Shown here: positions 1 to 64,000 of the stretch, piece after piece
Numbering within the stretch: position 1 is the first letter of the stretch
Layout: each line of letters starts with the position of its first letter
From: Patescibacteria group bacterium
Lineage (GTDB): Bacteria > Patescibacteriota > UBA1384 > CAJBMM01
Assembly (NCBI GenBank): GCA_041660565.1
Contig: JBAZWC010000001.1
Location: 366,481 to 430,480 of the forward strand
Reading direction: 5' to 3'
DNA length: 64,000 bases
Program-made: the position numbers and the translations under genes
The notes under the pieces: generated by a model
What the model saw: only the letters and a program-made list of their open reading frames with translations
Told to the model about the DNA's origin: nothing
Databases searched by the model: none

Positions 1-136
1 AAAGGAGACAATGGATGACCGAAGACGCCTAAAAAAGGATAACAAGGGATTGTAAAGGACAGCAAAGGGAGACAATGAAAGCCGTCCCATAGTTGCCCTT
101 AGGGATTCCCTAGCCATCCTAAGTATTCCTTTAATC

Positions 137-712
137 TTATTTCCCATTTTTGCCATCATTACCCTTATAATCCTTATGATATTTATCTTTCGTTGGATCG
201 TAGCCATTCTTTATTACATCTTGTAACCATTTCTCATCCTCGACAGCTTTTTTACCTTCTTCATAGCGGAGTTTGGCCAATCTTTGACTTTCTGAAATTA
301 GCCCTTGTTCCCCCACCATCACCTCAATTTTATCCATTTGATTTTTTAGCATTGTTTTTTCGCCCATGCACAGTTTGATTATTTTACTTATTTCCCCTAA
401 TGTCCCATCGCGATCCGTTACAATCCTTAACCCTCCCTTGATATCCTTTTCTAGAGCCATGCTATCCTCTAGTAATTCTAATAACGATCCGTTGGAAAAA
501 CCCAGAAATTCGTAATATTGCTTGGAATTGTTGCGCCCGTACCCTTCTGAAATGTTGCGAGTAACCGACCGTGCTGAATCTACCATGTGGCCAATGAGCC
601 GGCTGTCTTTGATGGGATGAAGGTTTGCAGCGGTAAATTGTTTTACTAATGCATATATTTCTTCACCTTGGGTGTATGTTAGCAAAGCTTTATAACCTAA
701 TGGGTTTCTCAT
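137..712 (-). CDS. Four-helix-bundle protein of the Avd / 23S rRNA intervening-sequence protein family, with a C-terminal Lys-rich extension
   Basis: NISEGYGR motif and helical pattern typical of TIGR02436/PF05635-like proteins (DGR Avd relatives). About 70 extra C-terminal residues. Confidence 0.7.
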   Translation of the reverse strand: MRNPLGYKALLTYTQGEEIYALVKQFTAANLHPIKDSRLIGHMVDSARSVTRNISEGYGRNNSKQYYEFLGFSNGSLLELLEDSMALEKDIKGGLRIVTDRDGTLGEISKIIKLCMGEKTMLKNQMDKIEVMVGEQGLISESQRLAKLRYEEGKKAVEDEKWLQDVIKNGYDPTKDKYHKDYKGNDGKNGK

Positions 713-730
713 AGGTCCCTCCAGTTTAAG

Positions 731-794
731 GATGATAAGGGATAGCTAGGGGTTACTATGGAACACAAGGCACCCTCGTTACCCCTCGCCATCC
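731..794. repeat. G-rich/C-rich imperfect palindrome (GGG...CCC hairpin family) upstream of the four-helix-bundle gene
   Basis: gatgataagggatagctaggggttac ... caccctcgttacccctcgccatcc. Same architecture as the elements at 13898, 14516 and 20226. Confidence 0.5.
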
Positions 795-859
795 ATTGAT
801 CTCCCTTGTTATCCTTCGTTGTTGCCATTTGTATTCCTTCATTTAAAATTTAAAATTAG

Positions 860-3800
860 TTATTTAATGTTCACTGTTCCTGTTCCAATATTTATGGTTC
901 CGCCGTTAATTTGGGTGCTTTTTACCGTGCCACCAAACGTCCAGTTGGTATTATTGGTGCCATCGTGGCTGGTACCATTGTTAGCCAAAATGGCACTACC
1001 ACCACTAACCGAAGCATCGGACCGCGAAACATTAACGTACGAGACGCTCTGCGTGCCGGTAACTTTGGTTAGCCAAGTACCAGATGTGGCAGAATTGCGG
1101 AAGAAAATCATCCTACCCAAACTACCCACCCAGTTGATATTGTTCCAAGTATAAGTATCGCCACTGTGGTACTGCACCCTACAACTTGGTGTGGTTATAG
1201 CATAGGTGTTGGTGGCTGTGGCGGCGGCACCAAAAATGATGCCGGGAACAAAGCCGGTGCGTTCATCGTCCGATGCATCGGTGCCAGACGGGTTAGATAG
1301 TGTTAGATTATAAAACGCGTTTGCGCCGGTCATTGTGCCGGAAAGCGTTTGCTGCCCCACCCCGTTCATATTTATTGTACCAGAGTTGGCGGTGAAAGTA
1401 CCCGAGTTGGTATAGTTACCGGAGACGGTAAGTGGGGCGGTTGATGAGGCGGTAAATAAGCCTTGGGAAGATATGTTCAAGTTTCCAAGGTTGAGGGTAC
1501 GGTCGTTTGTTTCGTTATCAAAGGTAGTAGTCCGAATATCGTCGCTCTTACCCACGTTCATGGTTGTGGCAGAAATTACGCCGGTTCCTCCGGTAGCAGC
1601 GGTAATGGTATAATTATTAGTTACTGAAGGGTTAGAGAAAGTTAAAGTGTCAAACACCCAGTTAAGCGCGCCACTGGTTGAGCCAAAATTCTTGGAGGCC
1701 ATAACCCGATTCTCTACCGTGCTCCCCGTACCCATATTAAAAGTGCCAGATCCAGAGATAGTACCGGGGACAGTGAGATCATTGTTCCCTCCAGAAACGG
1801 TGCCGTTGTTGATGAGATCAAAAGAATTGGATGCGATAGAGAGGGTGGAGTGGTTAGAAGCTCCTCCATCGAAGCTCATGGTAGTGGCTGCAGCTACGGT
1901 AACGGTGTCATCGTTTTGCTGAGGAGAAACTGTCTTGGTGGTGTTGGTATCACCCGAGGCATCCCACACTACGAAGGAATATTGGTCTCCCACCACATAC
2001 GCAGTTGGCGAGCCACCATCAATTTTAAAACTAACATTTACTCCCGCATTGGTATCAGTAAAAGTAGAACCAACGGTAGCGTTACCAACGCTTACCTCAT
2101 CACGATAGATGGCGAAGGTAGTAGCATCGGTGGCTGAGGCACGATAGGCGTAGGGACCGGCTGATAAATCGGAGGTACTAAGATCGTAGTTGAGGTCGGT
2201 GTCTTCCGTACCGGTACCATAGTAACTATGAACCGAAGCGGACTTTTCCCAAGAGTTTGAAGCATAATCATACTTGTCTGTTTCTTCGGCTTGAGGGGTC
2301 TCCGCAACAGCTGTTGGGGTGGTATACGCTCCCCAGATTTTGGTCACACCACCCGAGCCGGCATCTTTTTTAGAAATTATTCCAGAAGAATTTGCTGATG
2401 TAATCCCGTTAATTGTTGAAGTTAGTGTTGTATTATATAAGGTTAAATAATTGGATGAAGATGAAGCCCTAAAATCGTAAGTATTAGCTCCCAAACTTCC
2501 AAAGTTTCCGTTAATAATTGAATTTCCGGACGACGATAAACTAAGCTGAAATGCATATGTATTGCTGTAGAGAGATGGGGAAACGAAAATATTGTTATTA
2601 CTTGCCCCTAAATAATATAATCCGCGATATGAGTCATGTATTGTTAAGTTATTAAATATATTTTTCCCAACACTATTACCCAAATGGATTCCTTCTAATG
2701 CATAAGAGATATTAACGTTATAAAAATAGTTATTTGTAGACGTCCCTATTGATATTGGATACGAAGTATATCCAATTAGGTTTAGGTTTGATACAAATAT
2801 TCCGTTACCATTCAAACCAAGTGCTCCACGAATAATATCACTATCATAAATTTGGTTGTTGCTTGTCAAAGTTGGCGAACTAGATGTGAAAGTTGAATTT
2901 GAAACAATGTTCCCGCGACTCTGAAGACTTACAGCATGACCACTGTAAAACAAGCATTGATCGATCAAGTTATAGCCAACCCCGGTAATTATGTATATTC
3001 CTTGTTTATACGCTTGTTGAACTGTGGTCTTGACAATTCCTTTTGAGTAGGTTGCGTTATTATTTTTACCGCCACCTAAATACATGGCGTAGTTATTTTT
3101 TTTAATCCATGTGTAATTTACTGAAACTCCTTCGTTGGCATTTGCTCCATTAACAGCTCCTGTGGCAATACCGGCATAAATGCCATTTGTCCCCCTACCT
3201 AAATTACATACATCTGCATGGTTCATCACCGTTTCAGAACCAGTAGGCGCAGAATAGTATGGGGCTTTGGTGCTGTCCACTGTTGATGTGCATGCCGTAC
3301 CTGATTGGGCAGTCAAATGCGCAAACTGTTCGATCTCATAGTGATCAGTTGCTTGTAGCCCATCCGAAATATGGGCTGTGTGGCCAGTAGCAAGAGAAGT
3401 AATTGTGCCCGGATAGGGCACTACAGAAAAAGAGTCGAACGAGGAACCACAAGCAGCATCGGCATTAATTGAAGTTCTAATTAAAAAATAATCAGAAGAG
3501 GTTTCGTCATATAGGTACCTTCCGGCTTGCTGGTTGTCAGCCGTGATAAGAGTAGTTGAGTCAGAACAAACCTTGCGTCCGCTACCAGATCCCGATACTG
3601 TTTCGGTGAAGGAAGCTGAGGCGGTGGTAGTGTAGGTAAGCTCGGTGGTGGTGTTAGAGGTAATGGGGTAGATGAGGCCTTCAGCCAGTCCTGAGCTGAT
3701 GCGTAAATATTTATTGGCTTCGGAGTTTGTAGTCCACTCCGCAGAACGAGCGGTATCGGTGAGAGTGGTTTCGGTAGCTCCGGTTGAGGCTTGATCTGCA

Positions 3801-4693
3801 TAGTCCAGGGATCCGAGCATCTGTACCTTTCCCGTTGACTCGTTTTGGATGTAGGTGTCAGAGTTGGTGTTATCTGAGTTGAGCCTTAGGATGGTGTTCT
3901 TGTTGATAATAAGGTTACCCTGTCCTGCTCCAGAGGTGAAGCCAACCTCTACGAAGCAGTTGGTACAGTTAGCAGGAGAAGCGTTGTTGTTGATGTCAAT
4001 GGTAACGGTGCTTCCAGGGGCCAAACCACTCATGGTTTGCAGAGTGGCAGTGTAGCCTGAGGCATAGGCAATCTTAGTCTCGCCATTCACTTCAAGAGAG
4101 TCACCGGTACCGTTTCCAACTGTGACAGTGCCGTAGTTAATCACTAGGGTATCGGCAGCGTTAGCAGCTGAGACTATCATAGGATCTTCGATGGTCCAGG
4201 TAGGGTTGTTCCCTGATCCGGCGTCAAAGATCACCTTATAGAAGGAGCTGGTACCGTTGAGGGTTCCTGAGAGGGAGTAGGAGCCTGAGGTGGCAGTAAA
4301 CTTGACTGTACTGGTACTGGCGGTAAAGGTACCTAAGTTACTCCAGGAGCCGGTGGTGCTAATGGTGTAGCTTCCTCCATTTAAGGTGGCGCCGCTGTCT
4401 ATAGTTATTGATGTAACAGCCGCGGTGGTAACATCTACCGTGATATCTTGCGCCGCAGCAATCTGCACGCTGTCAGCGGTGGTGGGAACTCTGCCGCACG
4501 TCCAGCTGGCAGTGCTGTTCCAGCTACCGGCCCCGCCGGCTTGAGATACACAGGCAGAAGCATGCGTCGTTTTCGCACCAAAGAATAGCCAGAGAACACC
4601 AATAGTAGCGAAAACGAAAATTCTAAGCACGAAATTCGAAGCACGAAACAAATTCTTAAATTCAAAATTAAAAATACTTAAACTTTTATTCAT
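860..4693 (-). CDS. Giant secreted surface protein (1277 aa), Thr/Ser/Gly/Asn-rich with a parallel beta-helix (pectin-lyase-like) repeat region
   Basis: N-terminal signal peptide (…TIGVLWLFFGAKTTHASA). NNxI/GNxI beta-helix-like repeats around aa 560-760. Long ORF with coding periodicity. Start codon overlaps the stop of the upstream four-helix-bundle gene. Confidence 0.75.
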   Translation of the reverse strand: MNKSLSIFNFEFKNLFRASNFVLRIFVFATIGVLWLFFGAKTTHASACVSQAGGAGSWNSTASWTCGRVPTTADSVQIAAAQDITVDVTTAAVTSITIDSGATLNGGSYTISTTGSWSNLGTFTASTSTVKFTATSGSYSLSGTLNGTSSFYKVIFDAGSGNNPTWTIEDPMIVSAANAADTLVINYGTVTVGNGTGDSLEVNGETKIAYASGYTATLQTMSGLAPGSTVTIDINNNASPANCTNCFVEVGFTSGAGQGNLIINKNTILRLNSDNTNSDTYIQNESTGKVQMLGSLDYADQASTGATETTLTDTARSAEWTTNSEANKYLRISSGLAEGLIYPITSNTTTELTYTTTASASFTETVSGSGSGRKVCSDSTTLITADNQQAGRYLYDETSSDYFLIRTSINADAACGSSFDSFSVVPYPGTITSLATGHTAHISDGLQATDHYEIEQFAHLTAQSGTACTSTVDSTKAPYYSAPTGSETVMNHADVCNLGRGTNGIYAGIATGAVNGANANEGVSVNYTWIKKNNYAMYLGGGKNNNATYSKGIVKTTVQQAYKQGIYIITGVGYNLIDQCLFYSGHAVSLQSRGNIVSNSTFTSSSPTLTSNNQIYDSDIIRGALGLNGNGIFVSNLNLIGYTSYPISIGTSTNNYFYNVNISYALEGIHLGNSVGKNIFNNLTIHDSYRGLYYLGASNNNIFVSPSLYSNTYAFQLSLSSSGNSIINGNFGSLGANTYDFRASSSSNYLTLYNTTLTSTINGITSANSSGIISKKDAGSGGVTKIWGAYTTPTAVAETPQAEETDKYDYASNSWEKSASVHSYYGTGTEDTDLNYDLSTSDLSAGPYAYRASATDATTFAIYRDEVSVGNATVGSTFTDTNAGVNVSFKIDGGSPTAYVVGDQYSFVVWDASGDTNTTKTVSPQQNDDTVTVAAATTMSFDGGASNHSTLSIASNSFDLINNGTVSGGNNDLTVPGTISGSGTFNMGTGSTVENRVMASKNFGSTSGALNWVFDTLTFSNPSVTNNYTITAATGGTGVISATTMNVGKSDDIRTTTFDNETNDRTLNLGNLNISSQGLFTASSTAPLTVSGNYTNSGTFTANSGTINMNGVGQQTLSGTMTGANAFYNLTLSNPSGTDASDDERTGFVPGIIFGAAATATNTYAITTPSCRVQYHSGDTYTWNNINWVGSLGRMIFFRNSATSGTWLTKVTGTQSVSYVNVSRSDASVSGGSAILANNGTSHDGTNNTNWTFGGTVKSTQINGGTINIGTGTVNIK

Positions 4694-5064
4694 TACTTTT
4701 CCAATTTTTGAATAATTGATCCCAAAATTAACATTAGTTCTTTAGCTTCATTTTGTAGACTTGTTTTTTGTTTATCTGATTCGGAATTTTCTTCTACATA
4801 AATTAGATTTAACCAATAGCATGTTTCTTTAGCTTCTTTTCTAGAGATTTTCATTCTCATAACAAGATCTTTCTTGCTGAGTGAATCGTTAGCTTCAAGA
4901 TAGTTTGCTCCAATAGAACCAGAAGAACGAACGACTTGTTTTCCGTCCTCAATATTTGCAATTGTTTTAGGTAAATTACGGATAAACACCCTAACATCAC
5001 GGGCAAATTTAGCCGTTCTTTCTTCTAAGTCATAAATTGGGGTCGGATTTTGGTTCATTGTCAT
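4693..5064 (-). CDS. Four-helix-bundle protein (Avd / 23S rRNA IVS protein family)
   Basis: ERTAKFARDV…VVRSSGSIGANYLEA…SKKDL…KETCYWLNL is a near-textbook TIGR02436 pattern. Its TAA stop overlaps the ATG of the giant gene (TAATG, 4691-4695). Confidence 0.78.
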   Translation of the reverse strand: MTMNQNPTPIYDLEERTAKFARDVRVFIRNLPKTIANIEDGKQVVRSSGSIGANYLEANDSLSKKDLVMRMKISRKEAKETCYWLNLIYVEENSESDKQKTSLQNEAKELMLILGSIIQKLEK

Positions 5065-5078
5065 TTCTTGTTTTTAAT

Positions 5079-6155
5079 TTAAAATTTATGTGCTTTTAAT
5101 TTGTTTCGAATTTGGTGCTTCGTGCTTAGTGCTTTTCTAAACAGATGTTTTATGCCATTCCAAATACTTCGTCTAAATCTGATTATCGCAAAACAAACCA
5201 GTACTATCGCCCCCATCAACCACCACGGTAGAATCCAGATCACGCGCTCCGAATACATTGCCGGGAACCCGTTGACGGAAAAGATAGTTAGCTTGGCGGT
5301 GTAGCGGCCAAACATCAGACCGGAACCTCGCCATTTTGTGCTATACGAACCGGTGTTGTCGGGGTATAGCATTTTGCCGCTCGAACTGATCGCCGTAATA
5401 CCAACCTCATTATTCTTGTAGTTGTAAAATGTAACGTTTCCACTTGGACGAATGGCGGTGGTAGTTGGATTGGAAATGGTGGCGGACAACTTGAGCGTTG
5501 GCGTAAGCGCAACTCGACTGAGCGAGAAATTAGTGATACTTGGAGTAACAGACGCTACGGTTTGGTTTGGATTATAAACCGTTAGGCGAATGAATGCCGC
5601 GTCACCCACACCAAACTGCATCGCTCCATAATAACTACCGGGCTTAGCTGATTTTGGCACATACACAGAATAATTGACTTCGCCTTTTTGACTAGCGTTG
5701 ATAGTAATTTTGGGATTTGAAACAGTTATATAAGGAAGAGTTTCCGATTTATTAGCTTGAATAGTGTTGGTGCTATTTTCTGAAGCTAATTTTAGATCAC
5801 CGGATGCTTGGTCTGGTGCGGCGCCTGTAACAGTAGCGTTTAGATTTACCGTCGAAGTGGTTTGGTTGATAATGCGCACAACTTGATTTTGAAAGCCACC
5901 TTGTGCAAGCGAGATTTCAGCAGTAGTGGGATTTAAGAAAAGCGGCTGCGTAGATGCATGGGCTGATCCGGTTAAGATGGCGAAACCGACAAATATTCCG
6001 ATGGTAACCACCACAAAGGAACACAAGGGATCATGATGGATAATGGGGGAAGACAAAGTAGCCCTAGTTATCCTTCGGGCAGCTCTTATAATCCTTAGCC
6101 GTCCTTTGGTAAGAAGTTTAAAAATTAAAAATTGGGATTTGAGATTTATTTTCAT
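5079..6155 (-). CDS. Cell-surface protein with N-terminal signal/anchor and C-terminal transmembrane helix (DUF916/DUF3324-like architecture)
   Basis: Hydrophobic N-terminal segment, beta-rich Asn/Thr-rich ectodomain, C-terminal TM (ILPWWLMGAIVLVCFAIIRF) and basic tail. Lies between the two giant genes. Confidence 0.55.
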   Translation of the reverse strand: MKINLKSQFLIFKLLTKGRLRIIRAARRITRATLSSPIIHHDPLCSFVVVTIGIFVGFAILTGSAHASTQPLFLNPTTAEISLAQGGFQNQVVRIINQTTSTVNLNATVTGAAPDQASGDLKLASENSTNTIQANKSETLPYITVSNPKITINASQKGEVNYSVYVPKSAKPGSYYGAMQFGVGDAAFIRLTVYNPNQTVASVTPSITNFSLSRVALTPTLKLSATISNPTTTAIRPSGNVTFYNYKNNEVGITAISSSGKMLYPDNTGSYSTKWRGSGLMFGRYTAKLTIFSVNGFPAMYSERVIWILPWWLMGAIVLVCFAIIRFRRSIWNGIKHLFRKALSTKHQIRNKLKAHKF

Positions 6156-6160
6156 TTTAC

Positions 6161-9100
6161 CTAATTCAAGCTAATGTTTATCAACACAGATGGTAGGATA
6201 TTTGATGCGTTGGTTTTGACTGCGCCAAAGCAAGAGTTAACCGCACCAATTTCAGTTGAATCAACCGCGCCCGCCGTGGTGGAGGTAACAGCGCAAGTGT
6301 TACGAACAGCCCCAAAGATGGCTTTTACATAAGCTTGGCCGTTAGTCATCATTATTGCTTGGCCACTGGCCGAATTTCCAACCACAATTACTCCGGCGGC
6401 ACCGGTCATAGACGCTACGCCGGTTTGCTTGACTTGGTTGTCTGCCGAGGTATCATTAATAACTGCGCTGGCAGGCTCTGTGGCGGCTGCGGTGTTGGTA
6501 TAGACGAATGTGCCACCGATAAAGAACCTTGTATCGACTATGTTTGATACGGTGTTAATCCCCGTTGTCGCTTTGGCGATAACTACTGTTGGATAGTTAG
6601 CGTTGTACGCTGGCAAATCTACCGACTTATGCACTTCACAAGCTTGTCCGGTGGTTGAAGCGGTACCACTTGCAGTAAGGTAAACGTATTCAATAGACGA
6701 AGCATCCAACGCAAGGCTTGAATCAGAATTTACAACACAACGGGAAATCTTGGTTGGGCTGGAAATGCTGTCAGAGGTATAAACTGAGCCAGCGGCAATT
6801 TTAATATTAAGCCCAGCGTCTATGCTTGGTTTTAAGGCACTGGTGGCTGAAGTTAAATCTCCCGCTACTGTTCCAGAGTTTGGATCTACACCGACAATCG
6901 GCACACCCGGCAAGCTGTTGCCTGAGGCTATTTTACCTGTTACATCAACAGTAAACACCGATACTGAAGAGCTATTCTTTATGGATAGCAGATCACCAGT
7001 TTGATCTTGCGCTGCGCTGATTGCCAAGGCGGTATCGGCCGCATTTGCCGATCTAATTACCACCGATCCAGCGTTTACCGTACCAGCAGTTATGGTGGTT
7101 GCATTTAGCGTGGTAGTGGTAATTACCGTTGCCATGTTGTTTATCTGAGATTGTAGACTGGCGGTAGTAGTTAATAACGAATTAATCTTTGGCGTGGCGT
7201 CGGTGATAAAGGCATCGTGAGATTGCAATATTGGCAAGTAAAGTACGGCCAGTTGGTTGTATTTAACACCGGTTATCTCGCCTGCAGCATTTCTAATTAC
7301 CAAATCTGGCACGTGCTGGTCTGTTTCTTCAGCAATCAACCCAAAATCTTGTAATCCCGGGGTAGATGAATTTTGATTCCAGGTAAAGTTAACCGGCCGT
7401 AAGGATAAAATTGCACTGGAATCAATTACCTTGGTGGTGATATCGGTTTTATACTTTAGCGACGACGATTGCGGAATAATTGAGGTGCCATTTAAGACCA
7501 ATGCGGTTCCGGCTCCAGCTGCGGCCAGAGTAGCGTCTAATGTCCCTGTAATTGTGGCATTGCCGGTAACAGTTAACCCGGCTGCGGCTGTTAATTCTGT
7601 AACGTTATAAGTTACACCGGCAGTGTTAAGATTGACGATATCAGTACCGGTTCCAACTGTGATTGTCTTTCCACCGGTTGAAGTGATGGATGAGTTCTCG
7701 GCAAAAACCAGGTTGGACGCGTTACCAGACGCTCCTAATAATAACTGATTAGTACCGGTGCCTTGCAAAATCAAATTACCGCTTGAACTAGATATTATGC
7801 CATCAGTTCCATCGTGTGTTAACTGAACGTAGTCAGTATTATCCGAAGCATAAACCCGCAAGTAGTTTTGGGCGCTTGCCATATTGATGTTGGCGATTCC
7901 GGTTGACGCCTGTAAATTAACATCGCCGCCTTGCGCAATTAGCGAATATGCCGCAGCTCCGGTTGAGGCAGTGCCTGAATATGTACCGCCTGACAACGTC
8001 CCACCTGAAATTGTGGCGCCATTAATCGTACCGGCTGCGGTGATAACACCGGCTGAGGAAACTGCGAATTTTGACACACCATTCAATTGCGCATCGATAA
8101 GATTACCAGTAAATCCGGTAGCGGCGTTGACACCGATGCCAGTACCGGCAGTAGACCATCCTGTTGAAGTGGTACCGGCGGGTTCGACTAGTAGTTGAGG
8201 CTTGGTAGTGGTAGCATCGCCCCCCGAGAACCAAGTGCCCGTCAACAACGCGGCGGGAGTAGAAGCGGCACCGTTCGATTGGCTGATTAGCTGTCCGGCT
8301 GCAATCTGCAACGCATAGTTTGCCGTAGTTGCACCGGATGCGGTTAAGTAAGCGGCAACGTTAGTGCCGGAAGTTGCGTTGGTGTTTGTAACACTGGAAT
8401 AAAGTCCGTAAGCAGTGAAGGCGGTATTTGCGTTAGCCCCAGAAACGGCGATGTTAAGCGCTTTGCCTGATCCACTAGCTGTACCGGCGGTGGATGTAAC
8501 CGCCAAGTTAGCCAGATTGCCCGAAGTAAGCGAGCTTGACGAAACATCAACCAAATTTCCAGTGGTAAGAGAGTTGCCTTGAACAGACATCCCCGCAGAT
8601 GTGCCGGTTTGAGTGGTATTAGATGATGCCACCGCCAAGTTGCCGGTAATTGATTGGTTACCAACGATAGTGCTTCCGGTTGAGGTACTGGCACCAGCAG
8701 CTGAGATAGAGAATTTGGAAACGCTGTTTACTTGTAAGTCTAATAGATTTGCCGATTGTCCGGTGGCAGCGTTAACCAGTAAAGCTGTTGACGTGTTGCC
8801 GGAGTTGTTTACGACCAAACCAGTGGCTGCGGTAAGAGTAGCAACATTGTAGGTAACGGTTGCGACATTCAAATTAAATACATCAGCGCCATTTCCAACA
8901 GTAATAGTCTTACCACCTCCGTCGGCTCCACCTAGCGTTGAGCTTTCTTGGAATAACAAGTTTACCGCGGTACCGGTGCTACCTAAAATAAATTGGCTAG
9001 TGCCAGACCCGGTAAGTTGGAGCTCACCGGAGCTACTCGAAATAACTGCATTAGTACCATCATGAGTTAACTCAGCGTATTTTGTACCGGCCGAATCATA

Positions 9101-12100
9101 AACACGTAGGTAGTTTTGTACTCCGGAAGTATTAATCGCCACAATACCGGTGGTTGGTTGCAAGGCAAGGTTAGTGGCAGCTGGGGTAACGATGGTGCCA
9201 ATTGATAACACATCGCCAGCAGTGGCAGTGGATATTGTAGTACCACTCCTGGACCAATATCCTACCGATCCGGTGCTAGACGCCACTAGAGTGCCGGCAA
9301 TAGTTAAATTACCCGCAGAATCAAGTTTAAATATTGACACTCCACCAACCTGCCAATTTGCCAAGTCTGCCGCAGAACCGGCTCCGCTTCCCGGAGCATT
9401 CATGCCAAAATAAGTACCACCATTTGCAGCAGCATTTCCACCAACTATGGCGCTACCAACCTGAATTACTGACGCCGTAGATGATGCAGCCGGCACCGTG
9501 GATACAACCAACGAAGTACCAGAGACTTGATTAAACGTACCGGTTGACGCGGTCAATACTCCACCGGTGATAGTGGCGGTGCCATCGGTAAGTGTACCAC
9601 CTTGAATAGTGCCGGTGGCGGTTACGGACGCGCCCGAAACTCCACCAGTAGCGCTAAACGATGCCGCAGAAACCGCTCCAGAGAACGATCCGGTGGTACC
9701 ACCTGCGATAGATCCGGTATTAATAATTCCTGTAGAATTTAGATTCAATCCGCCAGCTGTAACTGTGACTCCACCAGCGGTAACCGCAAGACCGCCAGCA
9801 GTTATCCCAATTCCTCCACTGGTGACTGTAAGCAACCCGGTAAAGTTAGAGGTGCCGTTGACATCAAATTTGTATGCTCCAGGTGCGGCACCAACCCCAA
9901 TATTCCCACCGTCTGTGCCCAAAATAATATTGCCAGTGCTTACATCACCAAGTGTGATTGTACCGGTGCCTTTGGCATTAATGGTAAGGTTTTCATTGGC
10001 GGCAGATGAAATCGTCGAAATATCAGCTCCGGATCCTGCCGCTTTGGCGGTAATCTTAATTCCGGTTGCCGCGCTGGCCGCTGAGGAATCAACCTGTAGC
10101 GAGTAATACGTTGAAGTAGTGGACGGTGCCACTATTAACGCGGTTGCCGAAGCATCTGAAGTGATAAGTGAACCCACTTTAAGAGTAGCGTAGGTTGATG
10201 CGCCAAGCCTTGAATACAAATCAAACCTGTCTGAGGCACCGGTCCATTGCAACGCTGCATAAGTACTTTTAACCGGGCCAAGATAAAACTGAATCTGCTG
10301 GCTATCAACATTGTCGGTAGCTTGATTGGTATCAATTGTAAACGACAATGACGATGTTCCATTCACGTTTGTTGACCCAATGTTTAGATTGTCAAAATAA
10401 CCGGTGTCAAAGTGCGCGGAGGACGATCCTAAATTAATCCCTGCCCCAGTTGGCACGATACTGGAATTCGTAGCAATGTTTGACCCGGATAATGTTAGAG
10501 CGGTCGACCCACCCACACTTAAAGTGGCGCCGGTTACTGAACCAAGGGATACGATGTTACCGGCAGAATCGATGGTGGCCACGTTACTACCGTTACCTTG
10601 AACCTGAAACTTTCCCGTAGATCCAGTAGCGATGTTGACACTAAAGTTGGCATCGGTAGCGGTATTCGACAAAACAACAGTAAGATCCCTGGCATCGGAA
10701 GTGGTGATTGTATTACCGTTTTCGTATGCTGCTTGCAATGTGGCACCAGAACCTACCCCTGCGCAAGACCCAAACACCGGAGTACCTGACCCATCTGCGA
10801 CTAAACATTGCCCGGATACACCAGCCGCCGTTACGCTAACATTGCCTGTACCATTACCGTACATAACCCCTTTACTGGTAATAGTGGTTAGCCCTGTGCC
10901 GCCATGCTGAACATCAATTGCCGAGCCTTGCCAACTACCAGATGTAATTGGCGATCCGAAAGCAAAACCCGCTCCTGCGCCTGTAGCCGTAAAGGTAGTC
11001 AGCCCATTTGCCGCTACCGTGGTTGTGTAATAGTTGCTGTTATCATACTTAACTGTTAATTGTGGTGCGGTGGTTGAGGTAATAGTAACTGGCACCGAGA
11101 AATCACCGCCCGAGCTGCTACCGATAAACGCGCCTGCAATATTAACATTTCCGTCTTTATCTACCTTGAATTTAGATACTCCATTGCCTTGAAGATTGAT
11201 AAAGTCAGCTGCCGATCCGGCACCAGATGCGGGAGCATTTACACTGATATACGTACCTCCGTTGGCTGCCGCATTGCCGCCAACTAAGGCATTGCCAATT
11301 TGGATGACCGAAGATGTGGCCGATGCAGCGGGGAGAGTAGAAACCACCATTGAATTACCTGAAACTTGATTCAAATTGAGAGAAGTGGCGGTGATGGCAC
11401 CACCCGTAATTGTCGCTGTTCCATCAGTCAAAGTACCGCCCTGAACCGTACCTGTTGCGGTTACCGATGCACCGGAAATTCCACCAGTAGAAGTAAGCGA
11501 ACCGACAGTGACCGGCTTAGCAAACGTAAACGCTGCCCCCGCTCCCGCCCCATTAAATGTGGTAGCGCCATTGGCAGCAACCGAAGCGGTAAAGTAGTTT
11601 GACGCATCATATCCCACAGTCAATTGTGGAGTAGTAGTAGAAGTTACAGATATTGGAGAAGTAAACTCTCCTGAGGAAGACCCGCCTGACATGACCGTCC
11701 CCGATATGGTAAGGTTTCCACTCGAATCAACTTTAAAGATCGAAGTGCCACCAACTTGTAAATTTATCATGTCACCGACATAACCAGCCGTACTGTTGAC
11801 TCCAAGGTAAGTGCCACTGGCGTTGCCACCAGTGATTGGCGATCCAAGCTGTAGTAATGAGGCGGCATTTGAGGCAACCGGCGCGCTCGAAATTGACACG
11901 GAACCACTAGTGTTACTGTAAATGACGCTGCTTGCACCAGTGCCCGGCTCCATATTCTGCAACTTGTCCGAGTTGATAGCACTGGCAACCGTGCCCAACT
12001 GACGGCGCGGAACTAATTCCGGGTCGGTCCCAATACGAATACCGATAAATAGGTTGTTCGATGAAAAGTCGAGCGAGGATGAAAATGCGGTAGATGATCC

Positions 12101-12604
12101 CAGCAATGTGTACAAAATACCGTTTTTGGCTGCAATAGTTTTAGTTTCAGTCCATAGAGCAGTATCGGAATTGGATGGATACGGATCAGCTGTGGTGCGA
12201 TCGGTGGCGTAAATGCTGTAACGCACGGTGTAATTGCCATCGTCAATAGGAGTTCGGGTGCTAGGTTGAATAACGCGTAAAGTAAGAGGGATCTGACGTG
12301 CCGTAGCCGCTTGCACTTTTGTTGTAACAGGTAAATATGCCATGTTGGACAAAAGCATCGTCAGAATAATGGCGGCTATCCCAACAACCCCTCCGGGCGT
12401 ATGCCCTACGGGCTGGAGCCTAATCACCCTTACAGCCCTTACGACCCCCCTTGTATTTCCACCTAAGGATGAGCAAAGGATCGCAAGGGATTGGCAAAGG
12501 GAGACAAAAGAGAAACCAACGCTTACGCGACCTTCTCGATTATGAGCAGGCTCTACACGTTTTGACCAGCGTGCAGATAGGTTTATTAACTTAGGAAATC
12601 TCAA
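6161..12604 (-). CDS. Giant fibrous surface protein (2147 aa), Gly/Thr/Ser/Ala-rich, with an embedded phage tail-fibre intramolecular chaperone (peptidase S74-like) domain and intragenic repeats
   Basis: SSLKYKTDITTKVIDSSAILSLRPVNFTW…DFGLIAEETDQHVPDLVIRNAAGEITGVKYNQLAVLYLPILQ (about 7200-7470) matches the endosialidase-chaperone (S74) pattern. Two families of roughly 120-aa internal repeats. TTG start with an AGAGGGGAG Shine-Dalgarno 6 nt upstream and a TTACAT-17-TATAAT promoter. Long basic-then-hydrophobic N-terminus resembles an extended signal peptide. Confidence 0.8.
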   Translation of the reverse strand: MRFPKLINLSARWSKRVEPAHNREGRVSVGFSFVSLCQSLAILCSSLGGNTRGVVRAVRVIRLQPVGHTPGGVVGIAAIILTMLLSNMAYLPVTTKVQAATARQIPLTLRVIQPSTRTPIDDGNYTVRYSIYATDRTTADPYPSNSDTALWTETKTIAAKNGILYTLLGSSTAFSSSLDFSSNNLFIGIRIGTDPELVPRRQLGTVASAINSDKLQNMEPGTGASSVIYSNTSGSVSISSAPVASNAASLLQLGSPITGGNASGTYLGVNSTAGYVGDMINLQVGGTSIFKVDSSGNLTISGTVMSGGSSSGEFTSPISVTSTTTPQLTVGYDASNYFTASVAANGATTFNGAGAGAAFTFAKPVTVGSLTSTGGISGASVTATGTVQGGTLTDGTATITGGAITATSLNLNQVSGNSMVVSTLPAASATSSVIQIGNALVGGNAAANGGTYISVNAPASGAGSAADFINLQGNGVSKFKVDKDGNVNIAGAFIGSSSGGDFSVPVTITSTTAPQLTVKYDNSNYYTTTVAANGLTTFTATGAGAGFAFGSPITSGSWQGSAIDVQHGGTGLTTITSKGVMYGNGTGNVSVTAAGVSGQCLVADGSGTPVFGSCAGVGSGATLQAAYENGNTITTSDARDLTVVLSNTATDANFSVNIATGSTGKFQVQGNGSNVATIDSAGNIVSLGSVTGATLSVGGSTALTLSGSNIATNSSIVPTGAGINLGSSSAHFDTGYFDNLNIGSTNVNGTSSLSFTIDTNQATDNVDSQQIQFYLGPVKSTYAALQWTGASDRFDLYSRLGASTYATLKVGSLITSDASATALIVAPSTTSTYYSLQVDSSAASAATGIKITAKAAGSGADISTISSAANENLTINAKGTGTITLGDVSTGNIILGTDGGNIGVGAAPGAYKFDVNGTSNFTGLLTVTSGGIGITAGGLAVTAGGVTVTAGGLNLNSTGIINTGSIAGGTTGSFSGAVSAASFSATGGVSGASVTATGTIQGGTLTDGTATITGGVLTASTGTFNQVSGTSLVVSTVPAASSTASVIQVGSAIVGGNAAANGGTYFGMNAPGSGAGSAADLANWQVGGVSIFKLDSAGNLTIAGTLVASSTGSVGYWSRSGTTISTATAGDVLSIGTIVTPAATNLALQPTTGIVAINTSGVQNYLRVYDSAGTKYAELTHDGTNAVISSSSGELQLTGSGTSQFILGSTGTAVNLLFQESSTLGGADGGGKTITVGNGADVFNLNVATVTYNVATLTAATGLVVNNSGNTSTALLVNAATGQSANLLDLQVNSVSKFSISAAGASTSTGSTIVGNQSITGNLAVASSNTTQTGTSAGMSVQGNSLTTGNLVDVSSSSLTSGNLANLAVTSTAGTASGSGKALNIAVSGANANTAFTAYGLYSSVTNTNATSGTNVAAYLTASGATTANYALQIAAGQLISQSNGAASTPAALLTGTWFSGGDATTTKPQLLVEPAGTTSTGWSTAGTGIGVNAATGFTGNLIDAQLNGVSKFAVSSAGVITAAGTINGATISGGTLSGGTYSGTASTGAAAYSLIAQGGDVNLQASTGIANINMASAQNYLRVYASDNTDYVQLTHDGTDGIISSSSGNLILQGTGTNQLLLGASGNASNLVFAENSSITSTGGKTITVGTGTDIVNLNTAGVTYNVTELTAAAGLTVTGNATITGTLDATLAAAGAGTALVLNGTSIIPQSSSLKYKTDITTKVIDSSAILSLRPVNFTWNQNSSTPGLQDFGLIAEETDQHVPDLVIRNAAGEITGVKYNQLAVLYLPILQSHDAFITDATPKINSLLTTTASLQSQINNMATVITTTTLNATTITAGTVNAGSVVIRSANAADTALAISAAQDQTGDLLSIKNSSSVSVFTVDVTGKIASGNSLPGVPIVGVDPNSGTVAGDLTSATSALKPSIDAGLNIKIAAGSVYTSDSISSPTKISRCVVNSDSSLALDASSIEYVYLTASGTASTTGQACEVHKSVDLPAYNANYPTVVIAKATTGINTVSNIVDTRFFIGGTFVYTNTAAATEPASAVINDTSADNQVKQTGVASMTGAAGVIVVGNSASGQAIMMTNGQAYVKAIFGAVRNTCAVTSTTAGAVDSTEIGAVNSCFGAVKTNASNILPSVLINISLN

Positions 12605-12637
12605 ATGGTTCTCCCCTCTTATGAGACTTACTAGTTA

Positions 12638-12666
12638 ATTATATATAATCCAGCTAGATAATGTAA
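12638..12666 (-). promoter_or_regulatory. Sigma-70-type promoter (TTACAT-17-TATAAT) for the giant gene
   Basis: Minus-strand -35 box at 12661-12666 and -10 box at 12638-12643, about 35 nt upstream of the TTG start. Confidence 0.5.
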
Positions 12667-12861
12667 GAGCATTTTTGCGCTTAAATTGAGCACAAATATC
12701 GCGCAATAATTTGCGCAAAAGGAATGGATCGGTTTATTTGAACAAAATATAACGTTTTTGAGCCTGTCAATACCAGTTATCCACAGGTAGTCGGCAGCAC
12801 ACGGCTTAATTTGAAATTGTTTCTTGTTCTGCTATGATAAAATCACTGAACGAGAAAACAT

Positions 12862-13122
12862 ATGTTAGACATTGTCAACCCATCACAAATAAATCAACTT
12901 AATTCTCGAGTTAATCAGGTATCCTTGTCTGCATCGATATCGCTGATTATAACCTCTGCCATCCTTACGCTGGTTTTTGTCGGAGGTACTGCATTTTACG
13001 TTTACGGCAATAAATATCCCGGTAACGCTTCTGAGATAATCAATTCCAGAAACAAAAATAACACCGACGCTGGTGCTAATTTAACAAATTCAAACTACCT
13101 GGTCCCGCCAGGACCACAATAG
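12862..13122 (+). CDS. Small hypothetical membrane protein
   Basis: Single TM segment. Divergent from the giant-gene promoter region. Weak support. Confidence 0.3.
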   Translation: MLDIVNPSQINQLNSRVNQVSLSASISLIITSAILTLVFVGGTAFYVYGNKYPGNASEIINSRNKNNTDAGANLTNSNYLVPPGPQ

Positions 13123-13123
13123 T

Positions 13124-13240
13124 AAGCACTAAATTCGAAGCACCAAGCACTAAATAAATCGTAAATACAAAATTCAAAGCTTAAAATTTGGAATTTTGGA
13201 TTTGTTTCGAGTTTAGAATTTCGAGCTTAGTGCTTTTCGT
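13124..13240. repeat. Long imperfect palindrome of the AAGCAC / GTGCTT repeat family, between a plus-strand gene end and the tRNA-Val 3' end
   Basis: aagcactaaattcgaagcaccaagcacta … tttagaatttcgagcttagtgctt. Related copies at about 4615-4655, 5115-5150, 53375-53410 and 59283-59320. Confidence 0.5.
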
Positions 13241-13242
13241 CT

Positions 13243-13319
13243 TGGTGGAACCGAGTGGACTCGAACCACTGACCCCCACAATGTCAATGTGATGCTCTAA
13301 CCAACTGAGCTACGGCTCC
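13243..13319 (-). tRNA. tRNA-Val (anticodon GAC), CCA encoded
   Basis: Reverse complement GGAGCCGTAGCTCAGTTGGTTAGAGCATCACATTGACATTGTGGGGGTCAGTGGTTCGAGTCCACTCGGTTCCACCA. Cloverleaf with GTTCGAGTC T-loop and anticodon loop TTGACAT. Confidence 0.85.
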
Positions 13320-13405
13320 ATTATTACGATTATAACATAAAAACGCATAAGTTGAAACATGTGGCTCCAGAGCCACCCCTACACCCCTAACCACCCAAAC
13401 TTACC

Positions 13406-13891
13406 CTAACGTACTACCACTTTTCCCGTCTGAGCGGGATTGTAGCGATTATAGTACCCAAAAGTGCCAGTCTTACTAAAACTAACATCTGCACTGCTTC
13501 CCACAGTAATAATGCCAATATTCAATGGCAGATAATCTGTGTTAGTAGGATTAGGATTACTAGATAAGTTTAGTTCGTTACTACTACTATTCACAAAATG
13601 AACAGTCTGGTTTTTACTTACGCTGATTGTCGCCGGCGAGAATCCGTCTTTACTAAAAGTAACTTGGTTTTCATAAACTATCGTACTTGCGGAGGGCGAT
13701 GGGCTCGAAGCCGAACTAGGACTATTTGTACTAATTGAGCTCGGATTTGGCGAGCTAGTAACCCGATCAAACGTATTAGGAGTCGGTGAAGGCATTGGTA
13801 CCGGGTTTTTATTTAAATTACTGTAAGCTAACCACAATCCCGCAATGATTATGACTAAGTAAATTAGTAAATTTAGATTCTTATTTTTCAT
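13406..13891 (-). CDS. Secreted or membrane-anchored protein with Ser/Pro-rich linker and cupredoxin-like beta domain (no Cu ligands evident)
   Basis: N-terminal hydrophobic anchor, S/P-rich linker, C-terminal beta-rich domain ending GKVVVR. Confidence 0.45.
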   Translation of the reverse strand: MKNKNLNLLIYLVIIIAGLWLAYSNLNKNPVPMPSPTPNTFDRVTSSPNPSSISTNSPSSASSPSPSASTIVYENQVTFSKDGFSPATISVSKNQTVHFVNSSSNELNLSSNPNPTNTDYLPLNIGIITVGSSADVSFSKTGTFGYYNRYNPAQTGKVVVR

Positions 13892-13897
13892 AATTTA

Positions 13898-13985
13898 GGA
13901 CTGTTAGGGTTGTTAGGGAAGTTAGGGCAGTTGGGAAAACCATTAACACCCCCAACCACCCCTAACACCCCTAATTCCCCTTATA
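13898..13985. repeat. TTAGGG-repeat / CCCTAA-repeat imperfect palindrome (G4-capable on both strands) downstream of a four-helix-bundle gene
   Basis: ctgttagggttgttagggaagttagggcagttggg-aaaaccattaacaccc-ccaaccacccctaacacccctaattcccc. Confidence 0.6.
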
Positions 13986-14507
13986 CTTTTGGTTTTTCCT
14001 TTCATTAAACAGTTTTTCACTGTAGCCACCTTCGTTTTTGAATTTTTCTTCCAGACTTGTAATTTGTTTACCCAACAGAAATGTAGTCTGGTTTATAAAT
14101 GTTATCAGCATATTTGCGGCAATTTTAGGGTCACTGGGAAGATCGGGAGTATTAAGGTGACCTAGGTCTACCCAAACTGCCCTAAACTCCCTAAATCCCC
14201 TTACAATTTCATGGTCTTTCCCCAACAGTTCTAGGTTCCTTTGGCGTAAAAAATCTTGATAATCTAACAACAGTTCTTCCTGTGACGCTTTGGCAACCCC
14301 AGTTAGTTTGATATACATTTTCAGTGATTTTTCCACAGAGCCCTCGGCAATGTTTTGTCTGCCACTTCGAGCAGCTTGAATCATTTGCTCTACTAATCTA
14401 CCATATTCTTTACCAGCCAAAAATTTCTGGCAAAAAATTACCGTTAAATCGTATACAATTGTTGCCATTTTAAATGAAGCTAAATTTTTGTAGCCTGATT
14501 GGGGCAT
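13971..14507 (-). CDS. Four-helix-bundle protein (Avd / 23S rRNA IVS protein family) with C-terminal extension
   Basis: …AARSGRQNIAEGSVEKS…EELLLDYQDFLRQRNLELLGKD. Conserved core of about 110 aa. The C-terminal roughly 65 aa overlaps a copy of the GGG/CCC repeat (14140-14200) and may be a read-through. Confidence 0.7.
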   Translation of the reverse strand: MPQSGYKNLASFKMATIVYDLTVIFCQKFLAGKEYGRLVEQMIQAARSGRQNIAEGSVEKSLKMYIKLTGVAKASQEELLLDYQDFLRQRNLELLGKDHEIVRGFREFRAVWVDLGHLNTPDLPSDPKIAANMLITFINQTTFLLGKQITSLEEKFKNEGGYSEKLFNERKNQKYKGN

Positions 14508-14515
14508 TTGGTCCT

Positions 14516-14592
14516 TTTAGGGTAGTTTGGGACGTTAGGGTTGTTGGGAGAATAACCACCCCTAACACCCCTTACCGCTCTAACAACCCTTA
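14516..14592. repeat. TTAGGG/CCCTAA imperfect palindrome upstream of the four-helix-bundle gene
   Basis: tttagggtagtttgggacgttagggttgttggg-agaataacc-acccctaacaccccttaccgctctaacaacccttac. Confidence 0.6.
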
Positions 14593-17220
14593 CGTAACTT
14601 TAAACCTAATTTGCTCTTTCACCAAATCAACCTTAATTGTTCCACCAGTATTTATTTCTCCGCGGACAATCATCTGTGAGATTGGATTAAGTAGCTGGTT
14701 CTCAATTACCCTTTTTAGCGGCCGAGCACCGTAACGACTATCATAACCGATTTTGGCTAAGTGATCTTTGACCTGTTTGGACACCACTAAATTAATATGC
14801 TGTTTATTAAGACGTATTAGTACTAAATTGAGCTGAATATCGACAATTTTGACCAGTTGCTCGGGTTTTAACGGATTAAAGATTATTACGTCATCTAATC
14901 GGTTCAAAAATTCAGGCTTAAAATGTTCTTTAAGTACCTCATCAATTTTTTCTTCCAGCTTCACCTCTTCTTCGGCCTCTGCGCTATCACCAGACACAAA
15001 CCCGAGTCGCTTAATGCCACTTTCAGAAGCGTATTGTTGCATAATGTCCGATCCCAAGTTACTGGTTAAGATAATTACGCAATTCTTAAAATCTACATTA
15101 CGACCCTTGGCGTCAGTCAATCTGCCGTCATCCAAAATCTGCAACAAGATACTGAATACATCGGGATGCGCTTTTTCGATTTCATCAAGCAGCACCACAC
15201 TATACGGCCGGCGACGGATCATCTCGGTTAACTGCCCACCTTCTTCGTACCCCACATACCCTGGTGGCGAACCAACCATACGTGAAACAGCGTGTTTCTC
15301 CATATATTCGGACATATCAAGGCGCACCAATGCCGATTCGTCATTAAACAGTGCTTCGGCCAGTGCCTTAACCAGCTCGGTTTTCCCCACGCCGGTTGGC
15401 CCCAAAAAGATGAATGATGCAATCGGGCGCTTCTCTTCACTTAACCCAGCTCGCGAGCGTCTGATAGCATTTGCCACTGTTGTGATGGCCTCTTCTTGAC
15501 CTACCACCCTGTGCGCTAAAATTGACTCCAAATCGTTAAGTTTAGCAAGCTCTCCGGACAACATTTTGGTCACCGGCACGCCGGTCCACCGCGCCACTAC
15601 CGCTGCAATATCGTCCTCGGTTACCTTTTCTTTGAGCATTTTGGCACTTTTTGGTAGCTGTTCTAGCCGAACGTTCTCTTTTTGAATTTCTTTTTCCAAT
15701 TTGGGAATTTCGCCATAACGCAGACGCGCCACTTCCTCCAAATTGGCTTCGCGCTCGGCAGTGTCGGCGTTCGATTTTAGCACTTCAAGCATTTTGGATT
15801 TTTGTCGCACACTGGTGATAATAGACTTTTCTAACTGCCACTCGGCTTCCAAGGTTGATGACTTTTCTTTTAGCTCCGACAGCTCTTTTTGCAACTTTTC
15901 TAAACGATCTTTATTTGAAGCGTCATCATCATTTCGAATCGCTTCACGCTCAATTTCCAGTTGCATCACTTTGCGTTTAAGATGATCTAGCTCGGCCGGC
16001 ATCGAATCTACCTCCATGCGCAATGCCGATGTGGCCTCGTCAATCAAATCGATCGCTTTGTCTGGCAAAAATCGATCGGTAATGTAGCGGGCAGACAGTT
16101 CGACTGCTGCCACCAAGGCTGCGTCAGTAATATGCGTGCCATGATGCACTTCGTACTTTTCTTTCACACCTCGCATAATAGCGATGGCGTCTTCGATACT
16201 TGGCTCAGACACGTAAACCGGTTGAAATCGTCTGGCCAATGCTTGATCTTTTTCGATGTATTGTTGATATTCTTTCAGCGTGGTTGCCCCGATGGCGTGC
16301 AAAGTGCCTCGTGCTAGCGCCGGTTTAAGCAAATTGCTAGCGTCCATTGATCCTTCGGCCGCGCCGGCGCCAACCAAAGTGTGCAGCTCATCGATAAATA
16401 GAATAAATTTACCCTGCACCTCATCAATCGCTTTTAACACCGCTTTCAAACGTTCTTCAAAATCACCTCGGTGCTTAGCCCCGGCTAACATTGAGCCTAA
16501 ATCAAGCGACATTACTTGCCTGTCTTTAAGCGTTTCGGGCACATCACCGGAGACAATGCGGGTTGCCAACCCTTCCGCAATCGCTGTTTTACCCACACCC
16601 GGCTCACCAATTAAAACCGGATTATTTTTGGTCCGACGCGTGAGCACCTGCATCACCCGACGCACCTCTTCATCCCGGCCAATAACCGGATCAAGTTTGT
16701 TGTTTCGCGCCATATCACATAGGTTGATGGCGTATTTCTCTAAGGCTTGATATTTTTGCTCCGGGTCGGTTGATGTAACTCGCTCGGTGCCCCGAATAGT
16801 CGAGAGCGTTTGCAACATTAATTCGCGATTAATACCAAGTTTAGATAGAATTTGTTTTGCTTCAGACGATACCTCTAACATTGCCAATAGCAGGTGTTCA
16901 ATTGAAACATATTCATCGGTTAAGGTACGTGCCTCTTTTTCGGCTTGATTAAGCACGCGCACCAACGTTGGCGAGATCATAATTGAATTGGCCGCGCTTA
17001 GTTTAGGTAAATGCTCAAGCTGAGTTAATAAATCATCCCGAATCACGTCAAAATCTTTATTTACCGATTGAATTAGAGGGCGCATTAGATCTTCGCCAAC
17101 TTCTAAACTGGCGTAAAACAAATGCAGTGGTTCAATTTGGCTATGATGCAATTCACGCGCCAACTCTTCGGCGCGGGTTAAAACCGCCGCAGTTTTACTG
17201 GTAAATTTATTCGGATCCAT
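14590..17220 (-). CDS. clpB: ATP-dependent chaperone ClpB (AAA+ disaggregase, two nucleotide-binding domains)
   Basis: Clp N domain, Walker A motifs GEPGVGKT and GPTGVGKT, coiled-coil middle domain, 876 aa. Confidence 0.95.
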
Positions 17221-17286
17221 ATTTTCCTCCCCATCCTATCGTAGCATAATCACAATGGCGTCCGTAAAGTAGGCGATCGACAAAAC

Positions 17287-17652
17287 TTACTTACGTATTC
17301 TTACTTCAAGCAAATTATGGTCTAAATTGATATTAATATCATCTACGGTGATGCCTGGAACCTCTGCCTCAATAATTACTTCTCTTTTAGTTTGATAAAC
17401 ATCAACAGCAATGTTTTTAGGCAGCTCGGGGATATCTTCTTCAATGATAAAGAGCTGTTCAATTGGCGCCTCAAAGAATCTTGAGATGGCGATGGCCACC
17501 GGTACCGATGGTACACATCGCCCGGATTCAAGCGAGATAATCGATTGTCGAGATATCCCAACCGCCTCAGCCAACGCCTCTTGCGTTAGCTCATGCAATT
17601 TGCGCATATCTCTAATGCGATTTTTAATTATCGTAATTTCTTCTTGGCTCAT
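17287..17652 (-). CDS. HTH-XRE DNA-binding domain fused to a truncated alpha-crystallin (Hsp20) domain; putative heat-shock regulator
   Basis: N-terminal LTQEALAEAVGISRQSIISLESG (XRE HTH). C-terminal VDVYQTKREVIIEAEVPGITVDDININLDHNLLEVRIRK matches the first beta-strands of the Hsp20 ACD. Immediately upstream of clpB. Confidence 0.75.
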   Translation of the reverse strand: MSQEEITIIKNRIRDMRKLHELTQEALAEAVGISRQSIISLESGRCVPSVPVAIAISRFFEAPIEQLFIIEEDIPELPKNIAVDVYQTKREVIIEAEVPGITVDDININLDHNLLEVRIRK

Positions 17653-17670
17653 TTTATTTCTTTTAGTAAC

Positions 17671-17790
17671 ATTGTAAAGTATGCTTTACATTTTTGTCAA
17701 TACGTTTTGCTTTATGTTTCTTGTTCGAGCGAATGCGAGAACTACCCAATTTTCCCTATACATCACGGAGTTCTCGTTGCACTCGAACAA
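17671..17790 (-). promoter_or_regulatory. Promoter (TTGACA-18-TACAAT) plus a 23-bp-arm imperfect palindrome (operator or terminator) upstream of the HTH-ACD/clpB unit
   Basis: Minus-strand -35 at 17695-17700 and -10 at 17671-17676. Palindrome arms cttgttcgagcgaatgcgagaac (17720-17742) and gagttctcgttgcactcgaacaa (17768-17790). Confidence 0.5.
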
Positions 17791-17806
17791 AAACGAGATT
17801 CTAATT

Positions 17807-18553
17807 CTATTCCCTATCTTCCATTTTCCATTCTCTGCCAATAGGACAAATATCCACAAACTCGCACCACTTGCACGTCATCCCCGGGCTGGCCGATAGT
17901 TGTTTGTCAGCTTGAATACGAGAAACAGTATTTACGATTTCTGATTCCATCGCCGTAATATCAGCCTGATCCGGCGAGAAAGCAAAGCGATCATTTTGTT
18001 CTAAATACCAGTAGCTTACTTCTGCCGGAATTTGATCCATCGCCCGCGATACCAAAACCGCGTAAGTTAGAAGCTGCGATTTATCCACATATTCCGGATT
18101 GTAGCGACTGGTTTTATAGTCAATCAGATGCAGCCCTTTATTCTCGTCCAGATCAATTCGATCGATTCGGCCGCTCAATAAAATGTCATCGGTAATTTCG
18201 GATTGAATGTGATGCTCAAAAAAAGTTGGGGTGTTTTTGGATTGATCTTTTATCGCCACCTTAACCATTTCAATCGCACGCTGACCAAAGTTGGCTTCTT
18301 CATCACGAGATTTAAATCCGTTACGATTATTACGCCAATCTTGACGCAAAATGTCAACAGATTTTTTTATCGATATTTTTTGATAATTCGGATCAGAAAA
18401 GATAGTTTTCAATGCCCCATGCACATGCTGACCCATCGTAAATTCGGGTTTGGCTTTGGCAAATTTGTCACGCAGATTTTCCACATAGATAAACTTATAC
18501 CGCCGAGGGCACATGATGTAGTTTTTTAATTTATCATAGCTAGCTCGAAACAT
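17807..18553 (-). CDS. PD-(D/E)XK nuclease, Cas4-like / RecB-family exonuclease with a 4-Cys cluster (stand-alone, no CRISPR)
   Basis: IDRIDLDENKGLHLIDYKTSR (D…D/ExK motif). One N-terminal Cys (YIMCPRRY) plus C-terminal CKWCEFVDIC, the Cas4-type Fe-S arrangement. 11 nt downstream of xseB. Confidence 0.7.
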   Translation of the reverse strand: MFRASYDKLKNYIMCPRRYKFIYVENLRDKFAKAKPEFTMGQHVHGALKTIFSDPNYQKISIKKSVDILRQDWRNNRNGFKSRDEEANFGQRAIEMVKVAIKDQSKNTPTFFEHHIQSEITDDILLSGRIDRIDLDENKGLHLIDYKTSRYNPEYVDKSQLLTYAVLVSRAMDQIPAEVSYWYLEQNDRFAFSPDQADITAMESEIVNTVSRIQADKQLSASPGMTCKWCEFVDICPIGREWKMEDRE

Positions 18554-18564
18554 AGCACGCGCGC

Positions 18565-18801
18565 TTATTCTTCCCGATCTGAAATGTTTACATCCAGCAC
18601 CTTAAGCTCGTTTTCTACCTTCGATAGCTGTTTACGCAAACTTTTAAGCAACTCCATACCGGTCTTAAATTGACCGATCGATTTTTCCAAATCCATATTC
18701 CCCTGATCCAATTTATCTACAATTTCTTGCAGTTGTGCATATTCTTCCTCAAAACTTTTCATAATATCCCTTTCTTTACTCATGTGATTACTTTTTGTCA
18801 T
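18565..18801 (-). CDS. xseB: Exodeoxyribonuclease VII small subunit
   Basis: 78-aa helical protein, EEEYAQLQEIVDKLDQGNMDLEKSIGQFKTGMELLKSLRKQL is the XseB pattern. Confidence 0.8.
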   Translation of the reverse strand: MTKSNHMSKERDIMKSFEEEYAQLQEIVDKLDQGNMDLEKSIGQFKTGMELLKSLRKQLSKVENELKVLDVNISDREE

Positions 18802-18980
18802 TTCGACCCTGCGAGAATGTCGATTCGAGCTTGTTGGCCTCCGCTCGTAAAGCTACGGCTTGGAGAGAGAAATCTGAGAAAGAATCCCTTCAAGTCTTTT
18901 CAGGAGATTTCTCCCTCCGGGCTTACGCCCTAAGAGGGCAGGAAGCCACCCTCGACTTGAATGTCGAGGAGTCGAAATGA
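18796..18980. mobile_element. MITE-like structured element (about 185 nt) with 13-bp terminal inverted repeats TTGTCATTTCGAC/GTCGAAATGACAA, inserted between xseA and xseB
   Basis: Nested inverted repeats. Partial copies at 63021-63140 (left end) and 59205-59285 (right end). The ccctccgggcgta.gccctacgggctggagcc module also occurs at 12395-12430. Confidence 0.6.
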
Positions 18981-18992
18981 CAATTAATGGCA

Positions 18993-20174
18993 CTACTCAT
19001 TACTCACCACTTTGCTCTCCACCCTTCCATCCACAAACACCGATGTTATTTGATCTCCGGTTTTGACACTTTTGGCGGATGTTAGCACCTTGTCCCCAAT
19101 TTTGGTGATTGAATATCCTCGCTTCAAAACCTGCAGCGGATCCAAGCCTGACAATCGCACCGACATCAACCCAATTTTTTGATTCGCAGTCTGAATTTGC
19201 TGTTTGACTGCGTTCGACAATCGATGTTCTAAATCGTCCACCCGTCTTAACGGCATCACCAAACTACGATGCAAGCGATGTAATTGTTGGTCTAGCAGGC
19301 GTCCCCAATTTACTAAATTACGCTTGACTGCCGATTGCAAGTTGTTTTCAATCGAGTTAAGTTTTAGACCAAATTCATCGTAATCAATTACCGCAATCTC
19401 GGCTGCATTGGTAGGAGTAGCGGCTCGACGGTCTGCGACCATGTCGATTAAGGTAACATCTGGCTCGTGACCAACTCCGGTAATAATGGGAATTTTGCTG
19501 GCAAAAACCGCGCGCGCCACCGGCTCCGAGTTAAACGCCTGCAGATCTTCAAGCGACCCGCCTCCACGCGCCACAATAATTACGTCTACCGGATAGTTGG
19601 CGTTAAAATATTGCACCGCGTTTACAATGTCGGTAACCGCATTTTGACCTTGTACCGCCACCGGTAATAAGTTAATTTTTAGCCCACCTGCCCGATTGCT
19701 TAAAATTCGCATAATGTCTTGTAGAGCATCGCCATCTTTAGAGGTAATTAGTCCTAATTTGATCGGGAATAACGGTAGTGGTTGTTTCCATTTATCTAAA
19801 AACAGACCCTCTTTGTCTAACTTTTGTTTTAGCTGTTCAAACGCTTTTAGTAAATCACCTTCTCCCACTAATTCCAAGCTTTTGACGGTAAGTGAAAATC
19901 GGCCGCTTTTGGTCACAATTTTGGGTTGAGCTACTATTTTTACCTTCATCCCGTCTTCCAGAGCAAACGGCAGTGCAAACAACATCATAAAACAGCTGAG
20001 CATAGACTGATCATCTTTTATGTTAAAATACACGAATTTACTTTGGCTGATATTGAATCCGGACACCTCCCCTACCACAGTCAAAGTAAGCGGGTTTAAG
20101 ATATCGTTAAGCAGATCCGCGGCTTCGGTAACCGAGAAAGTTTGTTCTTGAATTATTTCGGGATAATTTGTCAT
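18993..20174 (-). CDS. xseA: Exodeoxyribonuclease VII large subunit
   Basis: OB-fold N-terminus. VARGGGSLEDLQAFNSEPVARAVFASKIPIITGVGHEPDVTLIDMVADRRAATPTNAAE is the conserved XseA catalytic core. Confidence 0.9.
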   Translation of the reverse strand: MTNYPEIIQEQTFSVTEAADLLNDILNPLTLTVVGEVSGFNISQSKFVYFNIKDDQSMLSCFMMLFALPFALEDGMKVKIVAQPKIVTKSGRFSLTVKSLELVGEGDLLKAFEQLKQKLDKEGLFLDKWKQPLPLFPIKLGLITSKDGDALQDIMRILSNRAGGLKINLLPVAVQGQNAVTDIVNAVQYFNANYPVDVIIVARGGGSLEDLQAFNSEPVARAVFASKIPIITGVGHEPDVTLIDMVADRRAATPTNAAEIAVIDYDEFGLKLNSIENNLQSAVKRNLVNWGRLLDQQLHRLHRSLVMPLRRVDDLEHRLSNAVKQQIQTANQKIGLMSVRLSGLDPLQVLKRGYSITKIGDKVLTSAKSVKTGDQITSVFVDGRVESKVVSNE

Positions 20175-20225
20175 CGCAAAGGTTAGTTTAACAGCTTTGA
20201 TTAATACTACGCAAGGATTGGATCA

Positions 20226-20307
20226 GTTGGGGAAATTAGGGAAGTTCGGGTTGTTGGGAGAGCCAATGGCCTACCAACCGCCCTAATACCCCCTAATCCC
20301 CCTAACC
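20226..20307. repeat. TTAGGG/CCCTAA-type imperfect palindrome (same family as 13898 and 14516)
   Basis: gttggggaaattagggaagttcgggttgttggg-agagccaatggcc-taccaaccgccctaataccccctaatccccctaacc. Confidence 0.6.
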
Positions 20308-20399
20308 GACTCTTCAGCATTTTCTAAGGCTTTCCCCATACTGTTAACTTGTAACCAAAACCGTCGGTAATAGTGTAGAATAGAAATGAGGGGAAAATA

Positions 20400-20969
20400 A
20401 TGGAATTAGATAAACTGGATGACAAAGCATTGGTTGCCCTAGCCCAAGAACAACATCAAGGTGCGCAACAGTTGCTTTATCGCCGATACTTTCAGCCGAT
20501 ATACGGCTATCTTGCTTCGCAACTTAGAAACACTCATAACGCAGAAGACTTGGCTCAGGAAACCTTTGTTCGTGCTTTTCAGGGATTGCATAACTATCGC
20601 GGTGAGGCAAGCTTCAAAAACTGGCTTTATAAGATTGCCAAAAATCAGCTTGCCGATTATTATCGTGATCAGCATTCCGGCGTAGTCGAGCTAGATGACG
20701 CCGCACCGCCAAGACAATTACAAAAGAATATGCTCGACGAAACCGACACCGAAGCAGCTGACAAACAAACAATGCGCCGCTTAAACAAAATGTTTTTCTA
20801 CCTACCGGCAAAATACAAAAAGGTGCTGGTGTTAAGATTTCTTAAGGGATTCTCTTTAAAAGAAACGGCTTCTGAAATGAATCTAAGCTTAGCCAATACT
20901 AAAGTAATTCAACATCGCGCCATGAAACTAGCCCGAACTAAGACGGAATTTGTCTATGAAGAAAATTAA
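20400..20969 (+). CDS. ECF-type RNA polymerase sigma-70 family factor
   Basis: Region 2 (DLAQETFVRAFQGLHNYRGEASFKNWLYKIAKNQ) and region 4 (VLVLRFLKGFSLKETASEMNLSLANTKVIQHRAMKLAR). Confidence 0.85.
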   Translation: MELDKLDDKALVALAQEQHQGAQQLLYRRYFQPIYGYLASQLRNTHNAEDLAQETFVRAFQGLHNYRGEASFKNWLYKIAKNQLADYYRDQHSGVVELDDAAPPRQLQKNMLDETDTEAADKQTMRRLNKMFFYLPAKYKKVLVLRFLKGFSLKETASEMNLSLANTKVIQHRAMKLARTKTEFVYEEN

Positions 20970-21207
20970 GTCCAAATTTACTTGCAATTCAAAATCCGTG
21001 CGCAAGATAGAGCGGTCTGTCTTAAAATTGGCCGGACACCCATCGGTTCGAAACGCCGGATTAGATTTTTATATCACCGAGCGTCAAATATTACTTCTAA
21101 TTATCTTATCCACGCTGATAATTCTATCGGTTAGCTTTGGTATTCTAACGCCATCCAGAGCGGCTGCCCCAGAATTTAGCGGAACCAATGATATCGTAAC
21201 ACGATAA
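20950..21207 (+). CDS. Possible membrane-anchored anti-sigma factor
   Basis: Overlaps the 3' end of the sigma gene by 20 nt. Single TM helix. No recognisable motif, so weak. Confidence 0.35.
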   Translation: MSMKKIKSKFTCNSKSVRKIERSVLKLAGHPSVRNAGLDFYITERQILLLIILSTLIILSVSFGILTPSRAAAPEFSGTNDIVTR

Positions 21208-21228
21208 ATATTCTCAATTTATCGTATT

Positions 21229-22119
21229 TTACCTGCCATTTAAAATGGGGGTTGCGGTTGGAGTATGCGTGACTGTAGGAGTTGGAGTGGATGTATGAGT
21301 AACCGTCGGAGTTGGGGTTTTTGTTGGGGAAGTAGCTGCCACCGGGTTAATAACTGCTTTGAAGGCCTTGATATCACCTAACGCCGCCACAGCATCGGCT
21401 CTAAACGCTTTTAAATCTGCAGTAACTGCGGCAATAGCGGTGGCAGAGGTACTAGTAGATTTAATATCAATTTTAGCCAAGTCGGTTTTTGCCAGATTTA
21501 AATTCGTATTTGCGTCAGCTACCTGTTTCTGATAATCAACTAACGTGGCGGATAAAGCGGTGGTATCAGTACCCGCAGCTTTCTGTGTAGCTATGGTGTT
21601 TTGCAGCCGAACGGTCATGGCATTGAGTAAGGCGTAAGTATTTTGTGCTCGATCAACCGCCGCCGATAAATGTAACTGAGGCATTCGCACCAAATATATA
21701 TGATAATTATCGTAAATGCTTAGTACGTTTGTTTTGGTGGTGGCCAAATCGGTCCCAGCATCAATTTGGCTTTTAAGAGTTGTTAAAGTATTAATATCAG
21801 TCTGCGCAATTTGTCTAAGCTCTGTTGATTGAGCTGCGCTTAATCCGGTTAAGTCTTTGTTTATATATCCGTTTAAAGTTGCAATGCGTTGATCAATCAG
21901 TTTATCGCCCAGAGTCTGTAATTTAGCTAATTTGTTAGCTGTATTTGCAGATTTGTACGCAGCCAGTGCCTGATCGGCCGTTGCGGACGAGGTAGCAGCC
22001 GGGGATGAAGAAGCAGTAGAGGTTGATGGTGAAAAAGTTGACGTTGTTCGCGCCGCTGTAGCGGAGGCGGTACCGATAGTCAAAATGTTTAGTAATAACA
22101 GTAAAAATATTTTTTTCAT
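21229..22119 (-). CDS. Secreted alpha-helical Ala/Thr-rich protein with C-terminal PTxT repeats
   Basis: Signal peptide MKKIFLLLLLNILTIGTASA. Coiled-coil-like composition. TPTPTVTHT repeats. Confidence 0.55.
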   Translation of the reverse strand: MKKIFLLLLLNILTIGTASATAARTTSTFSPSTSTASSSPAATSSATADQALAAYKSANTANKLAKLQTLGDKLIDQRIATLNGYINKDLTGLSAAQSTELRQIAQTDINTLTTLKSQIDAGTDLATTKTNVLSIYDNYHIYLVRMPQLHLSAAVDRAQNTYALLNAMTVRLQNTIATQKAAGTDTTALSATLVDYQKQVADANTNLNLAKTDLAKIDIKSTSTSATAIAAVTADLKAFRADAVAALGDIKAFKAVINPVAATSPTKTPTPTVTHTSTPTPTVTHTPTATPILNGR

Positions 22120-22128
22120 TCTTGCCTC

Positions 22129-22482
22129 TTATAAACTTGGCTGATTTTCGGATGGCTGCGTTCCGGCAGCTGAAATCGAGCTATCCATTGTAGTAATGCT
22201 ATTTGTTACAGATGTTGAGGCACTATCCAAATCTGTAGCAGTTACGGGTGCAGTGGAAACTGGCGTAGCGACAGCCGGAGATGCAGTTGAAGAAGCTGAA
22301 GAAGTTGAAGAAGTTGTGCTCGCAGATACGCTCGGCGCTGCAACAGGTGAATTAACTGAAATATTCGCAGATTCGCTGTTATTTTGATTGGTTAAATAAT
22401 ACGCGATAAAACCCGACCCCGCTACAATAATTAACCCCAGTACCCACCACAAAATGGCATGGCTTTTATGTTGTTCAGGCAT
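22129..22482 (-). CDS. Small membrane-anchored Ser/Thr-rich protein
   Basis: N-terminal TM (ILWWVLGLIIVAGSGFIAYYL) followed by S/T-rich low-complexity tail. Confidence 0.45.
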   Translation of the reverse strand: MPEQHKSHAILWWVLGLIIVAGSGFIAYYLTNQNNSESANISVNSPVAAPSVSASTTSSTSSASSTASPAVATPVSTAPVTATDLDSASTSVTNSITTMDSSISAAGTQPSENQPSL

Positions 22483-22647
22483 TTTTCTCCTTTGGCTTGT
22501 AACTTAATTCTATTTAAAAACACCCCTCTTGTCCATCCTCTCTCCGAGTCTATCGGCTCGTAGAGTCGGAGACCATCCCCTATCATCTATCATCTGAAAT
22601 GTTGACAACCGCCGAAACAAGTATAAATTAGAACCAAAGGTACTAAT

Positions 22648-23211
22648 TTGAATAATAAAGAAAAAATCCTACAATTTGCGGCTAGCGAGATGTCCAGATT
22701 GGGCTTTAATGCAGTATCAATGGATATGATTGTTGAAAAAACCGGCATTGCCAAAAGCAATGCTTATTATCACTATCAAAATAAAGAGGATTTAGGGATA
22801 GACGTCCTAAATTTTTGGGCAGGAATTTGGCGCGAATTTTGTGAAGTTACCATCAGCAACAAATCGCTTGAATTCGATATGAAATTTGAGCAGTTTTTTG
22901 ACCGGATAATTTTATACCAAACCAAAGCCCACTTTCCCGGCCCCCCGTTACTACAAATTGCCGGAGAAATGCAAAATGCACGCGCCAAAGAGATTTATCA
23001 AGAAACGTACCGATTTTACTATACGTCTTGTGCGAATTTTATCCTATTAGGGCAGCAAAAAGGTGTGATTAAACGTAATCTGAATGCTGAATTAGCCTCT
23101 AGTTTACTATTAAACGAGATTGGTGGGGCATTAATGGAATCGCGAATTTCGCAAAATGCCGCTCCAATTATTAAAGCTAAGCATATTATTAAGTCACTCA
23201 TTTACGCATAA
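22648..23211 (+). CDS. TetR/AcrR-family transcriptional regulator
   Basis: N-terminal HTH (FNAVSMDMIVEKTGIAKSNAYYHYQNKEDL). Promoter-like TTGACA about 22594 upstream. Confidence 0.85.
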   Translation: MNNKEKILQFAASEMSRLGFNAVSMDMIVEKTGIAKSNAYYHYQNKEDLGIDVLNFWAGIWREFCEVTISNKSLEFDMKFEQFFDRIILYQTKAHFPGPPLLQIAGEMQNARAKEIYQETYRFYYTSCANFILLGQQKGVIKRNLNAELASSLLLNEIGGALMESRISQNAAPIIKAKHIIKSLIYA

Positions 23212-23248
23212 ATATAGCCCGCCACCCTTTCGGGGCAGCGGGCCGTGT

Positions 23249-24103
23249 TCAGGTCTTGTGGTGATCCAGCCATCCGGCAACCTTGGCGAACATCTGGTAA
23301 ACCGGCAGCGCCAGATCTTCAATACGGTTGAGCATAGCGGCGTACTCGTCTTCGGTTGGAGCACGCGATCTGGCGGGATCATCGTCACTCAGTGGCATAG
23401 TTGAGGCGGCATACCATGCTTCCAGCAATGCGTTGTACCGACGGTCAACAGCCACCGCTTGCGACAGTTCCTGAGCAATATCGCAACCGCGATGCTGTTT
23501 TGCCAACTCGATCACGAATTGCCGAGAGTCATCAGGCATCTCCACGCCCTGATACTCCAATACCTTGCGCGTGAGATGCACCGGCCCCTCGACAATCTTC
23601 TGTAGCCATTCCAACCGGTCAGCACCAACGCGTGGCTTAAGCAGTCGTGAGCCGAAGATGTGCAATTTGTGCACGAGGTAGTTCCCCAAATCAGCCCTTG
23701 CCGTCGTCCCTGTCAGATTTAGGTACCGAAGGGGCGACTGGATGTGTTTGAGCAGACCGTCCGCTTGCTCTGCTCGGCGTAGGTGTTGGCAGAGTCCGTA
23801 TCCGATGGTGTGATAATGTCCACGAGCCAAGCTGAACGGGACTATGTAGATATTCAGCGGGACGTGATTCCCAGCTGCTTGGGCGATCATTCTTTTGCTC
23901 GTCTCGACCATCTCCGCGTAACAATCGTCCCGGCAGATGACCACAAACTCCACATCGCTTCGTCTGTTGATGCCGGCGGCGCGTTTTGGAAGCGTTGACC
24001 CAAACTGAATTGCCGCCACCGGCCGCATCTTGGTAATGGCGATTTTTGCGGTTCGAGCCACTGCCCGAATCTCTTCGGTAGTTGGTACCCGATGATGAAT
24101 CAA
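23249..24103 (-). CDS. Pol-beta-superfamily nucleotidyltransferase-domain protein (Lnu/ANT-like size), high-GC island gene
   Basis: FGSTLPKRAAGINRRSDVEFVV is the GS-x(n)-DxE nucleotidyltransferase motif. About 59% GC versus about 43% in flanking housekeeping genes. Confidence 0.5.
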   Translation of the reverse strand: MIHHRVPTTEEIRAVARTAKIAITKMRPVAAIQFGSTLPKRAAGINRRSDVEFVVICRDDCYAEMVETSKRMIAQAAGNHVPLNIYIVPFSLARGHYHTIGYGLCQHLRRAEQADGLLKHIQSPLRYLNLTGTTARADLGNYLVHKLHIFGSRLLKPRVGADRLEWLQKIVEGPVHLTRKVLEYQGVEMPDDSRQFVIELAKQHRGCDIAQELSQAVAVDRRYNALLEAWYAASTMPLSDDDPARSRAPTEDEYAAMLNRIEDLALPVYQMFAKVAGWLDHHKT

Positions 24104-24254
24104 GTCGTTCCACGAAAATATCTGTCCCTTTAGGGCACCTCCCCCGAGAAGTTTTGGTAAGGTTCTACCTGTTGACGCCTAAGCGTAGGACTTTTTAGCA
24201 CAAATGTCAACCCCGTTAGAAGCGAATCCACCCTTGCCTCTAACGGGGTCAATC

Positions 24255-24345
24255 ACCTTGTCATTCCGGGCTCGATTGTTCCGCTAGGGACTAACGATTC
24301 CGACCGCAAGGTAGCGAGGAGTATCCGGAATCTATGTAAAAGAAT
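24255..24345. repeat. Palindromic GTCATTCCGG…TCCGGAATCTATG repeat element (near-identical copy at 48655-48745)
   Basis: About 88% identity over about 90 nt with 48655-48745. Related units at 48600-48650, 49672-49745, 53399-53495 and 55748-55940. Confidence 0.65.
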
Positions 24346-24437
24346 AGTCAAAACCGTGCTTATTTGGGACCTGTCCCCTATTAAATATAAAAGACGCTCC
24401 GAGGTTGCCCTCGGAGCGGTGTATTCCAGATAAGTCG

Positions 24438-25511
24438 CTATGCCACAGCAACCGGTGGAATGTTGAAGTTGAGCTCGGCAACCCTAAGGTCGCTGGCTGC
24501 ATCCTCGGGAGCGGTCACGTTGATGTAGATTCCGGTGCCCAATTCGAACCCGGCGGCGATTGTCAGGCGGGGCATGATCGTCAGATGCCAATGGAAGTCG
24601 CACTCACGATCCTGGTTCACCGGAGCCGTGTGCAGCATGAAGTTGTACGGTGGATCGTTGAGGCTGGCGCCGATGCACCGCAGTATGTATTGGCAGATGC
24701 TCGCAAACGCGTTGATGGTGCCACGTTCCATCGCTGCGAACGAAGGCATATGCCTCCGCGGCATAATCCATGTCTCGTACGGGTACTTGGCCGCAAACGG
24801 GCAGAAGGCGACAAACTCTGGGTTCTGCGCCACGATGCGCTCGCCTAATTGCTCTTCCTGCTTCAGCATGTCGCAGTAGATGCAGCGATCATGGAAATCG
24901 TAGTACCGCGCAGCACCCGCAATCTTCAACATCACATTCGCCGGCACAATCGGCGTAGCGACCAATTGACAGTGCGAATGGGGTTGCGACGCTCCTCCGA
25001 TTCTCCCCTTGTTCTTGAACAATAGGATGTACTGGAAACGCTTGTCCTGTGTCAGATCAAGAACGCGATCGCGATAGGCCCAGAACACCTCCTGAGCTTG
25101 AAGGCCGGTGACGGTCGCAATAGACCGATTGTGATCGACGCTCTCGATGATGACCTCGTGTGCTCCAATGCCATTCATCTGGTCATACATCCCATAACCC
25201 GTTCTGTCCAACTCGCCCTCGATGGCCAGCGCAGGGAACTTGTTAGGCACCACGCGCGCCCACCAGCCAGGCTTGTTTGGGGCCGAGTCGGCGGAACGGT
25301 AGGCCAACACTTCCGGCGGCGTCATGTACTCATTGCCGGGGCAAAACGGGCATGCATCTTCGTGCTCCCGAAGCGGCGGTTCCGCCACGATCTTGAATTC
25401 GTCCGTCCGCTTACTGCGGCCGGTAGCTACAATGACCCACTCACGGGTCACCGGGTCTTTCCGCAATTGCGGATGCGCCGTGACTTTTGGCATTGTAACA
25501 TCCTCCCCCAT
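24438..25511 (-). CDS. galT: Galactose-1-phosphate uridylyltransferase family (HIT-like, class I GalT) protein
   Basis: Zn-binding CPFCPGNE and catalytic PHSHCQ (HxHxQ) motifs. High GC. Confidence 0.75.
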   Translation of the reverse strand: MGEDVTMPKVTAHPQLRKDPVTREWVIVATGRSKRTDEFKIVAEPPLREHEDACPFCPGNEYMTPPEVLAYRSADSAPNKPGWWARVVPNKFPALAIEGELDRTGYGMYDQMNGIGAHEVIIESVDHNRSIATVTGLQAQEVFWAYRDRVLDLTQDKRFQYILLFKNKGRIGGASQPHSHCQLVATPIVPANVMLKIAGAARYYDFHDRCIYCDMLKQEEQLGERIVAQNPEFVAFCPFAAKYPYETWIMPRRHMPSFAAMERGTINAFASICQYILRCIGASLNDPPYNFMLHTAPVNQDRECDFHWHLTIMPRLTIAAGFELGTGIYINVTAPEDAASDLRVAELNFNIPPVAVA

Positions 25512-25587
25512 GAGTTGTGTGGTACTCGGATGCCCCTACTGTATCTGTAAACAGCAAAATAAGCAATAAGAAAAACGGCCGGCCCCG

Positions 25588-25854
25588 CTAGGGAGCCGAC
25601 CGTGGTCGAGTCTCGAAGATCGCATGGCATAACACGACTAAGCCCATTACAACCTTCAACGCCAGGATCAACACTACGATCGTGATCAGGTCACAGTACG
25701 GGCTGGCCTTTCTGGCGATGTCCACGGCGCTCGTGATACCACATGTGACCACGAAGACCGTGTAGAACACCCATAGACTCGAATTCCTAGTCTTGGGGTG
25801 TATCAACGAGAAGGCAAGGAACGCAAGCGCCATCCACGTAAGCCAGAGCATCAT
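25588..25854 (-). CDS. Small multi-TM membrane protein, tandem paralogue 5 of 5
   Basis: Probable start MMLWLTWMALAF… Follows the previous paralogue closely. High GC. Confidence 0.45.
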   Translation of the reverse strand: MMLWLTWMALAFLAFSLIHPKTRNSSLWVFYTVFVVTCGITSAVDIARKASPYCDLITIVVLILALKVVMGLVVLCHAIFETRPRSAP

Positions 25855-25858
25855 CGCT

Positions 25859-26122
25859 TCACCCCTCCGTCTCGTCGCTTCTGACAAACAACGTCAGATG
25901 CACCGCAACAAATGCGGCGATCAGTAGAACGATGTACATCCATACTTCCTCGAACACTGTCTTCGTAACCCACGTCATCACCACCGACCCCGTAACAGCC
26001 AGAGCGATTGTGGCAACGCACAACACTACCCGCACCTTCCGACGAAGACGAACTACGCCTTGAGCAAGCACAAAGACCAAAACGACCATCGCCCCGACGA
26101 TCCACCACCACGCTACCAACAT
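25859..26122 (-). CDS. Small multi-TM membrane protein, tandem paralogue 4 of 5
   Basis: Probable start MLVAWWWIVGAMVV… (the track ORF extends further upstream). Start is within a few nt of the stop of the gene upstream. Confidence 0.45.
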   Translation of the reverse strand: MLVAWWWIVGAMVVLVFVLAQGVVRLRRKVRVVLCVATIALAVTGSVVMTWVTKTVFEEVWMYIVLLIAAFVAVHLTLFVRSDETEG

Positions 26123-26126
26123 CGCC

Positions 26127-26405
26127 CTAACCCTCCTTGGACGCGAGTTGCCCCCGCCCCCAGCGCGTCGTGAACTCGTACACCTCAACCAGACCGATCG
26201 CGGATACAACCAGCACGACGCACACGCCCGGACTGGTGAACTGGGACGCCACCATTACCACCGTCAGTATAATCCACTTGGTATAGTAGACGTTCATCTC
26301 CGGGGATTGCGGATCAACCTCGATGCTGGACAGATAGCGCTGGTCGTTGGCGATGATTAGCCCCAGCACTGCCAGTGATACTGCCCATATCACCCACGTT
26401 AGCAT
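26127..26405 (-). CDS. Small multi-TM membrane protein, tandem paralogue 3 of 5
   Basis: Probable start MLTWVIWAVSLAVLG…, closely following the upstream stop. Confidence 0.45.
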   Translation of the reverse strand: MLTWVIWAVSLAVLGLIIANDQRYLSSIEVDPQSPEMNVYYTKWIILTVVMVASQFTSPGVCVVLVVSAIGLVEVYEFTTRWGRGQLASKEG

Positions 26406-26749
26406 CTTTTCGCCCCTCCATTGGTCTTGTTCCGCCTGGCGGATTTCAGACCCCAGATCAGAAGCAGCCACGTAGTCGGATTATCGGCAAGGGGTTGCTC
26501 TTGGTTGACTTGGTCAAGCAGGTCATAGATTGCGATGGCTACCAACAGCGCTTCCATCGCGCAGATGGCTGCCAAAGCCACATATCCCCAACCCGCGTAA
26601 GCCCAGCGATGCGTAACCCCTATCATGCATGCCAGCCAACCAACGCCCATAATAATGCGATCGCACACTTTAACACGCTCCGGGTACGCGATCGCGAAGA
26701 TTACCACCGCTACCATAGCCAGCAGTACTACCGCTTGCCACCCGATCAT
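26399..26749 (-). CDS. Small multi-TM membrane protein, tandem paralogue 2 of 5
   Basis: Probable start MIGWQAVVLLAMVAVV… The longer track ORF 26399-26896 overlaps the upstream gene. Confidence 0.45.
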   Translation of the reverse strand: MIGWQAVVLLAMVAVVIFAIAYPERVKVCDRIIMGVGWLACMIGVTHRWAYAGWGYVALAAICAMEALLVAIAIYDLLDQVNQEQPLADNPTTWLLLIWGLKSARRNKTNGGAKRC

Positions 26750-27027
26750 GACAATCTCTCCCTCTCTGCTCGAAAGACAACCAGAAAACACCAGATGAGC
26801 AGACCCGACGCCACCGACGCCATCAAGCGGGCACACAACCACCATCTCCCGGCAAACGTCGAGGTTGGAAATGCGACGATCATCGCCAGCATCCAACCCA
26901 CCAAAACCAGCAGACGACCATCCTTGATCGTCCTAAGATCGTGACAAAACGTCAGCGGAAAACCGCTGATCAAACAGACCGCCGAAAGGACCATGGCGGC
27001 CATTACTGCCCAATGTATTATGTCCAT
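26746..27027 (-). CDS. Small multi-TM membrane protein, tandem paralogue 1 of 5
   Basis: Probable start MDIIHWAVMAAMVLSAV… The longer track ORF would run through the tmRNA promoter. Confidence 0.45.
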   Translation of the reverse strand: MDIIHWAVMAAMVLSAVCLISGFPLTFCHDLRTIKDGRLLVLVGWMLAMIVAFPTSTFAGRWWLCARLMASVASGLLIWCFLVVFRAERERLS

Positions 27028-27055
27028 TTGTTCAGGTCCTCCCCCGGGTTCGTTA

Positions 27056-27084
27056 TTGACAATGTACACCATATTTGGTACAAT
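27056..27084 (+). promoter_or_regulatory. Consensus sigma-70 promoter TTGACA-17-TACAAT for ssrA, with TGTACA dyads
   Basis: -35 at 27056-27061 and -10 at 27079-27084, about 40 nt before the tmRNA 5' end. aaTGTACAcc…caaTGTACAt repeats. Confidence 0.6.
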
Positions 27085-27122
27085 GTACATAGCTAGAACA
27101 TTAAAAATTTGCAAAAAATCAT

Positions 27123-27514
27123 GGGGCTGTATTAGATTCGACAGGCCGTCCACATTCACCCTTGCATAACGAGACGCTCACTCACTCGTAAAACGCGAGC
27201 AAAAAACAATAACTGCCAACAGTTTTGTTAGCAAAGTCAAAGGTGCTTTTGCATCTATGTCCTTTGCGCCAGCTTTCGCCTAAAACCGAAAGCCGTTTGC
27301 TTTCTTCTTCGTTGATGAAGAAAGGCCAAGCGTCATATTATCAACGCGCCAAAGTGTAGATTCATTCTGTAAACTTTGAAAGATACTGAATGTGCTGGGA
27401 TAACTAACTTGGAGTGCTCATTATGTTAGACCAAAAGAAATTTGAACACCTAATTATGTAGAAAAGATGAATGTACCGGTTTGGACAGGAGTGCAACTCT
27501 CCTCAGCTCCACCA
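27123..27514 (+). ncRNA. ssrA: tmRNA (SsrA), one-piece. tRNA-like ends GGGGCUG…UCCACCA. Predicted tag ORF ANSFVSKVKGAFASMSFAPAFA*
   Basis: 5' ggggctgtattagattcgacagg and 3' ggacaggagtgcaactctcctcagctccacca closely parallel E. coli ssrA. Resume codon GCC follows aataact, and the frame ends gct ttc gcc taa. Confidence 0.85.
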
Positions 27515-27597
27515 CGCTAAGCGTGGTAATCGGGACGCTCAGCGTCCCACCAAATGTATGGAATTATTCCATTTTTAATGTTACGACGCTAAGCGTC
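27510..27597. repeat. Three short hairpins of the NNCGC-TNA-GCGNN family directly after the tmRNA 3' end
   Basis: ccacgcTAAgcgtgg, gggacgcTCAgcgtccc and gacgcTAAgcgtc. The same hairpin family occurs at 55882-55917 and 59017-59052. Confidence 0.55.
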
Positions 27598-27604
27598 GCA
27601 AACT

Positions 27605-27952
27605 TTGAAAAACGTTTGGATTAGTACTCTTAGCAACAAAAATGAACCAGAAATGGTTCTTTTTTGTTATAATAATATTATGTATTATGTTTATATTTTA
27701 TTAAGTGATAAAGATGACATGCTGTATTTTGGTAGTACACCAAATTTACAGGAAAGAATCGCAAAACATGACGCTGGATTTGTTAAAGCAACGCAAAACA
27801 GGCGACCACTTAAATTATTATACTACGAGGCATATTCATCAAAAATTGATGCGCTAAAAAGAGAGAAGTATTTTAAGGGAGGGAAAGGCCATAACGACCT
27901 AAAAGTGCAATTTGAGAATACCTTGCTAAAAAATAATTATATATTTCTCTAA
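27605..27952 (+). CDS. GIY-YIG nuclease-domain protein (UPF0213-like small endonuclease)
   Basis: YYVYILLSDKDDMLYFGSTPNLQERIAKHDAG…REKYFKGGKG. The track start is TTG. A more likely start is ATG at 27653 or 27680 (possibly leaderless after a TATAAT at 27667). Confidence 0.75.
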   Translation: MKNVWISTLSNKNEPEMVLFCYNNIMYYVYILLSDKDDMLYFGSTPNLQERIAKHDAGFVKATQNRRPLKLLYYEAYSSKIDALKREKYFKGGKGHNDLKVQFENTLLKNNYIFL

Positions 27953-28065
27953 ACATTTGTAGAATTCCGTCGCAGACATTTTTGATACCAACATGAAAGT
28001 GTTGGTGTTTTTTGTTACAAAAAAACCTACTCATTCAAGTAGGATGTAATCGCCAGAAAATAGAA

Positions 28066-28094
28066 GCGGGAGGCAGCCAATTGGCTGCCTCCCG
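28066..28094. terminator. Perfect GC-rich palindromic hairpin (gcgggaggcagcc-aatt-ggctgcctcccgt) downstream of the secreted paralogue gene
   Basis: 13-bp perfect stem. Same hairpin family at 29031-29059 and 29990-30018. Confidence 0.55.
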
Positions 28095-28123
28095 TGTGAG
28101 ACAGGTGTTGCCGGCGCCGTGGG

Positions 28124-28753
28124 CTAGTCGTGGCCTTGCGGGCAGGCCCGGACATAGTCACCGGCGAATACGCCCGTCACCTGTGTCCCGTAGTTGTACT
28201 GGTTGTCGCGGCAGTTGGAGACCCCGACGTAGTATACGCGGTAGGACGCCGGGTAAATGATGCGCCACGTCCACATCTGCCCGTTGAAGTAGAACTCCTG
28301 GTGTGTCGGAATGATCGCCGAGTTGTTGGCCCACGTTAGCCTGGAGTTGAAGTAGTGTGGCGCATCGGTATCATATTCGTGCGTGCTATTCCAGTACCAA
28401 TCGTACGCCATGGCATGCGTGGCCCACGTCAACTCCTCATGCCACAGCTGGTTACCAACAGCGTCGTACGTGCCATTGGTGCCGCCGTACACCGACTGCC
28501 AAGTGGTCGTGGCGTTGGCGTCGGTGTAGAAGACCCACCTCGGGTGGATGGCGAAGGTCGCGTTGGCATTACCATTGGTGTATGGTTGACCCATCCACTC
28601 GAAGACGAAGAAGACCTCATCTGTCGTGTAGTTGTACGCGCACTCCCAGTCAACCTCGATGTTCGAGTTGTTGAGGTACCCAGGGGTCGCCTGAGCCATC
28701 GTCGGGAAGAGCATGACGGCCAGCGCCGCCAGCAGAACGAGATGCTTACGCAA
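28124..28753 (-). CDS. Secreted W/Y/N/T-rich protein, paralogue A1 (about 209 aa), high-GC island
   Basis: Signal peptide MRKHLVLLAALAVMLFPTMAQA. TTG start preceded by GGAG. C-terminus …CPQGHD. About 60% identical to 29092-29724. Confidence 0.65.
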   Translation of the reverse strand: MRKHLVLLAALAVMLFPTMAQATPGYLNNSNIEVDWECAYNYTTDEVFFVFEWMGQPYTNGNANATFAIHPRWVFYTDANATTTWQSVYGGTNGTYDAVGNQLWHEELTWATHAMAYDWYWNSTHEYDTDAPHYFNSRLTWANNSAIIPTHQEFYFNGQMWTWRIIYPASYRVYYVGVSNCRDNQYNYGTQVTGVFAGDYVRACPQGHD

Positions 28754-28990
28754 TTTCTTCTCCTAGCCCACAAACCGCGGGGGCGGGGTCGGTACTGCAT
28801 GATGGGTACGACAATCATCGTACGGCATACGGCACCCGACTTGGCTAGTCTTACATCACGTCGATAGGCGCATTCCCCCTTGATTCCGACCGAACCAAAA
28901 CCACTACCGGTCTTTTGGAAACCACATCTGTGTGGAATCCACCAGATAAGTAAGTTGTTCAGGTTCGGTGCTGTAATACACACAAAAGGT

Positions 28991-29059
28991 ATAATAACAC
29001 ATCCATATTATTTATGTCAATATATTATAAGCGGGAGGCAGCCCGAAGGCCGCCTCCCG
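28991..29059 (-). promoter_or_regulatory. Terminator hairpin followed by TTGACA-18-TATTAT promoter, a repeated module upstream of each secreted paralogue
   Basis: Hairpin gcgggaggcagcccgaaggccgcctcccgt (29031-29059). Minus-strand -35 at 29015-29020. Module repeated at 29950-30018. Confidence 0.5.
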
Positions 29060-29091
29060 TGTGAGACAGATGTTGCCGGCGCCGTACCGGA

Positions 29092-29724
29092 CTAGTCGTG
29101 GCCCTGCGGGCACGGCCTGAGCTTATCTTCCGAGAAGAAGCTGAAGGGGTCCCCCCAGTTTCGGTTGTTATCGCAACACTTGGTGTCAACGTGGTACGCC
29201 ACGCGGTAAGTCGCGGGGTAAATGGCGTCGTAGTGATACATGTAAGGCGGAATGCCATCCCACACGAGCACGTAATGCCTAGGGATAACCGCCGAGTTGA
29301 GCGCCCAGGTCAGGTGCGAGTTGAAGTAGTGAGTCGTACCGTCGTAGCTGGCGTTCGATGTATCCCATTCCCACCCGTAGGTCATGGCGTGAGTAGCCCA
29401 GGTTATGGACTGTTGCCACAGTATGTTGCCAACTGCGTCGTAAACACCTCCGGAGCCGTACACTTCGTTCCACGGGATAGTGCCGGCGGAATCGGTGTAG
29501 AAGATGTAACACGGGTGAATGGTGAAGTCGGCCTCGGCTGACCCATTGCTTGTCGGCATTCCGCTCCACACGATGTTGTACGAGACGATATCAGTGGTGT
29601 TGTTGTAGGCCACATCCCACTGAATCGTGATGTCGTCAACGGATACGTATCCCGGTGTTGCCGATACGGGGAGCTGGGCAAACATGACGACCAGGGCCGC
29701 CAGCAAAACGAGATGCTTACGCAA
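29092..29724 (-). CDS. Secreted W/Y/N/T-rich protein, paralogue A2 (about 210 aa)
   Basis: Signal peptide, TTG start, C-terminus …RPCPQGHD. Shares a roughly 290-nt conserved upstream leader with A1. Confidence 0.65.
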   Translation of the reverse strand: MRKHLVLLAALVVMFAQLPVSATPGYVSVDDITIQWDVAYNNTTDIVSYNIVWSGMPTSNGSAEADFTIHPCYIFYTDSAGTIPWNEVYGSGGVYDAVGNILWQQSITWATHAMTYGWEWDTSNASYDGTTHYFNSHLTWALNSAVIPRHYVLVWDGIPPYMYHYDAIYPATYRVAYHVDTKCCDNNRNWGDPFSFFSEDKLRPCPQGHD

Positions 29725-30045
29725 TTTCTTCTCCTAGCCCTCAAACCACGGGGGCGGGGTCGGTACTGCACCGAGTGTACGGCATACAGCGCCCGACTTG
29801 GCTAGTCTTACGGCTTCACGACAATAGGCATTTCCCCCTTGATTCCGACCGGACCAAAACCACTACCGGTCTTTTGGAAACCACTCCTGTGTGGAATCCA
29901 CTAGATAAGTAAGTTGTTCAGGTTCGGTGCTGTAATACACACAAAAAGTATAATAACACATCCATATTATTTATGTCAATATATTATAAGCGGGAGGCAG
30001 CCCGAAGGCCGCCTCCCGTGTGAGACAGATGTTGCCGGTTGGCCC

Positions 30046-30546
30046 TTAGGGGGCAATCCATGCAGTCGTCGCGGACGTGGCGGTAGCACCGTCACCCTTC
30101 ACGTACACCTTCAGGGTGACGAGTATGTACTTGTACGGCCACGGGACGTAGTAGGTGATGTCCCTATACGATTGGAAGCTCGGCCGACCCTCGTCGTAAT
30201 CGGCGTAGTCCTGCCAGATGATGTTGCCGTTCTCGAAGGCCTGCGCTCCGGCCGTCTGACCGGAGGCAGAGCAGCTCCCCTTGAGGTCGCAGGTGATGCC
30301 TCCAGAAGTACCTATCCACAACCCGCTCTGCCACGCGTAGACAACAGAGTATGTCGCCGTGGCGTAGCTGTCGTTCTCGTCGTGCCCGACGCCCTTGAGA
30401 TATCCGGAACCGACCGTGAACGTCCCGGTACCGGTGGTGCTGGTGATGACCGGGGTGGTCTGGGTCATCACCCAATCAGCCATCGAGGAGACGGACAGCG
30501 ACATCAGCGCGCAGATCGCAACGAACAGCATGGTTAGACGCTTCAT
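30046..30546 (-). CDS. Secreted Gly/Thr/Tyr-rich protein, paralogue B1 (start at MKRLTMLFVAICALMSL…)
   Basis: Signal peptide. Shared motifs GNDENDSYATATY, WQDYADYD and WPYKYxLVTLKVYVKG with 30805-31308. Confidence 0.6.
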   Translation of the reverse strand: MKRLTMLFVAICALMSLSVSSMADWVMTQTTPVITSTTGTGTFTVGSGYLKGVGHDENDSYATATYSVVYAWQSGLWIGTSGGITCDLKGSCSASGQTAGAQAFENGNIIWQDYADYDEGRPSFQSYRDITYYVPWPYKYILVTLKVYVKGDGATATSATTAWIAP

Positions 30547-30804
30547 TGCTTGGCTCCTGTGTGGTTTGATACAACTGAGCGGGGTCGTTTTGTCTCTGCT
30601 GGGGGCATACGACCACAATGTACGTCACCTGGCTTGGCTGGACTAATATCGATTAGCCATCACCTCCTTTAGGAGTTGCGCAAGCCCGACTCCTTTTTGA
30701 TTGCGATACGACTGAACTTGTCGAACCGCCAGCATATCAACAGTTGGCGACTTGCGCGGGCTACAGGGTACCCACATTATGTGGTTATCGGCTTATGCGC
30801 CAAC

Positions 30805-31308
30805 TCAGTACGTTAACGCTGCGGCGTATGCGGTAGTGCCAGTGCCCTTCACGTACACCTTCAGGGTGACGAGCACGTACTTGTACGGCCACATGACGTA
30901 GTAGCCGTAGTTTTCCGCCGAGTCGTAGGACGTCGGCCCGTCGTCGTAATCGGCGTAGTCCTGCCAAACAATGTTGCCGTTCTGGAAGACCTGCGACCCC
31001 GCCGTCTGTCCAGCCGATGAGGATTGCCCACTGACTATACCCCTGATTCCCCCATTGAAGCCTAACGGTAAACCAGGGCCAACCCACGAGTAGACGACAG
31101 CGTACGTCGCCGTGGCGTAGCTGTCATTCTCATCATTGCCGGTGCCCGATAGTGAGTTGACGCCAGCCACGAAAGTGCCGGTCCCGGTAATCGAGTTGAT
31201 GGTAACAGGACCCTCGAACATCACCCAACCGGCAGGGACAGCCATGGAGGCGACGGACAGCGACATCAGTGCGCAGAAAGCGACGAGCAGCACAGTGAGA
31301 CGCTTCAT
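30805..31308 (-). CDS. Secreted Gly/Thr/Tyr-rich protein, paralogue B2
   Basis: MKRLTVLLVAFCALMSLSVASMA signal. Paralogous to 30046-30546. Confidence 0.6.
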   Translation of the reverse strand: MKRLTVLLVAFCALMSLSVASMAVPAGWVMFEGPVTINSITGTGTFVAGVNSLSGTGNDENDSYATATYAVVYSWVGPGLPLGFNGGIRGIVSGQSSSAGQTAGSQVFQNGNIVWQDYADYDDGPTSYDSAENYGYYVMWPYKYVLVTLKVYVKGTGTTAYAAALTY

Positions 31309-31520
31309 TGCTTGGCTCCTTTTTGATTGCGATACGACTGAGCGTTACGACCGTAAAACACCTGGGTACGCAACAGGATCTTCGAGACCAGCTGTATTCC
31401 CCTTGCGATTCCTGTCAGTAATGGACTAAGTAGGTTGTTCAGGTTCAGCGCTGTAAAACACAATCAATATATTAACACATCCATATTATTCGTGTCAACA
31501 TCCGATGCAACAATAAGTAT

Positions 31521-31549
31521 TTGACATTTGAAAAAATTTATGTTAATAT
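31521..31549 (+). promoter_or_regulatory. Sigma-70 promoter TTGACA-17-TAATAT for the DEAD-box helicase gene
   Basis: -35 at 31521-31526, -10 at 31544-31549. Confidence 0.55.
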
Positions 31550-31640
31550 TAAAATAATGTGATTTTGAATATCGGGTATGTTGGTAGATGTCTCGTTGTT
31601 CAGCGCAAGAGATATAAACCAAACAGAAAGGTATTCATAA

Positions 31641-32849
31641 ATGAATAGCTCTATTTCCTCAGGAACAAAACCGTCTTATAACCGATTTTCGGGCGGAAAC
31701 CGTCGGACTAATTTTAGTGCCAGACCACGTTTTCGGGGTACCTACATTAGCCCGGAAAAATTTATCAATAAAGCAATTGTGCAAGCCGAACAACCGGCTT
31801 ATCAGCCACAAAATCGTTTTCGTGATTTTCATTTTGTAGGGACGTTGCAACGAAATATCGAACAACATGGCTATGTTACCCCCACTCCAATTCAAGACCA
31901 AGCCATTGCCCCAATTTTAGCCGGTCAAGATTTACTAGGCTTAGCCAACACCGGCACCGGTAAAACAGCTGCATTTTTATTGCCAATTATTCAATTAATT
32001 CACGCTGATCCAAATTTAGGCACCGCTTTAATTATTGTGCCAACTCGCGAGCTAGCGCTGCAAATTGACATGGAATTTAGAGCATTCATTCGTGATATGC
32101 GTTTATATTCGGCAGTTTGCGTGGGCGGTGCCAACATTTTTCGTCAGATTTCCACTCTTAGACGCAAACCACATGTCATTATCGGTACCCCGGGGCGGCT
32201 AAAGGATTTGGCTGACCGCGGAGATTTAAACTTATCTACCACCAGAATTTTAGTACTTGATGAAGCTGACAGAATGTTAGATATGGGCTTTAGTAAAGAT
32301 ATCAATGTTTTGGTAGATATGATCCCCCAAAATCGCCAAACATTGTGCTTTAGTGCAACGATTACTGAAACAGTTAAAGGGTTAGTGGATAAATTACTCA
32401 AAGAACATCAAACCATCTCGGTCTGCGCACCGGTAGCCAGCTCTCACATCGATCAAGATGTGGTGCGATACAACTCACCGGAACATCGTCTGGATTTGTT
32501 AATTCAAATGCTAACCAAAGCCGAGTACGAAAAAGTGTTGATTTTTGGCGAAACCAAACGCGGCGTGCAAAAATTATCCGAAAAACTGATGCAATCTGGC
32601 ATCACCGCCGAAGCCATTCATGGCAACAAATCGCAACCGCAGCGACAGCGCGCCTTGCAAGCGTTTCGTGATAACAACGTTAAAGCGTTGGTGGCTACCG
32701 ATGTAGCTGCCCGCGGATTAGATATTTCCGATATTTCGCATGTAATTAACTACGATCAGCCAAATACGTTTGACGACTACGTTCATCGCATTGGCCGCAC
32801 CGGTCGTGCCGGCAAAACCGGCAAAGCTCTCACCTTCGTCCAAGGATAG
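31641..32849 (+). CDS. DEAD-box ATP-dependent RNA helicase
   Basis: Q-motif, ANTGTGKTAAF (Walker A), DEAD, SAT and HRIGRTGRAG motifs. Confidence 0.92.
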   Translation: MNSSISSGTKPSYNRFSGGNRRTNFSARPRFRGTYISPEKFINKAIVQAEQPAYQPQNRFRDFHFVGTLQRNIEQHGYVTPTPIQDQAIAPILAGQDLLGLANTGTGKTAAFLLPIIQLIHADPNLGTALIIVPTRELALQIDMEFRAFIRDMRLYSAVCVGGANIFRQISTLRRKPHVIIGTPGRLKDLADRGDLNLSTTRILVLDEADRMLDMGFSKDINVLVDMIPQNRQTLCFSATITETVKGLVDKLLKEHQTISVCAPVASSHIDQDVVRYNSPEHRLDLLIQMLTKAEYEKVLIFGETKRGVQKLSEKLMQSGITAEAIHGNKSQPQRQRALQAFRDNNVKALVATDVAARGLDISDISHVINYDQPNTFDDYVHRIGRTGRAGKTGKALTFVQG

Positions 32850-32925
32850 GAGACTGTTCTCAACGTCCCCTGCCTTGGTTTTGGGATGGGTTTAGTGTAT
32901 AAAGATACCGAGGGGGAAGACAGCG

Positions 32926-33453
32926 ATGGAATACTACGTTGGTGTGCCTCTGCCCCAACCGCTCGACTACTACATCCACGTGGTTAGACGCACGTGGGGG
33001 TGCCGAAACAAAAGCGACCCGCATTTGACCTTGATGGTGCCGCGGAGTCTGTTACCAAACCGGACTGAGCGTGAGCTAACCACAGCGCTGGCCGGAATTG
33101 CTGCTCAGCCACTGGTATTTGAGGTTTCGATTAACGGTTTTGGGGTGTTTGAGGAAATCGGCAACCTTCATCTGGTTGTGGATCGTAGCGACCAGTTGGT
33201 GGCTTGCTGCAAGGCCATCGATCATGCGGTTGAGGGGATTTTGGCACCTTCGGCGTCTAAGTACGCCCATATCCCCAGCCCACACATCACCGTACTAGAC
33301 AGGCTACCACAAAAAGACCTTGCTTTGGCATTGGCACAGCTTGGCCCGTACAAGTTTGGGCCAACCCACCTTCAATGCAGCACACTCCACCTATTCAAAG
33401 ATGGCAACTCGACCATCGGCTGGCAGATAGCCCAGACCATCAGACTCAGCTAA
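32926..33453 (+). CDS. 2H phosphoesterase (LigT/ThpR-like RNA 2',3'-cyclic phosphodiesterase), high GC
   Basis: Two H-x-T-x motifs (PHLTLMVP and PHITVLD) about 85 aa apart. Confidence 0.65.
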   Translation: MEYYVGVPLPQPLDYYIHVVRRTWGCRNKSDPHLTLMVPRSLLPNRTERELTTALAGIAAQPLVFEVSINGFGVFEEIGNLHLVVDRSDQLVACCKAIDHAVEGILAPSASKYAHIPSPHITVLDRLPQKDLALALAQLGPYKFGPTHLQCSTLHLFKDGNSTIGWQIAQTIRLS

Positions 33454-33534
33454 ACCCGCCCGGTTAACGCCGCGGCGGGTTCAACTTATATAAAAAAGAG
33501 GGCGGCCGCGACATGCGCGAACGCCCTACTCCCC

Positions 33535-34257
33535 CTAGAACTTGACCTCGAGTGATGTGGTGATGGTGTCATTGATGCACCCGGAAGAGCTACCGACGCT
33601 CTTCTGCAGTGCAATCTCGGGCACCAACGTCACCTTGCCCGCGGCAATCGGCCGCTTGATGATCAGCCGAAGGTGGCTGACCAGCTCGGGCTGGGCGCCA
33701 AACGCGCCATCGTTCCCCCCGGCGGACAACTCCAGATTGCATCCCTTGATGGAGCTTTTGACTCCCACCCGCCAGAACATCCCGCCCTCCAGGATGTTGG
33801 GGCTGTCGGGTACGCAGCTGTCGACCGAGATAAACGGTCGCACCAGCCCGCGATTCGCCGTTAGAGACGTGGTCAGGTCGTGCACGTCACCCCGCCAGTG
33901 CCCCACCGGCATTAGGTCGAAGAAGCAATATTCGACATTGACATTGGCCTGTCCGCGCCAGATGTTGCTGGCATAGCCGACGCCGTAGTCGATTTCCGAC
34001 GCCCAGTCTCGGTTCCAGCCCGACCGGGTGGGGACGCATCCCCACACATAGGCGTAGAACGGGCCCTTGGCGGCGGTGGCCATCCCCTGCACCACCGGCT
34101 TGTTGTAGATGACGTTCCCGGTCACACTGCCGGTGTACTGGCTGCGCCACTTGATCATGTACGACATCTGCTGGGCATCGGACGTGCGGGCCAAGCCCAG
34201 AGACATCAGAATGACTACGACCATCGCCCTGCAATGCATTGCCGTCTCCTTATGCAA
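33535..34257 (-). CDS. Secreted protein with outer-membrane beta-barrel-like features (MipA/OmpV-like composition, C-terminal Phe), high GC
   Basis: Signal peptide. Alternating aromatic/hydrophilic beta-strand pattern. Terminal …SLEVKF. Start probably at the internal MHCRAMVVVILMSLGLA. Confidence 0.45.
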   Translation of the reverse strand: MHKETAMHCRAMVVVILMSLGLARTSDAQQMSYMIKWRSQYTGSVTGNVIYNKPVVQGMATAAKGPFYAYVWGCVPTRSGWNRDWASEIDYGVGYASNIWRGQANVNVEYCFFDLMPVGHWRGDVHDLTTSLTANRGLVRPFISVDSCVPDSPNILEGGMFWRVGVKSSIKGCNLELSAGGNDGAFGAQPELVSHLRLIIKRPIAAGKVTLVPEIALQKSVGSSSGCINDTITTSLEVKF

Positions 34258-34376
34258 TCGCTGTAGATATCTGACTTGTCGTTAGCATTTTATAATACTT
34301 GAGCTTGTTTGTCAATATCATTGCTCTAAATACTCTAATCTATTACAATAAACTGACTAATAACTTTGGAGCGGCA

Positions 34377-34964
34377 ATGCCAAGAGATACGGCGCATTTT
34401 CAAAACAGAGAGCCCAAACTGGAATCATACCTAAGATACCGGCGGTTTTTGTGCGTATCGAAACACATTAAACCAAACAGCAAAGTGTTAGATTTAGGTT
34501 GCGGTTTTGATGCCTATTTTCTAAATCGCGTTGCAGATAAGTTGCATACCGGTATCGGCATTGATTTAACCGAATCAAAACAAGCTAACCCACACATTAC
34601 GGTAATAGCGCACGATGTAAACAAAGAATTGCCACTTGAGGATGATTTTTTTGACGCGGTAGTCTCTATGGCTAATATGGAGCATTTGGATAATCGGGTG
34701 CAAACGCTTAAAGAGGCTCACCGAGTGCTGGCACCAAACGGGATGCTGCTCATCACCACCCCATCCACCAAAGCCAAACCGGTTTTAGAGTTCTTGTCTG
34801 GTGGCTTAAGACTAATTAGTACCGAAGAAATTGAAGATCATAAATTTTATTACGATCCGCCAATGTTACGCAATGATTTGATTGAGGCAGGATTTGTTGA
34901 TTCAAATATTTACATCCAACCGTTTCAGCTGAACTTTAATCTTTTTGCCAAATCGATAAAATAA
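34377..34964 (+). CDS. Class I SAM-dependent methyltransferase
   Basis: Motif I VLDLGCGFDAYF. ATG at 34377 with a GGAG 7 nt upstream. The track start at 34299 is a TTG. Confidence 0.7.
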   Translation: MPRDTAHFQNREPKLESYLRYRRFLCVSKHIKPNSKVLDLGCGFDAYFLNRVADKLHTGIGIDLTESKQANPHITVIAHDVNKELPLEDDFFDAVVSMANMEHLDNRVQTLKEAHRVLAPNGMLLITTPSTKAKPVLEFLSGGLRLISTEEIEDHKFYYDPPMLRNDLIEAGFVDSNIYIQPFQLNFNLFAKSIK

Positions 34965-34969
34965 GGTAA

Positions 34970-36367
34970 TTATTCGTATCTAAGTGCTTCTACCGGATTA
35001 AGCCTAGCAGCGCGAATGGCGGGGATTAACCCAGACATCATCCCAAGCAGTGTAGTAAAGATAATTACCGCTATCACCAACCACCACGGGAACTCACCCA
35101 AATGCTCTAACGGCAAGCTACCTAGGCTGGCGCCGTATTTGGTAAATAGCAGTTTGGCAATTTTGACCAAACCGTAACTGATGATAATTCCAAAAACACC
35201 GCCAAAAAATCCAAGCAGTGCGGCCTCAAAAGTAAATAAATGCCTAATAGTGGCCCTGGTGGCGCCACAAGCTCGCATCATCCCAATTTCCTTGGTGCGT
35301 TCATACGTGGCCATAATCATGGTGTTGATAATACCAATAGTGGCCACGAATAACGAGATACCGCCAATTACAGCCAACACGATACTAATCAGTAGTAAAA
35401 TTTGATTGATCTGATCTAGCATTGTTTGGGCGGTGGTGGCCCCATACCCCAATTTTTTTACGCTCTCGGCCACCGTACCAATGTTCTTAGTGTCATCAAC
35501 CTTTAATAGAATTGACCCGTAGCCTTGTTGCAAAAAATTGTCGGTTTTCGTTAACTGCATAGTTGAACCACACTCGCTGTCTTTATCGCACTTTGGAAAT
35601 TCCCACTGCACGTTTGTCATTAAATGTCTGGCCCAAGACAAAGTGACATAGCTCTGGCCGTCGTCAATAGCGCCGCTACCAGTAATGCCAACTATTTCGA
35701 CCGGAATTTCAATGGATGGCTGATTTTCCCACCATGATTTATCGGCATTCATTGGAGGCCGTGGCGGTGGAGATCCCCAATCCGGGGCCGAGTTACCCCC
35801 GTTTTGAAATGTTAGGATAACATTTTTACCAACAAGATCATTAGGATGGCTGGTGTAACCCATATCTTGGACAAACCGATTACCGACCAAAATTTTGTCG
35901 GTATCGGTGGCCACCAGTTTTCGCCCAAACGCTGTACTGATATTAAAAACCGCGCTGTCCGGATCAAAACCAACAATACTGGCCCAAGTTTTTTTGTCTT
36001 GCCCTTCTAGTTTCATTGTTTTTACCCCAATACCATTTACTACCCCGGTTGCCGCAATTACATGATCAAGCCGACGTGCCTGGGCCAAGGTAGTATCATC
36101 CATATTCTTACCCTCAGACGGATCACCGTTTGAACCAATTAGACTACTTGAATTCACTGAGTTAGGATCTTTCACCACTGTCACCAAATCAAACGCACCC
36201 AGTTGCTTGAACTGATCGGTTAAGGATTGTTTGATACTAATAATGACCGACGCCATTAAAATTAATGAAAGCGAGCCAACCATAATGGCAATGATGGTTA
36301 AAATTGTTCGAGCTTTGGATCGGGTTAAATTCTTAAACGCCAATTTGACATAATCAGAAAATCTCAT
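34970..36367 (-). CDS. ABC transporter permease, FtsX/MacB-like (4 TM with large periplasmic domain)
   Basis: N-terminal TM, extracytoplasmic domain, C-terminal FtsX-type 3-TM bundle. Confidence 0.85.
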   Translation of the reverse strand: MRFSDYVKLAFKNLTRSKARTILTIIAIMVGSLSLILMASVIISIKQSLTDQFKQLGAFDLVTVVKDPNSVNSSSLIGSNGDPSEGKNMDDTTLAQARRLDHVIAATGVVNGIGVKTMKLEGQDKKTWASIVGFDPDSAVFNISTAFGRKLVATDTDKILVGNRFVQDMGYTSHPNDLVGKNVILTFQNGGNSAPDWGSPPPRPPMNADKSWWENQPSIEIPVEIVGITGSGAIDDGQSYVTLSWARHLMTNVQWEFPKCDKDSECGSTMQLTKTDNFLQQGYGSILLKVDDTKNIGTVAESVKKLGYGATTAQTMLDQINQILLLISIVLAVIGGISLFVATIGIINTMIMATYERTKEIGMMRACGATRATIRHLFTFEAALLGFFGGVFGIIISYGLVKIAKLLFTKYGASLGSLPLEHLGEFPWWLVIAVIIFTTLLGMMSGLIPAIRAARLNPVEALRYE

Positions 36368-37047
36368 CGCACCCCCTTCAGTCGGCCATCACGAATTGTG
36401 ACTATTTGCCGCGCTTGCCGTGCCACACTTTCGTCGTGAGTGATAACCACTAATGTGATGCCGGATTTTTTGTTTAAATCTTTTAACAGTTCAACAATTT
36501 CTATTCCTTTGCGAGTATCCAAATTTCCAGTCGGCTCATCGGCAATTATTATTTCGGGATTGTTGGCCAAGGCTCTAGCAATGCTAACCCGTTGACGTTG
36601 ACCGCCGGATAGCTGATTTGGGCGATGATTTACGCGATCTTCTAGCCCTACCGCGTGTAAACACTCAAGCGCTCGTTTCTTGCGATCCCTGGCAGAGATG
36701 TGAGCAAAAACCATTGGAATCATCACGTTTTCCAAAGCAGTGTACATTGGCTGTAAATTAAAAGTTTGGAAGATAAAACCAATGCGTTTGTTTCGATAAT
36801 TCGATAAATCCAAATCGGATACATGGGCAATGTTTTGCCCATCAACTAACACCTCGCCCTCATCCGGAATATCCAACCCGCCAATAATATTGGCCAAGGT
36901 TGACTTGCCAGATCCCGACGGGCCAACAATGGCAATAAAATCGCCCTTGTCCACGGTAAAGTTAACGTGATCAAGCGCGTATATTTTTTCGTTTCCCAGT
37001 TCGTAAACTTTGGAAACATTTTTTAGTACTATCATTTTCCCCTCCAA
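36364..37047 (-). CDS. ABC transporter ATP-binding protein (MacB/LolD-type)
   Basis: GPSGSGKSTL, LSGGQRQRVSIARAL and IIADEPTGNLD motifs. Overlaps the permease gene by 4 nt. Confidence 0.92.
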   Translation of the reverse strand: MEGKMIVLKNVSKVYELGNEKIYALDHVNFTVDKGDFIAIVGPSGSGKSTLANIIGGLDIPDEGEVLVDGQNIAHVSDLDLSNYRNKRIGFIFQTFNLQPMYTALENVMIPMVFAHISARDRKKRALECLHAVGLEDRVNHRPNQLSGGQRQRVSIARALANNPEIIIADEPTGNLDTRKGIEIVELLKDLNKKSGITLVVITHDESVARQARQIVTIRDGRLKGVR

Positions 37048-37060
37048 TTCTGGTATTTGA

Positions 37061-37708
37061 CTACAAAGCCGAGAACGGTAAGACCGAAATTAAAGTATTA
37101 TCATAATACATCTTGAGCTCGTACTTTCCGGTGGTTAAACTTTCCGGCTCGCAGCTGGTATTTCCACCAGTTAGTGTGGAGTGAACCGCCGTTACTTTAT
37201 CTACCACATTGGTTTTGGTGGCTAAACTATAAATTGCCATGGCAATATGGCCACTTTCAATTGTTCGCCTGGCGGTCATGTTAACGCAAAACTGATCTGT
37301 CGTAAAATTAAAAGTGGTTGTTTTGGTGGTGTTATTTGGGCCAACTTGTTCTCCAACTGCTAATTTTGATAAATATGATGAAGACAAATATTGATTAAAC
37401 ATATCTAAGTTAGGTTGCTCCGATAGCACCACCGGCGTTGCAGTAGGACTAGGACTACTAGACGAGGAAGACGTTGTAGTGGTTGAATTATTACTCAAAA
37501 ACCACCACACTCCACCACCGAAAATCACTAATAATAAAACCACAATCACAATCCACAAAATGGCGTTACTTTTCTTTGGTTGTTCTTCCAAAATACCCTC
37601 CTTGTTGCTTCCCTTTAATGGTACCATCAACAATATTGCCGAGCAACATCGCAACTGGATTATTTTTGCGATTGAGTAGTGTTGCCACTGCAGGTGGATG
37701 GGGACCAA
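37061..37708 (-). CDS. Hypothetical membrane-anchored Ser-rich secreted protein
   Basis: TM (ILWIVIVVLLLVIFGGGVWWFL), Ser/Thr linker, beta-rich C-terminal domain. Start uncertain. Confidence 0.4.
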   Translation of the reverse strand: MVPIHLQWQHYSIAKIIQLRCCSAILLMVPLKGSNKEGILEEQPKKSNAILWIVIVVLLLVIFGGGVWWFLSNNSTTTTSSSSSSPSPTATPVVLSEQPNLDMFNQYLSSSYLSKLAVGEQVGPNNTTKTTTFNFTTDQFCVNMTARRTIESGHIAMAIYSLATKTNVVDKVTAVHSTLTGGNTSCEPESLTTGKYELKMYYDNTLISVLPFSAL

Positions 37709-38478
37709 AAACCAAGTTGTTTTGATTTTGCATCGCTCTGAGCAGATTTGAATTGAGATTGATATTTATATTTTTGACTAAAATAAGTGTATTCGTGCGC
37801 GTAGCCGTTTGCAATCATCCATTCATTGTAAAGCGTGCCATCAGGTAAAAAGACGTACCTAAGCAACCGATCATACTTATCCCAATCGCCTTCTATCGGA
37901 TCATATTCCAGCCTGACAGTTTGGTGTGATAGCAACTCTTTGCCTTTATCCGAAGCCTCGCGCCCAAAACATTGCACCGGCTTGCGTGGGTCTAGCACCT
38001 CTGGCGTATCCATCCCAATCAACCGCACCGAAATTTTACTGCCGTTTACATCAATCACAACCGTGTCGCCATCCACTACCTGATCGATTTTGGTTGATGT
38101 CTGCTCGGACAATATTTTAACAATCAGTTGTTTTGAGGCGGTGTTACGATTATTTTGCGGATAAAGTAAGCGATAACTGGCTAAATCGCCAATTTTATTC
38201 AGATATTTTTCGGATACAAAAGTAACTGCCCCTACACCGATAATTACGATGAGCACCGAGATCCAAGCCCGCTTAAAATGCTTGAACAATGACCATGCCA
38301 ACATAAAAATGATCGTTAAACAAAGCAGATATTGGACCACAATATCGGCTTGGGTTGTTGGATATGCGGCGGCGATAATTACTAACGCCCAGCAAATTAG
38401 TTTGATCAGCTTAATAAACTGGCTATCGCCACGCTTAAACCAAAGCATTCGAACTAGATTAGAAATATTATTTTTCAT
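37660..38478 (-). CDS. Membrane-anchored thermonuclease (staphylococcal-nuclease/SNase-fold) protein
   Basis: Two N-terminal TM helices then DGDTVVIDVNGSKISVRLIGMDTPE…YDRLLRYVF…ANGYA (SNase catalytic pattern). Confidence 0.8.
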   Translation of the reverse strand: MKNNISNLVRMLWFKRGDSQFIKLIKLICWALVIIAAAYPTTQADIVVQYLLCLTIIFMLAWSLFKHFKRAWISVLIVIIGVGAVTFVSEKYLNKIGDLASYRLLYPQNNRNTASKQLIVKILSEQTSTKIDQVVDGDTVVIDVNGSKISVRLIGMDTPEVLDPRKPVQCFGREASDKGKELLSHQTVRLEYDPIEGDWDKYDRLLRYVFLPDGTLYNEWMIANGYAHEYTYFSQKYKYQSQFKSAQSDAKSKQLGFWSPSTCSGNTTQSQK

Positions 38479-38526
38479 TCGCTCTAATAATACTTTAATC
38501 CTTTATCGTTTTTTGACAAATAATTA

Positions 38527-38556
38527 GGGCGGGCACGGCATTCGCCACACCCGCCC
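38527..38556 (-). terminator. GC hairpin GGGCGGG…CCCGCCC within a 43-nt sequence identical to 39513-39556
   Basis: acaaataattagggcgggcacggcattcgccacacccgccca duplicated 3' of both alpha-CTD-like genes. Confidence 0.55.
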
Positions 38557-38567
38557 ACCGCGAGGAA

Positions 38568-39395
38568 CTATCGGAACTTCTGGGGCACGTTCTCGGCGTC
38601 CGCTAGCCGATAACCGTTCTCGCCCAACCTCTGTACCACCTCGCTGTAATCGCTCCGGTTGAAGCCACGAATCGTTGATAACGCGGCCGGGGTGCACGCA
38701 GCCAGCTGCAGAATGGTTAGAATACCCGACTTCTGTAGCAAGCCACAGGTACGAGCAGGAAAGCCGAGCTCGATGATCCGCCTGATAGTGTCGAGACGCT
38801 CGCTCTTGCGGTGTACTTGATCGTCAACGCCGTCGATCTCCCACACTAGCCTACGGGCATCGTGACCCGCCTTACCGAGCAGCCGAGACAGCCGACTCAC
38901 CCGCCCGTGAAGATTGGCGTTCACATCCATGACGCTTTTTGTCCGAGCAGAGAAGCCAACCACCTCCTCGGCCACCCGACCGTCCATGAACAGCGAGATG
39001 GCGGTAGTTGACGCCACTCTTCCCAATTGCTGGGCCAGAGCGGTGCGCAATAACAGGTCGGCGCGCATGGCAGAAAATGCCCGCTCATCCTGCAACACCA
39101 GCTTCGCCCGATCTTGTCCTCTCTCGCTGGTCAACCAGTCCCAGAAGAAGCGATAAAAGCTCTGATCGATCTCTGTCCGGCGCAAGAGAATGTCAAAGCT
39201 GACCGCTTTGTGTTCACGCTCGTGGTAGAACGTCCGCGCATCCTTGACCGTTGCCGACGCGATGATGGCGTCCATCAGAAGATCGTAGTTTGGCCAGCAA
39301 TGCGACAACCAGAACTGCTTCGCCTCGGGCAGCACATCCGGAATCAGCTCCCACAACCGCTTCAGGTTGTTAAACGTATTTCTTTGCCCCGCCAT
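38568..39395 (-). CDS. Hypothetical protein with C-terminal RNA-polymerase alpha-subunit CTD-like (HhH) domain, high GC
   Basis: C-terminal ARTCGLLQKSGILTILQLAACTPAALSTIRGFNRSDYSEVVQRLGENGYRL resembles alpha-CTD (…SVRSxNCLKxxGIxTVGDLVxxSExELLKIPNFGKKSxxEIxxxL). GAGGAGGG Shine-Dalgarno. Confidence 0.6.
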   Translation of the reverse strand: MAGQRNTFNNLKRLWELIPDVLPEAKQFWLSHCWPNYDLLMDAIIASATVKDARTFYHEREHKAVSFDILLRRTEIDQSFYRFFWDWLTSERGQDRAKLVLQDERAFSAMRADLLLRTALAQQLGRVASTTAISLFMDGRVAEEVVGFSARTKSVMDVNANLHGRVSRLSRLLGKAGHDARRLVWEIDGVDDQVHRKSERLDTIRRIIELGFPARTCGLLQKSGILTILQLAACTPAALSTIRGFNRSDYSEVVQRLGENGYRLADAENVPQKFR

Positions 39396-39471
39396 CGCTC
39401 GCCCTCCTCAGGGTCTCGTGTTATTCATGTTCGAGACGCAAAGAACAATGCTGCGCCAACGTAATGCGCTG

Positions 39472-39500
39472 ATTATATCATTATCGTTATGTATCGTCAA
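39472..39500 (-). promoter_or_regulatory. Consensus promoter TTGACG-17-TATAAT for 38568-39395
   Basis: Minus-strand -35 at 39495-39500, -10 at 39472-39477. Confidence 0.55.
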
Positions 39501-39525
39501 TATTTGTTTTATTTACAAATAATTA

Positions 39526-39555
39526 GGGCGGGCACGGCATTCGCCACACCCGCCC
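39526..39555 (-). terminator. GC hairpin terminator, identical copy of 38527-38556
   Basis: Identical 43-nt block. Confidence 0.55.
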
Positions 39556-39568
39556 ACTTGCGGGAAGA

Positions 39569-39985
39569 CTACCAGAAATCCTTTGGCAACACATCGGCTT
39601 CGGCCAACTTAACGCCGAGAATCTCCAACTTCTGCAGAACCTCGTAGTAGCCTTTTTTCCCGAAGTTGCGAACAGATGCCAGCTCGGACGGAGTCAACTC
39701 AACCAAGTCAGCAACGGTTAATATGTTAGCCCTCGCGAGTGACTTAAAAGGCCTGACCGAGAGACCAAGATCCCCAATCCATATATGGAGAATCGCTTGA
39801 GGAGTCTGAGCATCCGTGTCAGCGGCACCGCCCGCTAGAAATCGCTCCAGATCCCTTCCCTTCAGCTTTTCCTTGAAAAGGCTGACCAGCCGAAGGTTCT
39901 GCACCCTCAGCCGGCGATTCTCCTCTAGAACAGCTTGGCACTGCTCAAAGGAGACCAGCCCCTCCGAAGACTCTGTATCCACCAT
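39569..39985 (-). CDS. Small protein (138 aa) with C-terminal RNA-polymerase alpha-CTD-like domain, high GC
   Basis: LSVRPFKSLARANILTVADLVELTPSELASVRNFGKKGYYEVLQKLEILGVKL is alpha-CTD-like. C-terminal tail LAEADVLPKDFW parallels LADAENVPQKFR of its neighbour. Confidence 0.6.
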   Translation of the reverse strand: MVDTESSEGLVSFEQCQAVLEENRRLRVQNLRLVSLFKEKLKGRDLERFLAGGAADTDAQTPQAILHIWIGDLGLSVRPFKSLARANILTVADLVELTPSELASVRNFGKKGYYEVLQKLEILGVKLAEADVLPKDFW

Positions 39986-40036
39986 CGTCTAACCCTCCTT
40001 AGGGGGTATATTGTCGTGTACAAATCCAATACACAA

Positions 40037-40065
40037 ATTCTAACATTATTTTTATTCATTGTCAA
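40037..40065 (-). promoter_or_regulatory. Consensus promoter TTGACA-17-TAGAAT for 39569-39985
   Basis: Minus-strand -35 at 40060-40065, -10 at 40037-40042. AAGGAGGG Shine-Dalgarno before the ATG. Confidence 0.55.
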
Positions 40066-40194
40066 TGTTTTTTGACAAATATATTTTTCAGCTATAATTA
40101 ATTTATGGATCAGTTAGTTGGTTGATCGGTTACTTTGATTATCACCCACAATATCCCATCATAAATATGAATAGATTTTTTATTATCGGGAGGA

Positions 40195-41403
40195 ATGATG
40201 AGGAACGTAAAAACAAAAGGAATTTTACCAATCTTTATCGCGCTCATTGTGGTTGGGGCGCTTGGGCTAAGCGCCGCCGGGTATGAGGGCGTTACTTACT
40301 ACCAATCCAAAAAACTGGTTGAAGCAGGTGATAAATTAATGAATGATGGGCTGTATGCCGAAGCGCTGGCAAAATATGAAATGGCGGGCAATAAATTTAA
40401 ACCGGGCAAAAGCAAAATTGACTCCAAAATTTCAAATGCTCGTGAACTGTTGACTCAAGATGATACATATAAGCAAGGCACAGCCAGTTATAACAAGCAG
40501 GAGTGGCAAAAATGTTTAGATTATTTCAAGCTTGTAACCGATAAATATCCGCAATACAAGGCGGCTCAGGTACGTTATTCCGAATGTCAGAAAAAACTGG
40601 CAGATGCGCAAACCGCAGCCGCAAGCTCGACAGCACAGCCCAGCCCAACTCCAACATCAACTCCTTCAACTACAAGAAAACGAAGTACCAGTAGTCCTTC
40701 AGCCAGTTCTAGCTCATCCTCCGGAGAATCTACTACTTCATCAAATAACAACTCTTCCAGTTCATCCAGCTCATCAAATGAAGTAGCTTCCAGTTCCCCA
40801 AGTAGCCAAACCCAAACAAGACCGGTCTTATATCTACCTTACTCCGGAACCAGCCCGGACAGACTATCTCCAATGGGCGAAACGGTTTTTCACCCCAAAC
40901 CACAAAATCCTACCGGACATCATGGCATTGATTTTATCTGGTTAGATACTCCGGGAAATGTTGGCATTATCGCCTCAATGGACGGGGTGGTTACGGCCAT
41001 AAACGCCAACACATCCCATGCTGGCGCGTGGGATGTGCTAACCAGGAGCGGAACATATGGCGTTGATTATACCGAAATGGGTAGCATAAGAAGCGGACTA
41101 AAGGTTGGTGATTCAGTTAAGGTTGGTGATTCAGTTGGTTATGCATACCACGATGCAAACAACGTTGACCAGCCAAATTACAAAATGATCCACTGGCAAT
41201 TCGGCAACCAATCAGAAGACCCGGCAAACCATCCCGGCGTCACAACTTGCCTTTGTCCTTTATCATATTTTGCTAGCAGCGCCTTATCAGCAATTAACAC
41301 TCTTTGGGCAAACAGCGACTGGAGCGGGACCGAAGTAAATGGTGAACCGGTGGATTTGAAGGCAAACTCTCCATATATCTGTAGCGGTAGTTACGCGCAA
41401 TAA
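40195..41403 (+). CDS. Secreted membrane-anchored protein with Ser-rich linker and degenerate M23/LytM peptidase-like domain
   Basis: N-terminal TM. HHGIDFIWLD…GNVGIIASMDGVV…GDSVKVGDSVGY resembles an M23 core, but the terminal HxH motif is replaced by HWQF. Confidence 0.55.
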   Translation: MMRNVKTKGILPIFIALIVVGALGLSAAGYEGVTYYQSKKLVEAGDKLMNDGLYAEALAKYEMAGNKFKPGKSKIDSKISNARELLTQDDTYKQGTASYNKQEWQKCLDYFKLVTDKYPQYKAAQVRYSECQKKLADAQTAAASSTAQPSPTPTSTPSTTRKRSTSSPSASSSSSSGESTTSSNNNSSSSSSSSNEVASSSPSSQTQTRPVLYLPYSGTSPDRLSPMGETVFHPKPQNPTGHHGIDFIWLDTPGNVGIIASMDGVVTAINANTSHAGAWDVLTRSGTYGVDYTEMGSIRSGLKVGDSVKVGDSVGYAYHDANNVDQPNYKMIHWQFGNQSEDPANHPGVTTCLCPLSYFASSALSAINTLWANSDWSGTEVNGEPVDLKANSPYICSGSYAQ

Positions 41404-41413
41404 TGATTTTACG

Positions 41414-42259
41414 ATGGATAAAACGCTGGAGGAAAATACGAACGATCAAAATCAAAACAAAAAACCGATTTGGCGATATCTTAGATGGGTTTTACTAGCT
41501 TTTGCAATACTGGTCGTTGGCGTTTTGATTTTTCTGTATTGCTACTATTACATCTGGATGAAAATGAGTACTACTATGGTTACTAACGCCGAAAACGCGC
41601 TTGCCAACGGCATTAGTATAAATGATGAGCGAGACGATTTTGTGATAATGAGCTCGAACAAAGAAGAACTAAACGCCGAAGACAATCCTTCACCGTATCG
41701 GCTGGATTATTTTGACATAAAATCGGTATCGGTAGGTGCAGATGATCAATATCTTTATATCAAGACGACATTTTTTGGTACAATTCCAAAAACCAGCCAA
41801 AAAGTAAACGGTGATAATATTGTCGCCATTGCAGCCAAAGCCGAGATTACCGACGACCAGGGTAAGGAATATCTAGGCATGGCAGCAGATTTTGGTTACG
41901 TTGCGATTATTGGCATTCCGGCGTTAAACACCTACTATTCTTACGGCGCCACCGGCATTGAATGGCCAGAGAATGCGCGCTACACCCATCAAGACAGAGA
42001 CAGTAAGGTCTATGGGGGAGGTGGCACTGATTATATTATGGGAGCATACCCGCTTAACAAAATGGGCCTAGAAATGGGGCAAACAATCAACATTCGCTTC
42101 CCAATGGAAGTCAGAAGCCATAAATTTACCCACGCAGCCGTGGATGTGCTAGCCGGATCAGGTAAATCACCGGGAATAGTAACGTGGAAATTAGGCTCGA
42201 ATCAGTACACCATCAATAATAATACTGATAACTCAGCTCAATCTAACGACAAAAAATGA
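41414..42259 (+). CDS. Hypothetical membrane-anchored protein
   Basis: Single N-terminal TM, beta-rich ectodomain. No recognisable motif. Confidence 0.45.
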   Translation: MDKTLEENTNDQNQNKKPIWRYLRWVLLAFAILVVGVLIFLYCYYYIWMKMSTTMVTNAENALANGISINDERDDFVIMSSNKEELNAEDNPSPYRLDYFDIKSVSVGADDQYLYIKTTFFGTIPKTSQKVNGDNIVAIAAKAEITDDQGKEYLGMAADFGYVAIIGIPALNTYYSYGATGIEWPENARYTHQDRDSKVYGGGGTDYIMGAYPLNKMGLEMGQTINIRFPMEVRSHKFTHAAVDVLAGSGKSPGIVTWKLGSNQYTINNNTDNSAQSNDKK

Positions 42260-42275
42260 TGAGTTAAGGAGAGAA

Positions 42276-42896
42276 ATGAACAAAATTGATCTAAAAAAGA
42301 ATTTGAAGGATTTATACAATCCTAAAACCAACGTAATTGCCGAAGTTTTGGTGCCAAAAATGAACTTTTTAATGGTAGATGGTAAGGGTGATCCAAATAC
42401 ATCAAAGGAATTTGTAAATGCCATAGAAGCGTTGTACCCGGTGGCATATACGATAAAATTTGATATCAAAAAAAATCTAGGCAAAGATTATGGGGTAATG
42501 CCACTTGAAGGGCTGTGGTGGTCAAGTGATCTGAGTGATTTTGCCACCGGTAAAAAAGATAACTGGTTCTGGACGTTAATGATAATGCAACCCGAATTTG
42601 TAACCAAAGACCTGTTTGAAAAAGCGCTAGAGAGCGTAAAAGCCAAAAAGCACCCAGCATTCATTGATAAAGTGCGCTTTGAATCGTTTGAAGAGGGCAA
42701 ATCGGCACAGCTGATGCACATTGGCCCGTTTGCCGCCGAAGGGCCAAATATCCAAAAAATCCACGACTATATAAAAGAAGCAGGTGGAAAGTTTGATGGC
42801 ATGAAGCAGAAACATCATGAAATCTACCTGTCGGATATGCGTAAAACCGCACCAGACAAGCTCAAAACCATCCTCCGCCAAGCTTTTGTGAAATAG
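42276..42896 (+). CDS. GyrI-like small-molecule-binding domain protein
   Basis: …GVMPLEGLWWSSD…WFWTLMIMQPEFV…HHEIYLSDMRKTAPDKLKTILRQ is the conserved pattern of the GyrI-like/AraC-effector-binding family. Confidence 0.65.
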   Translation: MNKIDLKKNLKDLYNPKTNVIAEVLVPKMNFLMVDGKGDPNTSKEFVNAIEALYPVAYTIKFDIKKNLGKDYGVMPLEGLWWSSDLSDFATGKKDNWFWTLMIMQPEFVTKDLFEKALESVKAKKHPAFIDKVRFESFEEGKSAQLMHIGPFAAEGPNIQKIHDYIKEAGGKFDGMKQKHHEIYLSDMRKTAPDKLKTILRQAFVK

Positions 42897-42960
42897 TTTA
42901 GGGGACAGATCCTGATTTTAGCCATTCGGGATCCAATGCAAATACTGGTATAATACGATT

Positions 42961-43314
42961 ATGTTAAGCAAATTTGCGTCAAAATTTACTTGGTCGTCGC
43001 TGATATTGTCAGTCTATTGGGTTTTGTTGTCGGTCATTATGGATGATCGCGCACAAAATATTTATCAGAACATACCAACAAGTCCGCCGATATTAAAATA
43101 CGCAATTGATGCAATATTATTATTATTTCTCATCGCAATCCCCATTATCTTTGTATATACAATGATTGTTTATATCAAAATTGCGATGCAAGCTAATTCT
43201 TTAATAAAGCAAATCCCAACCACAATAAATGAAAAGGGGGTCACTGTAGCTCTCCCTCTTATCTTCGATTTAATATTCCTTCTGCTACCACTTTATTTAC
43301 TTTCACATCGGTGA
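42961..43314 (+). CDS. Small hypothetical membrane protein within a duplicated-flank insertion
   Basis: 3 TM helices. Flanked by a 45-nt direct repeat (42852-42896 and 43347-43394). Confidence 0.4.
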   Translation: MLSKFASKFTWSSLILSVYWVLLSVIMDDRAQNIYQNIPTSPPILKYAIDAILLLFLIAIPIIFVYTMIVYIKIAMQANSLIKQIPTTINEKGVTVALPLIFDLIFLLLPLYLLSHR

Positions 43315-43346
43315 TAATTGAGTGCTACTCGGTTTAATGAAAGTGC

Positions 43347-43394
43347 CGCGCCGGACAAGCTCAAAACCATCCTCCGCCAAGCTTTTGTGAAATA
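43347..43394. repeat. Direct repeat of the last 45 nt of gene 42276-42896 (…gacaagctcaaaaccatcctccgccaagcttttgtgaaatag)
   Basis: Near-exact duplicate of 42852-42896 including the stop codon. Confidence 0.7.
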
Positions 43395-43414
43395 GCGGTA
43401 ATTATCTTCTCTTA

Positions 43415-43777
43415 TTATTTGACCAAGTTGTAGTCCACAGCAGCTCGGACTAGCTCTTTTAGCTCGGATTCTTTGATTTTATCACCTTCAAAATAGTCAA
43501 TCGTGCGCCACTTATTTCCATCAAGACCGTTGTTAAAAAGATGGTGTGGGTCAGGAAGATGGGCGCCTTGGTGAAATGTCATTTTAACTTTATCCTTGAA
43601 CGCGTTGGCAATGCAGACTATGCCACGTTTAGACCAAACCGGCGTGCCCATCCACTTCCATTCTTCAATTATTTCGGGATCCGCTCCTAATATAATTCTA
43701 CGAATATTTGCAAGAGTTTCCCCGCGCCACCCGTCGGTTTCTGATATCAGATTATCAATTTGTTCTTTTGGTGTCAT
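43415..43777 (-). CDS. DUF1801 (YdhG-like) domain protein
   Basis: …WKWMGTPVWSKRGIVCIANAFKDKVKMTFHQG… is the pattern of the YdhG/DUF1801 family. Confidence 0.55.
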   Translation of the reverse strand: MTPKEQIDNLISETDGWRGETLANIRRIILGADPEIIEEWKWMGTPVWSKRGIVCIANAFKDKVKMTFHQGAHLPDPHHLFNNGLDGNKWRTIDYFEGDKIKESELKELVRAAVDYNLVK

Positions 43778-44021
43778 TTTCTCTCCAGTTAGATGGAGAC
43801 GTAATTAGTTACAAATATAACAAGACCATTTGCACTACACGGGAAAACCACATATAATTTAACCAATTCGGAATATACTCCTGTCCTGCTCTTGGGGTAC
43901 ATTAAAAGGAGTCCGATTACAAAAATCAAGAGCCCTAAGCTATCTCTTATTCGCTCCAACTCCGCCAGCTGGCGGATGGCGGACGGATCGGTCGAATTGA
44001 TAGTCGTCAAAAATCAATGTT

Positions 44022-44240
44022 TTGGAGAATAAAATGGACAAAACAGAATCGCAAAAATTTGCGCGAGACGTCGAAGAAAATGTGCTGAAAAGCGTTCAGG
44101 AAGATAAATTTCCGTTGTGGCGCAGATCGCACTGGGATGAATGGGGCTCACCGGTTGGTTTAGGCCTAAGCTGGGCGCTGTTTATTATCCCGTTAGGATT
44201 GTTCCTGTACTTTCTGCACTTGGCCGGACTGATTAAATAA
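44022..44240 (+). CDS. Small hypothetical membrane protein
   Basis: 72 aa, one C-terminal TM. Weak support. Confidence 0.3.
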   Translation: MENKMDKTESQKFARDVEENVLKSVQEDKFPLWRRSHWDEWGSPVGLGLSWALFIIPLGLFLYFLHLAGLIK

Positions 44241-44663
44241 GTCCCGGGCGAGTCAACTAAAAAATCAGCTGCAACAGGCTGATTTTTTAGAAAAATAAAA
44301 TAATAAGTTATTTTTGAAAAAGTTTAGGCGCTTCGCGGTGAATTGCGAAACGCCTTAGGCTGTACCGCTGTGTTCACTAACCCTCGTTAGTTTCAGTACC
44401 TTTGGCAGGAATCCACTCGCCGTTGGTATCGATACGGCACGGAAGAATCACAACAGGCGGCACCGGCAAACGCCCCGCGGAGTCAGCTGAAGACGACGCC
44501 CCTCCAACACCAAGCAGGTGTCTGCGAGATTCTTCACATTGGGCCAAATACCTCACATTGTACATGATCCCGTTTCCCCCTATATTACCACTTTAGCAAA
44601 ATTCACTTTGATTGCCCATAAATTAAAAAGCCAGCTATTGTGGCTTTTCTCAAAACTTATTAT

Positions 44664-44738
44664 TGGCTCCCCGGGTCAGATTCGAACTGACGACCAACTC
44701 GTTAACAGCGAGCTGCGCTACCGCTGCGCTACCGGGGA
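44664..44738 (-). tRNA. tRNA-Asn (anticodon GTT), CCA encoded, with a hairpin+T-run terminator just downstream (about 44620-44650)
   Basis: Reverse complement TCCCCGGTAGCGCAGCGGTAGCGCAGCTCGCTGTTAACGAGTTGGTCGTCAGTTCGAATCTGACCCGGGGAGCCA. Confidence 0.85.
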
Positions 44739-44808
44739 ATAAATGATTTTCTATCCACATAATAGCATTTTTGCCGCTATCTCGCAACATGCCAGACGTG
44801 ACTATCAA

Positions 44809-45267
44809 TCAGCTGCAGCCCAGTATGATTTTGATTTTATTTATATACACTCGCTCCCAATACCACATAGAAAACCAACCAAATAATGGCTTTGCGAAAA
44901 TACGCAAAATGATATTGGCTTTTGAAAGATCATAATTATAAGAATAATTAATTCTGGTGCCGTTTTCGACATCTTCCATTAAAAACTCTTCGTGCCCGGT
45001 GGCTTTGAATACAGGGTTAATGTTGTCCGAGATATATCCTTTTCCCGGAACAAGTGTTGTTTTCATAGTTACCGAAATTGGAGGAGTACCAAAAGATTTT
45101 GCTTCTGCGTGAATAAGTAAGTTGTTGCCATCTTTGCTGACAATTTTCACCGAATGTGCAACCTGCGGAAAATTCTTTGGCAAATTTTCAAAATCAGTCA
45201 CTATTTTATAAATAGATTCTCTGGGAGCTTTTATTATCCAACTGTTTTTGAGGTGAATTTTTGTCAT
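44809..45267 (-). CDS. SRPBCC (START/Bet-v1/polyketide-cyclase-like) domain protein
   Basis: 152 aa with typical beta-alpha-beta grip composition. Low-to-moderate support. Confidence 0.5.
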   Translation of the reverse strand: MTKIHLKNSWIIKAPRESIYKIVTDFENLPKNFPQVAHSVKIVSKDGNNLLIHAEAKSFGTPPISVTMKTTLVPGKGYISDNINPVFKATGHEEFLMEDVENGTRINYSYNYDLSKANIILRIFAKPLFGWFSMWYWERVYINKIKIILGCS

Positions 45268-45377
45268 TTGTTTTTATTATAATTTAAAATTAACCAGGTT
45301 GTAATGCCACGGAAAACTATCAAAAACGAACTCGGATAAAATATCAAACGTATATTCGTACAAAAAATTTGTTTTTA

Positions 45378-45405
45378 TTGACATATTTGAACAATACGCT
45401 ATAAT
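45378..45405 (+). promoter_or_regulatory. Consensus promoter TTGACA-16-TATAAT
   Basis: -35 at 45378-45383, -10 at 45400-45405, before a GGGAG Shine-Dalgarno and the ATG at 45439. Confidence 0.55.
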
Positions 45406-45438
45406 ATTATCTATCACAGCTCTTCACGGGAGTTTTCC

Positions 45439-45795
45439 ATGATGGTCATGAAGCAGGTGCCTGAGGACAGGCAGCGGGTCCAATATTGGAGCCGGTCACT
45501 TCTTGTCCTTGGGTCGTATGTGCTGATAGGGTGGGCGTGGAGTTGGTGGGTTGCCATTGCAGCGCTGCTCATCATGTCAGTTGCGGTGGAAGGGCAGCTC
45601 AAGAATGTGAATGGCGTGGCGGTTCGGCGAACAATGGCTGAGATGATGGCGTCAAGAAGCCGATATGTCGGTGGCCTGATCGTGGCTCTCGTCGCAGGCG
45701 TTGCTTCGATAGCCACTGGGCACATCGCGATTGGGGCTCTGTGGCTCATCATCGTCGCCTGCGCCCACTTTCCCGTACCATGCTTTCGCACGTGA
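45439..45795 (+). CDS. Small high-GC integral membrane protein (cassette 1)
   Basis: 3-4 TM helices. Chosen over the antisense ORF 45414-45791 on the basis of promoter, Shine-Dalgarno and terminator orientation. Confidence 0.5.
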   Translation: MMVMKQVPEDRQRVQYWSRSLLVLGSYVLIGWAWSWWVAIAALLIMSVAVEGQLKNVNGVAVRRTMAEMMASRSRYVGGLIVALVAGVASIATGHIAIGALWLIIVACAHFPVPCFRT

Positions 45796-45802
45796 TGCCA
45801 AC

Positions 45803-45850
45803 TAGGGCGTTTCCGCAGAACATCGCGGAGGCGCCCTAACTTTTTATTTT
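45803..45850 (+). terminator. Rho-independent terminator (tagggcg…cgcccta + T-run). 36-nt core identical to 46428-46463
   Basis: gggcgtttccgcagaacatcgcggaggcgccctaac followed by tttttatttt. Confidence 0.7.
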
Positions 45851-45870
45851 GAATTTGACGAAATTCACTA

Positions 45871-45899
45871 TTGACTATTACGCAACAGTATGATATAAT
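45871..45899 (+). promoter_or_regulatory. Consensus promoter TTGACT-17-TATAAT
   Basis: -35 at 45871-45876, -10 at 45894-45899. AGGAGG Shine-Dalgarno before the ATG at 46006. Confidence 0.55.
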
Positions 45900-46005
45900 A
45901 CTGTTGTTTTGTAATTTAATAACATATTTATAAGCACAGCGTTGTGTATATCCGTTTGGGTGTGCAGATCGCTGTGTTTATCTACATGGTAAATAGGAGG
46001 AAACC

Positions 46006-46416
46006 ATGGCACGCAGACCAACTCTCGACGAGTTGCGCCAGTTGGCAACTTGGGGGGACATCAGCCACGTGGTTGACCGCTGGTATCGCGGACACCAAGT
46101 ACCTCCCGAAGTGATGGAGGCGGTGCAGGTGGGGTACTACGCGATGGCGCGGAACTGGCTCAAGTCGATGCTGCCGGCAAAGATGTATCGTCGCATCACA
46201 CCGGGCGAACAATACCCGGCCTACCAGTCAGTCGAGACCCGGAACGGACGAGTCCAGATCGGGTCGTACTCGCTGGGACAGCGGCTGACCGCAGCGCGGC
46301 GCTGGGCCACCAAGGCCAAGTTGCCGCTGGAAAAGATCGCGGCAGATTACGGCCTGACTCACTTGCTCGCGGTAACACCCGAGCCTGAGCCAGATCCGAT
46401 CCCGCGCGGCTCATAG
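46006..46416 (+). CDS. Hypothetical high-GC protein (cassette 2)
   Basis: 136 aa with Pro/Glu-rich C-terminus. Strong Shine-Dalgarno and promoter. No recognisable motif. Confidence 0.5.
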   Translation: MARRPTLDELRQLATWGDISHVVDRWYRGHQVPPEVMEAVQVGYYAMARNWLKSMLPAKMYRRITPGEQYPAYQSVETRNGRVQIGSYSLGQRLTAARRWATKAKLPLEKIAADYGLTHLLAVTPEPEPDPIPRGS

Positions 46417-46427
46417 CATTCCATCGC

Positions 46428-46470
46428 AGGGCGTTTCCGCAGAACATCGCGGAGGCGCCCTAACTTTTAT
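46428..46470 (+). terminator. Rho-independent terminator, duplicate of 45803-45850
   Basis: Identical 36-nt hairpin core followed by a T-run. Confidence 0.7.
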
Positions 46471-46554
46471 CTGATTAAAAAAATAAGACCATCAACGGTC
46501 TTTTTTTAGTAACTACCTTATGTCATAAAACTATCACAAAAATAAAGGAGGAAT

Positions 46555-46890
46555 ATGGCGAATATCGTCAATAAATCATTCACAGAGTCAAACGAAAATG
46601 TGACACCGGAAAAAACCAGGGTTGAAACGGCAACGTTAATTGATCACGAATTTCAACGCGTTACCGCTGAACCAGGTTGGCAATGGTCAAAACATTCAAA
46701 ACCGGTGGTTGGCGGCAAAAGCTGCCAAAAACATCATTTGCTCTATATTATTTCAGGTAGAATTGCATCAAGAATGTCCGATGGAGATGAGGTAGAGTTT
46801 GGCCCGGGTGAAATTGGGATTATCCCTCCCGGCCATGATGGCTGGACAGTTGGAGACGAACCGGCAGTCTGGCTCGAAATCCCCCACTAA
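46555..46890 (+). CDS. Cupin-domain protein (host-like GC)
   Basis: …HHLLYIISGRIASRMSDGDEVEFGPGEIGIIPPGHDGWTV… (cupin 2 beta-barrel motifs). AAAGGAGGAA Shine-Dalgarno. Confidence 0.6.
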   Translation: MANIVNKSFTESNENVTPEKTRVETATLIDHEFQRVTAEPGWQWSKHSKPVVGGKSCQKHHLLYIISGRIASRMSDGDEVEFGPGEIGIIPPGHDGWTVGDEPAVWLEIPH

Positions 46891-46953
46891 TTATTAAAAG
46901 AATAGGCCCCGACGCATTGCGCGCCGGGGCCTTTGGGCTGGGTATGGGCTGGA

Positions 46954-48513
46954 TTAGCTGGCGGACTTCTGCTCCACCTCGGTCAACGCGATCACCTGTA
47001 GCAGCCGCCCGAGGAGCAACTCCATCTTGGGATCGTTCGGAGCCTTTCGAGTCTCCGACGCGATCTTGAGCAGATCAGTGGTGGCCAACTTAAGTGCTTC
47101 CAAGTCGCCGGCGTTTGATGCCTGGGCCACCTTGTCAACACCCGCGAGCCTGTCCTGTTCAATCTGCGCATACTCGGCAACTGCCTCGCCATAGACGCGG
47201 GCATAGCCGAGCGTACACAGCATTCGCGACAGCCCCTCGCCAGCGGTGATCGGATGCTGCCCGAGCAGCGCCAGCACATTCACGGGCTCAGAAACCGGGG
47301 TCGGTTCGGGCTCAACCGGTGCCGGTGTGTCCGGCATCGGTTCGGGCTGCGGCGGCAGGTCGGGCTGGGTCTTCGTGGTTAGCGCCGCAATCTCTGCCTT
47401 TGCCTTTTCCGACAGTCGGCAGTGATACCGAATGTGGGACAACGCCTCGGTCTTCTCCAGCAGTCCGTTCTGGATCGCAACCCGAAGGAAACTGCCGGTA
47501 GCTCCATCCGACAGTCCAAGCTGTCCGGAAACAACCTTCCCGGCGTCGCCCGCTTGGGTACCGTCCGCGTGAGTAGCCTTCTTCGCGATCTCTTCGAGAA
47601 CGAGCAGCATCCAGCCGTACTCGTCGGTGCCCTGGACGAAGTACTTGCTGACGATGCCCTTGTTCGGCCTTGCCGGGGTAGGCGATGCGGGTAACTCGGG
47701 AACTGCCGGTGGCGGGACTAACACCTTCCCTTCATCGGTCAGCTTGTAGCCGATGACCGCTGGTGGCATCCCCTCAGCCACGGCTTCAAGCAGCTTGGCA
47801 TCCGCCAACATCGACAGCGCCGTCTCGGCATCGAGATACGACAAGGACTGGAACTCAGTCCGAACCCCCTCTGTGCAGGCCTGGGTCGCAAGAAATGCCC
47901 CGTTGCTGCACATACTCGAGATGTACCCCAGAATCCGAACCACGTGGCCATCGGTGGAGTCGATCAGCCCGTGGAACCACACCCTGTCGAACTCCGCCTT
48001 AGCATTCCTCCTCACTTCCTCATCCTCCTTGGCAGCAAGTAGCTGCCTGACAGCTTCACGCCTTTCGACGATCATCTCCTCGTGGTGACTGGCGCGCTTC
48101 TGGTCTTCGGCCAGAAACATCTCGTTGGCGCACTCACACGCCATGAGCAGAACGCGGTCAATGTGATTCTTGTCCAATGCGCAGCAGCTGGCCGGGAAAT
48201 CGACCCACCACTGCATGCACGTGTCTGTGCCTCCAGGCTGGAACATCAACTTGAACCGCTTGTTCTTATCGAGCCCCTTACCGACAATCTTCACTCCTCG
48301 ATCTGCCCTAGACCCCTGCTTCTTCCTGCAGAAACTGGCGTCGATCGTCAGATCGGCATCACCAAACGGGTCTGCGCAAACCGGTGCCACAATTGCAGCA
48401 AAGCTCTCCAGAAGTTTCTGGATTACTTGAGGCACCTGGTCTTCACCGGGCAAACCGGCGCCACGATGGCTGGAGTTACGCACAACCCGTGCGCAAATCT
48501 GTGGTACGGCCAT
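46954..48513 (-). CDS. Hypothetical 519-aa high-GC protein (Cys-rich N-terminal region, Pro-rich linker), possibly of plasmid or phage origin
   Basis: Long ORF with TTGACT-17-TATAAA promoter and GAGGGGG Shine-Dalgarno upstream (48514-48590). No recognisable motif. Confidence 0.55.
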   Translation of the reverse strand: MAVPQICARVVRNSSHRGAGLPGEDQVPQVIQKLLESFAAIVAPVCADPFGDADLTIDASFCRKKQGSRADRGVKIVGKGLDKNKRFKLMFQPGGTDTCMQWWVDFPASCCALDKNHIDRVLLMACECANEMFLAEDQKRASHHEEMIVERREAVRQLLAAKEDEEVRRNAKAEFDRVWFHGLIDSTDGHVVRILGYISSMCSNGAFLATQACTEGVRTEFQSLSYLDAETALSMLADAKLLEAVAEGMPPAVIGYKLTDEGKVLVPPPAVPELPASPTPARPNKGIVSKYFVQGTDEYGWMLLVLEEIAKKATHADGTQAGDAGKVVSGQLGLSDGATGSFLRVAIQNGLLEKTEALSHIRYHCRLSEKAKAEIAALTTKTQPDLPPQPEPMPDTPAPVEPEPTPVSEPVNVLALLGQHPITAGEGLSRMLCTLGYARVYGEAVAEYAQIEQDRLAGVDKVAQASNAGDLEALKLATTDLLKIASETRKAPNDPKMELLLGRLLQVIALTEVEQKSAS

Positions 48514-48654
48514 TAGTTATCCCCCTCTCTCGGTTATTCAAGATCTTAGTGAATACTTTATATCATATTTTTATATCAAAGTCAATAGAAAACCGTGAGT
48601 GACTGTCATTCCGGTCCGCCAGCTGGCGGATGACCCAGAACCCATGCTTTCTTG

Positions 48655-48745
48655 GTGTCATTCCGGGCTTGATTGTTCTGCTAAGAACTAACGACTCCAG
48701 CCGCAAGGCAGTGAGGAGTATCCGGAATCTATGTAAAAGATTATT
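48655..48745. repeat. GTCATTCCGG…TCCGGAATCTATG palindromic element (copy of 24255-24345)
   Basis: About 88% identity to 24255-24345. Adjacent partial unit at 48600-48650 shares ccgccagctggcggatg with 43946-43966. Confidence 0.65.
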
Positions 48746-48868
48746 AAGGATATCTAGAGATCTCGCAATGGATTCCATTTCCCATTCTCTATCTACCATC
48801 CTCCAACAAAGAAAGACGCCCGGCGGTCTCGCCGCAAGGCGTCTAGTTATGACGACGATGGTTCGTCA

Positions 48869-49078
48869 TCACTTAGTTCCGTAGATCCCCGGAAACGGGG
48901 TCATAACACGGTCCTGGGGGCGGTTCAGCCTCATGATGCGTACGTCCGCCGATTCTGCCCGACCAATCGCCTGACGTCTCTCCTCATCGGTATTTGCGGC
49001 CTCTAGATCGGCTATCAGCTTCCCACCCGCCTCCGTCCCGTAGGCGCCAATAGTCCACCGTTTTTGCTCCTCAGTCAT
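48869..49078 (-). CDS. Hypothetical small protein (high-GC mini-operon, gene 3)
   Basis: Start overlaps the stop of 49075-49356 (ATGA-type overlap). Confidence 0.35.
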   Translation of the reverse strand: MTEEQKRWTIGAYGTEAGGKLIADLEAANTDEERRQAIGRAESADVRIMRLNRPQDRVMTPFPGIYGTK

Positions 49079-49356
49079 GCCACTACCTCCTTTTCGAGAT
49101 TCATGTCATCCCGCTCCAGACGTTTCCGGACAAAGCCCCGGATGCTGCGCGGTCCGTAGTACCCTCGGTCATCCTCGTCCTTGACGAATGGACAGACAAA
49201 CAGTTCGTCCATCGTCGACGGACAGGTAACCAACTCAAACTCTAGCCCCGGGACTTTCTTCATTTCGCTCATCGCCTCGTCGTTATCCGCTCCATCAGTT
49301 ATGACAAAGAGCGAAACCCCTAGTTTTTGGTCGCTCATTGCTGCATTACCTCCCAT
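49075..49356 (-). CDS. Hypothetical small protein with vWA-like LFVITDGADNDE segment (possible fragment)
   Basis: 93 aa. Motif resembles the vWA TDG loop. Possibly a gene remnant. Confidence 0.35.
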   Translation of the reverse strand: MGGNAAMSDQKLGVSLFVITDGADNDEAMSEMKKVPGLEFELVTCPSTMDELFVCPFVKDEDDRGYYGPRSIRGFVRKRLERDDMNLEKEVVA

Positions 49357-49367
49357 TCGGTGATCGA

Positions 49368-49568
49368 CTAGTCCAACGAGTCAAACCGAGCATCCTCCCA
49401 CGACATCCGACGAGCCTCGGCCAGCAAGTCTAGCTGCCGGTCAATCCTTGCACCCAACTCGTCCCTCGCGGCCACGATACGTTTCGTCGGACGCGGAAGT
49501 AGAACCGGCCCGCCACCTTGAACCAGCCGGTCCAGGAAAATGCGGGTTGATGATGGCTTTGTCTTCAT
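49368..49568 (-). CDS. Hypothetical small protein (start at MKTKPSS…; the track ORF extends into a repeat element)
   Basis: 66 aa. The upstream extension is encoded by the palindromic repeat at 49672-49745. Confidence 0.35.
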   Translation of the reverse strand: MKTKPSSTRIFLDRLVQGGGPVLLPRPTKRIVAARDELGARIDRQLDLLAEARRMSWEDARFDSLD

Positions 49569-49671
49569 TACGTCTCTCCCAATGAACCGAGATATTATCA
49601 ATGTTATGTGAAGGTTCAGCTTTGTTATCAGCTTTAGATTACAGCGACATTTGCCTTGACGCAATAGTCTC

Positions 49672-49745
49672 TTTGTCATTCCCGTGAAGACGGGAATCCA
49701 GACTATGAAAATATTTTCCACATAGATTCCGGATCAAGTCCGGAA
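49672..49745. repeat. Palindromic GTCATTCC…GGAATGAC element containing an inverted TCCGGAATCTATG module
   Basis: gtcattcccgtgaagacgggaatc … catagattccggatcaagtccggaatgaca. Confidence 0.55.
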
Positions 49746-49761
49746 TGACATGGCCGAGTGA

Positions 49762-49789
49762 TTGACATTTTAGAATTGTAGAGTATAAT
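49762..49789 (+). promoter_or_regulatory. Consensus promoter TTGACA-16-TATAAT
   Basis: -35 at 49762-49767, -10 at 49784-49789. GGGAGGTG Shine-Dalgarno before the ATG at 49834. Confidence 0.55.
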
Positions 49790-49833
49790 TTGGACTAGTC
49801 GCTACATTCTTCACTGAGGGAGGTGAGACAGGG

Positions 49834-50202
49834 ATGTTGTATGTCTGGATTGGAGACATCGCTCCAGACGTTGATAGCGAATACGTCCGCCGACTGGAGC
49901 TGGAAGTGGAGACGACAATCGGTCATGCCGTTCACCCCAGACCAGTCAAGTGTTGGGCAGCAAGGGCATTTCGCTGCTCCGATGAGCCACAGCAGACACC
50001 TTCGGTCATGACGATCCATGTCATCTCGGCAGGACCGATCCCGGCAACAGACGTGGATCGACTCCAGCAGCTACTTCATGAGATCGCGCTCAGGTTCATC
50101 ACGGATTGCAATTCAGGACAACATGGGTTAGCAGTTATGGTAGTAGGCTACTCCCGCGACCCGCTGTCCTACCAGTACCTAACGACTGACGACACGCCCT
50201 GA
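49834..50202 (+). CDS. Hypothetical high-GC protein (cassette)
   Basis: 122 aa, strong Shine-Dalgarno, followed by a terminator. No recognisable motif. Confidence 0.45.
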   Translation: MLYVWIGDIAPDVDSEYVRRLELEVETTIGHAVHPRPVKCWAARAFRCSDEPQQTPSVMTIHVISAGPIPATDVDRLQQLLHEIALRFITDCNSGQHGLAVMVVGYSRDPLSYQYLTTDDTP

Positions 50203-50211
50203 TCAGCTCAA

Positions 50212-50252
50212 AACCGCCTACTGCAACCCCGCAGCGGGCGGTGATTTTTTTG
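50212..50252 (+). terminator. Rho-independent terminator (aaaccgcc…ggcggt + TTTTTTT)
   Basis: Hairpin with inner ctgcaaccccgcag, then a T7 run. Could serve both 49834-50202 (+) and rpoD (-). Confidence 0.6.
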
Positions 50253-50359
50253 TACGACAAGGGTGGGCGGACACATAGGTCCGCCCCTACGTTGCTAGAT
50301 TAATCATTGTGATTTCGAAATTTATTTCAAATTTCAAATTGTAAATTTCAAATTCGTTA

Positions 50360-51490
50360 CTATCTCAAATAGTCCTTAAGACGATCGGATTGTTCGTTTT
50401 TCTTCAGTTTTTGTAGTGATTTTGCTTCAATTTGGCGAATACGTTCACGCGTTACCCCAAACTCTTGCCCTACTTCTTCCAGCGTGTGCGCTTTACCATC
50501 TTCGTTTAGCCCAAATCGCATTCGTAGAATTTTTTGCTCGCGCGCAGCTAGTGTGTCCAAAAATTCATCCACATGCCCACGCAATAGCTGGTAGATGGCT
50601 GATTCTTCCGGGCTTAGGCTTTCTTTGTCTTCCAAAAAATCGCCCAGCTTTGAGTCTTCTTCTTCACCAACCGGCGATTCCAGCGAGACCGTTTCTTGGC
50701 TAATCTTTAAAATATGCTCAACTTTATCTACTTCTAGGCCCATTTCGGCTGCAATTTCTTCCGGCAACGGTTCGCGCCCTAAATCTTGCACTAGCTGACG
50801 CTGTACCCGAATTAATTTGTTGATCGTTTCAATCATATGCACCGGGATACGGATGGTGCGAGCTTGGTCGGCGATGGCACGGGTAATGGCTTGGCGAATC
50901 CACCAAGTAGCGTAAGTGGAAAACTTGTAACCTTTTTTGTAGTCAAATTTCTCTACCGCGCGCATTAAACCGGTGTTGCCCTCTTGAATTAGATCGAGTA
51001 GCTGCAAACCACGGCCAATGTATTTTTTCGCGATTGCCACCACCAAACGCAAGTTGGCCTCGGATAACCGTTTTTTAGATAGCTCATCACCTCTAGACAT
51101 TGCTTTGGCTAGCTGAACTTCTTCGGTTGGAGTTAATAGTGGGATGCGTCCGATTTCACGTAAATACATTCGCACCGAATCATCGGAAATGTCACGCAGA
51201 TCGATTGAATCAAAATCGTCATCTTCTTCTAGTGATTTGATTTGTTCCGGAGAAACCAAGCGCGCCAAAATTCCACCGGCGGCGGTGTCTTTGACTTCGA
51301 TGCCACGGCGATAAAAATAATCGAATAGTGCGTCTAGCTGCGGAATATCATCTTCAATGTTCGGAAATGCTTGTAACATTTCTTGAGTTGTCACAAAGCC
51401 ATGAGTTCGGCCTTTGCGAATTAGAGCAACCAGCTGGTCTTGAAAATCCAACGGCTCTTCGGTTTTTAATTTTACTACGCGTTTTGTCAT
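50360..51490 (-). CDS. rpoD: RNA polymerase primary sigma factor (short RpoD/SigA, 376 aa)
   Basis: Regions 1.2, 2 (…[29 protein letters not shown]), 3 and 4 ([24 protein letters not shown]). Classic dnaG-rpoD arrangement. Confidence 0.95.
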
Positions 51491-51539
51491 ATTTGCATTA
51501 AAGACGAATTACGAATTCAAAATTCGAAACTTTTTTAAA

Positions 51540-51595
51540 ATTAGATGCTTCGCATCGAAATCACTCGCAGAATGCTCGCGATTATCAAATCCGTC
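51540..51595. repeat. 55-nt element (gatgcTTCGgcatc-like hairpin plus tcgcga core) in the dnaG-rpoD spacer. Second copy at 59139-59195
   Basis: ttagatgcttcgcatcgaaatcactcgcagaatgctcgcgattatcaaat versus 59139 ttagatgcttcgcatcgaaatcactcgcaatttgctcgcgattatcaaat. Confidence 0.6.
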
Positions 51596-53332
51596 TTACC
51601 TCTCATTACTAACTATAATATCATTTTCAATCGATTTTAGCAATGCCTGAGCTTTCTTTTTATCCCCACTCTTGAGCGCTGTGGCAATTGCCTGTGTATT
51701 TTGTTGAATTCGGCCTTCGCGTTCCCGATCACCAAACCGCGCCAACCGATCTGAAATTTCAATGATAATTGATGGCTGATCCATTTGTTCGTGACTACGC
51801 AGCTGTTCCATCATCAGCTGATTTAGGCGATTTTTCCATGCCGGCGGCAATTCCTTATATATGTCATCTACCTTTTGATTATTTTTTTTAGCTTTACTAA
51901 TGGCATCGAATACTTTTTGCAGCGAACTGTTATCAAAAATTATCTCCGGCAAAACAATTAACAGATCAAAATACGCCAACATCACACCAATTAACTGCTC
52001 TTCTTGCCCATCGGGTTTAACGGCTTGAGGCTTGATAGCAGTTTCCGAGTTAGGGCGAGAAGCTTGCTGATCATTTAATAACACCGCTTCACTTACTCCC
52101 AGTTTTCCCGCTAATCGATGCAAATATTCTTCTTTCTCCAACCCGTTTTGCACCGCCGCAATTAATGGTGACAACTTGGCCACAATCGCCTTTTTACCTA
52201 CTCCGGTTAAATTGGCGTTGCCACCAAAAGCTTGATTAAGGAAAAAATCAAAACAGGGCAATGCCGCATCAACCGCCCCCTTCCAGTCTGCTAAATTATG
52301 ACGAATACATTCATCCGGGTCTTTACCGTACGGTATAGTGACGGCGTAAGGATTCAAATCTACCTCCCACGCCATAATGGCCGCGGAATACAACGTTTTT
52401 TGCCCCGCCGCATCTGCGTCAAAAGCAAAGTAAATTTGATTGGTGTAGCGTTTCAGTAATTTTAGATGATCGCGGGTAAGAGCGGTGCCAGAGGTGGCGA
52501 TGGTGTTAGCAAACCCAAATTGGTGTGAGGTAATTACATCCATTTGTCCTTCAACTACAATCACTTTGTCTTCGGATCGGATAGTTTTACGCGCCAAGCT
52601 GATCCCATAAAGTGCTTCACTTTTACGAAACGCCGGCGATTCCGAGGTATTAAGGTACTTTGCCACGTCATTTTGATCCTGCAGAATACGGCCGGTAAAA
52701 CCAATTATTTGACCACTGGCATCGTCTATCGGGAACATAATGCGACCACGAAAGCGATCGTAAAAGTTGTTTGAACCGGTTTTTTTGACGCTCAAGCCGG
52801 ATTTGACCGCCCACTCTAAATCAATCCCTTTTTTAGTCAGCATTGCTTCAATATTATGCCAACCGTCCGGGGCATAGCCAATCTTAAAAGCTTCAATCAT
52901 TTCTGTTGATATGCCACGTTTTTCCAAATACTGACGCGCCAAATTAGCCACGGGCGATTTTAATAAAATTTGATGATAAAAATTCGATGCAACTATTAGC
53001 ACTTCCAATATCTTACTTTTTTCAGAGCGTTCTTGATTTTCTTTATCGGACATCGGTGAAATTTCGATGCCTACACGCGCCGCCAGTTTAGACAAAGCTT
53101 CTACAAACGATAATCCATCGATTTTTTGTACAAACGAAATAACATCTCCACCCTCATTACAACCGAAACAGTGCCAAGATTGACGCTCGGCGCTTACCGA
53201 AAATGACGGTGTTTTTTCACTATGAAACGGGCATAAACCTTTGTAGGTTATACCACTTTTTTTAAGCGTTAGATATTCGCCAATAATTTCGACAATATCT
53301 AGCTTAGATTTAATCTCATCTACATCGGCCAT
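51596..53332 (-). CDS. dnaG: DNA primase
   Basis: Zn-ribbon CPFHSEKTPSFSV…HCFGC and a TOPRIM domain (EGQMDVIT…DADAAGQKT). Confidence 0.95.
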   Translation of the reverse strand: MADVDEIKSKLDIVEIIGEYLTLKKSGITYKGLCPFHSEKTPSFSVSAERQSWHCFGCNEGGDVISFVQKIDGLSFVEALSKLAARVGIEISPMSDKENQERSEKSKILEVLIVASNFYHQILLKSPVANLARQYLEKRGISTEMIEAFKIGYAPDGWHNIEAMLTKKGIDLEWAVKSGLSVKKTGSNNFYDRFRGRIMFPIDDASGQIIGFTGRILQDQNDVAKYLNTSESPAFRKSEALYGISLARKTIRSEDKVIVVEGQMDVITSHQFGFANTIATSGTALTRDHLKLLKRYTNQIYFAFDADAAGQKTLYSAAIMAWEVDLNPYAVTIPYGKDPDECIRHNLADWKGAVDAALPCFDFFLNQAFGGNANLTGVGKKAIVAKLSPLIAAVQNGLEKEEYLHRLAGKLGVSEAVLLNDQQASRPNSETAIKPQAVKPDGQEEQLIGVMLAYFDLLIVLPEIIFDNSSLQKVFDAISKAKKNNQKVDDIYKELPPAWKNRLNQLMMEQLRSHEQMDQPSIIIEISDRLARFGDREREGRIQQNTQAIATALKSGDKKKAQALLKSIENDIIVSNER

Positions 53333-53398
53333 AGCAACCTTGTTTTGTGCCTAAAGCATAGCACAAAACAAATAAATTCTAAATTCTAAGCACCAAAT

Positions 53399-53495
53399 TC
53401 TAAAAATGTCATTCCGGATTTAATCCGGAATCTATATAAAAAATCTTTTATAGTCTGGATCCCGGGTCGAGCCCGGGATGACAGCTCGGGATACT
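53399..53495. repeat. Compound palindromic repeat (gtcattccgga-ttta-atccggaatc and atcccgggtcgagcccgggat-gacagctcgggata) related to 55748-55940
   Basis: Shared …tctggatcc…gggatgacagctcg.gata… module with 55850-55945. Confidence 0.55.
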
Positions 53496-53504
53496 AATCT
53501 CAAT

Positions 53505-55727
53505 TTACAAGCTATTATGCTTGTGTAATATGGCGGTAATAAACAGTTTAATTGCTTGGCGGCGCCAAATTGATACTCCGGCAAGAATCAGCAGAATTGT
53601 GCCAGACCCAGCTCCAACCGCCAATTTCATATCATCATTCTTTTTCTGTTCGTCGGTTGATGTTTCTAGCACCGGTGGAGATATTTTTGGCGTCGGAGTA
53701 GCGGTGGGAGCAACGGCGATATACGTTAATTTAAGCGTAGCGATAGTTTTACTATCCACCTGAACCGTAGCGGTGCGATCTCCCACTTCTGTTGATGAGA
53801 TTTCGGTAAACCACTCCGGACCAACCATCACGGTTTTGCCAACCGTAGTCTGACCACCACCCATCAAAATTGCCGGCGTACGATCGGTTAAGAACTTGTC
53901 GCTGGCATCTTTTATGCCCACCACAATACGATAAACCGATGTCCCATCGGCGGGAATGTTCGTTCCATCTAACCTGACGTATGTTTTTGTTTGGTCAAAT
54001 GGCGTTTTCGGCACCGCGGTTGCGGTAGATTTTTTCTTGGTTGAGGTAGAAGTAGATGTAGATGTAGAAGTGCTGCTTGCCCCTTGGCTGGTTGACGCGG
54101 CGGGAGTATCGGTACAACTTACCCCGGCAGCGTACGCTGGCGACTCACCAAAAGTTCTGGACGCGCCGCATAGTGTAGCGGTATCGCTTCCCGATGCCTT
54201 CCAGTAAGCAATGGTCGAACTATATTGATATGCGTACAGGTCTGAGCTACCGGTAATTGCAATTAATTCATCCACCGTACCATTGGCGCTGGCCGATCCA
54301 CCCTGACGGTCGATTACAAATGAGTTGAACGAGATAGGAAAATCAATATTACCATTCCCGCCCCAGCTAACCCATGCCGTGTCGGTACCAATACTAAACT
54401 GCTTGTAACTCCAACCCGAAGCAATACTGCCCAAATCTGTTTGAAACGTCTCACCATCTTTATCTTTAAATCTAAATTTCCATACGTTTTTAGTATCGTC
54501 ACCGTTAAACCAAGCAGCCAGCGCTGTTGGAGTTCCAGCAATTGGCATATTTCGCTCCGCCACTGCGTACGCAGAATCGGCGGTAAAATTGTATGATATC
54601 TTCATACCACTACCCGTGTATCCACCGGATGACGATAGCGATGTCGAACCGTTTGAGGTGCCATCGGTTTTCCAAGCCGAGCTCACCGCGTCAAAATTAT
54701 CCAATGTGGTTTTTGACTGAGGCGATAATTTAGTTCCGGTTCCCAAACCCGAAACATTAGAGATAACTTCTTTGACTTTTTCGAACGATTCTTTGTTAGA
54801 AAAACCAGATGTCAGCAAGCCGTAGCTATCGCCCTCATCATACAAACGATAAATAAACATCTTCTCTACCTTAGAAACGCTCTTTGCCATCAGCAACGTT
54901 CTGGCCAGCCAATTAGCTTGGCCACTGGTACCTTCCGCAGAAGATTGGTAGCCAATTTCAGTGATCCAGATATCTTTACCGCCACCATTTTTGTTAATGT
55001 TTCCTACCACCCGGTCTAGTTCACCCACCAAATCACCCCCGCCAAAGTTCACTTTTTCCGGATTGCCGGAGTGATAAACGTGCAAACCAATATCATCAAA
55101 CGCAGCCCAGCCTCCGGCAGTTTTAATTCCATCCCAAAAATTTGTAGCCTCAATACGAGAGGTTAACCCTGAACAAATAATCTTTGCCGATGGATTTATC
55201 CCTTTGATAATCGGATTAGCTTCATTTAAATACGTGGTGTAGTCGGCAGCTGAAAGATAGTTGTCGGCTTCATTCATAATTTCCCACGCCGCAACACCAC
55301 TGCCAAAATGTGAAACCACCAAATTAACGTAAGCTGTCCACGTTTCGTGTGAGGTACCGGCGCCCGGGTAGGTCAGTAACCCTAAGATTTTTAGACCAGA
55401 CGCACTCGATTTAGCATAAGCGGCGTCGTAAGGGGTAAAATCCATATTGGCAGAATAGGTGTATTCGTGGCGAATCCAGCCGAAACCGGCTTCGGTTACT
55501 TTACTGTTTGCGGTTGATTTGGCAGCATCACCTTGAAGAGACGACACCGCGTCGTTTACTCCAAATTCAGAAGACAGACCGGCGGCGTGAGAAGTGGTAA
55601 TTGGTGCTAGTTCGGTATAGTTGATATCGGTTAACGGCATTGCATTAAATGAAATAATTAAAGCAACCAAGGTACCTTTAATTAAGCCAACCGCAACACT
55701 TGCCCCGTATCGATGTTTCTTTGTCAT
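53505..55727 (-). CDS. Secreted glycoside hydrolase family 5-like enzyme with C-terminal beta-rich domain, Ser/Thr linker and C-terminal TM anchor
   Basis: WEIMNEADNY (NE acid/base) and IWITEIGYQ (TE nucleophile) GH5 motifs. Signal/anchor at the start MTKKHRYGASVAVGLIKGTLVALIISF. C-terminal TM TILLILAGVSIW. The track ORF extends upstream into a repeat. Confidence 0.75.
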   Translation of the reverse strand: MTKKHRYGASVAVGLIKGTLVALIISFNAMPLTDINYTELAPITTSHAAGLSSEFGVNDAVSSLQGDAAKSTANSKVTEAGFGWIRHEYTYSANMDFTPYDAAYAKSSASGLKILGLLTYPGAGTSHETWTAYVNLVVSHFGSGVAAWEIMNEADNYLSAADYTTYLNEANPIIKGINPSAKIICSGLTSRIEATNFWDGIKTAGGWAAFDDIGLHVYHSGNPEKVNFGGGDLVGELDRVVGNINKNGGGKDIWITEIGYQSSAEGTSGQANWLARTLLMAKSVSKVEKMFIYRLYDEGDSYGLLTSGFSNKESFEKVKEVISNVSGLGTGTKLSPQSKTTLDNFDAVSSAWKTDGTSNGSTSLSSSGGYTGSGMKISYNFTADSAYAVAERNMPIAGTPTALAAWFNGDDTKNVWKFRFKDKDGETFQTDLGSIASGWSYKQFSIGTDTAWVSWGGNGNIDFPISFNSFVIDRQGGSASANGTVDELIAITGSSDLYAYQYSSTIAYWKASGSDTATLCGASRTFGESPAYAAGVSCTDTPAASTSQGASSTSTSTSTSTSTKKKSTATAVPKTPFDQTKTYVRLDGTNIPADGTSVYRIVVGIKDASDKFLTDRTPAILMGGGQTTVGKTVMVGPEWFTEISSTEVGDRTATVQVDSKTIATLKLTYIAVAPTATPTPKISPPVLETSTDEQKKNDDMKLAVGAGSGTILLILAGVSIWRRQAIKLFITAILHKHNSL

Positions 55728-55747
55728 AATACTATTGTAACAGAGAC

Positions 55748-55940
55748 AATTTAAATTGTCATTCCCGCCCCGAGGCAATGCTCGGGGTAAACTTCGGCGG
55801 GAATCTGGTGCCAACCATCCCGAACTTGCTTCGGGGCAGCCTAAAACTAAGATTCTTTTCTGGATCCCCGAATAGAATGTCGGGACGCTAAGCGTTCCTT
55901 TGCCCCGCTCAGCGGGGCGGGGATGACAGCTCGTGATATT
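55748..55940. repeat. Compound palindromic repeat block (gtcattcccgcc…ggcgggaatc, gggacgcTAAgcgttcc, ccccgcTCAgcgggg, gggatgacagctcg)
   Basis: Multiple nested hairpins shared with 53399-53495, 27510-27597 and 59017-59052. Confidence 0.55.
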
Positions 55941-55943
55941 TAT

Positions 55944-56600
55944 CTAATCTTTAATCTCAAACTTATCGCGGTGATGGATAGTGCTATCACCTTCTGAAAC
56001 CAAATAAAACATCGAAAACGATGCCGGTACATTTGGCTCGTTGACGATGTCGTTAAAAGCGGTAATTAAATCGATATGCGATAAATAGATTCGATTATAG
56101 TCTTGTTCGTCTTTGCCTACCGGAGAATCATCTCTGTTAACTCCGCCTAAACGCACCGCCGTCACCTGTAAATTGTGATATCGAGCGTAATATTTTCCCA
56201 GTTCTTCAAGATAAACTTTAGTGGCACCATATAAACTGGTTGGCATGGTGTGATCGGACGCCGAAATAACTCCTTCGTGCCCACGATACTCGCGCACGTG
56301 AACCGATGATGCTAAAACAACGTGTTTAATATTGTATCGAACCGCCACCTCTAGCACGTTTAGCGCCATTACAATGTTATCCGGGTCAAATTGGCCTTCG
56401 CTGTAAATGTCGCTGTCTTTCCATGCCAAATGAACCAGACAGTCAGTGTCCTTAGGCACGCACTGCGACAGCAATTCTAAATTGGTCATATCACACTGCA
56501 AACGGGTTAGCGGAGTTACGTCGTGAAAGTTGGCTAATCCGTCAACAAGCACACTTCCAACTACTCCGGTTGCTCCGGTGATGACTATATTTTTAGACAT
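55944..56600 (-). CDS. NAD(P)-dependent epimerase/dehydratase-family (extended SDR) protein
   Basis: ITGATGVVGSVL Rossmann motif. YGATK catalytic YxxxK. Confidence 0.75.
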   Translation of the reverse strand: MSKNIVITGATGVVGSVLVDGLANFHDVTPLTRLQCDMTNLELLSQCVPKDTDCLVHLAWKDSDIYSEGQFDPDNIVMALNVLEVAVRYNIKHVVLASSVHVREYRGHEGVISASDHTMPTSLYGATKVYLEELGKYYARYHNLQVTAVRLGGVNRDDSPVGKDEQDYNRIYLSHIDLITAFNDIVNEPNVPASFSMFYLVSEGDSTIHHRDKFEIKD

Positions 56601-56729
56601 TTAGATCTCCAATATCCTTTATAGTGTACCACATTTTGAGGATGTAGGATAGGGGGAAAGAATCAGGGCGGCGGAAATTCTTGCACCCTCGGGGAGAAAT
56701 ACGTTCACACCTGTGATTTCAACTCAGTT

Positions 56730-57962
56730 TTATTGTTCGTTTTGATATAAATCATCCAAATATTTTAAATTTTCAGGGAGATTTTTTAATAACGATAGCG
56801 GCAAATCCATTTCCCGTTCCTCATCGATCGCTGATTTTATTGAATCGACGCCAGGCCCGTGATCTTGTTCGACCCGCTGAACAACCCGCTTTAAGGGAAA
56901 ATGACTAAAATGCAAGCTACCCAACTCAATCGCCGCCCTCAAAAGATAATATCTATTATTCGGTTCGTTAAGATCAGGATTATCACGGCTTTTCCAGTCA
57001 AAACAACCTTTAATAAATTGTTTCTGCAAATCTGGGTTTGCCCACACCTTTCCGAAATACTGTTGAATGTCTCGTATCAAACCTAGAATTGGATAGTGTG
57101 TCGCGGATGCAGCTTCGAAATCAATCATCAGGTCAGGTTCTTGACCATCTTGGCTGTTGGCCCGAAAAAAGATGTTTTGAATGCCGGCGTCATTGTGAAC
57201 AAAATACTCATCATCTTGTTTTGGGAAGTGTTCAATTAATAGGTCTATTAGTTGCGGGAGTCGGGAAAACTCTCGAGCCAACTCGGCAACGTCAACCGAG
57301 TCACCGACGACTTGTTGCAGATTCTCAACTATCCCGGGATAATCGATAAATGACCGCCTTTGGTCAATCCCGTTTTTGAGTGACTCCGGGGAATCAACCA
57401 TCTGGCTCCACCCCTCAGCGCCTCTGTGCAAAAATCGAGTCGCGTCCTCATCCGACGGCAATTTGGCAAAACCATGGGACATTAGAGTTTGCGCAGATCG
57501 CGAACCATATTTTTGAGCTTCTTCATCACTCAAACCCGAAATATCCTCGTAGCTAACAAATGCACTGCCATCTTCAGATGATAATTTATCAAAAACTACC
57601 ATCCCGTGCTCCGAATCAATTTCAGAATACGGCAGAGAGACACCTGTGGTGTCGAAACCTAGATCTTGGGCTAGCAATGTGTTTGACACTTCCCGGGCTA
57701 GCTGGAGTTTGTGATTCGGCTCTTTCGCAATTTTCCCAAAGCATTGTTTGGTAAAAAAATAGGCGTATCGATCACCTTTAATGAACCCCTCTAAGTTAGT
57801 AAATTTGATTTCTTCTGGGCTAATCTGCAGCTTTTCCGCCACCGACAGGTGAATTTTTTGCTCTGGCTCTGATAGCATCGATTCTTCGTGGCCTATTGAT
57901 TCACTCAGCATGATGTAACCTTTTCCAGCCACGCAACCATCTTTCGAACATTTTCTGCTCAT
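56730..57962 (-). CDS. Phosphotransferase (APH/choline-kinase-like protein-kinase fold) family protein
   Basis: FVHNDAGIQNIFF (HxDxxxxN catalytic loop) and LMIDFEAAS (DFE/DxD metal-binding motif). Confidence 0.6.
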   Translation of the reverse strand: MSRKCSKDGCVAGKGYIMLSESIGHEESMLSEPEQKIHLSVAEKLQISPEEIKFTNLEGFIKGDRYAYFFTKQCFGKIAKEPNHKLQLAREVSNTLLAQDLGFDTTGVSLPYSEIDSEHGMVVFDKLSSEDGSAFVSYEDISGLSDEEAQKYGSRSAQTLMSHGFAKLPSDEDATRFLHRGAEGWSQMVDSPESLKNGIDQRRSFIDYPGIVENLQQVVGDSVDVAELAREFSRLPQLIDLLIEHFPKQDDEYFVHNDAGIQNIFFRANSQDGQEPDLMIDFEAASATHYPILGLIRDIQQYFGKVWANPDLQKQFIKGCFDWKSRDNPDLNEPNNRYYLLRAAIELGSLHFSHFPLKRVVQRVEQDHGPGVDSIKSAIDEEREMDLPLSLLKNLPENLKYLDDLYQNEQ

Positions 57963-58228
57963 TCAAACTATTTTCCGCTGGCGGTTCTACACCCTTTTCG
58001 ACCAAACGGGGATATACTTCTGTCCGATATTGAATAATGGTTGGCTCTTGAATGTTCATAAAATAATTATGAGTTCTATTTTCTGATAATTCAAGCAGCC
58101 CCTCTTGCACCCCCGAGGTGAAACATGTTCACGCCTATGATCTTGACAAAAAATAAACGTACAAATAACTACATGGCAAATATAAAGAATCAGGGCGGCG
58201 GAAAAATCTCCGTCGCCCTCGGCTTGTA

Positions 58229-58444
58229 TTACGCCGCCTTAGCGCGAAACTTCAGGGAACCCCGAAGCCACATGGCGGCCTCGATAGCCCTCATCGCCTG
58301 CGACTCGTTGAAGATGAACTCGACACGTTGCTCGCGGCACTCCGAACACCTGACCTGCCTAATGACCGCCTTGCCGTCTTCTTCGGTGGCAACGTATCCG
58401 CTCGGTAGAATCTTGTTCAGCGCCTCAATCAAATCCACCTGCAT
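58229..58444 (-). CDS. Hypothetical small high-GC protein
   Basis: 71 aa ORF with coding-like composition between repeat copies. Weak. Confidence 0.3.
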   Translation of the reverse strand: MQVDLIEALNKILPSGYVATEEDGKAVIRQVRCSECREQRVEFIFNESQAMRAIEAAMWLRGSLKFRAKAA

Positions 58445-58502
58445 CGCGCGTCTCCCTTGCGACCAGTTTGTAGCTATAATATATCAGTTTTGTGATCAGT
58501 CG

Positions 58503-58943
58503 TCAAACCTTTTTAAGGCTGGTTACTTGCCGTTGTTCTTTGGCGATGTCGCGTTTTTTGATTAGTTCGCGCTTATCATATTTTTTACGCCCCCGCCCAA
58601 CACCAATGTCTATTTTGGCTTTACCACGCTTAAAGTATAGATATAAAGGAATAAGGGCATATCCTTTTTGTTCTACCAGTCCAATTAGTCGGTTGATTTC
58701 GGATTTATGTAATAACAATTTCCGGGTGCGCGTGGGATTCTCCAAACCATTTAGCGATAAATTCATATTAATTAACCAAACTTCTCCACGCAAAACTCTA
58801 GCGTATGCCGCAGAAATATCAGCGCGCTTGGCACGAATAGATTTAATTTCACCCCCGGTTAACGCAATCCCCGCTTCAAAATGCTCGGTGATTTCGTAAT
58901 CAAACAATCCGCGCTTATTTTTGGCAATGGTGTTTTCGGTCAT
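58503..58943 (-). CDS. smpB: SsrA-binding protein SmpB
   Basis: …NKRGLFDYEITEHFEAGIALTGGEIKSIR…LLLHKSEINRL…KGKAKIDIGVGRGRKKYDKR is the canonical SmpB pattern. Confidence 0.9.
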   Translation of the reverse strand: MTENTIAKNKRGLFDYEITEHFEAGIALTGGEIKSIRAKRADISAAYARVLRGEVWLINMNLSLNGLENPTRTRKLLLHKSEINRLIGLVEQKGYALIPLYLYFKRGKAKIDIGVGRGRKKYDKRELIKKRDIAKEQRQVTSLKKV

Positions 58944-59138
58944 GATCTTACTATAAAATTTTTAAGCTCAAATGTCTAATATTCCTCCTCATCCGCCCTC
59001 CGGGCACCCCGCTAAGCGGGGTTGAGGGACGCTTAGCGTCCCACCTTCTCCTCTAGAGGAGAAGGGAGCTTCCAATTAAGCCAATCAATCCAATCAGACC
59101 AATTGTGATCAGAGAAAAAATCCTTTCCATCATTAAAA

Positions 59139-59195
59139 ATTAGATGCTTCGCATCGAAATCACTCGCAATTTGCTCGCGATTATCAAATTTCAAA
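59139..59195. repeat. Second copy of the 55-nt dnaG-rpoD spacer element, upstream of the P-type ATPase gene
   Basis: 50/55 identical to 51540-51595. Confidence 0.6.
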
Positions 59196-59204
59196 ATCTT
59201 ATAT

Positions 59205-59285
59205 TACATTTCTCCCTCCGGGCGTAGCCTACGGGCGGAGCCAACAGCTCGACAAGGCTCGTAGGGTCGAAATGACAGCTCAGAA
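59205..59285. repeat. Right-end fragment of the TTGTCATTTCGAC MITE-like element (…ccctccgggcgtagcctacgggcggagcc…gggtcgaaatgacag)
   Basis: Shares the TIR and the internal ccctccgggcgta…ctacggg module with 18796-18980 and 63021-63140. Confidence 0.5.
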
Positions 59286-59347
59286 AGTTTCGTGCTTAGA
59301 ATTTAGTGCTTAGTGCTTTTTCATTTTAGTTGCTAAAATGAAATGGT

Positions 59348-61840
59348 ATGGATGCTATTAATTTTAATTCAAAACAAACCGCGCTTTTAAACCGTCTTTA
59401 CTCATCACCAAACGGGCTAACCGCGGATGCTGTAAGACGTCGTCAAGCAAAATACGGCCCAAACAGCGTCGTCACCCAAACTCGCCGTACCCTCTTAATC
59501 AGTTTTTTGGAAAAATTTACCAATCCGTTAATCATCTTGCTACTATTCGCCTCATTTTTCTCGATGCTAACCGGTTCAATGTTAGATTTTGTAATGATAT
59601 TGATTATGATTTTGATCAGCGTGTCATTAGACGTCTATCTTGAACATCGCAGTGAGAAAGCGGCGGAGCGATTAAAACGACAAGTTGAGGTCAAAACCGA
59701 TGTAATGCGCAACGGGATGCTAACCGAAATCCCCTCAAAAGAGATCACGGTGGGAGATTTGATTTCTGTTGAGAGCGGTAGCGTTATCCCGGCCGATGTT
59801 AAAATTATCTCAATTAAAGATTTGCACATTGATGAATCAACGTTAACCGGCGAGTCGTTTCCACAAGAAAAAACCATGGGTCAGCTTGCGTACATGGGCA
59901 CATTGGTGGTAAATGGCGAAGGCTTTGCGGTGGTAGAAACCATCGGCAAAGATACTCGATACGGCAAAATCGCCACCGATCTGGCCAATGCCAGCCCCGA
60001 AACCAATTTTGAACGCGGTATTCGGCAATTCGGCTATTTGGTAATGAAAATTGCCATTTGCTTGGTGCTGGTGGTCTTCTTGATCAACAGTTTTAGCGGA
60101 CATCAGCTGATCGATTCTTTTCTTTTTGCCCTTGCTTTGGCTATTGGCATCACCCCGGAACTTTTGCCGATGATTATGACCGTAAACCTAGCCGAAGGGG
60201 CGCTAAAAATGTCTAGAAAAGGGGTGATTGTCAAACATTTGCCTTCGATTCATAACCTAGGCAGTATGAATATGTTGTGTACCGATAAAACCGGCACGCT
60301 GACGGAAAATAAAATCATCTTAGAAAAATACGAGAATTTTGACTTCAAAACCGACCGTAAAGTGTTGCAATTCGCTCATGCTAACTGCACTCATCAATCA
60401 AACATCCGCGGGCCACTGGAAGAAGCGATATTAAAACATCATGAGGTCAGAGACGCGTGGCAAAAAATTGATGAGATTCCGTTTGATTTTGTGCGCAAAC
60501 GCTTATCGGTGGTACTGAAAAAAGATGGCAAAACAATACTAATATGCAAAGGTGCATTAGAAGAAATGTTGCCTGAGCTTGATTTTTACGAACACGATGG
60601 AGTGGTTAAACCACTTACCACGCGTAGTAGGCAAAAAATTTCTGACCGCCTGTCTGAGCTAAGCAAAGATGGTTTTAGGGTATTGGCGGTGTCGTATCGC
60701 GAATTAAAAGCTAAAAATCAGCACGCTACTTATTCAAAAACCGATGAAAAAGATTTGATTTTCTTAGGACTTACCGCATTTCAAGATCCACCCAAGCAAT
60801 CAGCAAAAAGATCGCTTAAACAATTAGCCGCATCAGGTATCGGACTCAAAATATTAACCGGAGACAACCCCGAAGTTACAATGAAGGTATGTAAAGATCT
60901 GGATTTGGCCGTTTCCGGGGTTTGTATTGGAGACGATCTACTTCACTTATCTGAAGAAAAGCTGGTGGAAAAAATAAAAGCTAACACCATTTTTGCCAAG
61001 CTTACGCCGGATCAAAAAAAATTAGTCATTAGCACCTTACAGCGCAGCGGGATGGTGGTTGGTTACCTTGGAGACGGTGTGAACGACGCTTCGTCGCTCA
61101 AACAAGCCGATGTCGGGATATCTGTTGAAAACGCCACCGATGTAGCCAAGGAGTCCGCTGATCTCATTTTAATGCACAAATCACTAGAAGTACTGCTTGA
61201 AGGCGTAAAAGACGGACGCAAAGTGTTCATCAACACCACCAAATACATCTTTATGAACTTTGGCTCCAATTTTGGCAACATGATTTCAATGAGTGTGGCA
61301 TCATTCTTCCTCCCATTTATCCCCATGCTGCCAATTCAAATCATTTTAAACAACCTAATCTACGACGTCTCCCAGTTAAGCTTACCCACCGACAATGTAG
61401 ATAATTCGGAAACAGCCAAACCATTAAAGTGGGATATAAATCAAATTAAACGATTTATTTTTATTTTTGGCCCGGTCAGTTCAATTTTTGATATTCTTAC
61501 ATTTGTTGGCCTGCTGTATATTTTTCATTCCAGCGTAGGATCGTTTAGATCCGGATGGTTTATTGAGTCGCTTGCCACTCAAGCAATGGTAATGATTGTA
61601 CTTAGAACTAAGATTATACCGTTCTTTAAGAGCAAGCCGTCAATTTGGGTTAAGGTATCTGCTTCGGCAATCGTTATGTTTGCCATTATTATCAGTCAGA
61701 GCCCACTGGGGAAAATGTTCGAATTTAACGTCTTGCCAATTGGGTTTTGGCTATTTATGATTGTAGTGCTTGTCTTAAACGTGTTTGTTAATGAATTTGC
61801 CAAACACTGGTTTTATTCACGCGAATCACGGTTAGCTTAA
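59348..61840 (+). CDS. P-type cation-transporting ATPase (MgtA/Ca2+-type, 10 TM)
   Basis: N-terminal cation-ATPase domain. CTDKTGTLT phosphorylation motif. TGDNPEV and GDGVNDASSLKQADVGIS hinge motif. Confidence 0.9.
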   Translation: MDAINFNSKQTALLNRLYSSPNGLTADAVRRRQAKYGPNSVVTQTRRTLLISFLEKFTNPLIILLLFASFFSMLTGSMLDFVMILIMILISVSLDVYLEHRSEKAAERLKRQVEVKTDVMRNGMLTEIPSKEITVGDLISVESGSVIPADVKIISIKDLHIDESTLTGESFPQEKTMGQLAYMGTLVVNGEGFAVVETIGKDTRYGKIATDLANASPETNFERGIRQFGYLVMKIAICLVLVVFLINSFSGHQLIDSFLFALALAIGITPELLPMIMTVNLAEGALKMSRKGVIVKHLPSIHNLGSMNMLCTDKTGTLTENKIILEKYENFDFKTDRKVLQFAHANCTHQSNIRGPLEEAILKHHEVRDAWQKIDEIPFDFVRKRLSVVLKKDGKTILICKGALEEMLPELDFYEHDGVVKPLTTRSRQKISDRLSELSKDGFRVLAVSYRELKAKNQHATYSKTDEKDLIFLGLTAFQDPPKQSAKRSLKQLAASGIGLKILTGDNPEVTMKVCKDLDLAVSGVCIGDDLLHLSEEKLVEKIKANTIFAKLTPDQKKLVISTLQRSGMVVGYLGDGVNDASSLKQADVGISVENATDVAKESADLILMHKSLEVLLEGVKDGRKVFINTTKYIFMNFGSNFGNMISMSVASFFLPFIPMLPIQIILNNLIYDVSQLSLPTDNVDNSETAKPLKWDINQIKRFIFIFGPVSSIFDILTFVGLLYIFHSSVGSFRSGWFIESLATQAMVMIVLRTKIIPFFKSKPSIWVKVSASAIVMFAIIISQSPLGKMFEFNVLPIGFWLFMIVVLVLNVFVNEFAKHWFYSRESRLA

Positions 61841-61891
61841 ATTTAATATCATTATTCTAATTTAGGTTTATGATTAACATTAGAGGGGAAA

Positions 61892-62971
61892 ATGCTCGAA
61901 CGCAAAAGTGAATTAGTACTGAGTCCTAAAGATCTAAAACCATCAGACGAGCGATTAAAAGTAATCGGAGTTTTTAACCCCGGGGTTACTCGCTACAATC
62001 AAAAAGTAATTATGCTTGCTAGAGTGGCCGAGGCAGTAAAAAACGTTGAGCGAAATCAGACTTGCTCGCCCCGAATGGTGTTTAGCGAGCTCTCCAAAGT
62101 CAATCTAGAGGTAGATTGTTTTAGAACTGACGATGAAAACCATGACCCGCGAAAGGTAGCTTCAGACAATGGGCTGGTAAGGCTAAACTTTATTTCAAGG
62201 CTTGCATTAATTGAGTTAAACCAAAGCGGACAAGAAATAATTAAGGTTTCTTCGCCATCCGCGCTACAGCCCATAAATGAGTATGAGGAATACGGTGTAG
62301 AAGACCCACGCATCTCAAAAATTGATGATACGTTTTATATCACCTACGTTTCAGTCTCAAAAAAATGCGGCATTTGCACCTCGTTAATGTCTACCAAAGA
62401 TTTCGTCGATTTTAAGCGGTTAGGCATAATTTTTGATTTAGAAACCAAAGACGTAGTGCTGTTCCCTGAGCAAATTGACGGTAAATTCGCCGCGTACACT
62501 CGGCCATCCAGCCATACTCGGCTGCATCATTCTAATTTGCTATTGGCATATTCTACCGATCTAATTCATTGGGGAGAATATCAGCACGTGCTAACCAGTC
62601 CAGAGGTGGGATTTGATTCGAATAAACTTGGCCCAGGATGTCCACCGCTTAAAACCAAGCACGGTTGGCTTAATATCTATCATGGAGTAGAAAAAGTAGA
62701 TGATTCAGACTCAATTGGAGTGTATTCCGCCGGCGCCTTTTTGTCAGACCTAGACGACCCGTCGAAAGTGATTGCCAGAACAAAATCGGCCATTATGGCA
62801 CCGTTTGAATCGTTTGAAACCACCGGATTTGCCCCATACGTCGTGTTTCCTACCGGCGTAATTCAAGACCACTTAAACCCTGACATTTTACAAATTTTTT
62901 ACGGTGCCGCAGACACAGTAGTCGGCCGGGCGACAATCTCCCTAGCAGATGTAATTAACGCGATGGAATAA
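61892..62971 (+). CDS. Glycoside hydrolase family 130-like (beta-mannoside phosphorylase/glycosidase, DUF377) protein
   Basis: …VIGVFNPGVTRYNQKVIMLARVAE…EDPRISKIDDTFYITYV… five-bladed beta-propeller GH130 pattern. Confidence 0.75.
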   Translation: MLERKSELVLSPKDLKPSDERLKVIGVFNPGVTRYNQKVIMLARVAEAVKNVERNQTCSPRMVFSELSKVNLEVDCFRTDDENHDPRKVASDNGLVRLNFISRLALIELNQSGQEIIKVSSPSALQPINEYEEYGVEDPRISKIDDTFYITYVSVSKKCGICTSLMSTKDFVDFKRLGIIFDLETKDVVLFPEQIDGKFAAYTRPSSHTRLHHSNLLLAYSTDLIHWGEYQHVLTSPEVGFDSNKLGPGCPPLKTKHGWLNIYHGVEKVDDSDSIGVYSAGAFLSDLDDPSKVIARTKSAIMAPFESFETTGFAPYVVFPTGVIQDHLNPDILQIFYGAADTVVGRATISLADVINAME

Positions 62972-63020
62972 ATCAGATGACAGAGGACGGAAGACGGAAA
63001 ACTGAGAGTGTCATATTATT

Positions 63021-63140
63021 CTGTCATTTCGACTCTGCGAGAATGTCGATTCGAGCGTGTTGGCCTCCGGCTCGTAGACCCTCCGGGCGTAAGTCCTACG
63101 GGCTGGAGCCTACGGCTCGGAGAGAGAAATCTTAAAAAAG
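63021..63140. repeat. Left-end partial copy of the TTGTCATTTCGAC MITE-like element
   Basis: ctgtcatttcgactctgcgagaatgtcgattcgagcgtgttggcctccggctcgta… is about 85% identical to 18796-18850. Confidence 0.55.
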
Positions 63141-63221
63141 AATCCCATCCCGTAATTAAAAATTTCAAATTTCAAATTATCGCAATTGTACTGTCAACCC
63201 AGAATGTGATTAAATAGAAGT

Positions 63222-63773
63222 ATGCACACCGTTACCCATCAAATCAAAAATAAGGTTATGGCTTTAAAGGCCGATGGCGGCACCAAAGCCGGAATTTTGC
63301 GTATCTACCAACACACCGGCCAATTTAGATCGGTAGAAGATCTACGTGATCTGACCGAGCAAGAACAAGATTGGTTTCGATTAGGTTTTGAACATTACTT
63401 AGACGATCAAAATCACGTTGTGCGCATCCTACATTCACCTAGGCATTTTGGTAAAACAATTTTTTATTTATCGCTAATTTATTTTGTTACGCTAATCACC
63501 TGGATGAGTTTACTTATTAAGTACACCACCAGCCATTCGCATTCCATTGATTGGTCTATGGTGTGGAACTGGGTGGTTTTGGCGGCGGTGCTTAATCTTT
63601 GTCTGACGTTCTATGGTATCTATTTGGAGATGCGGTCCCTTAGACAACAAATCACTGCCAGCCAACGCATTGTGGCTGCGGTAGCAATTATTGCCCTAAT
63701 TGTCGCCATTTTAGGAAATGTTCTCTCACCACTGTCCAGTTCGGCTAGTACCCTTGCCCCATTTATTAAGTAA
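63222..63773 (+). CDS. Hypothetical integral membrane protein
   Basis: 183 aa with a soluble N-terminal part and 3-4 C-terminal TM helices. Confidence 0.45.
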   Translation: MHTVTHQIKNKVMALKADGGTKAGILRIYQHTGQFRSVEDLRDLTEQEQDWFRLGFEHYLDDQNHVVRILHSPRHFGKTIFYLSLIYFVTLITWMSLLIKYTTSHSHSIDWSMVWNWVVLAAVLNLCLTFYGIYLEMRSLRQQITASQRIVAAVAIIALIVAILGNVLSPLSSSASTLAPFIK

Positions 63774-64000
63774 ATTTGCTTCTATTCAATTTTTTGATAT
63801 CATTGTAATGTCAAAAAACCCGCTAGAGTGAACTAGTTGTTTTCAGTTTATTATCAGGCAAAATCAGTGTAATTAGGTAGGCAGCCAAAACGGAAGGTGG
63901 ATTGTTATTAATCTAGAATATAAATTTAGAGCGAGCTTGGCAGTTTGGATTGCGGCATTTTTAATCATCACACCGCTTCACAGCGCGCACGCATATATTG

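Follow-up and report, generated by a model that had tools for sequence, protein, structure and literature searches.

Moron-like high-GC transcription units, probably acquired at different times, between tRNA-Asn and rpoD in a Patescibacteria chromosome

Results

Layout of the locus

The locus lies in the window, the whole 64-kb stretch of DNA that was analysed, which is part of a 516,109-bp contig (locus tags WC773_020xx; the same contig in NCBI and JGI). The contig belongs to a Patescibacteria (CPR) MAG, an assignment given by the NCBI and JGI names of its proteins. Between tRNA-Asn and rpoD, five high-GC segments (GC 0.53-0.63, GC3 0.60-0.75) were found to alternate with host-like DNA of about 0.42 GC (Table 1). 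The GC content changed sharply at the borders of the units, which are oriented both ways along the locus, and in the called frames of the high-GC ORFs the composition by codon position followed the order GC3 > GC1 > GC2. Native genes showed a GC3 of about 0.36-0.45, and the core, highly expressed genes rpoD, clpB and dnaG were of normal GC in this window. Two native genes, for an SRPBCC protein and a cupin, are interspersed among the putatively foreign units. The main array is located on the 5′ side of tRNA-Asn, with the SRPBCC gene in between.

Composition, promoters and terminators confirmed that an array of high-GC expression units occupies this interval, as the original prediction held, while its delimitation had to be adjusted. 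A gene is indeed present at 46500-46900, which had been listed as one of the cassettes, but it is the native cupin, with neither foreign composition nor a consensus promoter. Likewise, the supposed single cassette at 48869-49568 is a high-GC unit but comprises three genes, and no near-consensus promoter was found upstream of it. Nor is the array exclusive to the tRNA-Asn/rpoD interval, since unit Z lies beyond the tRNA and the same architecture, with unrelated genes, recurs in the window at 23.2-27.0, 28.1-31.3, 32.9-34.3 and 38.5-40.1 kb. Overall, high-GC ORFs made up ~30% of the genes and high-GC DNA about 30% of the window.

Table 1. Features of the locus, in window coordinates
Feature	Position	Strand	Remarks
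Terminator T3 (unit Z)	44326-44355	-	Same family as T1 and T2 (alignment)
Unit Z, ORF	44377-44565	-	62 aa, high GC; Shine-Dalgarno AGGGGGA; other side of tRNA from main array
tRNA-Asn (GTT)	44664-44738	-	ARAGORN and Rfam; landmark only
SRPBCC (polyketide-cyclase-like)	44809-45267	-	Native by composition, outside foreign set; GC 0.36; Pfam PF10604, PF03364
Unit B	45378-45850	+	Promoter, Shine-Dalgarno, ORF B, T1
Promoter, unit B	45378-45405	+	TTGACA-16-TATAAT; 12/12
ORF B	45439-45795	+	118 aa, GC 0.58; hydrophobic, basic; Shine-Dalgarno GGGAG 45428-45432
Terminator T1 (unit B)	45803-45838	+	GC-rich hairpin, then T tract
Unit C	45871-46470	+	Promoter, leader of about 100 nt, Shine-Dalgarno, ORF C, T2
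Promoter, unit C	45871-45899	+	TTGACT-17-TATAAT with TGn; 11/12
ORF C	46006-46416	+	136 aa, GC 0.63; Shine-Dalgarno AGGAGG 45995-46000
Terminator T2 (unit C)	46428-46461	+	GC-rich hairpin, then T tract
Cupin	46555-46890	+	Native; 111 aa, GC 0.46, GC3 0.41; Pfam Cupin_2
Hairpin between convergent cupin and E	46904-46932		GC-rich; reads as E terminator (- strand)
Unit E	46954-48585	-	Promoter, Shine-Dalgarno GGGGGA, ORF E
ORF E	46954-48513	-	519 aa, GC 0.60, GC3 0.72; acidic; Pro/Glu-rich linkers
Promoter, unit E	48585-48580 and 48562-48557	-	TTGACT, 17-nt spacer, TGn-TATAAA; 10/12, extended -10; direct read
Host-type hairpin repeats	48605-48743	+	E/H-G-F spacer; repeat search
Unit H-G-F	48814-49568	-	High-GC three-gene mini-operon: ORFs H, G, F and terminator
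Terminator hairpin, unit H-G-F	48814-48844	-	Downstream of F
ORF F	48869-49078	-	69 aa
ORF G	49075-49356	-	93 aa; 49075-49338 (87 aa) per NCBI annotation
ORF H	49368-49568	-	66 aa
75-nt structured host repeat	49675-49749	+	Ends GTCATTCC...GGAATGAC; divides H-G-F from I
Unit I	49762-50250	+	Promoter, Shine-Dalgarno GGGAGG, ORF I, terminator
Promoter, unit I	49762-49789	+	TTGACA-16-TATAAT; 12/12
ORF I	49834-50202	+	122 aa, GC 0.55
Terminator hairpin, unit I	50213-50242	+	Downstream of ORF I; then T tract
rpoD (primary sigma factor)	50360-51490	-	Native, GC 0.45; Sigma70 domains; right boundary

Transcription and translation signals

Promoters and terminators were called as consensus matches in the sequence. 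Strong sigma-70 promoters were predicted in four of the five segments (three scoring 11-12/12 and one 10/12 with an extended -10), where they sit in the AT-rich, host-like spacers, and a Shine-Dalgarno site was read in all five. This was in agreement with the near-perfect TTGAC(A/T)-16/17-TATAAT promoters and strong ribosome-binding sites originally claimed. The number of such promoters was well above chance: the window contains 10 near-consensus promoters versus 1.6 +/- 1.1 expected, and its 8,963 nt of intergenic DNA contain 9 versus 0.24 +/- 0.5 when the spacers were shuffled individually. Zero were present in the rpoD regions of the nearest relatives (25.6 kb in total). Eight of the 10 were assigned to high-GC ORFs (binomial p = 1.5e-3), as were all 10 strong GC-rich terminators of the window (binomial p = 5e-6), and the association of promoters and terminators with high-GC ORFs was significant by Fisher's test as well (p = 6e-4). 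The promoters of units C and E (P_C and P_E) have CTATTGACT...TATGATATAA in common.

GC-rich intrinsic terminators close four of the five segments, and the hairpins expected on most units were located for B, C, E, H-G-F and I. Terminators T1 and T2 had been noted to share an identical 36-nt core. The duplication is real but longer, with an exact repeat of 41 nt (45804-45844 and 46428-46468) that ends precisely at the hairpin plus T tract; beyond it, units B and C share no sequence. Alignment placed the terminators of three unrelated ORFs, Z, B and C, in one family, and elsewhere in the window terminators are also shared within two further pairs or triples of high-GC units.

The encoded proteins

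The B protein appears from its sequence to be a small membrane protein. No match was found for B in family profile libraries or phage collections, for I in family profiles, phage collections and IMG/VR, or for H, G and F in family profiles, G being likewise without a match in phage collections and IMG/VR. In these searches F and H were compared with the profile libraries only, and B, G and I also with the phage collections, where they had zero matches in 50,697 phage genomes; E, I and G had zero in IMG/VR. The earlier statement that the cassette ORFs lack assignable families thus stands. Unit Z encodes a singleton with no second copy on the 516-kb contig. The C protein, small, basic and conserved, has a single detected homologue (P0012, 61% identity), and its AlphaFold2 model (pLDDT 79) matched no known fold. 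The E protein is best described as a large acidic ORFan: among 5.8 billion proteins and 1.84 billion representatives it recovered only itself, and its AlphaFold2 model was unusable (pLDDT 42). Both C and E contain PEPEP-type Pro/Glu-rich stretches.

Comparison with a relative

For comparison we had one relative, represented by a 1.6-kb fragment (L163) from a different metagenome. In this fragment a C homologue and a cupin orthologue are adjacent and in the same order as in the window, with similar divergence for C (61% amino-acid identity, dN 0.26, dN/dS 0.15) and the cupin (62.5%, dN 0.25, dN/dS 0.07). Because gene order and divergence are shared in this way, unit C would be old and vertically inherited. 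The GC3 of C is 0.75 in the window and 0.62 in L163, and the orthologous terminator has diverged there, in contrast to the 100% identity of T1 and T2 over their shared 41 nt. The place of E, next after the cupin, is taken in L163 by a low-GC gene that is unrelated to it. Conserved orthologues in the same order, which the original prediction took as the mark of core genes, were thus found for C and the cupin and not for E, in this one relative. The closest rpoD neighbourhoods had no such high-GC ORFs. The locus does not appear to be a purely recent accretion, and the persistent high GC of C over ~40% protein divergence is hard to reconcile with an old transfer that was simply ameliorated.

Repeats and related units elsewhere in the window

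The spacer between E and H-G-F carries host-type repeats. One GTCATTCCGG hairpin begins at 48605, and an 88-nt element (48656-48743) is 89% identical to 24259-24346, a copy that is placed correspondingly between another two high-GC units. The 75-nt repeat next to unit I has a second copy upstream of dnaG (53406-53480); the copies have structure z-scores of -3.9 and -4.7, with compensatory changes. Outside the locus, a GalT-like high-GC gene (24438-25511) shared 74% identity with a gene of a genome whose GC is uniformly 68%; the named matches were Armatimonadota. For this one gene of the class, horizontal origin is shown directly.

Discussion

Origin of the units

Conceivably, the units are the decayed remnant of one integrated element, such as a high-GC prophage or plasmid or a CPR-lineage element, that entered near tRNA-Asn and was later split by host DNA, so that they would be true phage morons or early genes keeping their promoters. 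The small ORFan-type genes with moron anatomy, the position beside a tRNA gene, the Pro/Glu-rich stretches of C and E and the sequence shared by P_C and P_E would suit this, and the terminator family of Z, B and C could mean a common source. However, searches of the region and its surroundings gave no match to an integrase, a terminase or a capsid protein, nor any other in PHROG or Pfam, the phage (B, G and I) and IMG/VR (E, I and G) searches were negative, and native genes with orthologues in the relative separate the units. Moreover, the relative has C but not E, and the same architecture with unrelated genes occupies four other sites in the window. We consider such an element unlikely. No att-like repeat of the tRNA was seen either: searches with each half of tRNA-Asn found no partial copy elsewhere in the 64-kb window. 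A classical tRNA-linked island was rejected on this ground, together with the native genes between units and the 5′ position of the main array, and adjacency to tRNA-Asn does not look causal. An integron-like site-specific array, or an attC cluster without integrase, would treat the repeated hairpins as recombination sites. These hairpins indeed lie directly 3′ of ORFs, two being identical over 41 nt, one family serving three unrelated ORFs, and further high-GC units sharing theirs. Yet attC sites span at least about 55 nt, and the hairpins here are perfect GC stems of 30-36 nt followed by T tracts, the anatomy of intrinsic terminators, with identity that stops at exactly this limit. The best fit to the GTTRRRY core (GTTAGGG, 6/7) is not kept in L163 (GTTTAGG), the ORFs scanned at 40-64 kb include no tyrosine recombinase, and the units are bidirectional, most with their own promoter. 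Profile scans and hairpin inspection thus agree with the earlier remark that integrase and attC are missing at the locus, while the integron-like reading drawn there, which we regard as highly improbable, and the recombination sites sought at unit borders were not upheld.

The ORFs could also be old, lineage-specific native genes without recent transfer, GC-rich by selection or local mutational bias, with promoters that mark high expression. In line with this idea, a distant relative has kept C together with the cupin, C being under purifying selection and remaining GC-rich there, and all units are singletons without a detectable donor. Against it, the GC excess is largest at third codon positions, the core, highly expressed genes of the window are of normal GC, E is missing from the relative, such ORFs are absent from the closest rpoD neighbourhoods, and one member of the class, the GalT-like gene, has clear high-GC donors. 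We therefore find native origin decidedly unlikely. The chance that reads of a high-GC organism were joined to a CPR contig seems close to negligible. The source is a metagenome assembly, and its GC content changes back and forth over a few hundred bases, but the switches match the borders of promoter, Shine-Dalgarno site, ORF and terminator. The promoter/E and E/cupin junctions were independently re-assembled by a second assembler (Logan contig L081), and the C/terminator/cupin junction was found in the unrelated metagenome of L163. The 516-kb contig is also identical in JGI and NCBI.

Most plausibly, the locus is a mosaic in a CPR chromosome, composed of moron-like transcription units that were acquired horizontally and differ in age. 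At least six acquired high-GC segments (Z, B, C, E, H-G-F and I) would be set in AT-rich, host-like DNA between native genes, each as an insulated transcription unit. Transcription by the host's sigma-70 RNA polymerase would begin in the AT-rich spacer, at a strong promoter close to consensus that in some cases also has an extended -10 (TGn). Translation would be driven by a strong Shine-Dalgarno site, and the GC-rich terminator would block read-through into neighbours. Such an array may have been built by separate insertions at different times. The B terminator is probably a recent copy of the C terminator, or the reverse, and those of Z, B and C may descend from one lineage-specific module re-used locally. 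The searches run found no donor for any ORF of the locus, so the case for a foreign origin there is a compositional one. The idea of foreign ORFs with host control signals agrees with the GC3 of 0.60-0.75, compared with about 0.41 in native genes, and with the sigma-70 signals in host-like spacers. From the accretion reading we retain the foreign, self-contained units and drop the integron analogy and the tRNA link.

Comparison with known systems

As in integrons and chromosomal cassette arrays, the units here are short, unrelated, mostly single-ORF and seemingly foreign, with a hairpin repeated after some. They differ in that no intI or attC-type sites were found, in being bidirectional and mostly equipped with their own promoters, and in the native genes between them. 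With tRNA-linked genomic islands the locus shares DNA of foreign composition that adjoins a tRNA gene, but neither an integrase nor a direct repeat of the end of the tRNA was found here, and the array lies mostly 5′ of the tRNA, beyond a native gene. One study of Patescibacteria attributed up to 13% of genome length to horizontal transfer (PMC12455944). The likeness is that of streamlined CPR genomes acquiring genes from diverse donors, and the GalT-like gene, with its Armatimonadota-like donors, would be a case in this window. However, an architecture of one promoter and one terminator per gene is not described in the available portion of that account, the word 'promoter' is absent from its text, and the units here are very small (0.4-1.7 kb), lie among native genes and are mostly ORFans.

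The term moron denotes one ORF, or a small group of ORFs, added to the genome of a phage or prophage (Juhala, Hendrix and colleagues; PMC3594210). Such an insert brings its own promoter and terminator and differs in GC content from its neighbours (Cumby et al. 2012, PMC3594210). This anatomy and the deviant GC are taken to imply horizontal transfer and expression independent of the surrounding genes (PMC3594210). By their predicted signals and their composition, the units described here share this anatomy. In contrast to phage morons, their setting is a cellular chromosome, in which their neighbours are housekeeping genes and none is a phage gene; they are numerous, and at least one of them, unit C, is probably old and vertically inherited.

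Layout and composition of the region

The proteins encoded in the window are listed at NCBI under "Patescibacteria group bacterium" with locus tags WC773_020xx, and at JGI the sequence is part of one 516,109-bp contig. Native genes of the window have a GC content of ~0.42 and a GC3 of ~0.36-0.45, compared with a GC content of 0.53-0.63 in the high-GC units. Between tRNA-Asn and rpoD, the GC content swings repeatedly between ~0.3-0.45 and 0.55-0.67 over a few hundred bases, and the stretches where it is high coincide with ORFs B, C, E, F, G, H and I. In their called frames the high-GC ORFs follow the order GC3 > GC1 > GC2, which is usual for real genes of GC-rich genomes. Altogether, 80% of positions 44664-50260 and ~32% of the 64-kb window fall inside 300-nt windows with a GC content of at least 0.53.

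The original prediction had counted at least six cassettes here. Self-contained units are indeed present, but the count has to be corrected: the cupin gene belongs to the native set and lacks a consensus promoter, and the unit at 48869-49568 holds three ORFs (H, G and F) and lacks a convincing promoter. In addition, a unit of the same kind (Z), which had not been listed, lies beyond the tRNA gene.

Features of the region between tRNA-Asn and rpoD and related features elsewhere in the window
Feature	Position	Strand	Remarks
51-nt repeat, native intergenic DNA	18793-18843; 63019-63069		94% identical
88-nt repeat	24259-24346; 48656-48743		89% identical
GalT-like gene	24438-25511	-	high-GC
High-GC operon	25588-27010	-	several small membrane-protein ORFs
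tmRNA gene	27056-27514		promoter TTGACA-17-TACAAT
GIY-YIG-like ORF	27605-27952		GC 0.30; after the tmRNA gene
Array for secreted proteins	28061-31480		tandem high-GC genes; terminators at 28061, 29026, 29985
Secreted-protein genes	28124-28753; 29092-29724		proteins 49.5% identical
Promoter/5'UTR copies	28873-29079; 29832-30038		98% identical
Alpha-CTD genes	38568-39395; 39569-39985	-	adjacent, high-GC; within 38509-40065
50-nt direct repeat	42847-42896; 43346-43395		96% identical, 499 nt apart
Membrane ORF	42961-43314		117 aa, GC 0.34
ORF Z	44377-44565	-	terminator 44326-44355; other side of the tRNA from the array
tRNA-Asn(GTT)	44664-44738	-	left landmark
SRPBCC gene	44809-45267		host composition, interleaved with high-GC ORFs
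Promoter of B	45378-45405	+	TTGACA-16-TATAAT, 12/12
ORF B	45439-45795	+	118 aa, basic and hydrophobic
Predicted terminator	45803-45838		GC-rich hairpin, T tract
Promoter of C	45871-45899	+	TTGACT-17-TATAAT, 11/12, extended -10
ORF C	46006-46416	+	136 aa
Predicted terminator	46428-46461		GC-rich hairpin, T tract
Cupin gene	46555-46890		host composition, interleaved with high-GC ORFs
Predicted terminator	46904-46932		GC-rich hairpin, T tract
ORF E	46954-48513	-	519 aa
Promoter of E	48585-48557	-	TTGACT-17-TGn-TATAAA, 10/12, read from sequence
Predicted terminator	48814-48844		GC-rich hairpin, T tract
ORFs F, G, H	48869-49078; 49075-49356; 49368-49568	-	read as one mini-operon
75-nt repeat	49675-49749 (+); 53406-53480 (-)		
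Promoter of I	49762-49789	+	TTGACA-16-TATAAT, 12/12
ORF I	49834-50202	+	122 aa
Predicted terminator	50213-50242		GC-rich hairpin, T tract
rpoD	50360-51490	-	dnaG next
57-nt repeat, native intergenic DNA	51534-51590; 59133-59189		93% identical

Promoters and the order of parts

The near-perfect promoters, Shine-Dalgarno sites and terminators that had been proposed for most of the cassettes were recovered, the promoters of B, C and I by a scan and that of E by reading the minus strand. As judged by consensus matches, B, C and I (11-12/12) and E (10/12, with TGn) have predicted promoters of their own, and a Shine-Dalgarno sequence precedes every start codon by 6-10 nt. Ten sites of at least 11/12 were found in the window where 1.6 were expected, and nine in intergenic DNA alone, where 0.24 were expected when every spacer was shuffled separately. 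Near-consensus promoters are therefore far more frequent than chance would allow.

As read from the sequence, a strong sigma-70 promoter lies in an AT-rich spacer; next come a short GC-rich leader carrying a Shine-Dalgarno site, the GC-rich ORF and, last, a GC-rich hairpin followed by a T tract. This order points to self-contained expression of the units. The host primary sigma factor, encoded next door, would drive strong and separate transcription of each unit, a role supported by the TTGACA-17-TACAAT promoter of the tmRNA gene, and the terminators would insulate neighbouring genes.

The promoters of C and E (45868-45898 and 48558-48588) also have CTATTGACT and TATGATATAA in common beyond both hexamers, being 77% alike over 31 nt in inverted orientation, and the promoter at 39472-39500 carries TGATATAAT. 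This likeness may represent the host's optimal extended -10 element or a copied promoter module.

The same architecture elsewhere in the window

High-GC ORFs of the same anatomy were also present at 23.2-27.0, 28.1-31.3, 32.9-34.3 and 38.5-40.1 kb. Eight of the ten near-consensus promoters of the window serve high-GC ORFs, the other two belonging to the tmRNA gene and one native gene, and all ten real strong GC-rich terminators come after high-GC ORFs. Since high-GC genes make up only ~30% of genes, this link is unlikely to have arisen by chance (promoters, p = 1.5e-3; terminators, p = 5e-6; Fisher p = 6e-4).

Several of these loci have features of their own. The tmRNA gene diverges from the minus-strand high-GC operon and is followed by the GIY-YIG-like ORF. 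In the 28-31 kb array, which encodes the secreted proteins and includes another related pair at 30.1-31.3 kb, the promoter/5'UTR and terminators are kept at 88-98% (78% for a third terminator copy) and the ORFs are ~50% identical. This suggests either that ORFs diversify between conserved flanks or that the flanks are subject to conversion. The two alpha-CTD genes encode stand-alone RNA polymerase alpha C-terminal domain (PF03118) proteins that are 37% identical over 68 residues. Both genes have near-consensus promoters, and a 50-nt terminator is common to the two (96% identical). Stand-alone alpha-CTD proteins of foreign composition are odd in a CPR genome.

Shared terminators and repeats

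The terminators after B and C (T1 and T2), expected to share a 36-nt core, proved to be 100% identical over 41 nt (45804-45844 and 46428-46468). Beyond this stretch, no likeness was found between the B and C units or their proteins. Alignment placed the terminators after Z, B, C and the C homologue of contig L163 (see below) in one family with the invariant positions GGCGTTT.CGCA...CGCC..AA.CTTTT, although ORFs Z, B and C are mutually unrelated. As the orthologous terminator of L163 has diverged from this identical pair, either T1 or T2 was probably copied recently from its counterpart, or gene conversion has homogenised the two. We likewise read the shared control modules of Z/B/C, the alpha-CTD genes and the 28-31 kb array as probable products of local duplication or conversion, rather than of site-specific recombination.

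Other repeats were observed as well. The 75-nt repeat has the ends GTCATTCC...GGAATGAC. Its fold, a three-way junction, has z-scores of -3.9 and -4.7, and one hairpin shows compensatory changes; the repeat may be a MITE-like element or, alternatively, a small structured RNA of the host. The motif GTCATTCCSG occurs seven times in the window, with 0.23 expected. The 88-nt repeat has ends in common with the 75-nt element, and its folding was no better than that of shuffled sequence. At both sites it separates two successive minus-strand high-GC units, following the terminator of the first and preceding the promoter of the second, and the 88-nt and 75-nt elements, inverted to each other, flank the H-G-F unit. 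The 50-nt direct repeats, the first of which forms the 3' end of a GyrI-like gene, enclose the very AT-rich membrane ORF, so that 42847-43395 looks like an insertion with a duplicated target. Native DNA also contains intergenic repeats, one copy of which lies inside the rpoD-dnaG spacer. No direct or inverted repeats resembling target-site duplications were found around single units, and Rfam recognised the tRNA as the sole known RNA in the region.

Origin of the ORFs

The GalT-like gene (galactose-1-phosphate uridylyltransferase-like) has clearly been transferred between phyla, into a CPR genome: its best homologues are 74% identical, one of them (locus L165) lies in a genome region with a uniform GC content of 68%, and the named matches are Armatimonadota. 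The high-GC class as a whole is of foreign origin; for the ORFs between tRNA-Asn and rpoD, the evidence for such an origin is compositional.

B, C, E, F, G, H and I had no significant match in Pfam, PHROGs, PADLOC or NCBIfam; the sole PHROG match, phrog_747 for E, was not significant (E = 0.034). Searches with I, G and B against 50,697 phage genomes (tblastn), with E, I and G against IMG/VR, and with E and the C alignment against PDB sequences returned nothing, and all ORFs of the region were singletons at the 90% cluster level. With E as query, a word-indexed search (5.8 billion proteins) and an exhaustive HMMER search (1.84 billion representatives) recovered E alone, a notable outcome for a protein of 519 aa whose coding signature is clean. 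AlphaFold2 modelled E with a pLDDT of 42. Its model of C (pLDDT 79) gave no fold match, with best E-values of 1.3 in the PDB and 0.55 in BFVD and TM < 0.33. No publication on the source run, SRR18595301, was found.

Relatives and age of the units

C has a single homologue, P0012 (61% identity), encoded on two 1.6-kb contigs (L163 and L164) from another metagenome (record ANAN16-1_SAMN03842437); tblastn of all units against 167 fetched loci gave matches in these two contigs only. L163 carries, in order, the C homologue, which is still GC-rich (GC 0.57, GC3 0.62), a terminator of the T1/T2 family, a spacer with a hairpin repeat, a cupin orthologue (62.5% identity) and, at the position of E, an unrelated gene of low GC content, encoded on the opposite strand. 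Between the window and L163, dN was 0.26 for C and 0.25 for the cupin gene, and dN/dS was 0.15 and 0.07; by these ratios, both genes are under purifying selection. The equal dN and the selection on both imply that C already stood beside the cupin gene in the common ancestor and that C is functional. At least this one unit is old. E was either gained later in the window's lineage or lost in that of L163.

RpoD-anchored scans of genome_contigs and metagenome_contigs yielded, among the matches listed, relatives with RpoD identities of 67-69% (L083, 69%; L001, 67%). Their rpoD neighbourhoods (25.6 kb) showed no high-GC ORFs, no near-consensus promoter and no synteny with the region. L163, a single fragment, was the informative relative. 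The original prediction had regarded orthologues in the same order in all relatives as the mark of core genes, which would count against it; the result goes partly that way, the order being kept for C and the cupin gene in L163, from which E is absent. The array is thus a mixture of ages rather than a recent pile-up.

Comparison with known elements and significance

The region had been likened to an integron or island, a reading that is not supported. Neither intI, the tyrosine recombinase of integrons, nor an island-border integrase was found by Pfam scan among the nine region and ten flanking ORFs (40-64 kb), and NCBIfam and PADLOC gave no match either. attC sites are imperfect palindromes of ~55-140 nt with RYYYAAC and GTTRRRY cores; the hairpins found here are perfect GC stems of 30-36 nt followed by T tracts. 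Their best core-like string, GTTAGGG (6/7), is not kept at the orthologous L163 site (GTTTAGG). Nor are the units promoterless, co-oriented cassettes with a common Pc, as most of them, four in number, have a strong promoter and they lie on both strands. A classical tRNA island shares the deviating composition, but besides the missing integrase, no second copy of either tRNA half with at most 3 mismatches was found in the window, and no tRNA-derived repeats of at least 12 nt in 44200-50400. The main array lies 5' of the tRNA gene, separated from it by a native gene.

A prophage was rejected because phage-family matches were absent. An assembly chimera was also rejected, given the promoter/E/cupin junctions obtained by a second assembler and the C/terminator/cupin junction in an unrelated sample. 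An artificial construct was rejected too, since the window's own contig is of environmental origin and one junction is found again in an unrelated metagenome contig.

The genomes of CPR bacteria are tiny, and these bacteria are thought to rely on other cells; their gains by horizontal transfer and the expression of these gains are poorly known. In this window, about a third of the 64 kb is foreign-looking and GC-rich and takes the form of units predicted to be separately promoted and terminated, to which almost all of the strongest promoters and terminators belong. That the strongest expression signals accompany foreign ORFs is unusual, as is the full ORFan status of E. If the pattern extends to the whole genome and to related lineages, GC-deviant ORFs that carry a consensus promoter and a strong terminator would offer a simple sequence signature of accessory genes that uncultured bacteria have domesticated recently and probably express highly. 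The region also offers complete ORFans, E included, whose expression is directly testable.

A far-reaching reading, which we consider improbable, is that this CPR lineage regularly domesticates foreign genes. Fragments from hosts or neighbours of high GC content, perhaps acquired by uptake of DNA, would be fixed as insulated, strongly expressed units of one gene each with host-side parts, namely near-consensus promoters in AT-rich spacers, a terminator module that can be re-used and border hairpin repeats. The set, including the ORFans, the secreted paralogue arrays and the alpha-CTD proteins, would form an arsenal against a host or partner cell, and shared terminators and conserved flanks would act as homology arms for ORF swapping.

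Horizontal transfer and genomic islands in Patescibacteria are already documented (PMC12455944). The new element is the architecture of one promoter and terminator per gene, tightly linked to GC-deviant ORFs. Composition points to a foreign origin, and we describe the units as moron-like islets that a CPR chromosome gained horizontally. Like morons, they combine predicted promoters and factor-independent terminators of their own with a GC content unlike that of neighbouring genes, with the exception of H-G-F, for which no convincing promoter was found. Unlike morons, which are additions to phage or prophage genomes relative to related phages, they reside on a cellular chromosome: the neighbours are tRNA-Asn, rpoD and dnaG, and neither phage Pfam nor significant PHROG matches were found in or near the region. 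By analogy, the region would thus function like a set of morons, rather than being a strict member of that class.
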